Source: Cupriavidus necator (GTDB lineage: Bacteria; Pseudomonadota; Gammaproteobacteria; Burkholderiales; Burkholderiaceae). Taken from it: a stretch of DNA of 32,000 nt. The stretch spans positions 510,001-542,000 of the forward strand of contig NZ_CP066018.1 in the NCBI RefSeq assembly GCF_016127575.1, in the 5' to 3' direction. Both the position numbers and the translations under genes were made by a program. Below are positions 1-32,000 of the stretch, piece after piece (positions within the stretch are counted from its first letter, which is position 1; every line of letters begins with the position of its first letter). The notes under the pieces are model-generated. The model did not search any database and was not told the origin of the DNA. It was given only the letters and a program-made list of their open reading frames with translations.

Positions 1-38
1 TTTCCTGCCAGCGCGCGACTGGGCCTGACGCCTGACCT

Positions 39-773
39 ATGGCCAATCCAGCGCAACACCGCAAGCCCGCCGCCGACGCGGGAGAACCGCCGCAACCGTC
101 CGCCCGCCCCTATCGCCTGGGTATCCTGGGCGGCACATTTGATCCTCCCCACGTCGGCCACCTGGCACTGGCGCGGCTGTGCATCGAACACCTTGGGCTG
201 GATGAGCTGGTGTGGATACCCACCGGCCAGTCGTGGCAAAAAGGCGACGACGTGACCCCTGCCGCCGACCGCCTGGCCATGACCGAACTGGCCGCCGCGG
301 CGCTTAGCGACAGCGGCGCCAGAGTCCGCGTGAGCCGCATGGAAGTGGACCGCGCCGGCCCCAGCTACACCATCGACACGGTACGCCAGCTGCGCGCCGA
401 ATACGGCCCCGAAGCCTCGCTGTGCTGGCTGATGGGCGCCGACCAGCTGCTGCGCCTGCACACCTGGCACGGCTGGCAGGCACTGTTCGAACACGTGCAC
501 CTGTGCACCGCCACGCGGCCGCGCTTTGAGCTGGCGGCACTGGAGGGTCCGGTGCTGGCGGCACTGGCCGAACGCCAGGCTGACACGCACCTGATACAAT
601 GCACGCCCTCCGGCCGGATGTGGATCGACCAGACGCTCGCCGTCGACCTGTCTTCCACCCACCTGCGCCAGCGGCTGGCAGCCGGCCAGCCGGCAGATGA
701 CCAACTGCCGCCCGGCGTGGCACACTACATTGCCAACCACGGGCTGTACCGCGACGCCCCGGCCAGGGCATGA
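39..773 (+). CDS. nadD: nicotinate-nucleotide adenylyltransferase
   Basis: 244-aa ORF. GILGGTFDPPHVGHLALA matches the HxGH nucleotidyltransferase motif of NadD. It is followed by the conserved rsfS-rlmH neighbours. Confidence 0.9.
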   Translation: MANPAQHRKPAADAGEPPQPSARPYRLGILGGTFDPPHVGHLALARLCIEHLGLDELVWIPTGQSWQKGDDVTPAADRLAMTELAAAALSDSGARVRVSRMEVDRAGPSYTIDTVRQLRAEYGPEASLCWLMGADQLLRLHTWHGWQALFEHVHLCTATRPRFELAALEGPVLAALAERQADTHLIQCTPSGRMWIDQTLAVDLSSTHLRQRLAAGQPADDQLPPGVAHYIANHGLYRDAPARA

Positions 774-834
774 CCGGGGTTGCACCAGTCCCGGCGCCCA
801 CCCCCAACCGATCTCAGCTGAACAAGAAGACACC

Positions 835-1572
835 ATGGATATTCGTAAACTGCAACGCGCCATCGTCGACGGCCTCGAGGATGTCAAAGCGCAGGACATC
901 AAGGTGTACGACACCAGCCACCTGACTGAACTGTTCGACCGGGTGGTGATTGCCAGCGGGACATCCAACCGCCAGACCAAGGCGCTGGCAGCGTCGGTGC
1001 GGGATACGGTGAAGGGAGCCGGCGGCCATATCGTGGCGGTCGAGGGCCTGGAAACCGGCGAATGGGTGCTGGTCGACTGCGGCGACGCCGTGGTCCACAT
1101 CCTGCAGCCGCAGTTGCGCCTGTACTACAACCTGGAAGAGATCTGGGGCGACAAGCCGGTGCGCATGAAGCTGGCCGCCGGCGGCCGCGGCCTGGCCAAG
1201 GCCAGCGAGCCGATGGACGAGGACGAGGACGAGGCCCCGGTGCGCACCGTGCGCCGCGCCAGCAACTTGCGCCCCGCGCTGGCCCGCCTGCCCGAAGGCA
1301 TGAAGGAGCCGTCGCCGCCGATGGGCCATGAGGACACCGACGCGGACGCCATCGCCACCATCCGCAAGCCGGCCCGCAAGACCGCCACCAAGACGGCAGC
1401 GACCAAGACCGCCGGCACCCGCGCCGCGGCGCCGCGCAAGACCGCTGCCGGCACCACCGCGCGCAAGACTGCAACCAAGACCGCGGCCAAGAAGGCCCCG
1501 AGCAAGACCGCTGCCAGCAAGAGCGCAGCAGCCAAGCCGGCCGCGCGCAAGCGCACCACCCGCTCGGCCTGA
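835..1572 (+). CDS. rsfS: ribosomal silencing factor RsfS (iojap family) with a long low-complexity C-terminal extension
   Basis: ATG at 835 within the 697..1572 ORF. The core MDIRKLQRAIVDGLEDVKAQDIKVYD...VVIASGTSNRQTKALA...WVLVDCGDAVVHILQPQLRLYYNLEEIWG is RsfS-like. The remainder is an acidic patch followed by a K/A/T/P-rich tail. Confidence 0.85.
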   Translation: MDIRKLQRAIVDGLEDVKAQDIKVYDTSHLTELFDRVVIASGTSNRQTKALAASVRDTVKGAGGHIVAVEGLETGEWVLVDCGDAVVHILQPQLRLYYNLEEIWGDKPVRMKLAAGGRGLAKASEPMDEDEDEAPVRTVRRASNLRPALARLPEGMKEPSPPMGHEDTDADAIATIRKPARKTATKTAATKTAGTRAAAPRKTAAGTTARKTATKTAAKKAPSKTAASKSAAAKPAARKRTTRSA

Positions 1573-1625
1573 GTCCCGGCGCGCGGCCGCCCGGTGGCCG
1601 CGCAGCATGACCCATCCCCTGCCCC

Positions 1626-2105
1626 ATGCAACTGGTGATCGTGGCCGTCGGCCACAAGATGCCCGGCTGGATCGAAACCGGCTTCAGCGAGTACGCCAAG
1701 CGCATGCCGCCCGAGCTGCGCATCGAACTGCGCGAGGTCAAGCCCGAAACCCGCTCGTCCAGCAACAACGCCGCCACCGTGATGCAGCGCGAAGCCGCGC
1801 GCATCGAGGCGGTGCTGGGCTCGCTGTCGAAGCAATGCCGCATCGTCGCGCTGGATGAGCGCGGACGCGACTTCACCACCGTGCAACTGGCCGCGCAGCT
1901 GACCGACTGGCAGCGCGAGGGCGGCGACGTGGCCTTCCTGATCGGCGGCGCCGACGGGCTCGACCCCGCCCTGAAAGCCCGCGCCAGCACCCTGATCCGG
2001 CTGTCCAGCCTGACCCTGCCGCACGGCATGGTGCGCGTGCTGCTGGCCGAGCAGCTGTACCGCGCCTGGTCCGTCACACAGAACCACCCCTATCATCGGG
2101 CCTGA
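1626..2105 (+). CDS. rlmH: 23S rRNA (pseudouridine1915-N3)-methyltransferase
   Basis: 159-aa ORF of SPOUT type, [27 protein letters not shown]...FLIGGADGL...[25 protein letters not shown]. Position after rsfS is canonical. Confidence 0.9.
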
Positions 2106-2138
2106 TCCCGGCTGTCGCCGGAAGGCCCCTCCGCCGCG

Positions 2139-2753
2139 ATGCCCGACACCCTGCACGACTATCTTTACCTCGCCTCGCAGAGCCCGCGCCGCCGCGAGCT
2201 GCTGACCCAGCTCGGCGTGCGCTACGAACTGCTGCTGGCCGATGACGACGAGGATGCCGAAGCGCTCGAGGCCGTCCAGCCCGGCGAGACCCCCGACGAC
2301 TACGTCCAGCGCGTCTGCGCGCTGAAGGCCGAAGCTGCGCTGCGCCGTCGCGAACGCCGCGCGCTGCCCGATGCGCCGGTGCTGACCTCCGACACCACGG
2401 TCTGCCTGGGCGGCCGCATCCTGGGCAAACCCGCCGACGGCGCCGATGCCGCGGCCATGCTGGGCGCGCTCTCGGGCGGCACCCACCGCGTCCTGACCGC
2501 TGTGACGATCGTGTCGACCACGGGCATGCGGCATGCGCTGTCGATCTCAGAAGTCACCTTCCGCCCGATGCAGCCCGCCGAGATCGAACGCTACGTCGCC
2601 AGCGGCGAGCCGCTCGGCAAGGCCGGTGCCTACGGCATCCAGGGCCGGGCGGCCGAGTTCGTCGAGCGGATCAGTGGCAGCTATTCAGGTATCATGGGCT
2701 TGCCCTTGTTTGAGACGGCGGCGTTACTTCGCCAGGCCCGCCTGCAGTTCTGA
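2139..2753 (+). CDS. maf: Maf-like nucleoside triphosphate pyrophosphatase
   Basis: 204-aa ORF with [22 protein letters not shown] and [10 protein letters not shown] motifs typical of the Maf/YhdE family. Confidence 0.85.
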
Positions 2754-2839
2754 GCAGCGCCCTCCGTGCCCAGACAAGACCCGGCCCAGCGCCGGGCCAC
2801 CCTATACAGCCGGGCCACCGGCGACGCGTTTCACCCGCT

Positions 2840-4306
<1,467 letters not shown>

Positions 4307-4325
4307 AGATGCCGGCGCAGGCATG

Positions 4326-4353
4326 GAAAGGCCCGCTCACTGGCGGGCCTTTC
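4326..4353. terminator. GC-rich hairpin between convergent genes (probable bidirectional terminator)
   Basis: GAAAGGCCCGC-tcactg-GCGGGCCTTTC, an 11-bp perfect stem, lies between the rng stop (4306) and the stop of the minus-strand gene at 4369. There is no strong T-tract. Confidence 0.5.
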
Positions 4354-4368
4354 CGCATTCTGGCCGGA

Positions 4369-4683
4369 CTAGGGCCGGATCACGACTTGCGGACTCACCA
4401 CGAAGGCAGGTTCGGGCTGGTAATACACAGCCGGCGGCGGCTGGTACACGACCGGCCGGTCCTTGCACTTGCGCTCTTCCTTGTACTCGCCGTTGTCTTT
4501 CCACTTGCGCTTGATCTTGCAGTTGCCGACCCAGAACTCTTCCTTGTAGTCGCCGCCCTTGTGCCGGCGCGCGTAGCGGTGATCATCATCGTCGTCCCAG
4601 TCGTCATCGGCATGGGCGGCGGCGGGGAGGGTGCCAAGGAGCACGGGCAATACGATGAGGGCAACAAGGGCGCGGGGCTTCAT
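4369..4683 (-). CDS. small secreted hypothetical protein (acidic run, Pro/Tyr-rich C-terminus)
   Basis: Internal ATG at 4683 gives MKPRALVALIVLPVLLGTLPAAAHA, a clear signal peptide, then DDDWDDDDDHRY...KEEFWVGNCKIKRKWKDNGEYKEERKCKDRP. The longer 215-aa upstream extension looks non-coding. Confidence 0.55.
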   Translation of the reverse strand: MKPRALVALIVLPVLLGTLPAAAHADDDWDDDDDHRYARRHKGGDYKEEFWVGNCKIKRKWKDNGEYKEERKCKDRPVVYQPPPAVYYQPEPAFVVSPQVVIRP

Positions 4684-4952
4684 TTTGGCGGCGGCGAGCG
4701 ATGGTTGAGAAAGGCTAGCACGCCGTGTTCCGCATCTGTGTATCAAGCTGTTTACGAACGTAACTGCGCTGCAGCGCCTGCGCGTGTCCGCTAGCGTCCG
4801 TCTCCTTACGGACTCGGTGATGGTCCTACTCCAATTCCGTTTGCCATCCGCTATAACTAAGCCAAGGTAGTCAGCGGCATCCGCACGGATGCCGCGCCCG
4901 GCTTGCCGCCCCGATGCGGGGCGCGGCCCGGTCGGCAAGCAAGGAGTCCGGC

Positions 4953-5465
4953 ATGAACGCCACGAACCATGGGACCTGTCTGCTGGCCCTTCTGTTGTCG
5001 GTGGCGTGCGCGCCATTGCCGATTGTCAAGCGCGCCCCCGCACCGCCGCCCGAGGCGAAGGGCGAAGCAATCGCCGCCGCGCCCAAGGAGCGCGCCACCC
5101 CGATCGCGAACAAGACCATCAACATTGCCGCCGCCTGCAAGCGCACCGAGGAAGACGGCTTCCGCGAAGACGCGCTGATGGACGTCAAGGCCAACGAGGT
5201 GCGTGCGCTCAAGTGGAAGCTATGGGTATCGCGGCGCGGCAGTTGCGAATTCAACCTGGCCGAGTTCCGCCAGGTCCGCGCGACCCCGCACATCGAACTG
5301 CAGGCCATCGACGGCAGCCAGTGCAAGCTGCTGGTGTGGCAGGATCCGCGCCGCGTGACGCTGGCCCATAACCGCTGCGAGAAGCACTGCACGCCCGGCA
5401 TCTACGAGCAGGCGTGGCCGGTGCTGTTCGACCCAAAGAGCGGTGCCTGCGCCGAGGTGCGCTGA
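4953..5465 (+). CDS. secreted or lipoprotein-like hypothetical protein
   Basis: ATG at 4953 is preceded by AAGGAG (4941-4946). The N-terminus MNATNHGTCLLALLLSVAC is signal-peptide-like with a weak lipobox. No family recognised. Confidence 0.6.
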   Translation: MNATNHGTCLLALLLSVACAPLPIVKRAPAPPPEAKGEAIAAAPKERATPIANKTINIAAACKRTEEDGFREDALMDVKANEVRALKWKLWVSRRGSCEFNLAEFRQVRATPHIELQAIDGSQCKLLVWQDPRRVTLAHNRCEKHCTPGIYEQAWPVLFDPKSGACAEVR

Positions 5466-5477
5466 GCCGCTGCGGCA

Positions 5478-6068
5478 TTACTTCGCTTTCGGCACCCGGC
5501 CCATCAGGTAGAACTCGTCGTTCGGGCGCATGCTGACGGTGTTGGCCATCCGGTTCGACAAGCCGAAGAACGCCGTGATCGCGGCAATATCCCAGGCATC
5601 CTCCTCGGAAAAACCGTGCTCGCGCAGCGCAGCAAAGTCGGCATCGCCCACTTCATGCGACGCCTTGCACACCTTCATCGCGAAGTCTAGCATCGCGCGC
5701 TGGCGCTGCGGAATATCCGCCTTCAGGTAGTTCACCGCCACCTGGTCCGCCACCAGTGGCTTCTTCTCATAGATGCGCAGGATCGCGCCATGCGCCACCA
5801 CGCAGTACAGGCACTGGTTGGCACCGGAAGTCGCCACCACGATCATCTCGCGCTCGCCCTTGGTCAGGCCGCCCTCCTTGAGCATGAGCGCGTCGTGGTA
5901 GGCGAAGAACGCGCGGAACTCGTCGGGACGGTGCGCCAGCGCCAGGAAGACGTTGGGGACGAAGCCGGCTTTTTCCTGGACTTCCAGGATGCGGGCGCGG
6001 ATGTCGTCGGGGAGGTCGGTCAGCGCGGGAACGGGGTAGCGGCTGATGGCGAATGCCGGGTCGGACAT
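5478..6068 (-). CDS. carboxymuconolactone decarboxylase / AhpD-like peroxidase-related protein
   Basis: ATG at 6068 (MSDPAFAISRYPVP...). The CLYCVVAHG CxxC-H motif and overall helical pattern are typical of the AhpD-core/CMD family. Confidence 0.75.
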   Translation of the reverse strand: MSDPAFAISRYPVPALTDLPDDIRARILEVQEKAGFVPNVFLALAHRPDEFRAFFAYHDALMLKEGGLTKGEREMIVVATSGANQCLYCVVAHGAILRIYEKKPLVADQVAVNYLKADIPQRQRAMLDFAMKVCKASHEVGDADFAALREHGFSEEDAWDIAAITAFFGLSNRMANTVSMRPNDEFYLMGRVPKAK

Positions 6069-6248
6069 GGTGGTCTCCTGTTGGATAGGCGTCATCGATC
6101 GTGAGCTTCTGATGCAGATACTAACGGATCGGCATGGGTGTGGCGGGCGCCATGTCGCCCATGCATCGCACGGACACATGTCCCCTGCATAAGGCATACT
6201 ACGCACCTTCCGAACCAGGCAGGCATACTGCCCACCATACTGTTCCTG

Positions 6249-7235
6249 ATGAAACGTATTCTCATCGTCAAGCTGACCTCTCTCGGCGACATGGTGTTCA
6301 CCCAGCCGCTGGTCGCGGACCTGCAGCGGGCCTTTCCCGGCGTCAAGATCGACTGGATCGCCGACTCATATTGCGCCGACGTGCCGCGCTGGAATCCGAA
6401 TATCGAGCGTGTGATTTCCGCGCCGCTGCGCGGCTTCAAGAAATCGCGCAATTGGGCTGGCTTGCGTGCGATCTTCAGCGCGCTGCGTGAACTGCGTCGC
6501 GAGAAGTACGATGCGGTGCTGGACGTCCACGGCGTCTACAAGAGCGCCATCGTGACGTTCCTGGCACGCACGCGCAATCGCTATGGCTACCCCGTGGCAG
6601 AGTTGGGCGAGAGCGGCGCTCGCTTCGCCTACAACCATGTGTTCCAGCCATTTGTCGAAGAAGATTGCGCGCGGCAGCGGATGCGCCGCGCCGTCAGCCG
6701 CGCCCTGGGCTATGAGCTGACCAGGGACATGGACTACGGCCTGGAGATGCCAGCAGACACGCCGGCGCCGGCCGCCAAGGGTCCGTACGCGATGCTGTTC
6801 CATGCCACCTCGAGCGAGGAAAAGAAGTGGCCGGTCGCCGACTGGATCAGCGTGGGCAGCGCGATCTCGGCGCGCGGGCTGCGCGTGCTGGTGCCCTGGG
6901 GCAACGACGCGGAGCGCAAGGAAGCCGAAACCATCGCCGCCAGCGTGCCCAACGCCGAAGTGATGCCACGCCTGAGCATCACCGGTGTGGCGCAGATGGT
7001 AGGCAAGGCATCGCTGGTGGTTGGCATGGACACCGGCTTCGTGCATATCGCCGATGCGCTGCGCCGCCCGACCGTGATCCTGTTCACGACCACGTCGCGC
7101 CACCTGTACGGCGTCGATGCGCCGGGCCGCGTGGTCTCGCTGGGCGGCGGCGGCGTGGTGCCGCGGCGGGATCAGGTGCTGGCTGCCATCGATGAAGTGC
7201 TGGGCGTGCAGCCGCCCGTCACCTCGCCAAACTGA
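6249..7235 (+). CDS. waaC: lipopolysaccharide heptosyltransferase I (GT9)
   Basis: ATG at 6249 (MKRILIVKLTSLGDMVFTQP). From memory it aligns along its length with E. coli WaaC: LFHATSSEEKKWP, LVPWGNDAERKEAE, VGMDTGFVHIADAL. Confidence 0.85.
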   Translation: MKRILIVKLTSLGDMVFTQPLVADLQRAFPGVKIDWIADSYCADVPRWNPNIERVISAPLRGFKKSRNWAGLRAIFSALRELRREKYDAVLDVHGVYKSAIVTFLARTRNRYGYPVAELGESGARFAYNHVFQPFVEEDCARQRMRRAVSRALGYELTRDMDYGLEMPADTPAPAAKGPYAMLFHATSSEEKKWPVADWISVGSAISARGLRVLVPWGNDAERKEAETIAASVPNAEVMPRLSITGVAQMVGKASLVVGMDTGFVHIADALRRPTVILFTTTSRHLYGVDAPGRVVSLGGGGVVPRRDQVLAAIDEVLGVQPPVTSPN

Positions 7236-7246
7236 GCACGAAGGAA

Positions 7247-7282
7247 ACGACAAAGGCCGGCGCAAGCGCCGGCCTTTGTCGT
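7247..7282. terminator. long perfect hairpin between convergent waaC and msbA (bidirectional terminator)
   Basis: ACGACAAAGGCCGGCGC-aa-GCGCCGGCCTTTGTCGT, a 17-bp stem, sits exactly between the two stop codons (7235 and 7294). Confidence 0.65.
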
Positions 7283-7293
7283 TGGCAGGTCCG

Positions 7294-9075
7294 TTACCCT
7301 TGCTGCGTCGCGAACTGGATCCGGTGCAGCCCGGCGTACAGGCCGTTGGCCGCAAGCAACTGCGCGTGCGTGCCCTGCTCCGCCACGCGCCCGTGGTCCA
7401 GCACCGCGATGCGGTCAGCATTCTCGATGGTGGACAACCGGTGCGCAATCACCAGCGTGGTCCGGCCCTTCATCAGTTCCTCCAGCGCCGCCTGGACCTG
7501 GCGCTCGGACTCCGAATCCAGTGCCGAAGTCGCCTCGTCCAGGATCAGGATCGGCGCGTTCTTATACAGCGCCCGGGCAATCGCCAGCCGCTGGCGCTGA
7601 CCGCCGGACAGCTTCATGCCGTTGTCGCCAATATTGGTGTTCAGGCCCTCCGGCAGCCCCTTGACCGTTTCCGTCAGGTAAGCGGCCGCCAGCGCGCGCT
7701 CAACGCGGGCCATGTCGATCTCGCGGTCGGATTGCGCGCCATATGCCACATTGGCGGCGACGGTGTCGTTGAACAGCACCACGTCCTGGCTGACGAAGGC
7801 AATCTGGTTGCGCAGGTCCTTCAGCGACAACTCGGTCAGCGGCGTGCCATCCAGCAGGATGCGCCCGCCAGTCGGGTCGAAGAAGCGCGGCACCAGGTTG
7901 ACCAGCGTGGTCTTGCCGCTTCCCGACGGGCCCACCAGCGCCACCACTTCGCCCGGACTGACGCGCAGGTCAATGCCCTCCAGCGCGGCGCGCGATGCTT
8001 CACCGTAGCGGAAGCCGACTTGCTCGAAGGCCAGCTCGCCACGGGCACGACCCAGCATCTTGCCACCGTCCTGCGGCTCGATCGGCTCATCGATCAGCCG
8101 GAAGATCATCTCGGCTGCGGTGATGCCGCGTGTCAGCGGCTGGTTGATGTCGGTCAGGTGCTTGAGCGGCGAGATCAGCAGCAGCATCGCCATCACAAAG
8201 CCGGTAAAACCGCCCACCGTGGTCTGGTTGGCCTGCGCCTGCACCATCGCAATGGTGATGATCACCGACAGCGCCAGCGCGGCCAGGAAGGCCGTGACCG
8301 GCTGGTTCAACCCGCCGGCAACCGCCATGCGCATCGAGTAGTTCTTGAGCCGCTCGGCCACGGTGCGGAAGCGGCCCATCTCGTAGGCCTCGCCGCCGTG
8401 CAGCTTGACCACCTTGTAGCCGCCCACGGCCTCTTCCACGACATAGGCAGCGTTGTTGGTAAAAGCCTGGTGATCGCGGTTGAGCTTGCGCAGCCGGCGG
8501 TTGATCTTCGACATCAGGTAGCCGATCACCGGCAGGATCACCGCCACGATCAGCGTCAGGCGCCAGTTGGTATAGAACAGGTAGATCAGCAGCGCGACAA
8601 CCGTCAGCGAGTCCCGCACCAGCGTGATAAAGACGCTGGTCAGGATCTGCAGCACCTGGTTGACCTCGAAGATCACGGCGTTGATCAGCGAAGCCGCCGT
8701 GTTGCGGTGGAAGAACGACGCCGGCGCCTGCAGCAGGCGCTCGAACATCTGCAGGCGCATCTTCAGCAGCACGCGGTTCGAGATCAGGTTCAGCAGGTAG
8801 CCCGAGGCAAACTGCGCCACGCCGCGGATCAGGGCCACGCCGGTCAGGATGGCGGGGACATGCCACAGCGTGCCGGCGTAGTCGCCGCCGAAGCCCTTGT
8901 CGAGCAGGTCATTGACAACCTTGGGGATCACCCCTTCGCTGCCCGCAACCACGGCCATGGCGAGGATAGCGCCGATGAAGATGCGTAACTCGGGGCGCAG
9001 GTAAGACCAGAGCCGGCTGGCCATGCTGGACGGCACGGCGGCACCTGGCGAAATGGGCGGTTTGGATGTGGTCAC
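7294..9075 (-). CDS. msbA: lipid A export ABC transporter, fused permease/ATPase
   Basis: 593-aa ORF with an N-terminal six-helix TMD, Walker [10 protein letters not shown], signature LSGGQRQR and Walker [13 protein letters not shown]. The LPS-gene context supports MsbA. Confidence 0.9.
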
Positions 9076-9115
9076 TGATATTTCTTGTGTGTGGAGGCGG
9101 CGTGCCGGCCCGGCG

Positions 9116-9889
9116 CTAGCCCGGCCGCTTCTGCCGGGCTACCCGAAGGAAGGGCCTGACGATGAGCTGGAACAGGAAGCGCTGATAGACGTAGCGGCGC
9201 AGATAATAGCCGATGCTGCGCTGAGCCTTGTCGGTGGCGTCCAGGTCGGCGCGATGCGTTTCGAGCGACGAGGTCTCGGCCAGCTCGGTCAGGCCGATGC
9301 AATATGGCACCACCGCACTGACCGACACCAGGCCCTGCTTTTCGAAGGCCGACCAGTAGTCGGCCGCGCACCACATCGGCTGCAAGCCCGCCAGCAGCCG
9401 TCGCGCTGCGGCACGCGTCACCACGTAGCCGTGCGCGCGCCACCATTCGCCGTAGCGCCTGACCAGGCGTCGTTCACCGCCGAGCCTGCGGGCACCCCAG
9501 CGGGTGTACTTGTCGACATGGGACAGCAGCACTACCTCGGCCCGGTCCGGATCCAGGCGCGACTCCAGGTCGGCCAGCACGGTTGCCAGGTCGGGGCCAG
9601 GCGAAGCATCGTCCTCCAGCACCAGCGCAAAGGCGGCGCCGTCGTCGAGCATCTTGCGGTATACACCGAGGTGGCTCAACCCGCACCCGACCTCGCCCCG
9701 GCTCATTGGCCGGTAGCGCGCGGCGGCGGCCGCGGCATCGTACTTGCTGGCCACTTCCTGCTCCGCCAGCACGCGGCCATCCACGGCCCGGAACACCTGG
9801 AACGGGATGCCAAGGCCCGCCAGCTGGCCGGAAATGCGCTCCCGGCGTTCCCGCGCGGAGTCGAGATTGATGACGTAGGCGCCGATCAT
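9116..9889 (-). CDS. glycosyltransferase family 25 (LPS/LOS core biosynthesis)
   Basis: ATG at 9889 ([38 protein letters not shown]...[10 protein letters not shown]...ALVLEDD) is a typical GT25 N-terminal pattern. Confidence 0.8.
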
Positions 9890-10188
9890 GCGGCCAGCAC
9901 CAGTGTGTCCAGTCTTGCCCAGATTGCAGCGGGCAACTGAGAGACCAATGCTGCACGCGCAGGCAGAAGGAAGACTTCTTCCATCCCGGCGGAACGGAAC
10001 AATTGTGCTCGTATCATCAATTTGAGTTTCAGGGAGCGGCCCGCTAGCCGACTCGATGGCATCAGGGTGCGCGGAGGGCGCCATGCGCCAGTGCGGTAGA
10101 ATACGCGGTCTCGATCCAGCGCCTGGCGCCGTGGGCGACTCCGGCGGCCCGTCGGTCTTGTCCGACCTGCGTGCCTCCCCTATGTTCC

Positions 10189-10968
10189 ATGAGAGTCTCG
10201 GCCGTCATCATTACTAGGAATGAAGCTCACAATATCGGGCCATGCCTCGAAAGCGTGTCCTGGTGCGAAGAGGCGATTATAGTGGATTGGGCCAGCACGG
10301 ATGACACTGTGGCGATTGCGCGTGCCGCCGGCGCCACCGTCATCCAGACCGACGACTGGCCTGGCTTCGGCCCGCAGAAGAACCGCGCGGTTGACGCCGC
10401 CACGGGCGACTGGATCCTGAGTCTCGACGCCGACGAACGTGTCACGCCCGCCCTGCGCGACGAGATCCTGGGCCATCTGAAGCGGTCCGACGCCCACGCG
10501 CTTGCGCTGCCGCGCCTGTCAGCGTTCTGCGGCACCTTCGTGCGCCACGCCGGCTGGTACCCGGACTATGTGACCCGCGTCTTCCGCAAGGGCCGCGGCC
10601 GCTTCACGGATGACCTGGTCCACGAACACCTGAAAGTGGACGACCCGGTCACCCATCTGCGCGAGCCGCTGATCCATTACAGCTACCGCACATTGTCGGA
10701 CGTGCTGCGCAAGATCGACAGCTACTCCAGCGCAGGCGCGCAGCAGGCCTACGCGCGGGGCAAGCGTAGTTCGGTGGCGTCCGCCGCGGGCCACGGCCTG
10801 TGGGCCTTCATCCGGACCTACCTGCTCAAGCGCGGCTTCCTGGACGGCAGCGCAGGCTTCGGCGTGGCGCTGATGAATGCGCAGGCAAGCTACTACAAGT
10901 ACGCCAAGCTGGCGCAGTTGCAGGCCGACACCGATCTCAAGGCAGCCGCCCCTGAGGTCACCCGTTGA
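10189..10968 (+). CDS. glycosyltransferase family 2 (LPS core, WaaE/KdtX-like)
   Basis: ATG at 10189 (MRVSAVIITRNEAHNIGPCLESV...). It has a DxD-type SLDADE motif and lies in LPS cluster context. Confidence 0.8.
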   Translation: MRVSAVIITRNEAHNIGPCLESVSWCEEAIIVDWASTDDTVAIARAAGATVIQTDDWPGFGPQKNRAVDAATGDWILSLDADERVTPALRDEILGHLKRSDAHALALPRLSAFCGTFVRHAGWYPDYVTRVFRKGRGRFTDDLVHEHLKVDDPVTHLREPLIHYSYRTLSDVLRKIDSYSSAGAQQAYARGKRSSVASAAGHGLWAFIRTYLLKRGFLDGSAGFGVALMNAQASYYKYAKLAQLQADTDLKAAAPEVTR

Positions 10969-11004
10969 GGCGCCGGCCGCCCCTCCCCTTTATTCCATGC
11001 ATCG

Positions 11005-12078
11005 ATGAAAGTTGGCATCTCCTGCAATCGCTTCGGCGCTGGCGGCGGCCTGGAACGCTATGCGCTCGACATCAGCCGGGCCATGGCAGGCCGCGCCGGC
11101 ACCGAGGTGTCGGTCTACGCGCGCCGCTTCGACGCCGGCGTGGCAGAGTCGGCCGGCATTGTCCCGCACCGGATCGTGGTGTCGTGGCTGCCCGGCAAGC
11201 TGCGCGACCGCTACTTCTCGTGGCGGCTGCAAGCGCGCCGTCCCGCGGACGAAGTGCTGATCGGCTGCAACCGCGTGCGCGGCTCCGATATCGCCATCTG
11301 CGGCGGCACCCATCGCGGCTATCTCGGCGCGCGCGGCACGACAGCGCGCCGCTCCGACCAGTGGCAGATCGACCTGGAGAGTGCGCAGTATGCTGGCGCG
11401 CACCGCGTGGTGGCACATTCGGCGCTGATGCGCCGCGAGGTGATCGAGCTGTACGGGATGCCGCCGGACCGCGTGGAACTGATCTACCCGCCGGTCGACA
11501 CGCAGCGCTTCACGCCGGTCGACGCCGACGCGCGCGCCGCGTTGCGCCGTGAGTTCGGTTTCGGTGACGATGAGGTCGTATTCCTGTTCCCGTCTTCGGG
11601 CCATGCCCGCAAGGGTTTCGACCTGCTTGCCGACTATTTCTCCAAATCGGACCTGCCGATCACGCTTGCCGTGGCCGGCCGTCCGGTCGGGCGCACCATC
11701 CCGCGGGTACGGGAACTGGGCTACAGCAGCCGCATCGACGCGCTCTACCGCGCCGCGGACTTCACCATCCTGGCGTCGGGCTATGAACCGTTCGGACTGG
11801 TCGGCGTGGAATCGGTGCTGTGCGGCACACCGCTGGTCTTTGCCGACAATATTGCCTGCCTGGAGGTGATCCGGCCGCAGGCGGTGCATGCCTTCGCACG
11901 CGATCGCGCCGAGACGCTCGACCGCGCGATTCACGCCGCGGTCGACGCGGCACGCAGCGGCCAGGGCCGGCTGGCGAATCCGATGGCGATGCTCAACTAC
12001 GATCCGGGCATCGAGGCCCACGTCGACGCGCTGCTAGCACTGGCGGCCAGCGCGCGCGCCGCCCGGCAGGCGGCCTGA
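11005..12078 (+). CDS. glycosyltransferase family 4 (GT-B, group 1)
   Basis: 357-aa ORF whose C-terminal ASGYEPFGLVGVESVLCGTPLV matches the EX7E motif of GT4 enzymes. Confidence 0.8.
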   Translation: MKVGISCNRFGAGGGLERYALDISRAMAGRAGTEVSVYARRFDAGVAESAGIVPHRIVVSWLPGKLRDRYFSWRLQARRPADEVLIGCNRVRGSDIAICGGTHRGYLGARGTTARRSDQWQIDLESAQYAGAHRVVAHSALMRREVIELYGMPPDRVELIYPPVDTQRFTPVDADARAALRREFGFGDDEVVFLFPSSGHARKGFDLLADYFSKSDLPITLAVAGRPVGRTIPRVRELGYSSRIDALYRAADFTILASGYEPFGLVGVESVLCGTPLVFADNIACLEVIRPQAVHAFARDRAETLDRAIHAAVDAARSGQGRLANPMAMLNYDPGIEAHVDALLALAASARAARQAA

Positions 12079-12097
12079 GACCGCCGCTGCCGTCGGC

Positions 12098-15000
12098 TTA
12101 TTCGTAGAGGGTGCTGACGCTGTCCGGCGACAGTGCCAGCCGCAACGCGGTCAGCGCCTCGTCGGAGGGCACCACCTTCCAGTCCGCTCCGAGCATGGCC
12201 TCGCACGAAGCCGCCCCCGACTGGTAGTGGATGCGCACCGGCAAACCCTGTCCACCGCTGGCGCGGGCCAGGTGCGGCATCAGCAGTTCGCGCAGCATCC
12301 CGGTCGAGGAATTGCCATTCATCGACAACCGCACGGCGCTGGCAAACTTGACGCGTGCGGCCACCAGGTCCATCACCGATTCCGCCGTAAACCTCACCCC
12401 ACCGGTAAACGTATCGTGCCGCGCGTTCCCCGTGGCGATCAGCAGCTCGTCCTCGCGGAACATGTGCCGGTTGGCGTCGAACAGCTCGTTGAACACCGTC
12501 ATCTCGACCAGCCCGGTGCCGTCGTCGAGCGTGACGATCACCATCTTGCCGCGCTGCGTCATCTGCGTGCGGACGCCGCTGATCACGCCGGCGATGGTCT
12601 TGCCGCGCACGTCGCGGCCGAAACCGCCGCCGTTGCCCTGCACTTCCTTTTCCAGCGCGGCCAGCGTGCCCTTGTTGAAGCGGCGCACCTCGTCGCGGTA
12701 GGCATCGAACAGGTGGCCTGAGAAGTAGTAGCCGAGCGCCTGCTTCTCTTCCTGCAGCGTGCGCTTGGGACTCCAGCGCGGCTCGTCGAGCAGCTCGGGG
12801 CGGTGCGCATCGCCGGCATCGCCCATCAGGTCGAACAGCGACACCTGGTTGGCGGACTCGGCCTTCTGCTCGGCGGCCTCCATCGCGATCGGCACCGAGG
12901 CCAGCAGCTGGGCGCGGTTGTCGTTCAGGCTGTCGAAGGCGCCGGCGCGGATCAGCGCCTCGATGGTGCGGCGATTGACCTGGCGGCGGTCGACGCGTTC
13001 GCAGAAGTCGAACAGATCGGTGAACGGGCGCTCCTCGCGTGCGCGCAGGATATCTTCGATCGCGCCCTGGCCGCTGCCCTTGATGCCACCAAGGCCGTAG
13101 CGGATGGTCTTGGGGTCGGTCGGCGCGAAGCGGTATTCGCTGGCGTTGACGTCCGGCGGCAGCACCGCGAGCTTGTTGAGCTTGCAGTCCTCGTAGAGGA
13201 TCTTGACCTTGTCGGTGTCGTCCATGGCGAGCGACATGTTGGCTGCCATGAATTCGGCCGGATGGTGGGCCTTGAGCCAGGCGGTGTAGTACGCCAGCAG
13301 CGCATACGCGGCCGCGTGCGACTTGTTGAAGCCGTAGCCCGCGAACTTCTCCATCAGGTCGAAGATATCGTCGGCCTGCTGCGCGGAGAGGCCGTTCTTG
13401 TCGGCGCCTTCGCGGAACATGACGCGATGCTGGGCCATCTCCTCGGGCTTCTTCTTGCCCATGGCGCGGCGCAGCAGGTCGGCGCCGCCGAGCGAGTAGC
13501 CGCCGATGATCTGCGCCATCTGCATCACCTGCTCCTGGTAGACCATGATGCCGTAGGTCTCTTTCAGGACGGGTTCGACGCGCGGATCCGGGTACTCCAC
13601 CTTCTCGCGGCCGTGCTTGCGCGCGCAGAAGCTGGGGATCAGGTCCATCGGGCCCGGGCGGTACAGTGCCACCAGCGCGATGATGTCCTCGAAGCGGTCA
13701 GGCTTGGCGTCCTTCAGCATGCCCTGCATGCCGCGGCTTTCCAGCTGGAACACGGCGACCGTGTTGGCGGTCTTGAGGATATCGAAGGCGGGACCGTCGT
13801 CGAGCGGGATATGGCTGCAGTTCCAGTCAGCCTTGCTGGGGTCGAGACGGCGGATATAGCGCTCGGCCCAGTCCAGGATGGTCAGCGTGGTCAGGCCCAA
13901 AAAGTCGAACTTGACCAGGCCGGCGGCCTCGACGTCGTCCTTGTCGTACTGGCTGACCACGCCGCTCATGCCGTCGTTCTGCGCGCCCTGCGTGTACAGC
14001 GGGCAGAAGTCGGTCAGCCGGCCGGGCGCGATCAGCACGCCGCCGGCATGCATGCCGACGTTGCGGGTCATGCCTTCGACGCGCTGTGCCAGCTCCAGCA
14101 GCTGGCGCACTTCTTCCTCGTTGCTCTCGCGCTCGGTCAGCAGCGGCTCTTCCTTCTTGGCTTCCTCGATGGTGACCAGCTTGCCCGGCTTGAACGGGAT
14201 CAGCTTGGCGATGCCGTCGACAAAGCCGTAGCCGAGATCGAGCACCCGGCCCACGTCGCGCACCGCGGCCTTTGCCGCCATGGTGCCGAAGGTGGCGATC
14301 TGCGATACCGCGTCCTTGCCGTACTTCTCTTTCACGTACGTGATCACGCGATCGCGGCCGTGCTGGCAGAAGTCGATGTCGAAGTCGGGCATCGAGACCC
14401 GTTCCGGGTTCAGGAAACGCTCGAACAGCAGCGCGTACTTGAGCGGATCCAGGTCGGTAATGCCGAGCGCATACGCGACCAGCGAACCGGCGCCCGAACC
14501 GCGGCCCGGTCCCACCGGCACGCCGTTGTTCTTGGCCCAGTTGATAAAGTCCGCCACGATCAGGAAGTAGCCGGGGAAGCCCATCTTGATGATGGTGCCG
14601 GTCTCGAATTCCAGCCGTGCGTAGTATTCCGGGCGCTTGGATTCGCGCACCGCCTCGTCGGGGAACAGCACCGCCAGGCGCTTCTCCAGCCCGTCCTTGG
14701 CCATGTAGACCAGGTAGTCGTCCAGCGACATGCCGTCGGGCGTCGGGAACAGCGGCAGGCGCGGCTTGCCCAGTTCCAGCGTCAGGTTGCAGCGGCGCGC
14801 GATCTCGACCGCGTTCTCCAGTGCCGAGGGGATGTCGGCGAATAGCGCGCACATCTCGTCCTGGGTCTTGAAGTACTGGTCGGTGGTAAAGCGCCGCGTG
14901 CGGCGCGGATTGGCCAGCAGCTCGCCCTCGGCGATGCACACGCGCGCCTCGTGCGCGGTGTAGTCGTCCGGCGTCATGAACTGCACCGGATGCGTGGCCA

Positions 15001-15619
15001 CCACCGGCAGTTGCAGTTCCGCCGCCAGTTGCACGGCCTGCTGCACGTAGGCATCGGTGCCGGCATTGCCGGCGCGCTGCAGTTCGATGTAGAAGCGCTG
15101 CGCGAATACCGTGGACCAATGCTGTGCCGCGCGGCGCGCACCGTCGGCATTGCCGTTGGCCAGCGCCATGCCGATATCGCCACCCATTGCGCCCGACAGG
15201 GCGATCAGGCCGGTCGCGAGCGGCAGGTCGTCTTCGCCGGGTTCCAGGAACCAGGCCGGATCGATCTCGGCGCGGCCGCGGTGCTGGTTGCCCAGCCACG
15301 CGCGCGACAACAGCATGCACAGGTTCAGGTAGCCGCGGCGGTCCTGCACCAGCAGCAGCAGGCGCGACGGCTTGTCGCGGTCTTCGGCGTTGGTGAGCCA
15401 GACGTCGGCACCGACCACCGGCTTCACGCCCTTGCCGCGCGCCTCCTTGTAGTAACGGATCAGCCCGAAGGCGTTGGCGAGATCCGTCAGGGCGAGCGCG
15501 CCCATGCCGTCGGCGGCAGCGGCCTTGACGGCGTCTTCCAGGCGGACGATGCCGTCCACGATGGAGTATTCGGAATGCAGGCGGAGGTGTACGAAGCGGG
15601 GTGCGGACATGGGCGACAT
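12098..15619 (-). CDS. dnaE: DNA polymerase III alpha subunit
   Basis: About 1170-aa ORF with a PHP domain start (FVHLRLHSEYSIVDG), polymerase core (GPGRGSGAGSLVAYALGITDLDP, MPDFDIDF) and a C-terminal OB fold. Start chosen at the ATG at 15619; the ATG at 15610 is also possible. Confidence 0.93.
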   Translation of the reverse strand: MSPMSAPRFVHLRLHSEYSIVDGIVRLEDAVKAAAADGMGALALTDLANAFGLIRYYKEARGKGVKPVVGADVWLTNAEDRDKPSRLLLLVQDRRGYLNLCMLLSRAWLGNQHRGRAEIDPAWFLEPGEDDLPLATGLIALSGAMGGDIGMALANGNADGARRAAQHWSTVFAQRFYIELQRAGNAGTDAYVQQAVQLAAELQLPVVATHPVQFMTPDDYTAHEARVCIAEGELLANPRRTRRFTTDQYFKTQDEMCALFADIPSALENAVEIARRCNLTLELGKPRLPLFPTPDGMSLDDYLVYMAKDGLEKRLAVLFPDEAVRESKRPEYYARLEFETGTIIKMGFPGYFLIVADFINWAKNNGVPVGPGRGSGAGSLVAYALGITDLDPLKYALLFERFLNPERVSMPDFDIDFCQHGRDRVITYVKEKYGKDAVSQIATFGTMAAKAAVRDVGRVLDLGYGFVDGIAKLIPFKPGKLVTIEEAKKEEPLLTERESNEEEVRQLLELAQRVEGMTRNVGMHAGGVLIAPGRLTDFCPLYTQGAQNDGMSGVVSQYDKDDVEAAGLVKFDFLGLTTLTILDWAERYIRRLDPSKADWNCSHIPLDDGPAFDILKTANTVAVFQLESRGMQGMLKDAKPDRFEDIIALVALYRPGPMDLIPSFCARKHGREKVEYPDPRVEPVLKETYGIMVYQEQVMQMAQIIGGYSLGGADLLRRAMGKKKPEEMAQHRVMFREGADKNGLSAQQADDIFDLMEKFAGYGFNKSHAAAYALLAYYTAWLKAHHPAEFMAANMSLAMDDTDKVKILYEDCKLNKLAVLPPDVNASEYRFAPTDPKTIRYGLGGIKGSGQGAIEDILRAREERPFTDLFDFCERVDRRQVNRRTIEALIRAGAFDSLNDNRAQLLASVPIAMEAAEQKAESANQVSLFDLMGDAGDAHRPELLDEPRWSPKRTLQEEKQALGYYFSGHLFDAYRDEVRRFNKGTLAALEKEVQGNGGGFGRDVRGKTIAGVISGVRTQMTQRGKMVIVTLDDGTGLVEMTVFNELFDANRHMFREDELLIATGNARHDTFTGGVRFTAESVMDLVAARVKFASAVRLSMNGNSSTGMLRELLMPHLARASGGQGLPVRIHYQSGAASCEAMLGADWKVVPSDEALTALRLALSPDSVSTLYE

Positions 15620-15736
15620 TGTACCGGCTCGGGCCGCTGGCATGCCTCCGATATTGCGTGCGGGCGGCCTGGCGCGAGGGCCCGGCATAGCTGATCGGAG
15701 TGCTTGGGAATGCGCGGCGGCGGCGCCCGCACGCGT

Positions 15737-15742
15737 TATAAT
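15737..15742 (+). promoter_or_regulatory. possible -10 element for trhO
   Basis: A perfect TATAAT lies in GC-rich intergenic DNA 76 nt upstream of the trhO ATG. No convincing -35 was seen. Confidence 0.25.
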
Positions 15743-15817
15743 TTCACCTTTCCAATCAGGCAGTTATCGCAAGCCGTCGGCGCCCTTCGGGACGCGGCCG
15801 CGCAGGCGCAGTCTCCC

Positions 15818-16666
15818 ATGCAGATCGTCAATATTTCCGCTTACAAATTCGTCTCGCTGGACGACATCGAGACCCTGCGCCCGGCCATGCGCGAGCGCTG
15901 CGAAGCGGCCGGCCTGAAGGGCACGATCCTGCTCGCGCCCGAAGGCATCAATATGTTCCTGGCCGGGCCGCGCGCAGCCATCGACGGTTTCATGGACTGG
16001 CTGCACGCCGATGCGCGCTTTGCCGATATCGCGCCCAAGGAAAGCCTGTCGGAAAACCAGCCCTTCAAGCGCATGCTGGTGCGCGCCAAGAAGGAAATCA
16101 TCACCATGAAGATGCCGCTGATCCGCCCCGAGGAAGGCCGCGCGCCGTCAGTGCGTCCGGCCGAACTGAAGCGCTGGCTGGACCAGGGGCACGACGACGA
16201 AGGCCGCCCGGTGGTGATGCTGGACACGCGCAATGATTTCGAAGTCGCGGTTGGCACGTTCGAAGACGCCGTGGAATATGACATCGCCAAGTTCAGCGAA
16301 TTTCCCGAGGCGGTGGCGGCCCACAAGGCGGAGCTGGAAGGCAAGACCGTGGTGTCGTTCTGCACCGGCGGCATCCGCTGCGAGAAGGCGGCGATCCATA
16401 TGCAGGAAGTCGGCGTCGAGCGCGTGTACCAGCTCGAGGGCGGCATCCTGAAGTACTTCGAGGAAGTCGGCGGCAGCCATTATCGCGGCGACTGCTTCGT
16501 CTTTGACTACCGCACCGCGCTGAACCCCAACCTGGAGCCAGCCGGCCCCAAGCAGTGCTTTGCCTGCCGCGCGGTGGTCACGCCGCAGGAGCAGCAAAGC
16601 CCGCACTACGTGGTCGGCAAGAGCTGCCCCCACTGCATCGGCAGCAAGGACCAGGCCGCAGCGTAA
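15818..16666 (+). CDS. trhO: rhodanese-domain tRNA U34 hydroxylase (UPF0176/YceA family)
   Basis: ATG at 15818 ([16 protein letters not shown]...[16 protein letters not shown]). It has the rhodanese active-site loop [10 protein letters not shown] and a C-terminal Cys cluster. Confidence 0.85.
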
Positions 16667-16678
16667 GAAGCCGGCGGC

Positions 16679-17359
16679 TCAGGCGGCCAGCAGGTGGTAA
16701 AGATTGCGCAGCATGCCCGCGGTGGCGCCCCAGATAAAGCGGTGGCCGCCAGTCTCGCGCGGATAGGGCATGGCGTAGAACACCCGCTCGCCGTCGACCC
16801 AGCGGAACAGCCGCCGTTCGTGGTGGGATGGGTCCATCAGAAACGCGAGCGGCACCTCGAAGACATCGGCAACCTCCGAGGCATCCGGGCGCAGCGTGAA
16901 ACCGTCGCGCACCAGCCCTACCACGGGGCTCACGTGGAAACCGGTGCCGGTAATGTAGTCCGGCAGCGCACCCAGCACTTCGACATAGTCGCGCGCCAGC
17001 CCCACCTCTTCTTCCGTCTCGCGCAGCGCGGTGTCGATACGGTTGACATCCCATGACTCCTGCCGCCCGCCCGGGAAGCTGATCTGCCCGGCATGCGCGC
17101 TCAGGTTGGCATTGCGCTGCGTCAGCAGCACCGTCAGGCCGTCATGGCGCTCCACCAGCGGCACCAGCACGGCGGCGTCGCGCAGTCCGCGGCTGCGGTC
17201 ATAGACGCGCGATTCATCGGTCAGCTCCGGCGCCCAGGCCGGCGGCACCCGGAAGCGGTGCCGGATAAAGTCCACCTCAAGCCGCGGCGCGCTCAGGGCG
17301 CCGTTGCGCAGGTCGGTGTCGATGACGGGGAGGGATTCGGGATCGAAAGCAGGACGCAT
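16679..17359 (-). CDS. NUDIX hydrolase, CoA pyrophosphatase type
   Basis: ATG at 17359. LLTQRNANLSAHAGQISFPGG matches the CoA-type upstream motif, followed by the Nudix box ALRETEEEVGL. Confidence 0.8.
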   Translation of the reverse strand: MRPAFDPESLPVIDTDLRNGALSAPRLEVDFIRHRFRVPPAWAPELTDESRVYDRSRGLRDAAVLVPLVERHDGLTVLLTQRNANLSAHAGQISFPGGRQESWDVNRIDTALRETEEEVGLARDYVEVLGALPDYITGTGFHVSPVVGLVRDGFTLRPDASEVADVFEVPLAFLMDPSHHERRLFRWVDGERVFYAMPYPRETGGHRFIWGATAGMLRNLYHLLAA

Positions 17360-17443
17360 AACATCGCAAGTATGACAGAAGCGCGCATTCTGGCGCTGCA
17401 GCAAAAAGCGCCTGCCGCTTCCATCGTTGCGCCGCGCCAATGC

Positions 17444-17468
17444 AAAAAGGGCACCCTGGGGTGCCCTT
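17444..17468 (-). terminator. Rho-independent terminator of the rpsP-rimM-trmD-rplS operon
   Basis: The minus strand reads GAAGGGCACC-ccag-GGTGCCCTTTTTGC, a stem plus T-run, 45 nt after the rplS stop. Confidence 0.8.
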
Positions 17469-17512
17469 CCTGAGGAAACGCTGGCCGGGCTGCCCCGGCC
17501 GGCATGCCCAGC

Positions 17513-17905
17513 TTACTGCGCAGCCTTGGCAGCGACAGCAGCCTTCGACACCAGCTTTTCCTTGATACGTGCGGACTTGCCCGAACGCTGGCGCAGGTAG
17601 TACAGCTTCGCGCGACGCACGTCGCCGCGACGCTTCACTTCGATGGCAGCGATCAGCGGCGAGTACAGCTGGAACGTACGTTCCACGCCTTCACCCGACG
17701 AGATCTTGCGCACGATGAAGGACGAATTCAGGCCGCGGTTGCGCTTGGCAATCACGACGCCTTCGTAGGCCTGCACGCGCTTGCGGTTACCTTCCACCAC
17801 GTTCACGCTGACAACCACGGTGTCGCCAGGCGCGAATGCGGGGATGGTCTTGTTCGCGGTCAGACGCGCGATCTCTTCCTTCTCGATCTGCTCGATGATG
17901 TTCAT
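17513..17905 (-). CDS. rplS: 50S ribosomal protein L19
   Basis: The ATG at 17905 gives a 130-aa protein, [15 protein letters not shown]...[32 protein letters not shown]. Confidence 0.95.
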
Positions 17906-17979
17906 CGTTTTTCTCCGTAGCCATCGTGCCGGCGTTGTATGCCCCAGGCATTGCCCGGGCCCCGGCAGAGGATGGGGTT

Positions 17980-18762
17980 TTACCTGGCGGGGGTCTCCCC
18001 CCGCCCTTCCTTCGCCGCCCATTCCGACAAGAACTTCTCGTCGGCCCGGGTCAGCAAACCTTGTTTGCGAGCGGCCTCGATCAGATCGGGACGCTTGCTC
18101 GCGGTATTGGCCAGCGCCTGCTGGCGCCGCCATTTCTCGATCTCGGCGTGATGGCCCCCGAGCAGGATCTCGGGCACCCGCACGCCTTCATATTCTTCCG
18201 GCCGCGTGTAGTGCGGACAATCCAGCAGGCCGTTGACAAAGCTGTCCTGCACGGCCGACTGCGCATCGCCCAGCACGCCCGGCAGATGCCGCACCACGGC
18301 GTCGATCAGCGCCATCGCCGGCAGTTCGCCGCCCGACAGCACAAAGTCGCCGAGGCTGATTTCCTCGTCCACGCGGCGGTCGATCAGCCGCTGGTCGATG
18401 GCCTCATACCGGCCGCACAGCAAAACCAGGCCCGGCCGTTCGGCCAGTTCCATCACCTTGGCATGCGACAGCGTCTTGCCCTGCGGCGACATCAGCACCA
18501 CATGCGGCTCTGGCACGCCGGCCTGCGCCTGAGCCGCCACCGCGGCATCGATCGCGTCATCCAGCGGCTTGGCCAGCATCACCATGCCGGGGCCGCCGCC
18601 GTAAGGACGATCGTCGATGGTGCGGTAGTTGTCGACCGTGAAATCCCGCGGATTCCAGGTACGCAAGCCATAGCGCTGCTGCTTTGCCGCCCGGCTGGTG
18701 ATACCCCAGTCGGTCAGCGCGCGAAACATGTCGGGAAACAGCGTGATCACATCGAACTGCAT
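17980..18762 (-). CDS. trmD: tRNA (guanine37-N1)-methyltransferase
   Basis: ATG at 18762 ([25 protein letters not shown]...[13 protein letters not shown]...[15 protein letters not shown]). Confidence 0.95.
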
Positions 18763-18804
18763 CCGCTCTCTCCCTTCCGAACCCCGCACCGCGAAGGCAC
18801 GGGT

Positions 18805-19473
18805 TCAGTAATCGAGCCCCCAGTCGACCACGATGCGCTTGCCCGCGGTATCGACCGAGCGCAGGAACGCATCGACAAACGGGATCAGCCGTTCACCGGC
18901 CTTGCCGTCAGGGAGCACGCAGGCCACCTGCAGGATCTGGTGGGCACCGTTGTCGATCAGCCCGGACACCTCGCCCAGCAACTCGCCTTGCTCGTTGCTG
19001 ACGGTGCAGCCGATCAGGTCGACCCAGTAGAACTCATCTTCTTCCGGCGCGGGAAAATCCGCACGCCGGATCCACACGCGACGGCCCTTGAGCGCTTCCG
19101 CAAGATTGCGGTCGGCCACGCCGGACGCTTGCGCCACGACGGTGCCGCTGTGCTCGCGCGACTGCGCGATCTTCACGCAGACGGGCTGGGCACGCGACGC
19201 ATCGGCCGCCACCAGCCCCGCCTGCGGCGGTGCCAGCAGCCACCAGCGGCGGGCATGCAGCAGGGCCGAAGCATCATCGGCATGCGGCAAGACCTTGATC
19301 CAGCCGCGGATGCCGTAGGCAGCGCCAATATAGCCGACCTCCACCAGGTCTTCCGGCAGGGGGTCGGCATACAGGAGCGCCGCGGGCAGTTTGCAAGCCT
19401 TTTGCGGCTCGCCCTGGGGCTGAACCAGCGGTCGGTTCAGCGGCCGGGCGGCGCCCTGCTTTCGTTCAGTCAC
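18805..19473 (-). CDS. rimM: 16S rRNA processing protein RimM
   Basis: Contains GAAYGIRGWIKV and a PRC-barrel C-terminus. The start is uncertain: GTG at 19473 is chosen here, and TTG at 19506 is the ORF maximum. Confidence 0.85.
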   Translation of the reverse strand: MTERKQGAARPLNRPLVQPQGEPQKACKLPAALLYADPLPEDLVEVGYIGAAYGIRGWIKVLPHADDASALLHARRWWLLAPPQAGLVAADASRAQPVCVKIAQSREHSGTVVAQASGVADRNLAEALKGRRVWIRRADFPAPEEDEFYWVDLIGCTVSNEQGELLGEVSGLIDNGAHQILQVACVLPDGKAGERLIPFVDAFLRSVDTAGKRIVVDWGLDY

Positions 19474-19539
19474 GTGTGCAATAAGAACGCGCCCGGCCGG
19501 CCGCAAAAACGGCTCGACGGGGCGCGCTGCAGGCGACTA

Positions 19540-19794
19540 TCAGGCAGCAGCCTTGGCGGCGCCTTGCTTGACCAGGCGGGCAACGGTCGGCGACAGCTGA
19601 GCGCCAACACCTTGCCAGTAGGCCAGGCGGTCTTGCGCCAGGCGCAGGCCTTCTTCACCTTCCGTAGCCAGCGGGTTGTAGAAACCAACGCGCTCAATGA
19701 AACGACCATCGCGACGGTTGCGCGAGTCGGTGGCGACGATGTTGAAGAACGGGCGCTTCTTGCTGCCGCCGCGAGCCAGACGGATAACGACCAT
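19540..19794 (-). CDS. rpsP: 30S ribosomal protein S16
   Basis: ATG at 19794 ([41 protein letters not shown]). Confidence 0.95.
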
Positions 19795-19946
19795 GGAATG
19801 ATTCCTCAGAAAACGGGGTGTTCGAGGACGTTCGAACACGAAACGCAAGAGTATAGCCCAATTACCGAGGCCAAACAAACACTTAGGTGATTGACGCGCG
19901 CCTGCCGTGCAGGCATCGTGGCAAAAACCGCGACAGGAGGCCCGAC

Positions 19947-21074
19947 ATGCGCCCCGTTCTGCACTTCATGGCCCGCACCTTACGGCCTGCTTCCCTGCTC
20001 GCCATTGTACTGCTGGCAGGCACCGGGTCCGCGCCGGCCGCCCTGCCGCTGGACCAGGTCCGGCTGCCGCCTGGTTTCCGCATCGAGGTGCTGACGCAGG
20101 ACGTGCCGGGTGCACGCGCCATGGCGATGTCGCCGTCGGGCACGCTCTTCGTCGGCTCGCGCAGCGAAGGCAAGGTCTACGCGGTGACCGACGCGCTGGG
20201 GGCCCGGCCGCGCGTGCGCACGGTCGCCACCGGGCTGCGCATGCCGGTCGGCGTGGCGTTGCACGACGGCAGCCTGTACGCATCCTCGGTGTCGAAGATC
20301 GTGCGGATCGACCATATCGAGGCCAGCCTCGACCAGCCGCCGGCACCAGCGGTGGTGAGCGACCGCTTCCCGACGGACGGGCATCACGGCTGGAAATTCA
20401 TCGCCTTCGGCCCCGACGGCTACCTCTACGTGCCGGTCGGCGCGCCATGCAATATCTGCGCGCCGGACGAGAACCGCTACGCCAACATCATGAAGATGAA
20501 GCCCGACGGCAGCGACCTGCAGGTGGTGGCACGCGGCGTGCGCAACACCGTCGGCTTCGACTGGCACCCGGCCACGCGCGAGCTGTGGTTCACCGACAAC
20601 GGGCGCGACCGCATGGGCGACGACGTTCCCGACGACGAGCTCAACCGCGCCACCGCTGCCGGCCAGCATTTCGGCTACCCTTACTGCCATGCCGGCACGG
20701 TTGCCGATCCCGAATACGGCAGCCAGCGCCCCTGCGCCGAGTTCGTGCCACCGGTGGCCCGCCTGGGTGCGCACGTCGCGGCCCTGGGCATGCGCTTCTA
20801 CACCGGCACGCAATTCCCGGCGGCCTACCGCCACAACGTCTTCATTGCCGAGCACGGCAGCTGGGACCGCAGCGAGCCGTCCGGCTACCGCGTGGTCCGC
20901 GTGGCGCTGGACGATGCCGGCAAGGCGGTGCGCCAGGAGGTGTTCGCGCAGGGCTGGCTGCGCGGCGGCAGGCCGTGGGGCCGCCCGGTCGATGTCCTGG
21001 TTGCGCCGGACGGTTCGCTGCTGGTCAGCGACGACCTTGCCGGGGCCATTTACCGCATCCGCTACCGACCCTGA
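19947..21074 (+). CDS. PQQ-dependent sugar (sorbosone/glucose-type) dehydrogenase, periplasmic
   Basis: ATG at 19947 is preceded by AGGAGG. It has a signal peptide, then beta-propeller motifs [28 protein letters not shown]...LWFTDNGRD and [10 protein letters not shown]. Confidence 0.8.
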
Positions 21075-21227
21075 ATCCCGCTGAAAACCCCACGGAACGG
21101 GGGTCTTGGTGGCCGAAACAATCCGTTACACCGGTAACGGGATTGGCATAGGCGCCCCGATGGCCCATGCGTACCATGAACCCATCTTCCAACAGCAACA
21201 CAGTGCGTCAGGAACCTGGGAATCCGC

Positions 21228-21629
21228 ATGCTCACCCGCTCTCTCCTGCGCGACCTGGTGGCTGGCATCCTGGTGGCCTCGGGCCTGGTCGGCGCGGTTG
21301 CCACCAGCCATGCCCAGGTCGCGTTCTGGCAACAAGTACGGCCCGATAGCCGGTCCGCACGGATGCAGCCGCAGCCCCGCGACGGCTGGCAGATGGCCAG
21401 CGTGCGCGCCGAGAGCCGCGAGCACGTGCAAGCCCAGATCGACCGCATGGAAGCACGTGCCCGTGCCGACGACCGCCTGAGCGGGCGCCGCGCCGCGCTG
21501 GCTGGTGCCCGCGACGACAACCGCGGCCGCGGCCAGGAACGCGACAATCCCAATGAAGCCCGCAACGACTCCCGGCCAGGCAACGTCGGCCCCGGCTGGC
21601 AGGCACGTGGCCGCGACAATGGCCGATAA
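21228..21629 (+). CDS. secreted hypothetical protein, Arg/Asp/Asn-rich low complexity
   Basis: It has a signal peptide, MLTRSLLRDLVAGILVASGLVGAVATSHA. No family recognised. Confidence 0.5.
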   Translation: MLTRSLLRDLVAGILVASGLVGAVATSHAQVAFWQQVRPDSRSARMQPQPRDGWQMASVRAESREHVQAQIDRMEARARADDRLSGRRAALAGARDDNRGRGQERDNPNEARNDSRPGNVGPGWQARGRDNGR

Positions 21630-21927
21630 CGGTCGCTGCTGACGGCTGTCGGCGCAACCCCGCCTATTGCCGCACGGCCCAACGGTCTTTCGGCTGGTCG
21701 CGGAACTCCTTCCCCGCTCTCCCTGTCTCTATTTAAGTGTGTGCCCCGCTTTCCGGGTGCCACGCACAGGCTGCCGCCCGGCGCTGTCCGGGGCTCACAG
21801 CGTGCCGTCCAGTGCAGACGGCAATCGAACTGACCTGCCTCTGCCCGACACCTCCTGCCGGACCCGATCAAGACGGCACGGGCGCAGCCTCCAGAAAGAC
21901 AATAACAATAATTCTGTGAGGTTTATC

Positions 21928-22083
21928 ATGCCATCCCTTCTTAGCGACCTGGCCGAACATGCCGGCCAGTTATCGCTGTCGATCCTGTTCATGGGCATCC
22001 TGACCCTGGTCCTCTACGGCGAAACACATATCAGCGAGCACGCGGTGGCCTTCCTGGACGGCCTGCAGTCAGGCTGGCATTAG
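21928..22083 (+). CDS. possible 51-aa single-pass membrane micro-protein
   Basis: ATG at 21928 follows an AT-rich stretch and GAGG. MPSLLSDLAEHAGQLSLSILFMGILTLVLYG contains one hydrophobic helix. Support is weak. Confidence 0.3.
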   Translation: MPSLLSDLAEHAGQLSLSILFMGILTLVLYGETHISEHAVAFLDGLQSGWH

Positions 22084-22219
22084 CGCCGTCCTGCGCGTCT
22101 TCTGACGCACTTCCCTTTCTTGCGCTGACTGCCGGCGTACAATGTGGGCCGGCCGGTACCCATGTGCCGCCGTTCCTGTGCCGGTGCATTGCCGGCCCGC
22201 AACCGCCGGAAATCCGACC

Positions 22220-22711
22220 ATGCCTGCAGCCACGCCAGCCCGCCATTCCTCGACGCTCGCCTCGCCGCCCGCCCGCGGCAAATCGAAGCTGCTGACGGTG
22301 GCGCTGGCGTTCCTGTGCGGCAGCCTGGGCGCGCATCGCTTCTACCTGGGCGGCCTGCGCGATCCGTATGGCTGGGTGCACCTGCTGGCGCTGCTGGCAG
22401 GCGCGATCGGCGTGGCCTCGATGGCGACCGGCGCGGGCAGCCCGGCGCTGAACTGGACCTTCGCCGTCGCCGGCGGAGCCTCTGTCATCAGCGCCTTCCT
22501 GGCGGCCATCGTCTACGGGCTGCGCCCGGACGACAAATGGGACGCGCGCTTCAACCAACTCGGCAAGCCTACACGCTCCGGCTGGCCGGTAGTGATCCTG
22601 GTGATCCTGTCGCTGCTGATCGGCACCGGCCTGCTGATGGCCGGGCTGGCAATCAGTTTCCAGACCTTCTTCGAATCGCAGGTCGAGGCCGCCCGCGCGT
22701 TGTCGCAATAG
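22220..22711 (+). CDS. TM2 domain-containing membrane protein
   Basis: ATG at 22220. KSKLLTVALAFLCGSLGAHRFYLGG is the TM2 signature, followed by additional TM helices. Confidence 0.75.
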   Translation: MPAATPARHSSTLASPPARGKSKLLTVALAFLCGSLGAHRFYLGGLRDPYGWVHLLALLAGAIGVASMATGAGSPALNWTFAVAGGASVISAFLAAIVYGLRPDDKWDARFNQLGKPTRSGWPVVILVILSLLIGTGLLMAGLAISFQTFFESQVEAARALSQ

Positions 22712-22733
22712 CTGCCGCGGCGACATTGGCGCC

Positions 22734-23642
22734 GTGCATTTCGACCTGCTCGACATTGCCGTCTTCGTCCGCGCCGCGGCGCTGGGCAATCTGTCGGCCG
22801 CCGCGCGCGACCTGGGCTTGTCCACCTCCAGCGCCAGCGCCCGCCTGGGCCGGCTGGAACAGTCGCTGGGCAGCCGCCTGCTGCATCGCACCACCCGGCG
22901 GCTGGCACTCACCGCCGACGGCGAGCGCTTCCTGCCACATGCGGAGCAGTTGCTTGCCACCGCGGCTCTTGCCAGCGCATCGGTCGGCACCAGCGCCGAG
23001 CGCCCGCGCGGGCAGTTGCGCGTGACCGCGCCGGCGTCCTTCGGGCGCCAGCATGTCTCGCCGGCGCTGCCCGAATTCCTTGCCGCCTACCCCGATATCG
23101 CGCTTGACCTGCGCCTGACCGACCAGGTGATCGGACTGGTCGATGCCAGCATCGACGTGGCGCTGCGCATGGGCGTGCTGCCGGATTCCACGCTGGTGGC
23201 ACGCGCGCTCGCACCCAGCCACCGCGTGATCTGCGCCTCACCCGCCTACCTGCAGCGCCACGGCGTGCCGCGCCACCCGGACGACCTGCGCCAGCACAAC
23301 TGCCTGGTGCTGGCCGACCAGTCGGCGTGGCGCTTCAATACGCCGCTGGGCGAGACCGTGGTGCACGTGCGCGGCAACCTGCGCGTGGATAACGGCGAAG
23401 TGCTGCGTGATGCGGTGGTGGCCGGCGTCGGCATCTCGCTCAAGTCGACCTGGGATGTGGGCCCGCTGTTGCGCAGCGGCGCGCTCGTGACAGTACTGGA
23501 CGAATACCCGGTGGTGCCGGCAGTGTCGATCTGGGCAGTGTTTCCCAGCCGGCACCTGGTACCGCCCAAGACACGCGCCTTCGTGGATTTCTTCGCCGAG
23601 CGCTTCGGCAACCCGCCCTATTGGGACCGGCCCGATACCTAG
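22734..23642 (+). CDS. LysR family transcriptional regulator
   Basis: 302-aa ORF with an N-terminal wHTH (FVRAAALGNLSAAARDLGLSTSSASARLGRLEQSLGSRLLHRTTRRLALT) and a LysR substrate-binding domain. Confidence 0.9.
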   Translation: MHFDLLDIAVFVRAAALGNLSAAARDLGLSTSSASARLGRLEQSLGSRLLHRTTRRLALTADGERFLPHAEQLLATAALASASVGTSAERPRGQLRVTAPASFGRQHVSPALPEFLAAYPDIALDLRLTDQVIGLVDASIDVALRMGVLPDSTLVARALAPSHRVICASPAYLQRHGVPRHPDDLRQHNCLVLADQSAWRFNTPLGETVVHVRGNLRVDNGEVLRDAVVAGVGISLKSTWDVGPLLRSGALVTVLDEYPVVPAVSIWAVFPSRHLVPPKTRAFVDFFAERFGNPPYWDRPDT

Positions 23643-23938
23643 AGCGCACTGCGCGCTTGCGCACGATCAAGGCCGGCGCAAACGGCGGCTCTCCTTTCCG
23701 CCAATTCGCCCATACTGTTAGAGCCGACCGATTCCGGCGGCGTCACGCGCGGCGGGGCCACACCCTGGCGCAAAGGAGCAAGCATCGACATGCCAACCTA
23801 TGAGGAAGGACGCCTGGCGGCGATCGCTGTCAGGCTGGCGCTGTCCTCGGGACTGCCGCCATCGAGCGCGAAGGCCGCGCTGGAACTCGCCAGCAGCATG
23901 ATCGGCGACCAGCAGGCCACCGAACGCGCCCGGAAGAC

Positions 23939-24808
23939 TCAGAACAGCGAACCCTGCGGATCGTCCTTGCCGCGGGGCCCCCTGACTGGCGGGCGGAAAC
24001 GCGACGTATCCAGCTCGAACCGGTTGTAACGAAACCCTAGCCGTTCGGCGGCCTTGTAGAAACGCTGGCGCAGCAAGTCCGCCCACACGCCCGTACCGCG
24101 CATGCGCGAGGCAAAGCTGGCATCGTAGGCTTTGCCCTCGCGCATGTCGCGCACGCGGTTCATCACCCGTTCCGCGCGCTCGGGAAAATGCGCCAGCAGC
24201 CATTCCTCGAACAGAGGCCGCACTTCCCAGGGCAGCCGCAGCACGATGTAGTTTGCATAGACGGCGCCCGCTTCGTGCGCCGCTTCCAATACACGCTCCA
24301 GGTCGGGTTCGGTGATGAACGGGATCACCGGGGCGATGCTCACACCCACCGGGATGCCGGCGTCGGTCAGCGTGCGGATGGTGCGCAGCCGGCGTGACGG
24401 CGTGGCCGCGCGCGGCTCCAGCGTGCGCGCGATGCCAGCATCCAGCGTGGTGATGGTGACCGCCGCCACCGCCAGCCGCTTCGCCGCCATCGGCGCGAGC
24501 AGGTCGATATCGCGCTCGATCAGAGACGACTTGGTAATCAGCGCCACCGGGTGGTCGCACTCGTTCAGCACCTCCAGCACGCCGCGCGTGATGCGCTGTT
24601 CGCGCTCGATCGGCTGGTAGGCGTCGGTGTTGACGCCCAGCGCGATGGTCTCGCAGCGGTAAGACGGCCGTGCCAGCGCCTCGCGCAACCGCTCGGCGGC
24701 GTTGGCTTTGGCATAAAGCTGCGTTTCAAAGTCCAGCCCTGGCGACAGGTCCAGGTAGGCGTGCGTCGGCCGGGCGAAGCAGTAGATGCAGCCGTGTTTT
24801 ATGGTCCG
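23939..24808 (-). pseudogene. 5'-truncated native radical-SAM gene (PA0069/SplB-like family)
   Basis: The open frame reads ..RTIKHGCIYCFARPTHAYLDLSPGLDFET...DDPQGSLF and is collinear with residues ~82-361 of the intact paralog at 24957..26042. An in-frame TGA lies at 24809-24811. Roughly the first 80 codons and the first Cys of CxxxCxxC are absent. Homology stops at about 24800, where G+C drops. Confidence 0.75.
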
Positions 24809-24914
24809 TCATTTTGTTCACGTTAGTTGGTAACTCCCTGTGCCATCAACCTCTCTGGGTATTTTTTCCGTGCGATGGTGGGGGGGCGCGAACATTGTTT
24901 TTCACGGCCAAATA

Positions 24915-24930
24915 CTGTATATATATACAG
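24915..24930 (+). promoter_or_regulatory. LexA (SOS) box
   Basis: CTGTATATATATACAG is a perfect CTGT-N8-ACAG palindrome (extended form TACTGTATATATATACAGT, 24913-24931). It lies 27 nt upstream of the radical-SAM ATG and overlaps a possible TTCACG-N17-TATACA promoter. Confidence 0.8.
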
Positions 24931-24956
24931 TGCATCAAGACTTAAGAGAGGCGCTG

Positions 24957-26042
24957 ATGACATCACTTCGCCCGGGACTTCGCAAGGGCCGAGGCGCGCT
25001 GTCCAACATTGAATCCAGGTTCGACAATTGGGACAGAGCGCACGACGACGATGCACTTGCAGCCATTTTAGAGCTCGAGGGTGAACGCCCCGCGCCCAAA
25101 ACAACTGTAGCATTTGAGGATGCAAAATCAATCATCTCGAGAAACCAATCGCCAGATGTCCCATTTGACCAGTCGATTAATGCATACCGGGGATGTGAAC
25201 ATGGTTGCTCGTACTGTTTTGCCCGGCCTACGCATGCATATTTAGGCCTTTCCCCCGGCCTTGATTTTGAGACCAAGCTTACTGCGAAGCCAAATGCTGC
25301 TGTGTTACTCGAGAAAGAGCTTTCAAAACGTACCTATATACCTAGCGTAATTGCCCTCGGTACCAATACTGACCCATACCAGCCTATTGAGCGAGAACAC
25401 CAGCTGACTCGCAGAATCCTCGAGGTGCTCGAGGCTTTCAATCATCCGGTAGCGATTACTACCAAGTCGCATCTCGTGACACGCGACATCGACATCCTCT
25501 CGCGGATGGCGGAGAAGGGTCTCGCTCGCGTCTATCTCTCCGTCACCACGCTGGATGCGGAGCTTGCTAGGAGGATGGAGCCGCGTGCCAGCACCCCATC
25601 TAGGCGAGTGGACGCTATTCGCATGCTGACTGCTGCCGGGATACCCACCGGTGTATTGGCCGCGCCTATGATTCCCGCGCTTAACGATTATGAACTGGAG
25701 AATATCCTAAGCGCAACTGCAAATGCCGGTGCGTCCGCTGCCGCTTATGTGTTGCTCAGATTACCGCTGGAGGTGCACGACATCTTCATCGAATGGCTCG
25801 AGCAACACTACCCCGGACGGAAGAATCATGTCCTGAGCATTATTGAAAGCATGAGAGACGGCAAGCATTATGACGCCGAATTCGGGCGCAGAATGCGCGG
25901 CACGGGCATATTCTCAGAGCTGATTGCCAAACGATTCGAGCTTGCATGCAATCGGCTCGGCCTCAATCAGGAACGCAGAAAACTGCGTACCGACCTATTC
26001 CAGGCACCCATTAATCCTTCGCCCCAGGGAAGCTTATTCTGA
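24957..26042 (+). CDS. radical SAM protein, PA0069 / SplB-like (COG1533) family, intact lower-G+C copy
   Basis: ATG at 24957 follows AGAGAGG. It carries the CEHGCSYC radical-SAM cluster motif, and its 361 aa are collinear with the truncated native copy on the opposite strand. Confidence 0.85.
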   Translation: MTSLRPGLRKGRGALSNIESRFDNWDRAHDDDALAAILELEGERPAPKTTVAFEDAKSIISRNQSPDVPFDQSINAYRGCEHGCSYCFARPTHAYLGLSPGLDFETKLTAKPNAAVLLEKELSKRTYIPSVIALGTNTDPYQPIEREHQLTRRILEVLEAFNHPVAITTKSHLVTRDIDILSRMAEKGLARVYLSVTTLDAELARRMEPRASTPSRRVDAIRMLTAAGIPTGVLAAPMIPALNDYELENILSATANAGASAAAYVLLRLPLEVHDIFIEWLEQHYPGRKNHVLSIIESMRDGKHYDAEFGRRMRGTGIFSELIAKRFELACNRLGLNQERRKLRTDLFQAPINPSPQGSLF

Positions 26043-26204
26043 GGCAGTCAGGAATACTTGAGGTGACTTCGCCAGCCATAAACTCGCGGCTGCCACCACA
26101 GGTGTTTGCCGAGGCGGACTGGAGGCGCTCTCGAACCGCAAAAGTGAGGTGCGCTAGCCGCCGGCTTGTGCAAACCCAAAACGACGGTAGGCCATCAGCC
26201 AGGC

Positions 26205-26246
26205 TGTGGATAAGCTGTTATTAACATGTGGATAGTCTGTGGATAG
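26205..26246 (-). repeat. three co-oriented DnaA-box-like 9-mers
   Basis: TGTGGATAA (26205-26213; the complement TTATCCACA is the consensus DnaA box) and TGTGGATAG twice (26227-26235, 26238-26246). Start-to-start spacing is 22 and 11 bp, with an AT-rich TTATTAA between boxes 1 and 2. Confidence 0.6.
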
Positions 26247-26547
26247 TGCGTTTGGCACGGGCGCCATGCGATTGATGGGGCGAACCATGGAGGTCTAGGA
26301 GTCCTACTAGGTAGTCACCAACCGAACGAGTTCGCCCCAAGAAATCGCGGACGTCCACGTGAACCCACCGTCGCGAAAACGCAACAGTTCCCAAAGTGCT
26401 TCGCCCGGCTCAACCGCGACCATGTCGCTAGAGTGGACCCGCATGCAGCCTTCCAGAAGGTCATATACCCGTAAAGGACTTGCGCATGTGCACCACAAAC
26501 CACGAGCACATTGTCCAATATCACCCACGTACCAACCGTAATCTGCC

Positions 26548-27253
26548 ATGACTGCCCATTGCCCGGAATGCTACGGCGAACGCGAATGTAGTGTCCATGG
26601 AGAGGTCAAAGTACCGTGGGAATGGACGGATGGACCGCATAGCGTCAACGGCCAGACGGATCATCGACTACTGCAGTGCTTGGGTTGCAAGACCGTGCTC
26701 TACTGGTCCAGCAGTTGGAATTCCGAAGATTGGGGATGGCCGCACTGGTGCCGACGGCAAGGAGCAAATCTATCACCCGCGTACCGTCACGACTTTCCCT
26801 ACACCGCAGCGCGTCAGCCGGCGTCCTGAATGGCTCGCCAAGATCGAGCAGATCGACGCCCATCTCTCGCAGATCTTGCACCAGACCTACATCGCCCTGG
26901 AAGCGGATGCGTTCATTCTAGCGTCGGTGGGCTTGCGTACCGCCTTTGACCGGACTACCGAGATCCTGAAACTCGATCCCGGACACACGCTGGAACAGAA
27001 GGTCGCCCTGCTTAAGGACAAGGGCTACATCGGGGAAACTGAGGCGGCAATTCTGTCAGTGGTTACCGATGCGGGCAATGCGGCCGCCCATCGCGGGTGG
27101 TCCCCTGGGGCTGCGGAATTCCGGGTCTTGCTTATCGCATTGGAGCAGTTCATCGAACGCACGGTGATTCAGGGCACCACTGCCCTAGGCATCGCCCAGC
27201 ACATCCCACCGCGGCACCCGCGCCCGAAGCGTGCATTCTCGGGGGCAAAGTAA
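26548..27253 (+). pseudogene. zinc-ribbon + DUF4145-like protein, apparently split by a +1 frameshift near 26730
   Basis: Frame 1 (26548..26829) starts MTAHCPEC...LLQCLGCKTVLY, i.e. CxxC...CxxC. Frame 2 (to 27253) carries LEQKVALLKDKGYIGETEAAILSVVTDAGNAAAHRGW, a DUF4145-type helical motif. The upstream part of frame 2 and the downstream part of frame 1 both look non-coding. The G-run TGGGGA lies at 26731-26736. Confidence 0.5.
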
Positions 27254-27396
27254 GCGTAATTATGTTGCCCCGCCTGCCGCGAAAAATGCCGACGCATTCA
27301 GCCTGCCTGGCGCCGTCCGCCCCGCCGTGGGTTTCCCCGCGCGGCGCGCCACCTTCCCCAGGGCTCCCCGCAAATGGAGGATCGCCTAGCCGCGCA

Positions 27397-28182
27397 ATGT
27401 CGGGTAGCATTCGCCGTGACGTGAAAGCCCCGCAAGGGGCATTGATCCCTCTGCCCATGTTTTCGTACGCCTGCAGCCAAACGGCCGCCCAGCACCCGCT
27501 CGCCTCTTTCCGCACGCCCGTCGACGGGCCGGAGCTGGAGATCGTGCGGTTGTTCTGCGAGACGCTGCCCGCCCGTGCACCGCGCAACCGCGCCACGACC
27601 GTATTTCTTGAACCCAGGATCGCGGGCTGCTTTCCCGATGTGGTCATCGTGCAGTGGGATCCCGCCATTGCGGCGGCCTGGGTGCCTGCGCGGGAGCACC
27701 TGGAAAGCGGCGATACGTTCTGGCTGCACTACCTGCATCAGGTCGGCACCCTCGATCCCACCGTCCTGTGCGAGCGACTGGGCAGGAAACGCGGCCTGCA
27801 GACATGGGAACGCCTGCTTGCCGCAGAGGTGGGCCGGCAGGCCGGGGACCGGTTGCGGCGCAAGCCACTGGCCGAGACCTATGCGATCAAGCGCCTCGTG
27901 GCTGTGGAGGCCAAGATCGGCAACTGGCGCCGCGGCCTGGAGCAGGCCTTCCAGAACACGTGGTTCGCCTCCGAGTCATTCCTGCTGCTCGATCGGCTTG
28001 AGGGCAAGGATGACCTGTTTCTCCGCGCCGCCGACCTAGGTATCGGCCTGATCGAGCCGGCCCACGGCATCGACGACAGCCGGCTGCCCGCCCGATGCGG
28101 CAAGCATCCGGTCTCCCAGGCGTCCTGGCTCTTCAACGAGTGCGTGCGGCGCGACGGTCCAAACACGGCGAGCCGACACTAG
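27397..28182 (+). CDS. hypothetical protein with PD-(D/E)xK nuclease-like motifs
   Basis: FLEPRIAGCFPDVVIVQWD (Asp codon 27637-27639) and LVAVEAKIGNWRRGLEQA (E-x-K at 27907-27915) flank a helical, wHTH-like segment. The start is ambiguous (27262, 27286, 27397 or 27457); 27397 was chosen because the upstream Pro-rich translation looks non-coding. The stop TAG directly abuts the kinase ATG. Confidence 0.55.
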   Translation: MSGSIRRDVKAPQGALIPLPMFSYACSQTAAQHPLASFRTPVDGPELEIVRLFCETLPARAPRNRATTVFLEPRIAGCFPDVVIVQWDPAIAAAWVPAREHLESGDTFWLHYLHQVGTLDPTVLCERLGRKRGLQTWERLLAAEVGRQAGDRLRRKPLAETYAIKRLVAVEAKIGNWRRGLEQAFQNTWFASESFLLLDRLEGKDDLFLRAADLGIGLIEPAHGIDDSRLPARCGKHPVSQASWLFNECVRRDGPNTASRH

Positions 28183-29028
28183 ATGCACGCGCCCCTGACC
28201 GATCTGCCTGCGGAATTCCAGCGTTTCCAGAATCTGCATTTCATTGCCTCGGGGGGACAGAAGATCGTCTTTCGCGGCACGTGCCCGCAGCATGGCGCCA
28301 TCGTCCTGAAAGTGTTCAATCCGGGAACCGACATGGCGCGGTTCGAACGCGAACTGAGCGCGGTACAGCGCATCCAGTGCCCCCTGACGCCCACCATCCT
28401 GGAATCGGGCATGACCCGGCAAGGCGGCCAACCGATCCCGTACGTGGTCGAGTCGTTCATCCCCGGCGCATCGATTCAGCAGCACCTGGACGCCGGCAGC
28501 CTGCAGGACCCGAATGTCGTCCGACTGGCGACCGACATCCTCCAGGTGCTCACCCTGACCGAGCAACGCGGTATCGTGCATCGCGACATCAAGCCTGCCA
28601 ACCTGCTCCTCCATGCCGACACGGGGGCGATCTGGCTGCTGGACTTTGGCATCGCGCGCCATCTTGACCGGACCGCCCTCACCGTGGGCCCCATCGGTCC
28701 CTGTACCGCCGGATTCGCGCCACCGGAGCAGTTCAACGCGCTCGCGGCCGAAGTCGACGTGCGCAGCGACCTGTTCGCCTTGGGCGTCACCCTTCATACC
28801 TGCATCGAAGGCCGCAACTTCTATTGCGAGGGCGCACGAGACCACGTGGAGGTCTTCCAGCGTGTGCAAAGCGTTCCCTTACCGCGGCTCACGCGCGAGC
28901 CTTGCGGTGTCGCGGGATTCGCCGACCTGGTGATGGCGCTCACGCAGATACGGCGCAGCCATCGGCCGCACTCGGCCGCCGAGGCACGTGACTGGCTCGC
29001 AGAACTGTTGGTCCAATACCAAGCATGA
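28183..29028 (+). CDS. Hanks-type serine/threonine protein kinase (stand-alone catalytic domain)
   Basis: 281 aa with IVLKVF (Lys), RFERE (Glu), VHRDIKPANLL (HRD at 28579-28587), LDFGIAR (DFG at 28642-28650), GFAPPEQ and DLFALGVTL. Confidence 0.85.
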   Translation: MHAPLTDLPAEFQRFQNLHFIASGGQKIVFRGTCPQHGAIVLKVFNPGTDMARFERELSAVQRIQCPLTPTILESGMTRQGGQPIPYVVESFIPGASIQQHLDAGSLQDPNVVRLATDILQVLTLTEQRGIVHRDIKPANLLLHADTGAIWLLDFGIARHLDRTALTVGPIGPCTAGFAPPEQFNALAAEVDVRSDLFALGVTLHTCIEGRNFYCEGARDHVEVFQRVQSVPLPRLTREPCGVAGFADLVMALTQIRRSHRPHSAAEARDWLAELLVQYQA

Positions 29029-29091
29029 GACAACCGCCCGCCCGCGCCAACGGTTTTCGGGACGGGGAGATTCTGACAGGGGGACATTGCG

Positions 29092-30297
29092 GTGGAACTG
29101 CATCTGCAAATGGGGCACGGCATGATGGACCATTGCCGCGTGCTGGTCGGCGCATGGCGGGGCGGCACCGTCGTGCTGAGTCCGCGCGATCTGGACATGC
29201 AGCAAATGGTCCGCCTGTCGGAGGATCTGGCGAGAGATGGCGGACGGGTCCTGCTTGACCCGCAGATGTTCCTGCCGCAGGCCAGCCACCCACGGCTGGT
29301 CGGCCATGCGCACTGGGCGCAGGGCGGCAACCTGCAACAACCTGCCACCGTGGCGCACATCATGGAACGCCTGATCGACATGAATGCGGCATGCGGCGCG
29401 CAGCAGATCATCCTGCCTGGCGCCCTGGCCGCAAAGGTCGACGCCGCCTGGCTGGATGCCATGGCGCAGGTCGGCGAATGCGCCCAGCGCCTGGGCGTCG
29501 ACAGTGCCCGCGCCATGCAGACCATTGCGCTGAGCTATGACGCTGTTCGCGATGACAAGCAGGTGGAAGCCGTTGTCGAGGCCATGGACGCCTGGCCCGC
29601 GCGCACCATCTATCTAATCGCCGAAGCCCCGTCGGGGGTCTATCTGGTGAACGATCCGACATGGTTCGCCAATATTCTGGACATCGTCGCCAGCGCCCGC
29701 TTGAGCGGAAAACAGGTCATGCTCGGCTATGCCAATCAGCAACTGCTGGTGGCCGCCTGCGCAGGCGCGAATGCCATCAGTTCGGGGACCTGGATGAACG
29801 TCCGTATCTTCATGCAAAATCGCTTCCTTGCCGCTGACGAGGAAGACCGGAAGACGCGCTCCACCTGGTACTACGCCCCCAATCTGTTCTCGGAGTACAG
29901 GATCCAGAATCTGGATATTGCCCAAAAGCTGGGCTTGCTCGACCATCTGCGCACACCGGACGATTTTGGCAGCGGGCATGCAGACGTCCTGTTCTCCTCG
30001 CTCCAGCCGACGCTGGCGGGCTTTGCCGAACCCAGTTCGTTCCGGCATTTCCTGCAGTGCCTGCGGACGCAAGCCCGCGCGGCCTCGCTGGGTTCATTCG
30101 AGAGCACGCTATCCAGTTACCGCCAGGCGCTCGACGCCGCCCAAGCAGTGCTCGAGCGCCTGGATAAAAAGTCCGTCTCAAGCAAGCAACGCAACATCCT
30201 GGCCAGCGAATGCATCGATGCCGTCCGCGCTGGCCTGCATGTCCTCGAACGGAACCACGGCCCTCGCCTGCGCAGGCTTTGGGGAAGACTGTCATAG
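29092..30297 (+). CDS. hypothetical 401-aa protein, no family recognised
   Basis: GTG start at 29092 is preceded by AGGGGGA. The long ORF is same-strand with protein-like composition and alternating hydrophobic-strand/helix segments (VVLSPRDLD, QIILPGA, TIYLIAEAP, VMLGYAN..GANAISSGTWMN). Confidence 0.6.
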   Translation: MELHLQMGHGMMDHCRVLVGAWRGGTVVLSPRDLDMQQMVRLSEDLARDGGRVLLDPQMFLPQASHPRLVGHAHWAQGGNLQQPATVAHIMERLIDMNAACGAQQIILPGALAAKVDAAWLDAMAQVGECAQRLGVDSARAMQTIALSYDAVRDDKQVEAVVEAMDAWPARTIYLIAEAPSGVYLVNDPTWFANILDIVASARLSGKQVMLGYANQQLLVAACAGANAISSGTWMNVRIFMQNRFLAADEEDRKTRSTWYYAPNLFSEYRIQNLDIAQKLGLLDHLRTPDDFGSGHADVLFSSLQPTLAGFAEPSSFRHFLQCLRTQARAASLGSFESTLSSYRQALDAAQAVLERLDKKSVSSKQRNILASECIDAVRAGLHVLERNHGPRLRRLWGRLS

Positions 30298-30468
30298 CCA
30301 GCGCGACCCGCTTGTCCATGCGCAGCGGTTGACCTAAGCGCGCGTCCCCGATGACGCGGTGGTGGTCAAACGCCACCGCCCCCCTGACCTACCTGGCGAC
30401 GCGCGGCTTGCCGATCGCCCGGCTCCGCCGCCGACGCCCTTTGCCCGGCGCCCGACACAGCCCAAGTC

Positions 30469-32000
30469 ATGACGAGTTCGAAATATCAGTTTCTGGCGCC
30501 CACGGTGGCGCTCCTTTCCGACAAGGTCGTACTGGCCCAGGCCTGGAAGAAAACGCACACCTATATCCGCAAACATAACTGGTTTGCCGACACGCTCGAA
30601 CTCGACACGTCGGCGGTCGATCTTGAGCAAACCTTGGAACAGTGGGCGCAAACGCTGCGCACAGGCCAATATCTTAACCAGGCGGCCAGGATGGTTCCCG
30701 CACCCAAAAGCGGCCGCTGGGTCATCGGCACCGTGCCCCAGCGGCCAGAGCCTGGCTGGTATCCCGTGGTCGACCCCGGTGAAGCGCCCGTTCTCCGGCC
30801 ACTCGCGCATCTTCCCGTCCGGGAGCAGACCGTGGCCAGTGCCCTCATGCTCTGTCTTGCGGATTGCATCGAAACGCTCCAGGGGCCCACCATCGGGCAT
30901 GCCGACTTCGCCGAGGCGCAGCGCATGGGCGTGTACAGCTATGGAAACCGCCTGCTGTGTTCCTGGACCGAGCTCCTGCCGGGGACGAAACATGCCCGGT
31001 TTCGTTGGGGCAACTCCGACATCTACACGCGATACTTCACCGACTATCAGCGATTCATCGACCGGCCCAAGTACTTTGCCGAACAGGCGCGCGACAAGGG
31101 TGGCACCGTGCTGCTCGTCAAGCTGGATCTGTCCGCTTTCTACGACAACATCGACGTTGGACGACTAATCGAGTCCCTGCGGCGACACTATGCGAAGTTT
31201 TGCGAAACATTTCCTGATTATCCCAAGCACGACGAGGATTTCCTCGCGGTGGCGCGCGAAGCCCTGACGCTGCGCTGGGATCCTCAGGACTCGACCTATG
31301 CGCCCCTGCTACGCGACCGCGCTCTACCCAGAGGTCTGGCGCAGGGTCTGGCCGCCAGCGGCTTCTTTGCCAACGCCTACCTGATCGACTTCGACAAGGA
31401 AATTGGACGTCAGCTCAACACCGCGATTCACTTCGAAGGAGACGAGTTCACTCTGGTGGACTACTGTCGGTACGTCGATGATCTGCGTATCGTCGTCTCG
31501 GTCGACGCCAGGCTGCCGCACACACACATCCCTGGCGTGATTACCCAATGGGTCCAGCGTATCCTGGACGTGACGGTGAACGAGCATGTCGAGGACGACC
31601 GCAACGTTCTGAAACTGAACGCACGCAAGACCGAGCACGAAGAGTTCGCGGCCGTCAGCGCGGAAAGTGGCGATGTGGCGGCCATGCGCCTGCTGCAGCA
31701 AAGCCTGAGTGGCCCGTTTGATCTGGAATCGCTCCAACAGACCTCGGCGGGCCTGAACGGCCTTCTCGCACTGGCCGAACTCAGCCGCGAGGCCGAGACA
31801 AGCGCTCCCTCGTCTTCGCCCTTGTCCCTCATCGAACGGCCCAAGCTACAGGTCAAGGACGATACGCTGACGCGGTTTGCAGCGTTTCGCCTTGTCAAAA
31901 GCCTGCGACTGAAGATGAGCTTTCTGGGCGAGGAGGCGGCCGGTGTCGCGCACGAATGCGAAGCCGTCGCGCGTCGCCTCGCGGCCGCCTGGGTCACGAA
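30469..32000 (+). CDS. reverse transcriptase (UG/Abi-like, non-retroviral), 3' end beyond the window
   Basis: Own translation from the ATG at 30469; the frame opens after a TGA at 30385-30387 and has no stop through 32000. RT motifs are VLLVKLDLSAFYDNID, LPRGLAQGLAASGFFANAYL, YCRYVDDLRIVV (YVDD at 31471-31482) and LKLNARKTEH. It is not in the ORF track because the ORF is open-ended. Confidence 0.85.
   Translation, partial: MTSSKYQFLAPTVALLSDKVVLAQAWKKTHTYIRKHNWFADTLELDTSAVDLEQTLEQWAQTLRTGQYLNQAARMVPAPKSGRWVIGTVPQRPEPGWYPVVDPGEAPVLRPLAHLPVREQTVASALMLCLADCIETLQGPTIGHADFAEAQRMGVYSYGNRLLCSWTELLPGTKHARFRWGNSDIYTRYFTDYQRFIDRPKYFAEQARDKGGTVLLVKLDLSAFYDNIDVGRLIESLRRHYAKFCETFPDYPKHDEDFLAVAREALTLRWDPQDSTYAPLLRDRALPRGLAQGLAASGFFANAYLIDFDKEIGRQLNTAIHFEGDEFTLVDYCRYVDDLRIVVSVDARLPHTHIPGVITQWVQRILDVTVNEHVEDDRNVLKLNARKTEHEEFAAVSAESGDVAAMRLLQQSLSGPFDLESLQQTSAGLNGLLALAELSREAETSAPSSSPLSLIERPKLQVKDDTLTRFAAFRLVKSLRLKMSFLGEEAAGVAHECEAVARRLAAAWVT

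Follow-up and report, generated by a model that had tools for sequence, protein, structure and literature searches.

A probable composite defence island in Cupriavidus necator

The last part of the 32,000-nt stretch of the Cupriavidus necator chromosome analysed here (referred to as the window) is probably a composite defence island, in which three independent units share a strand by chance: a Zn-ribbon/DUF4145 gene with a frameshift, a three-gene cassette (A-B-C) with a putative kinase-driven mechanism, and drt1a, which encodes a reverse transcriptase (RT). We favoured this modular reading because the RT and the DUF4145 gene are not co-conserved with the cassette and because DRT1 is sufficient alone. 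The features of the region, in window coordinates, are as follows.

26548-27253, plus strand: Zn-ribbon + DUF4145 gene, disrupted (Pfam DUF4145, 4e-10, on the downstream frame)
27457-28182, plus strand: cassette gene A, predicted nuclease of 241 aa, PD-(D/E)xK fold into which a winged-helix domain is inserted (invariant motif residues, AF2 model, and weak fold matches)
28183-29028, plus strand: cassette gene B, 281-aa Hanks-type Ser/Thr kinase, kinase domain only (Pfam Pkinase, 1e-19)
29092-30297, plus strand: cassette gene C, predicted enzyme of 401 aa, TIM barrel followed by a helical bundle at the C terminus (AF2 pLDDT 92, pTM 0.92)
30298-30468, no strand: spacer between the cassette and drt1a, 171 nt
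30469-32000, plus strand: drt1a, 5' part, residues 1-510 of 1258 (PADLOC Drt1a, E=1.4e-165 for the part in the window; the gene continues past the window)

A preliminary description of this DNA had reported five consecutive plus-strand genes within foreign DNA. All five are present, but the first is not intact. Foreign origin is plausible: G+C content falls to 0.53-0.57 at 25-27 kb, versus ~0.65-0.69 elsewhere. No integrase, att-like repeats, or tRNA-independent markers were found at the island ends, and a promoter and terminator scan of positions 26000-30700 revealed nothing above shuffled expectation. The assignment of the region to a defence-type island was borne out. The motif readings given for the individual genes also hold; the exclusion of the RT from DRT1-9, however, was wrong.

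The Zn-ribbon/DUF4145 gene is probably a pseudogene

The first gene had been described as zinc-ribbon/DUF4145-like. Both domains are present, but they are separated by a frameshift: the Zn-ribbon ORF (26548-26829) and the DUF4145 ORF (26591/26630-27253) lie in different frames. Residues 4-65 of an intact 248-aa Burkholderia homologue align to the first frame, and the second frame is followed from residue 66. Because the homologue changes frame at this residue, the frameshift that disrupts the gene was placed at ~26733, in a GGGG run; tblastn likewise divided the match between two frames at 26735. The repaired 235-aa fusion matched single intact ORFs on 64 plasmids, showed 61% identity to a protein of Burkholderia anthina, and matched phrog_1305 from end to end. 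Elsewhere, intact homologues occur as stand-alone genes. The gene is probably an independent neighbour and a pseudogene.

The RT corresponds to DRT1

The RT gene begins with the ATG at 30469, and residues 335-338 of its product are YVDD, in agreement with the intact catalytic motif noted previously. The full-length protein (1258 aa) was obtained from an identical contig (L001, 21 kb). It matched the PADLOC Drt1a profile with E=0 and 1306 bits over profile positions 5-1176 of 1176, and PDB entry 9yfd ("Defense-associated reverse transcriptase 1") with E=6e-176 over residues 3-1252. Residues 743-1251 matched the RTasNitrilase model (2e-101) and contain the nitrilase motifs FPE (1034-1036) and CYD (1136). 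The next non-DRT1 RT model was UG5-nitrilase, at 8e-37. As judged by profile and motif, the RT is a typical full-length DRT1 (UG1 RT-nitrilase), contrary to the earlier view that it lay outside DRT1-9.

DRT1 proteins belong to class 3 of the UG/Abi RTs and comprise 1200-1300 aa, with an RT domain containing YxDD and a C-terminal C-N hydrolase (nitrilase) domain containing Glu and Cys motifs (PMC9226505, PMC13275509). The C. necator RT agrees with this architecture end to end. Relative to other environmental Drt1a proteins, it falls in the ~36% identity class. The likeness concerns the RT only; the other four genes lie outside the comparison.

Other RT classes were rejected. The retron RT model scored 29 bits against a cut-off of 235, and the group_II_RT_mat model scored 35.9 bits against a cut-off of 300. 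No Rfam family, including introns, reached the gathering score in the whole 21-kb L001 locus. A DGR was rejected on the absence of direct repeats >23 nt in the 16 kb around the RT and on the Drt1a assignment.

DRT1 has been characterised as a system in which one gene suffices for defence (PMC13275509). A transmembrane partner is the only one reported for UG1 by Mestre et al. (PMC9226505); this optional adjacent gene, drt1b, accompanies ~18-19% of DRT1 loci. In C. necator, a 292-aa protein encoded 117 nt downstream of the RT has two N-terminal TM segments and is missing at four other Drt1a loci. It gave no PADLOC match even at E<=10, Drt1b included, so its identity as Drt1b was not confirmed.

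In the H16 reference strain, an ISL3 insertion interrupts the RT and the cassette is intact. The DRT1 part of the locus is unremarkable; it contributes an intact copy from a betaproteobacterium and, in H16, a natural allele disrupted by an IS.

A-B-C is an autonomous mobile cassette

The three inner genes form an autonomous, horizontally mobile cassette. Among 80 loci with a gene C homologue (80 genomes, ~18 phyla), a kinase gene lay directly upstream of C in 78 and the 241-aa gene was present in 73; every miss was a contig end. The order A-B-C was constant wherever the contig allowed, both in these genomes and on Bacillus and haloarchaeal plasmids, the trio being found on a plasmid of Bacillus mycoides and on a haloarchaeal plasmid. 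A-B spacing was typically -4 to +20 nt, with a few predicted overlaps of up to 71 nt, and B-C spacing fell into two classes, ~0-34 nt and ~64-90 nt. In other genomes, a mini-ORF of 26 codons precedes C. Pairwise identities of A, B, and C were correlated (r 0.80-0.86, Mantel p=0.001). A conserved fourth cassette gene was rejected: among 84 immediate neighbours at 40 loci, scanned with Pfam and PADLOC, no family occurred in more than 3.

The cassette is rare and patchy, occurring in 119 of 185,579 species genomes (~0.06%). Eight flavobacterial isolates representing several named genera were compared; seven had in common an element of at least 14 kb that carries the cassette, at 93.5-99.99% identity, and the eighth isolate contained ~8 kb of the same cassette-bearing element at 98.7%. 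A phage origin of the cassette was rejected, because none of 50,697 phage records was matched by C in tblastn and neither A nor C has a PHROG.

All five genes had originally been interpreted as one undescribed RT-centred system, in which the RT would detect infection or synthesise cDNA, and signalling or effector functions would fall to the kinase and nuclease as its partners. Such a system would fit the shared strand, the tight spacing, the lack of a predicted terminator between C and the RT, and the defence-type domains found throughout. However, the RT, the C. necator-type DUF4145 gene, and the genes downstream of the RT were within 8 kb of none of the 80 cassettes, and the four other Drt1a loci all lacked the cassette. 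The RT is, moreover, a complete DRT1 to which a nitrilase effector is already fused, and is of a type sufficient on its own (PMC13275509); the DUF4145 gene carries a frameshift; and the cassette is intact in H16 beside an interrupted RT. The five-gene system is largely refuted by the missing co-conservation, and we regard it as very improbable. Part of the five-gene unit is a described system and its members are not co-conserved, the latter a result that had been named beforehand as refuting; neither holds for the inner three genes. Because the spacer between C and the RT is only 171 nt and no terminator-like site (nor any promoter-like site) was predicted in it, the two genes might still be co-transcribed, or interact locally, in this strain.

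Predicted properties of the cassette proteins

Judging from sequence and structural models, all three cassette proteins look catalytically active.

For gene A, the ATG at 27457 was chosen over a longer GTG start at 27097 on the basis of homologue lengths (241 aa). The PD..(E)xK nuclease-type motifs attributed to this protein proved to be conserved: E26, P60-D61, E151-A-K153, and Q163 were invariant in 46-72 homologues. The AF2 model (pLDDT 90.5) has a strand and helix order that fits the alpha-beta-beta-beta-alpha-beta core. Fold matches were to VC1899, Card1, XPF, Ecl18kI, EcoRII, and a MarR-type wHTH, with a best E of 0.01. No family was found for A in Pfam, NCBIfam, PADLOC, or PHROGs. Gene A appears to belong to the PD-(D/E)xK superfamily, with moderate fold-level support because the fold matches are weak.

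The ATG of gene B abuts the TAG of gene A (...ACTAGATGCAC), confirming the junction reported earlier. The kinase had been called catalytically complete, and its catalytic residues are indeed invariant: K43, E57, HRD133-135, K137, N140, DFG154-156, T167, E182, D196, and R261 were conserved in all of 72 homologues. B lacks a sensor domain as well as a partner phosphatase. In PADLOC it matched PD-T4-6 over its full length (2e-38) and mad6 (1e-28). Stand-alone Hanks kinases act in defence in PD-T4-6, a single-gene Ser/Thr kinase system of E. coli, and in Stk2-type kinase abortive infection. However, the PD-T4-6 models recognise Hanks kinases in general, so the match at 2e-38 is non-specific; furthermore, PD-T4-6 is one gene by definition, whereas B is flanked by A and C wherever the sequence allows. 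Identity of B with Mad6 of MADS was rejected: NF047741 scored 76 bits against a cut-off of 460, and other mad genes are not conserved around the cassette (only a mad2-type methylase, in 3 of 84 neighbours).

The 401-aa protein C had been considered impossible to place in any family. This stands insofar as Pfam, NCBIfam, PADLOC, and PHROGs gave no match; the protein is not an orphan, however, its relatives forming at least 205 clusters (50% identity) at E<=1e-30. Among the best 150 matches listed, relatives are ~400 aa long with no domain fusions, and shorter entries are fragments. Invariant polar residues are located at the C-terminal ends of seven of the eight barrel strands. The fold matches are of generic TIM-barrel type, with sugar epimerases and aldolases among the best.

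In both fold libraries, C reached its highest global TM-scores with TGT (2ash, 0.48/0.53; viral TGT, 0.44/0.57). This best whole-chain superposition, at TM ~0.45-0.55, covers a TIM barrel plus C-terminal subdomain; the resemblance to TGT/DpdA is structural only. It raises the possibility of a restriction-modification-like cassette, in which C is a TGT/DpdA-like base exchanger or other DNA modifier that marks self, A is an endonuclease for unmarked DNA, and B is a regulator. The combination of wHTH and restriction-endonuclease fold in A is compatible with such roles, as is the occurrence of the cassette within BREX, a modification-based system. However, the Foldseek E-values for TGT (1.5e-3 and 4.9e-4) are no better than those of unrelated TIM barrels. 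When the PDB was searched with a profile of C, no TGT was recovered at E<=10, and invariant cysteines, as required by the zinc site of TGT, are missing from the family. Membership of C in the TGT/DpdA family was rejected on the missing sequence signal and zinc motif. Genes for synthesis of preQ0 or another precursor are also not conserved beside the cassette. We consider a restriction-modification-like role unlikely.

A possible defence role from genomic context

In type-3 BREX operons of a deltaproteobacterial MAG and an actinomycetotal MAG, the cassette lies between pglXI and brxH, and the genes touch or overlap. It adjoins DRT1 in C. necator, and in Methylotenera it is flanked by a Tn7-like module, an Mrr-like nuclease, and a NACHT protein. 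Elsewhere, some of its neighbours are DruA, XhoI, GmrSD, and DNA methyltransferases. Many flanking genes are ordinary metabolic genes, and on plasmids the cassette adjoins recombinases.

These flanks, together with the shared flavobacterial element and the epimerase and aldolase matches of C, would suit a non-immune role: either addiction to, or stabilisation of, mobile elements in the manner of a toxin-antitoxin module, or control by the kinase of a TIM-barrel enzyme acting on a sugar or phosphometabolite, within an operon of regulatory or metabolic function. A metabolic operon, however, would normally not keep an obligatory partner with invariant PD-(D/E)xK catalytic residues, nor would it be expected in ~0.06% of species scattered over ~18 phyla and archaea. 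Nor would a metabolic operon be expected inside BREX operons with overlapping genes, and no metabolic neighbour is conserved. A non-immune role is improbable.

We infer that A-B-C is most likely a kinase-controlled nuclease defence module. Full-text literature searches revealed no description of a kinase/nuclease/TIM-barrel defence system. The earlier statement that the gene combination corresponds to no named system holds, as far as found, for the kinase region but fails for the RT, which is DRT1.

Proposed mechanism and comparison with PglW

In the mechanism that we propose, an infection cue would activate kinase B, possibly via the invariant activation-loop Thr167. B would then phosphorylate A and/or C, or else host or phage proteins, a direction that we purely infer. 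Phosphorylation would unleash nuclease A, directed at DNA, together with the reaction catalysed by C, so that phage replication would stop or the cell would die.

The combination of an S/T kinase and a domain of restriction-endonuclease fold has been described in PglW and DndF (PMC12839542). PglW (of type-2 BREX) and DndF variants contain a NERD restriction-endonuclease domain, a pseudo-kinase, an active S/T/Y kinase, a wHTH, and sensor domains (PMC12839542). These proteins and the cassette have in common a PD-(D/E)xK-fold nuclease, a winged helix, an active Ser/Thr kinase, and a defence context. However, PglW is one protein of 1400-1600 aa, encoded together with pglX, pglY, and pglZ, whereas the cassette consists of separate genes and has no pseudo-kinase; PglW has no counterpart of the TIM-barrel partner C; and gene A was not detected as NERD by Pfam. 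The cassette is found in type-3 BREX operons, which lack PglW. With the PglW model NF033442, B scored 36 bits against a cut-off of 990 and A and C gave no match, and a split PglW was rejected; the likeness is in logic only. In that sense, the cassette may correspond to the nuclease-plus-kinase half of PglW and some DndF proteins, with nuclease and kinase in genes of their own and a new TIM-barrel protein as third member.

A more far-reaching interpretation, which we put forward tentatively as a real possibility, is that A-B-C is an undescribed anti-phage system found across bacteria and archaea. Phosphorylation would in this case link the detection of infection with a nuclease and with a type of enzyme activity so far unseen in immunity, and the cassette would be a split, portable counterpart of PglW able to plug into BREX.

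Automated annotation would read the present locus as "DRT1 + PD-T4-6" and would miss the tie of the kinase to its two unnamed partners. Should A-B-C prove to be a defence system, kinase-based immunity would gain a compact and phylogenetically very broad example, along with a TIM-barrel enzyme family that is new, comprises at least 205 clusters, and has no annotation. With its nuclease and kinase as separate small proteins, it would also provide a tractable model for the working of PglW-like modules, such as those of type-2 BREX and DndFGH.

Genes of the region

All five plus-strand genes of the preliminary description were found, with corrections to the first gene and to the start of the nuclease-like gene. 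The genes (window numbering) are as follows.

26548-26829, plus strand: Zn-ribbon ORF
ending at 27253, plus strand: DUF4145 ORF (Pfam DUF4145, 4e-10)
27457 (start ATG), plus strand: A, PD-(D/E)xK-type protein, 241 aa as in homologues
28183-29028, plus strand: B, Hanks Ser/Thr kinase; its ATG abuts the TAG of the preceding gene, as first described
29092-30297, plus strand: C, predicted TIM-barrel protein, 401 aa
30469 onwards, plus strand: drt1a, reverse transcriptase (RT), 1258 aa in full
34363-37446 (window-equivalent, past the window end), plus strand: three genes 3′ of drt1a, encoding a 292-aa protein with two N-terminal hydrophobic/TM segments, a 210-aa protein (11-nt overlap with the 292-aa gene; phrog_4784, function unknown) and a 395-aa protein of no family

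Sequence past 32000 was supplied by locus L001 of C. necator chromosome CP196472.1, which matches the final 10 kb of the window at 100% identity (window coordinates minus 19091 give L001 coordinates; the three downstream genes lie at L001 15272-18355). From housekeeping genes (rimM and rpsP among them), that contig runs through a LysR regulator, two radical-SAM paralogues, the five studied genes and the three plus-strand genes to a minus-strand lipase. G+C content was 0.53-0.57 at 25-27 kb of the window, relative to ~0.65-0.69 in the flanks. Searches of the locus for an integrase, att-type repeats and Rfam RNAs were negative. The radical-SAM paralogues lie head to head (23939-24688, minus strand; 24840-26042, plus strand). 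The minus-strand copy, shorter by ~150 residues at the N-terminus, has 50% identity to the plus-strand copy, which is full length and of low G+C (0.53); the pair suggests a native gene cut short at the edge of the island, with an imported replacement next to it.

A, B and C form a conserved cassette

C belongs to a family of 176 word-indexed homologues with 42-63% identity and near-constant length. A profile search gave at least 205 clusters (50% identity) at E ≤ 1e-30, so the protein, at first considered unplaceable in any family, is no orphan. The best 150 clusters listed were ~400 aa or shorter fragments, none with a domain fusion. In one-genome-per-species data, C was encoded in 119 of 185,579 species.

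Synteny was analyzed by tblastn with all eight island proteins in the best 80 C loci, from ~18 phyla. B lay directly upstream of C in 78 loci and A upstream of B in 73, all misses being contig ends. Individual look-ups in Nannocystis, Desulfosarcina and Methylotenera agreed with this picture, and the trio had identical order on plasmids of Bacillus mycoides and the haloarchaeon Natribaculum. A-B spacing was mostly -4 to +20 nt, with a few predicted overlaps of up to 71 nt, which suggests translational coupling. Pairwise identities of A, B and C were correlated (r 0.80-0.86, Mantel p=0.001, 60 loci). Conserved order and correlated identities indicate that the three genes travel and evolve together. 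At none of the 80 loci did tblastn detect the RT, this DUF4145 gene or any of the 292-, 210- and 395-aa proteins, and the cassette was absent from four other, environmental Drt1a loci. The earlier view of five genes as one RT-kinase system is therefore not supported; A-B-C is a widespread, strictly syntenic cassette that is unannotated and apparently unnamed.

Of 71 homologous cassettes (loci L012-L086), 39 had a B-C spacer of 64-90 nt, with 78-82 nt the commonest length. Most of these spacers open with an in-frame mini-ORF, M-[ED]-L-Y-[LV]-H-x-G-M-F-x-R-R-W (e.g. L036 7918-8000, L019, L027), a diverged copy of the N-terminus of C (MELYLQFGYGMM) with conserved residues and variable third codon positions. 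This mini-ORF may encode either a leader peptide or 26 aa that extend C at its N-terminus and duplicate barrel strand 1. It is absent from the spacer of the window (29029-29091).

Predicted activities of A, B and C

Homologue lengths ruled out a long GTG ORF as the start of A. Alignment of homologues revealed invariant E26, P60-D61, E151-A-K153 and Q163, which bears out the nuclease-type motifs reported previously; E...PD...E-x-K is the classical PD-(D/E)xK signature. The structure model was confident (pLDDT 90.5), and fold matches were weak but each of the type expected (VC1899, Card1, XPF, Ecl18kI, EcoRII). The ~90 residues inserted between the D and ExK motifs resemble MarR/Lrp winged helices (E 0.02-0.05).

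B is a kinase domain alone. Every Hanks catalytic residue was invariant in 72 homologues, as was activation-loop Thr167, consistent with the claim of a catalytically complete kinase. PADLOC labelled B as PD-T4-6 (2e-38). In S. thermophilus, PD-T4-6 models flag a gene that all analysed genomes carry; the encoded protein has a Ser/Thr kinase domain at its N-terminus and two kinase-binding modules in tandem behind it (PMC11514479). We read it as a housekeeping PASTA-type kinase. The label of B is therefore not specific. NCBIfam scores were 36 bits for PglW (cut-off 990) and 76 bits for Mad6 (cut-off 460).

The very confident model of C (pLDDT 92, pTM 0.92) predicts a TIM barrel with a helical bundle C-terminal to it. 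Invariant polar residues, including Q6, R32-D33, D56/Q58, E178-H179 and S231-G-T-W-M-N-V-R238, are at the C-terminal ends of seven of the eight barrel strands, the usual catalytic face of a TIM barrel. Fold searches gave generic TIM-barrel matches alone (E ~1e-4 to 1e-3), several of the top ones being xylose-isomerase-type barrels. The best whole-chain TM-scores were for tRNA-guanine transglycosylases (TGT; 0.48/0.53 in PDB, 0.44/0.57 in BFVD); no sequence-level link to any solved structure and no conserved cysteine in the family were found. An R-M-like cassette with C as a TGT-like DNA modifier is possible, at lower probability than kinase-triggered defense. Neither A nor C matched a model in Pfam (2025), NCBIfam r20 (June 2026), PADLOC-DB 2.0 or PHROGs.

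The RT belongs to DRT1

The gene combination had been recognised as none of the named systems, DRT1-9 included. PADLOC Drt1a matched the window part of the RT (1.4e-165) and the full 1258-aa protein (E=0, 1306 bits, profile positions 5-1176 of 1176), and residues 3-1252 aligned with 9yfd, the sole solved DRT1 structure (6e-176). By its sequence, the RT thus adds a new member to DRT1, a known family. The catalytic motif was intact as claimed (YVDD, residues 335-338). The RT-associated nitrilase model matched the full protein (2e-101), and nitrilase motifs were found at Glu (FPE, 1034-1036) and Cys (CYD, 1136). Assignment as retron, group II intron or DGR failed the test in each case. UG1 proteins are RT-nitrilase fusions of 1200-1300 aa, with a transmembrane neighbour in 33 of 175 and no kinase association reported (PMC9226505), and DRT1 defends as a single gene (PMC13275509). 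The 292-aa downstream protein resembles Drt1b in its hydrophobic segments; it matched no PADLOC model and was absent from the four other Drt1a loci. None of the three downstream proteins accompanied Drt1a elsewhere in the loci examined.

In the reference chromosome of C. necator H16 (AM260479.1), drt1a is interrupted near codon 57 by a 1320-bp insertion of the ISL3 family (window ~30638; H16 locus L003 11547-12866). drt1a is intact in the window strain, and the adjoining cassette is intact in both strains.

The DUF4145 gene is probably a broken bystander

The domain content described for the Zn-ribbon/DUF4145 gene stood; a single intact gene did not, the halves being in different frames. The repaired fusion matched ORFs that are single and intact on 64 plasmids; a 248-aa Burkholderia anthina protein (61% identity) was the closest. 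phrog_1305 is the intact family over its full length. tblastn with the B. anthina protein located the frame switch at 26735, inside a GGGG run. Judged from the reading frames, the gene would be a broken bystander of the cassette. The frameshift (26730-26737) was common to all retrieved C. necator contigs, where gene callers give 207- or 220-aa products; the site is a candidate for either a fixed pseudogene or a slippery site.

Genomic context and proposed function of the cassette

Among 84 immediate neighbours at 40 loci, no family occurred more than three times, and no conserved fourth gene was found; neighbours included DruA, XhoI, GmrSD, DNA methyltransferases and transposases. In two MAGs, one deltaproteobacterial and one actinomycetotal, a type-3 BREX operon contains the cassette (brxC - unknown - pglXI - A-B-C - brxH - pglZ - brxA), and its reading frames touch or overlap. 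New defense genes have been predicted successfully from their position within BREX, DISARM or RM loci (bioRxiv 10.1101/2024.01.29.577857). The brxC-pglXI gap of these loci encodes a 503-575-aa protein (L062 1496-3223, L063 2072-3583) weakly matching SIR2/pAgo-associated PADLOC models (E 1e-7 to 1e-12), which may be a second embedded effector.

The Methylotenera cassette adjoins a Tn7-like transposition module, an Mrr-like nuclease and a NACHT protein, and the Bacillus plasmid cassette two recombinases. An element of at least 14.2 kb with the cassette was common to seven of eight flavobacterial isolates (93.5-99.99% DNA identity; L073 and six others, positions 1-14207); the eighth, L081, had ~8 kb in common (98.7% identity). 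These loci (L073, L075-L081) are labelled Flagellimonas, Croceitalea, Cytophaga, Maribacter, Euzebyella and Allomuricauda, indicating a recently spread mobile element. C had no match in 50,697 phage genomes. A non-immune role, as an addiction or metabolic module, is also possible, with a probability below that of defense.

The catalytic residues appear intact in A, B and C; the cassette encodes no phosphatase, and B has no sensor domain. In the proposed defense role, infection would trigger B, which might then release nuclease A and enzyme C, or act on host or phage proteins, with an abortive or restrictive outcome. The closest described logic is that of the PglW N-terminal half and some DndF. 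PglW (type-2 BREX) and some DndF proteins are fusions of a NERD restriction-endonuclease domain with winged helices and Ser/Thr/Tyr kinase modules; each has been proposed as a sensory hub with backup effectors (PMC12839542). The cassette falls outside both families (NCBIfam), and both are missing its TIM-barrel enzyme. The main interest of the region is the A-B-C cassette rather than a five-gene system: parts of known kinds, a nuclease and a kinase, joined to a new TIM-barrel enzyme.

Follow-up and report, generated by a model that had tools for sequence, protein, structure and literature searches.

In this study, we analysed a window of 32,000 nucleotides of Cupriavidus necator DNA, near the end of which a small kinase gene stands in a compact run of same-strand genes. 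The kinase (KIN; 28183-29028, forward strand, 281 aa) is a minimal RD-type Ser/Thr protein kinase of the Hanks type, in which Thr167 of the activation loop is conserved. It is preceded by a gene we call NUC (27457-28182, forward strand, 241 aa) and followed by one we call TIM (29092-30297, forward strand, 401 aa), which begins with GTG. These three genes are the conserved unit, a triad in which NUC has ~240, KIN ~283 and TIM ~401 residues. Beyond TIM, also on the forward strand, lie the first 1.5 kb of a DRT1 (UG1) reverse transcriptase (RT)-nitrilase gene (30469-32000), which is cut by the end of the window and is separate from the triad. The triad block is located between core genes, and GC content drops to 0.50-0.58 between 24.7 and 27 kb, compared with 0.67-0.72 immediately upstream. 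The window as a whole gave no tRNA gene and no Rfam match, and the C. necator locus L001 showed no direct repeat flanking the island.

That KIN is a real gene is far beyond chance, because it matches 2703 database proteins at E<=1e-5, the best 120 of which are all of similar length (~277-321 aa). It scores 71.3 bits against Pfam Pkinase PF00069 (E 1.1e-19; cut-off 31.7 bits, the gathering threshold), and the profile of its family matches solved PknB kinase domains over residues 23-275, nearly the entire protein (E 4e-42). The first-pass annotation had described the 281-aa product as essentially an intact kinase catalytic domain with no transmembrane, PASTA, FHA or other sensor domain, and this description holds, since a PknB-type match of such extent leaves no room for a further domain of that kind. 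The key catalytic residues that it had listed are all in place: K43 (in VLK), E57, H133-R-D135-I-K-P-A-N140, D154-F-G156 and P180-P-E182. Within a family alignment of 41 sequences (39-80% identity), K43, E57, H133-R-D135, K137, N140, D154-F-G156 and P180/E182 are invariant, and so are T167 of the activation loop and R261 of subdomain XI. Judged by these features, KIN is a genuine and apparently active protein kinase that consists of the catalytic domain only. It could be assigned neither to PglW of BREX type 2 (36.1 bits against an NCBIfam equivalog cut-off of 990) nor to MAD6 of MADS (76.1 bits against a cut-off of 460), and at 281 aa it is short for both. A kinase-motif scan of genome contigs returned, among the matches listed, nearly all generic kinases (27-36% identity) and a single member of the same family, at locus L011.

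The start of NUC, placed at ATG 27457 by the length of its 241-aa homologues, differs from the GTG at 27097 that opens the mechanical open reading frame. Its sequence contains a PD-(D/E)xK-like core (E26/E52, P60-D61, E151-x-K153 and Q163), a winged-helix insert at approximately residues 80-140 and a conserved C-terminal motif, S220-x-x-x-W224-x-x-N-E. Across 72 sequences D61, E151 and Q163 are invariant and K153 is conserved in at least 90%, and the set P60-D61, E151-x-K153 and Q163 is also kept in Bacillus and archaeal homologues; at E<=1e-3 the family comprises at least 1181 clusters at 50% identity. NUC has no match in Pfam, NCBIfam or PADLOC. Its winged-helix matches are weak (Lrp/AsnC, E 0.0085, and recurrent weak winged helix-turn-helix (wHTH) families in Pfam), and a lenient Pfam scan (E<=1) of 72 family members gave only weak winged-helix families. 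An AF2 model based on 8 sequences reached a pLDDT of only 57; its predicted order of strands and helices is compatible with a PD-(D/E)xK core, and a fold search with this poor model returned nothing significant (top match 1xmx, E 0.03). Comparison with a DUF4365 (PD-(D/E)xK) protein gave no significant homology (hhalign probability 0.4%, with only 9 columns around ExK aligned). By its motifs and predicted topology NUC would be a putative nuclease, no HMM or fold match being significant.

In line with the first-pass annotation, the KIN ATG at 28183 directly follows the upstream TAG at 28180-28182, giving a stop-to-start junction at 28180-28185 (forward strand). Tight coupling of this kind, which had been proposed from the one sequence, recurs in the family: the distance from the NUC stop to the KIN start is -4 nt in 16 of 68 loci, -1 in 5/68 and 0 in 4/68, so that the two frames overlap or abut in 25/68, and most of the remaining spacings have a candidate start within ~25 nt. 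It had further been argued that the regulation of so bare a kinase must come from its partners. We would adopt a weaker form of this claim: as KIN lacks a sensor domain and is tightly coupled to NUC, its regulation or its targets probably lie in its fixed partners, which are NUC and TIM. The upstream member of this pair stood as a fixed neighbour, as had been supposed, while the downstream 401-aa TIM, which the earlier reading had not singled out, proved to be fixed as well.

TIM is modelled with high confidence (AF2 pLDDT 93.2, pTM 0.93) as a (beta/alpha)8 barrel followed by a C-terminal helical bundle. Conserved polar residues are found at or just past the strand ends, namely Q6, R32-D33, D56/Q58, E178-H179, Y213/N215 and S231-G-T-W-M-N-V-R238, the invariant columns being drawn from 66 sequences. 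Searches of Pfam, NCBIfam, PADLOC and PDB sequences gave no match to TIM, and a lenient Pfam scan (E<=1) of 66 family members gave nothing consistent. Foldseek returned generic TIM-barrel matches only (E ~1e-4), spread over several unrelated barrel superfamilies, and the best TMq was 0.47, to the tRNA-guanine transglycosylase (TGT) 2ash (E 6e-4). The P4 'Beta_protein' at locus L007 was rejected as a relative (hhalign 0.2% probability). We propose that TIM is an orphan TIM-barrel protein and, going by the model and its conserved polar pocket, may be a second enzyme of the triad.

To place the C. necator genes in a wider context, 84 loci were retrieved with the TIM protein as probe. The kinase lies directly upstream of TIM in 83/84 of them, and the exception, L101, offers just 206 nt of sequence before it. 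The kinase in turn is preceded by NUC in ~64 loci, which are all those with enough sequence apart from L145. Approached from the kinase, the picture is the same, as all nine homologues whose contigs were read (9/9) are in a triad, as is L011. Identical gene order is found on plasmids of Bacillus mycoides and B. bombysepticus and on a plasmid of the haloarchaeon Natribaculum, and these plasmid copies keep the D...ExK of NUC, the HRD/DxG of the kinase and the SPxD and SGxxxNxR of TIM. The triad is very widespread, the NUC clusters coming from soil, peat and wastewater metagenomes and from Proteobacteria, Acidobacteriota, Planctomycetota, Myxococcota, Bacillota and one haloarchaeon. No fourth conserved gene was found in its flanks. 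No account of the triad was found in the literature covered, which was open-access papers and bioRxiv, and an earlier one may exist; most likely, the triad is an apparently undescribed, horizontally mobile three-gene cassette that extends from bacteria to archaea.

The flanks, for which gene calling relied on a crude ORF picker, are variable and contain phage integrases, Mu/rve transposases and relaxase/T4SS genes together with known defence genes (Hma, CapP, BilABCD, AbiE, restriction-modification types I, II, IIG and III, BrxL, DrmMI, dGTPase and DruA). One triad adjoins the portal gene of a P2-like prophage and one lies inside a P4-like satellite that also carries AlpA, Ogr/Delta and an integrase, P2 and P4 hotspots being documented reservoirs of defence systems (PMC9122126). 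Another adjoins a CBASS CD-NTase and Cap15, yet another PglZ and an SNF2 helicase, and the triad is also present on four IMG/VR viral contigs. L180 and some other loci have ordinary-looking flanks, so the association with defence islands appears frequent but is not universal.

Taken together, we consider it most likely, with a probability of about 0.6, that KIN is a competent minimal Hanks kinase and the middle gene of a mobile triad, independent of DRT1, that acts as an anti-phage or anti-mobile-element immune module. This reading is based on the intact catalytic motifs, the strict synteny across phyla and domains, the coupling of NUC to KIN, the variable flanks rich in defence and mobile genes and the lack of a conserved RT linkage; the defence function, complex formation, direction of signalling and nuclease activity are inferred.

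Kinase-based defence has precedents in Stk2, PD-T4-6, KKP (PMC11341870) and TerY-P (PMC11090510). KKP (PfkA-PfkB-PfpC) is an anti-phage module in which kinase activity is the toxic or defensive output and, like the triad, is a three-gene, kinase-centred system in P2/P4-type prophage contexts (PMC11341870). However, KKP comprises a PP2C phosphatase antitoxin and two kinases that carry CSD and FHA domains, whereas the triad has one bare kinase and no recognisable phosphatase, and carries instead a PD-(D/E)xK-like wHTH protein and a TIM-barrel protein. TerY-P, which functions as, or beside, defence systems (PMC11090510), is likewise a conserved three-gene set with a Ser/Thr kinase, but consists of a VWA protein, a PP2C phosphatase and STK-ZnR/OB; KIN has no zinc-ribbon or OB extension, and no VWA or PP2C domain was found in NUC or TIM (Pfam E<=1, 66-72 family members). 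CapK/CapS, a DNA-damage kinase and its DNA-binding substrate repressor upstream of varied immune operons (PMC13373217), resembles the triad in combining a kinase with a DNA-binding protein. Membership of this family was rejected because CapK belongs to the anti-sigma-factor-type (GHKL) kinases and the repressor CapS has a STAS domain. In contrast, the triad has a Hanks-type kinase, a PD-(D/E)xK-like/wHTH partner and a TIM-barrel gene that is always next, and its downstream genes are not consistently same-strand defence operons.

The likeness to KKP also bears on the alternative that best survives, namely that the triad serves first of all as a tripartite toxin-antitoxin or addiction module, in which KIN or NUC would be the toxin, TIM or the wHTH protein the antidote and autoregulator, and defence secondary. 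KKP, from the same prophage hotspots, sets a precedent for a kinase-based tripartite toxin-antitoxin system (PMC11341870), copies of the triad are found on plasmids, prophages, satellites and integrative elements, and the wHTH of NUC could act as an operator-binding repressor. Nevertheless, NUC and TIM showed no recognisable fold of a phosphatase or of a known antitoxin, and many loci are chromosomal, with no mobile-element gene adjacent in the flanks examined. We regard an addiction module as unlikely, and such a module would overlap with a role in abortive-infection defence rather than exclude it.

Improbable, in our view, is a DNA or nucleotide modification-restriction module, in which TIM would carry out TGT/DpdA-like base exchange or nucleotide processing, NUC would restrict unmodified DNA and KIN would regulate both. 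The highest global TM-scores of TIM are to tRNA-guanine transglycosylases (2ash, as above) and to viral 'queuine tRNA-ribosyltransferase' entries, and NUC combines PD-(D/E)xK motifs with a DNA-binding wHTH. Yet at a Foldseek E of ~1e-4 TGT does no better than aldolases, epimerases, IMPDH and glycosidases, and TIM has no sequence match to the TGT or DpdA families. Its invariant and near-invariant columns (66 sequences) contain no Cys, so a TGT-type zinc site is not evident, and we rejected TIM as a TGT/DpdA-like transglycosylase, the likeness being that of generic barrels. Further, the P+1/APE region and subdomain XI Arg of KIN are typical of protein kinases and not of small-molecule kinases.

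The reverse transcriptase downstream invites another reading, in which KIN and its neighbours would be an accessory or regulatory module of the RT, and the whole a new kinase-RT defence system, a pairing that the first-pass annotation had raised. NUC, KIN, TIM and the RT share one strand, only 171 nt separate TIM from the RT start, no terminator-like site is predicted in that interval, and the NUC-KIN-TIM-RT block is kept at ~64-82% protein identity in a close metagenomic relative (L007/L008) whose outer flanks differ. The RT, however, is a complete, stand-alone DRT1. Its part in the window matches Drt1a PDLC03745 at E 1.3e-165, and the full protein of 1258 aa in L001 is matched by the Drt1a model over 5-1176/1176, nitrilase included. 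DRT1 is reported to be sufficient by itself or to act together with the transmembrane Drt1b, and no kinase association emerged from the UG1 survey (PMC9226505, PMC13275509); KIN, NUC and TIM have no Drt1b match in PADLOC. A phmmer search with the UG1 RT detected no RT within 10 kb in the 84 TIM-derived loci. One flank ORF matches the PADLOC RT_UG5-nitrilase model (4.5e-57); the same phmmer search found no RT, and this match may concern the nitrilase domain only. An RT is equally absent at P0003-P0006, P0016, P0092 and P0111, at the Bacillus loci and at the archaeal locus, and the closest relatives of the kinase (67-69% identity) have instead a P2 prophage, PglZ and an SNF2 helicase, CBASS genes or a P4-like satellite as neighbours. 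Among the loci covered, RT and KIN family are adjacent only in C. necator loci and in L007/L008, and in the H16 reference genome an ISL3 element interrupts the RT, the triad being whole. We therefore hold a joint kinase-RT system, which comparative genomics has largely refuted, to be very doubtful. The triad is independent of the DRT1 that adjoins it on the same strand in C. necator, the two being neighbours and residents of one defence island, and with this result a tempting 'kinase + RT' system falls away as false.

Highly improbable, too, is that KIN is a stand-alone, single-gene defence kinase with passengers on either side. Like KIN, PD-T4-6 of E. coli and staphylococcal Stk2 are Hanks-type Ser/Thr kinases, there as anti-phage components, and Stk2 acts as a single gene. 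The best matches of KIN in the defence database PADLOC are indeed PD-T4-6 models (PDLC04042, E 2.3e-38, 10-275 of 292), but these models are non-specific and also match housekeeping PASTA kinases. In S. thermophilus, the housekeeping PASTA kinase present in all genomes receives the PD-T4-6 label (PMC11514479), so the label may indicate no more than a Hanks kinase domain. Moreover, PD-T4-6 is a single-gene system in PADLOC and in the literature, whereas KIN, with no extra domain, is obligatorily flanked by two conserved partners. Across a range that extends from Proteobacteria to Bacillota and Halobacteria, essentially all loci keep the three genes syntenic, with frames that overlap or abut, a pattern unexpected for passengers. 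Least probable of all is that the triad is a common housekeeping signalling operon that takes no part in conflicts with phages or mobile elements, for although Hanks kinases are common regulators in soil bacteria and a few loci have metabolic neighbours, the patchy cross-domain distribution, the highly variable flanks, the carriage on plasmids, prophages and satellites, the repeated adjacency of known defence systems and the GC dip to 0.50-0.58 in the window block between core genes all speak against it.

If the triad is an immune module, as we favour, how might it work? Translational coupling would produce NUC and KIN in a fixed ratio, and the two may form a complex. Infection, or a signal relayed by TIM, would then free the RD-type KIN to autophosphorylate its activation loop around T167, whereupon it could phosphorylate its partners and/or host or phage proteins. 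The outcome would be either that the DNA-binding PD-(D/E)xK protein is licensed to cut DNA or that growth is arrested, as with Stk2 and KKP. TIM may serve as sensor, co-effector or reset ('eraser') component, the role that the PP2C phosphatase has in KKP and TerY-P. The most specific version of this model, an undescribed form of bacterial and archaeal immunity in which KIN gates a wHTH/PD-(D/E)xK nuclease by phosphorylation and TIM is a sensor or a non-PP2C 'eraser', is a tentative one that we would not yet bet on.

To our knowledge, kinase-based bacterial immunity is known from a few systems only (Stk2, PD-T4-6, KKP, TerY-P and PglW), and little has been settled about the way in which these kinases sense infection or about their targets. 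The triad is compact to work with, comprising three genes in ~2.8 kb, and as KIN is a bare catalytic domain, all specificity must lie in its two fixed partners. Because Pfam, NCBIfam (June 2026) and PADLOC v2 contain neither NUC nor TIM, current pipelines for defence annotation would miss the system or mislabel its kinase, taken by itself, as 'PD-T4-6'. Characterisation of the triad would add two protein families to those known, including an orphan TIM-barrel enzyme, and would test whether phosphorylation-gated nucleases exist in prokaryotic immunity.

The kinase gene (KIN; 28183-29028, + strand, ATG start) encodes a protein of 281 aa and maps to chromosome 1 in Cupriavidus necator strains of the H16 type; the identical protein is found in AM260479.1, CP039287.1 and CP196472.1, at ~965-987 kb. 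The first-pass annotation had described it as a minimal kinase with all key residues in place, and this description is borne out. KIN matches Pfam Pkinase (E 1.1e-19, 71.3 bits, cut-off 31.7), and its family profile aligns to solved PknB kinase domains over residues 23-275 (E 4e-42), so the protein is a catalytic domain alone. Across 41 aligned family members (39-80% identity), K43, E57, H133-R134-D135, K137, N140 and D154-F-G156 are invariant, as are P180, E182, R261 and the activation-loop T167; the loss of catalytic residues in homologues, which the same annotation held would count against the kinase, was thus not found. By its residues, KIN is a genuine protein kinase of the RD type whose activation-loop Thr is conserved. 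The family comprises 2703 proteins at E<=1e-5, of which the best 120 are all ~277-321 aa.

Upstream of KIN lies NUC, a 241-aa PD-(D/E)xK-like gene (27457-28182, +), whose stop codon TAG (28180-28182) is followed without a gap by the kinase ATG (28183). Homologues, without exception, and public gene calls put the NUC start at ATG 27457 rather than at GTG 27097, the start of the mechanically called ORF. Among the 68 loci carrying all three genes of the cassette described below, the NUC stop overlaps the nearest KIN start by 4 nt in 16 and by 1 nt in 5, and abuts it in 4; in most of the others, a candidate KIN start falls within ~25 nt of the NUC stop. As overlap and abutment recur in this way, the TAG-ATG junction of the window is a family trait, and its spacing is consistent with translational coupling of the two genes. 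The tight linkage to the nuclease-like gene proposed at first pass therefore stands, and it extends to a third gene, TIM, which encodes a TIM-barrel protein (29092-30297, +, 401 aa, GTG start) and begins 63 nt past KIN (median KIN-TIM gap in the 68 loci, ~78 nt).

In all nine KIN homologues whose contigs were read (80% down to 42% identity), the kinase sits between genes of 209-261 aa and 390-428 aa, which tblastn identified, in the loci so checked, as homologues of NUC and TIM. A reverse search with the 401-aa TIM protein yielded 84 contigs, 80 of them metagenomic and 4 viral. KIN is directly upstream of TIM in 83 of these 84 loci, the exception (L101) having just 206 nt of upstream sequence, and NUC is upstream of KIN in ~64, that is, in every locus with enough sequence except one. 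In that locus (L145, KIN at 2255-3103), no NUC homologue was detected in 2.2 kb of upstream sequence, and its first gene could be diverged or replaced. Two Bacillus plasmids (TIM identity 27%) share this order, as does a plasmid of the haloarchaeon Natribaculum breve (CP095393.1; triad at 3495-6107 of locus L183; HMM E-values 3e-10 for NUC, 1e-48 for KIN and 6e-36 for TIM); NUC, KIN and TIM keep their key motifs there. The Natribaculum stretch is without gene annotation, and in B. bombysepticus TIM is broken up into a pair of ORFs (5001-5486 and 5490-6173) and so is probably inactivated. These data confirm that the upstream coupling extends to a three-gene cassette spanning domains of life, in which the linkage of KIN to two conserved proteins is obligatory. 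We put the probability that the triad is the functional unit, independent of the neighbouring reverse transcriptase (RT), at about 0.9.

A pairing of the kinase with that RT, raised at first pass, is rejected. The RT gene starts 171 nt past TIM (30469-32000, +, running off the window end; 12287-16063 in locus L001), and the portion inside the window hits the Drt1a model of PADLOC (E 1.3e-165). The complete 1258-aa protein from public genomes covers positions 5-1176 of the 1176 in the model, nitrilase part included, by which the gene is a complete DRT1 (UG1 RT-nitrilase). Only the C. necator loci and a single metagenomic relative (L007/L008) have an RT next to the triad; the latter retains the four-gene block (protein identity to the window 82% for NUC, 80% for KIN, 64.5% for TIM and 80% for the RT), with outer flanks that differ from those of C. 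necator. Against a pairing, no RT was detected within 10 kb of the triad in any of the 84 TIM-retrieved loci, and the next-closest kinases (67-69% identical) lie beside other genes: portal and terminase of a P2-like prophage (L009), PglZ and an SNF2 helicase (L175), a CBASS CD-NTase with Cap15 (L176/L177), or an HNH gene together with a P4-like satellite that carries AlpA, Ogr/Delta and an integrase (L178). According to a survey of UG/Abi RTs, the sole association of UG1 is with a transmembrane protein, seen in 33 of its 175 members (PMC9226505), and a 2026 structural paper reported robust immunity from DRT1 without any partner (PMC13275509). DRT1 is intact in the window, CP039287 and CP196472, and is split after ~61 codons by an ISL3-family insertion in the H16 reference AM260479.1.

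The next three genes after DRT1, just past the window (L001 16181-19264; 292, 210 and 395 aa), gave no match to Drt1b, the transmembrane DRT1 partner, nor any other PADLOC match, and have no Pfam match on record; they are missing from L007, where an HNH_5 protein is found instead. One flank ORF in a batch from loci L132-L174 matches the PADLOC RT_UG5-nitrilase model (E 4.5e-57). It is not among the ten largest ORFs of that batch, phmmer with the UG1 RT detected no RT in these flanks, and the match may reflect a nitrilase domain only.

No fourth conserved gene was found among 223 flank ORFs scanned from several dozen distinct loci. What recurs are mobile-element families (phage integrases, Mu/rve transposases, resolvases, TrwC relaxase, T4SS genes and RepA) and defence genes (HmaB/C, CapP, DUF499, BilABCD, AbiEi/Eii, restriction-modification types I, II, IIG and III, BrxL, DrmMI, dGTPase, DruA, Fic and M78 peptidases). 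The triad is mobile and frequently located in defence islands; hotspots of P2 and P4 have been described as reservoirs of anti-phage systems (PMC9122126). The GC content of the window, 0.67-0.72 in the DNA just upstream, drops to 0.50-0.58 at 24.7-27 kb, which is consistent with foreign DNA lying between core genes. Two PA0069-family radical SAM copies lie head to head here, one high-GC and apparently truncated at its N-terminus (23939-24688, -, 249 aa), the other complete (24957-26042, +, NCBIfam E 1.6e-153, GC ~0.50-0.56); their junction coincides with the GC drop, which suggests an island boundary or recombination between the copies. A DUF4145 gene (26548-27253) appears frameshifted: its N-terminal region, rich in Cys and resembling a zinc ribbon (CPEC...CLGC), is read in the frame of ORF 26548-26829, and its DUF4145 domain (Pfam E 4e-10) in that of ORF 26591-27253. 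Public gene calls give 207-220 aa only, and it could be a pseudogene or subject to programmed frameshifting.

Upstream of the triad in L007 (3385-6678) are genes for a P4 cII-like protein, a 'Beta_protein' (PF14350), an M78 peptidase and a 218-aa protein, the first two resembling the P4 gop-beta-cII defence locus; DUF4365, Y2-transposase and integrase genes are also present. In Cupriavidus sp. SS-3 (L009 16-2054), a Pkinase (350 aa) and PP2C (304 aa) pair ~8 kb upstream of the triad adjoins RNase PH and has the look of a housekeeping pair of the chromosome, with no link to the triad.

Both partners of KIN are annotated as 'hypothetical protein' in RefSeq. NUC has no match in Pfam, NCBIfam or PADLOC, and its family counts at least 1181 clusters (50% identity) at E<=1e-3, 268 of them at E<=1e-30. 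Across 72 sequences, G24, E26, P60, D61, E151, Q163, S220 and W224 are invariant and E52, K153 and N227 are conserved in at least 90%, columns that form an E...PD...ExK...Q pattern. Residues ~80-140 give weak winged-helix matches (Lrp/AsnC, E 0.0085; MarR-type; recurrent weak wHTH Pfam families). A poor AF2 model (pLDDT 57, built from only 8 sequences) orders these elements as a strand just after D61, the wHTH, a strand ending in E151-x-K153 and a helix with Q163; the nearly invariant C-terminal SxxxWxxNE motif falls in a region of low confidence. The fold search returned nothing significant (top 1xmx, VC1899, E 0.03; other matches mostly winged-helix regulators), and 'nuclease-like' is a plausible prediction for NUC.

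TIM is predicted with high confidence to fold as a (beta/alpha)8 barrel with long helices C-terminal to it (pLDDT 93.2, pTM 0.93). TIM barrels have their active site at the C-terminal strand ends, and the invariant residues are found at or just past the ends of predicted strands (Q6, S30-P-R32-D33, D56/Q58, E178-H179-P180, Y213/N215 and S231-G-T-W-M-N-V-R238), a placement that would fit an enzyme pocket. Structural similarity is generic (E ~1e-4; among the matches are HpaI aldolase, IMPDH, sugar epimerases, DRE-TIM lyases and xylanases; best TMq 0.47, to tRNA-guanine transglycosylase), and 66 members gave no sequence-family match even at lenient thresholds. TIM is an orphan family of putative enzymes.

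We infer an immune or addiction role for the cassette, with KIN as its signalling core, and rather favour that of a defence or conflict module. NUC would be made in a fixed ratio with KIN and, with its putative DNA-binding wHTH and C-terminal SxxxWxxNE motif, would be the likely substrate or effector of the kinase; TIM would act as a second enzyme, as sensor, co-effector or reset element. A specific mechanism in which phosphorylation gates the nuclease is doubtful. Precedents include KKP, in which kinase toxicity is countered by a PP2C (PMC11341870), the kinase-containing defence triad TerY-P (PMC11090510), and the kinase-based Stk2 and PD-T4-6; by its architecture, the triad belongs to none of these families. 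The PADLOC 'PD-T4-6' label on KIN is undiagnostic, since the same models also mark the housekeeping PASTA kinase of all S. thermophilus genomes (PMC11514479). Pfam, NCBIfam (June 2026 release) and PADLOC v2 hold no model for NUC or TIM, and full-text searches of open-access papers and bioRxiv found no published account of the triad. A prior description is possible, and the triad may take its place among the kinase-containing defence cassettes as an apparently undescribed one.

Follow-up and report, generated by a model that had tools for sequence, protein, structure and literature searches.

A reverse transcriptase gene at the end of a Cupriavidus window is very probably the 5′ part of a single-gene DRT type 1 anti-phage system

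The open reading frame (ORF) that runs off the end of the window (the whole 32,000-nucleotide stretch of Cupriavidus necator DNA analyzed here) is very probably the 5′ 40% of a single-gene DRT type 1 (UG1, class 3) anti-phage system carried by the Cupriavidus chromosome, with a mechanism that can be proposed by homology. The family membership and the integrity of the gene follow from the analyses described below; the mechanism is inferred from the published work on DRT1 (PMC13275509). Gao et al. 2020, as cited in PMC9226505, were the first to demonstrate that DRT1 is active in defence. Because the structure and the mechanism of DRT1 were both published in 2026, the Cupriavidus gene is an ordinary, intact new member of the known DRT1 family, to which it adds one more representative.

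Frame 1 of the + strand lacks stop codons over 537 codons, from position 30388, immediately after an in-frame TGA, to the last base of the window (32000); given the base composition of the region, the probability of such a frame staying open by chance is approximately 2.6 × 10−7. The ATG at 30469 is the first start codon of this frame (there is no in-frame ATG, GTG or TTG between 30388 and 30468) and matches the N-termini of the homologs in the alignment. These limits agree with the preliminary description of this DNA, which was also correct in that the reverse transcriptase (RT) ORF is absent from the ORF track only because its end lies beyond the window, and in that the listed ORFs 30584..31168 and 30864..31217, as well as the ORFs of the minus strand, are shadows: the former two are located in other forward frames and the latter overlap the gene (63% GC). 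When the first 510 codons were compared with those of the closest relative (L010, 76% amino acid identity), the differences at codon positions 1, 2 and 3 amounted to 0.18, 0.11 and 0.56, respectively (dN = 0.19 by NG86, with dS saturated), a pattern that indicates a protein evolving under purifying selection.

Table 1 Features of the drt1 locus and their coordinates in the window.
Feature	Position	Strand	Basis
In-frame TGA, upstream ORF boundary	30385..30387	+	Sequence read
Intergenic leader, 171 nt, between the upstream 395-aa gene and drt1	30298..30468	+	blastn, promoter and RNA-family scans
Putative drt1 (UG1 RT-nitrilase) gene, first 510 of 1258 codons	30469..32000	+	Open frame; PADLOC Drt1a; 9YFD; contigs L011-L016
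N-terminal region, ~200 residues	30469..31068	+	Invariant columns across aligned DRT1 relatives (alignments A1, A2); high pLDDT
RT motif A region LDLSAFYDNI, residues 219-228, invariant catalytic Asp D220	31123..31152	+	Translation, alignments
RT motif B region GLAQGLAASGFFANAYL, from G289; Q292 and G298 invariant	31333..31383	+	Translation, alignments
RT catalytic motif C YVDD, residues 335-338	31471..31482	+	Alignment to 9YFD
LKLNARKTEH, residues 381-390, K387 invariant	31609..31638	+	Translation, alignments
LSGPFD motif; S414 at 31708-31710	31705..31722	+	L-INS-i alignment, invariance, AF2 model
Alpha-helical repeat domain start, ~residues 464-510, DDTLTRFAAFRL..., running past the window	31858..32000	+	Predicted helices; 9YFD alignment from ~residue 450

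The family assignment is carried by the Drt1a model of PADLOC (PDLC03745), which matched residues 8–509 of the part encoded in the window over profile positions 5–469 of 1176 (E = 1.4 × 10−165, 551 bits), with all other UG/Abi groups in PADLOC at E = 3 × 10−21 or worse for the same part. The sole solved structure that matched by sequence was PDB entry 9YFD (‘Defense-associated reverse transcriptase 1’; phmmer, E = 3.7 × 10−69, residues 3–509 vs. 5–493), i.e. the cryo-EM structure of DRT1 (Neville et al., Nat Struct Mol Biol 2026; PMC13275509). The Pfam RVT_1 search (PF00078), on which the preliminary description had staked the RT assignment, was passed narrowly (31.7 bits against a cut-off of 29.6), and it is the family-specific Drt1a model that makes the family call decisive. 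By these matches, the ORF is a member of DRT type 1/UG1, which Mestre et al. 2022 (PMC9226505) and PMC13275509 place among the class 3 UG/Abi RTs (RT with nitrilase or phosphohydrolase). Thus, the original recognition of a UG/Abi defence RT is borne out by the Drt1a match and the UG/Abi profiles of PADLOC, and so is the statement that the RT belongs neither to retrons nor to group II introns. The respective NCBIfam models remained far below their cut-offs (group_II_RT_mat, 35.9 vs. 300 bits; retron_St85_RT, 29.3 vs. 235 bits), as did the NCBIfam models for Drt2, Drt3 and AbiA; the Rfam scan of the window returned no match, and the upstream sequence is not conserved. In the leader (30298..30468), the sequence and Rfam scans recognised neither a sigma-70 promoter nor a terminator nor any known RNA family; the blastn match to the closest relative, L010, begins only at window position 30481, within the ORF. 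The absence of a conserved upstream sequence, a promoter consensus and a terminator is in line with a class 3 system that works independently of an ncRNA. Protein-primed or template-independent synthesis, which had been proposed for assay in the preliminary description, was later shown for the DRT1 family (PMC13275509).

Within the window, the palm motifs LDLSAFYDNI, GLAQGLAASGFFANAYL, YVDD and LKLNARKTEH follow one another in canonical order, all of them exactly where the preliminary description had placed them. The tyrosine, valine and two aspartates of the YVDD motif (Y335-V-D337-D338) do not vary among 72 relatives; in the alignment to 9YFD, D337/D338 coincide with D324/D325 of DRT1, the mutation of which abolishes defence (PMC13275509). 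Upstream of the palm, the N-terminal region contains several stretches that are invariant in the aligned DRT1 relatives, namely AWKK (25–28), PAPK (77–80), RPLAH (110–114) and SYGNRL (157–162). The AF2 model of the 510 residues (pLDDT 91.6, pTM 0.90) places helices after the palm at residues 401–413, 419–444, 464–489 and 491–509, with a dip in confidence around residues 441–460. The Ala/Leu/Glu-rich region that follows the palm had been taken for the start of the helical repeats, which holds only in part: helices are indeed predicted, but residues ~395–465 match residues 382–478 of DRT1, and the repeats begin only at about residue 465. In DRT1, residues 382–478, which include the serine that primes DNA synthesis, have no resolved density in the cryo-EM map (PMC13275509). 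Comparison of the AF2 model with the PDB using Foldseek retrieved generic RT folds only (TM ~0.44), AbiA and Abi-P2 among them; the PDB copy used runs to 2026-04-08 and precedes the release of 9YFD, so that this result is consistent with the family assignment but not discriminating.

The predicted protein-priming serine is S414, the equivalent of S402 of DRT1, which was mapped as the DNA-priming residue by mass spectrometry (PMC13275509). S414 is invariant in 72 of the 72 aligned relatives, shares a column with S402 of 9YFD in the L-INS-i alignment and, in the AF2 model, is located in the loop between helices 401–413 and 419–444. In the phmmer pairwise alignment, which is loose in this variable region, S402 falls six residues downstream, opposite E420; the assignment of S414 is thus based on the multiple alignment and on the invariance of the residue. 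Class 3 DRTs other than UG1 do not conserve this priming serine (PMC13275509).

The 3′ 60% of drt1 lies outside the window; its sequence was deduced from contigs of other samples whose overlap with the window is identical. Direct searches for the continuation found no match, either by RT search of genome contigs or with an exact 40-mer in metagenome contigs, and the only match of a megablast search of plasmids was an unrelated 766 bp of Ralstonia. The continuation was found via the upstream 401-aa ORF, for which a 100%-identical database entry (P0257) exists on more than 50 public assembly contigs. Six contigs (L011–L016) are 99.98–100% identical to the window over 4.5–8 kb up to base 32000 and then continue; they contain an uninterrupted 1258-codon RT ORF, identical in 6 of 6, whose first 510 residues are those of the window, and the complete drt1 ORF would end at window-equivalent position 34245, the 2245 bases past the window corresponding to 7972–10216 of L011. 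Extended by way of these contigs (the preliminary description had suggested extension as a check), the ORF is intact, without stop codon or frameshift.

The full protein matched Drt1a with 1306 bits, over positions 5–1176 of the 1176 of the profile, the next group being RT_UG5-nitrilase with 125 bits (E = 8 × 10−37), and aligned with 9YFD chain A over its whole length (phmmer, E = 6.1 × 10−176, residues 3–1252 vs. 5–1227). Its length, 1258 aa compared to 1229 aa for DRT1, is within the range of the single UG1 polypeptide, 1200–1300 aa (Mestre et al. 2022, PMC9226505). As read from the alignments, the layout is that of DRT1, with an N-terminal extension, RT fingers and palm, a flexible priming region, alpha-helical repeats and a C-terminal nitrilase. 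The helical repeat domain aligns continuously with residues 480–860 of 9YFD in the full ORF, its first ~47 residues being encoded inside the window. The putative nitrilase triad consists of E1036 (FPELS), K1098 (NQGK) and C1136 (ICYDATD), of which C1136 aligns with C1116 of DRT1, and the C-terminal motif KTPPAGLRR corresponds to KTQPAGFKR of DRT1, the region of the swapped lid in DRT1 filaments (PMC13275509). Judging from these alignments, all residues shown experimentally to matter in DRT1 are present in the Cupriavidus protein, with the YVDD of the RT, the priming serine, the Glu-Lys-Cys of the nitrilase and the C-terminal lid motif all conserved. The two proteins differ in that they are only ~38% identical and that the host of the new one is Cupriavidus (Betaproteobacteria).

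Two other RT groups come into question for this protein. The preliminary description had leaned towards class 1 of the UG/Abi RTs, i.e. a protein like AbiA, AbiK or Abi-P2, in which a helical-repeat C-terminus is the only addition to the RT and protein-primed synthesis is itself the effector. In keeping with that assignment, the post-palm region is helical, AbiA and Abi-P2 are among the many RT folds listed by Foldseek, and the class 1 models AbiA, UG9 and UG10 match weakly (E = 10−5 to 10−10). However, no class 1 model exceeds 37 bits (E at least 3.5 × 10−10), compared to the 551 bits of Drt1a (E of about 10−165), and the full-length protein, which aligns with DRT1 from end to end, has as its C-terminus a nitrilase whose triad is intact. 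Class 1 membership is thus extremely unlikely, being already refuted by the full-length sequence. AbiK, Abi-P2 and AbiA do share with the Cupriavidus protein the RT-like palm followed by helical repeats and, presumably, template-independent protein-primed DNA synthesis, but they have no nitrilase effector, DNA synthesis itself being thought sufficient in these systems, and the sequence similarity is marginal (E ~10−9). Closer in organisation are the UG5-large RT-nitrilases, represented by DRT11 of Sinorhizobium meliloti (PMC13436386). Their domain architecture is identical (a class 3 RT with a C-terminal nitrilase of the same radiation), the UG1 nitrilases nest within the UG5 radiation, DRT11 functions without a transmembrane partner (PMC13436386), and the RT_UG5-nitrilase model matches the full protein. 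Against a UG5-large identity, the RT belongs to a separate clade, as reflected in the ten-fold difference between the scores of the Drt1a and UG5 models, and the UG1-specific priming serine is present, so that we consider this identity scarcely credible.

The window is chromosomal and includes the genes for DnaE, RNase G, an MsbA-like ABC transporter and LPS glycosyltransferases; its RNase G shares 99% identity with the enzymes of the Cupriavidus necator group. At 24–27 kb, the GC content falls from 0.65–0.70 to 0.55–0.58 and stays lower through the RT gene and the genes beyond it, which points to a stretch of about 14 kb that was acquired as an island; with its many unannotated genes, it is a probable defence island. 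No tRNA or known RNA family was found in the window. Upstream of drt1, there is a co-directional module that encodes a 261-aa protein, a Ser/Thr kinase (PADLOC PD-T4-6, E = 2 × 10−38) and a 395-aa protein. In Desulfosarcina widdelii, all three genes are found in this order next to an integrase, with no RT present, and the other DRT1 loci examined have unrelated neighbours; the kinase-containing module is therefore, as far as gene order tells, a separate conserved unit. Downstream of drt1, the matching contigs contain a 292-aa ORF that starts 118 nt past the RT stop codon and has two predicted transmembrane helices, an overlapping 210-aa ORF and a 395-aa ORF, all without a family match and none of them present in the other DRT1 loci compared. 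The 292-aa ORF was considered as a candidate Drt1b and rejected because the Drt1b model did not match any neighbouring ORF even at E ≤ 10 (4 × 10−61 for the Shewanella control gene). The absence of Drt1b is compatible with DRT1 membership, this component being optional: an adjacent transmembrane Drt1b is found in about 18% of the loci and is not required, DRT1 being able to work without it (PMC13275509). The Cupriavidus locus, with a single gene and no drt1b, resembles most drt1 loci in this respect. For the Klebsiella DRT1 of Gao et al., the transmembrane partner Drt1b is reported to matter, and some DRT1 systems require such a partner (PMC13436386).

The relatives of the gene bear on the question whether the Cupriavidus drt1 is intact. 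When 1.84 billion representatives were searched exhaustively, fused proteins of 1200–1330 aa made up most of the relatives; the best of these (P0121, 1261 aa, 77% identical over the query) is fused and matches Drt1a from end to end, the nearest database relative at this identity being a metagenome sequence. A word-indexed homolog search, by comparison, yielded no protein longer than 877 aa, and its two closest full-length matches were each followed by a separate gene matching the C-terminal half of Drt1a. The idea of a split UG1 clade, with the nitrilase encoded by a separate gene, was dropped for the Cupriavidus locus because the dominance of fused proteins in the exhaustive search marks the short-only list as an ascertainment artefact. 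Many relatives are interrupted: L001 and L002 are single frameshifts of a fused gene, in which the ‘intergenic’ DNA, read in the downstream frame, still specifies homologous residues (in L001, the frameshift directly follows a T5G6 run); L006 consists of a single frame of 1267 codons interrupted by one TAG (amber); L008 is frameshifted; L005 and L009 are cut by IS elements. A further relative, L007, stops at a contig edge. These interruptions, together with the apparently genuine two-gene versions in Pseudomonas and Shewanella, speak for the reading that the Cupriavidus DRT1 is broken or split as well, with the RT ending soon past the window and the nitrilase missing or separate; yet six independent contigs match the window to its last base and carry one continuous 1258-codon ORF, and the closest relative (77%) is likewise fused, which leaves a broken or split gene very unlikely. 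It is also improbable that DRT1 forms part of a larger multi-gene system, either with the upstream 261-aa/kinase/395-aa module or with the downstream 292-aa and 210-aa ORFs as a substitute for Drt1b. All these genes are co-directional, closely spaced and located in the lower-GC island, and the two-transmembrane 292-aa product, encoded so shortly after the RT, could conceivably supply the partner needed by some DRT1 systems (PMC13436386). However, the upstream module is intact without any RT in Desulfosarcina widdelii, the neighbours differ at other DRT1 loci examined, and the downstream genes are missing from the DRT1 loci compared and show no resemblance to Drt1b at E ≤ 10. A new composite defence system, in which a DRT1 without Drt1b would cooperate with candidates such as the 292-aa and 210-aa ORFs and the PD-T4-6-like kinase module, appears quite improbable compared to independent systems located in one island.

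If the Cupriavidus gene is a single-gene DRT1, as we conclude, and acts in the manner of the characterised system, its RT domain would polymerise dNTPs without a template from the hydroxyl of Ser414, producing short semi-random ssDNA. The resulting covalent DNA adduct would promote nitrilase-mediated tetramers, and these would stack into filaments in which the swapped C-termini cover the nitrilase site (Glu1036-Lys1098-Cys1136), such that the toxin would be kept dormant. Phage infection would then free the nitrilase effector, whose turnover of its substrate would lead to abortive infection; in the characterised DRT1, the release of the nitrilase by T4 depends on the phage Dda ssDNA helicase (PMC13275509). 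Given the identity of only ~38% to the characterised DRT1, the trigger, the phage range and the DNA product could differ. A homolog this divergent might serve as a test of the generality of Ser-primed synthesis and filament locking, although its practical value is modest.

More interesting leads than the Cupriavidus gene itself are the module of three conserved genes that includes the kinase, and the DRT1 variants of Pseudomonas and Shewanella that are split into two genes. The latter two subclades look like genuine two-gene DRT1, in that diverged members share the position of the break and their genes overlap: the two genes of P. aeruginosa encode 731 and 554 aa and overlap by 20 nt, and those of Shewanella encode 730 and 543 aa, share an ATGA overlap and are accompanied by a clear Drt1b.

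When part of drt1, the DRT1/UG1 RT-nitrilase gene of the window, was used as the query in a word-indexed homolog search, the longest match listed was 877 aa, and domain architecture judged from that search alone would be wrong. In an exhaustive search of representative proteins, relatives of 1200-1330 aa dominate, one of them at 77% identity.

Two loci, from P. aeruginosa (L003) and Shewanella (L004), look like genuine two-gene DRT1 variants, in which the first gene encodes the RT with helical repeats (731 aa and 730 aa, respectively) and the second encodes helical repeats with the nitrilase (554 aa and 543 aa). The two genes overlap by 20 nt in P. aeruginosa and by ATGA in Shewanella, and the break point is kept among diverged members. 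The Shewanella locus also encodes a clear Drt1b, the optional transmembrane partner of DRT1 (147 aa, E=4e-61). In Mestre et al. 2022 and PMC13436386, unfused nitrilase forms are given for UG5-small and UG6, and UG1 is given as fused proteins of 1200-1300 aa only.

Many of the DRT1 genes related to drt1 are interrupted, at a site that differs each time, by frameshift, by a single amber codon or by insertion (table). These interruptions may represent decay of a costly toxin gene, or sequencing errors, or something regulated.

Features of the window and of related DRT1 loci (window coordinates unless a locus is named)
Feature	Coordinates	Strand	Remark
RNase G	2840-4306		99% identity to C. necator group
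MsbA-like ABC transporter	7294-9075	-	
Glycosyltransferase	9116-10084	-	
Glycosyltransferase	11005-12078	+	
DnaE	12098-15688	-	
Rhodanese/UPF0176 gene	15704-16666		
LysR regulator	22734-23642		
Radical SAM gene	24957-26042		
DUF4145 gene	26597-27253		
261-aa protein gene	27397-28182	+	
Ser/Thr kinase gene	28183-29028	+	PADLOC PD-T4-6, E=2e-38
395-aa protein gene (upstream module)	29110-30297	+	
Three ORFs directly 3' of drt1	L011 10334-13417		equivalent to window 34363-37446, outside the window
Interrupted DRT1, L001	9930-10090		frameshift following T5G6 run
Interrupted DRT1, L002	9800-9890		frameshift
Interrupted DRT1, L008	~6980		frameshift
Interrupted DRT1, L006	8158-8160		single amber codon (TAG) at codon 720
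Interrupted DRT1, L009	7173-8450		insertion (L009 and L005 set: IS110, IS66 or DDE)
Interrupted DRT1, L005	8627-11800		insertion (same set)
Apparent two-gene DRT1, P. aeruginosa	L003 6001-9841		
Apparent two-gene DRT1, Shewanella	L004 6001-10261		

On L011, one of the near-identical public contigs that carry the complete drt1, the gene is followed by ORFs of 292 aa, with two hydrophobic helices at the N-terminus, 210 aa, overlapping the 292-aa ORF by 11 nt, and 395 aa. None of the three has a match in Pfam or PADLOC, none qualifies as Drt1b, and all are absent from the other DRT1 loci examined.

Upstream of drt1, three co-directional genes form a module (27397-30297, + strand). Its 395-aa protein has no match in Pfam, PADLOC or PDB; homologs number >170 and span phyla. 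In Desulfosarcina widdelii (L017 4320-7209), all three genes occur in the same order, at 34/40/42% identity, adjoining an integrase and with no RT nearby. The 261-aa/kinase/395-aa set is a candidate uncharacterised defence module, separate from DRT1.

The backbone of positions 1-23700 is Cupriavidus chromosome. Across 24000-27300, GC falls from ~0.68 to 0.54-0.58, and this region appears to form the left edge of an acquired ~14-kb island. Neither a tRNA nor an integrase was seen within the window. Positions 24031-24796 share 81% identity with Ralstonia syzygii megaplasmids.
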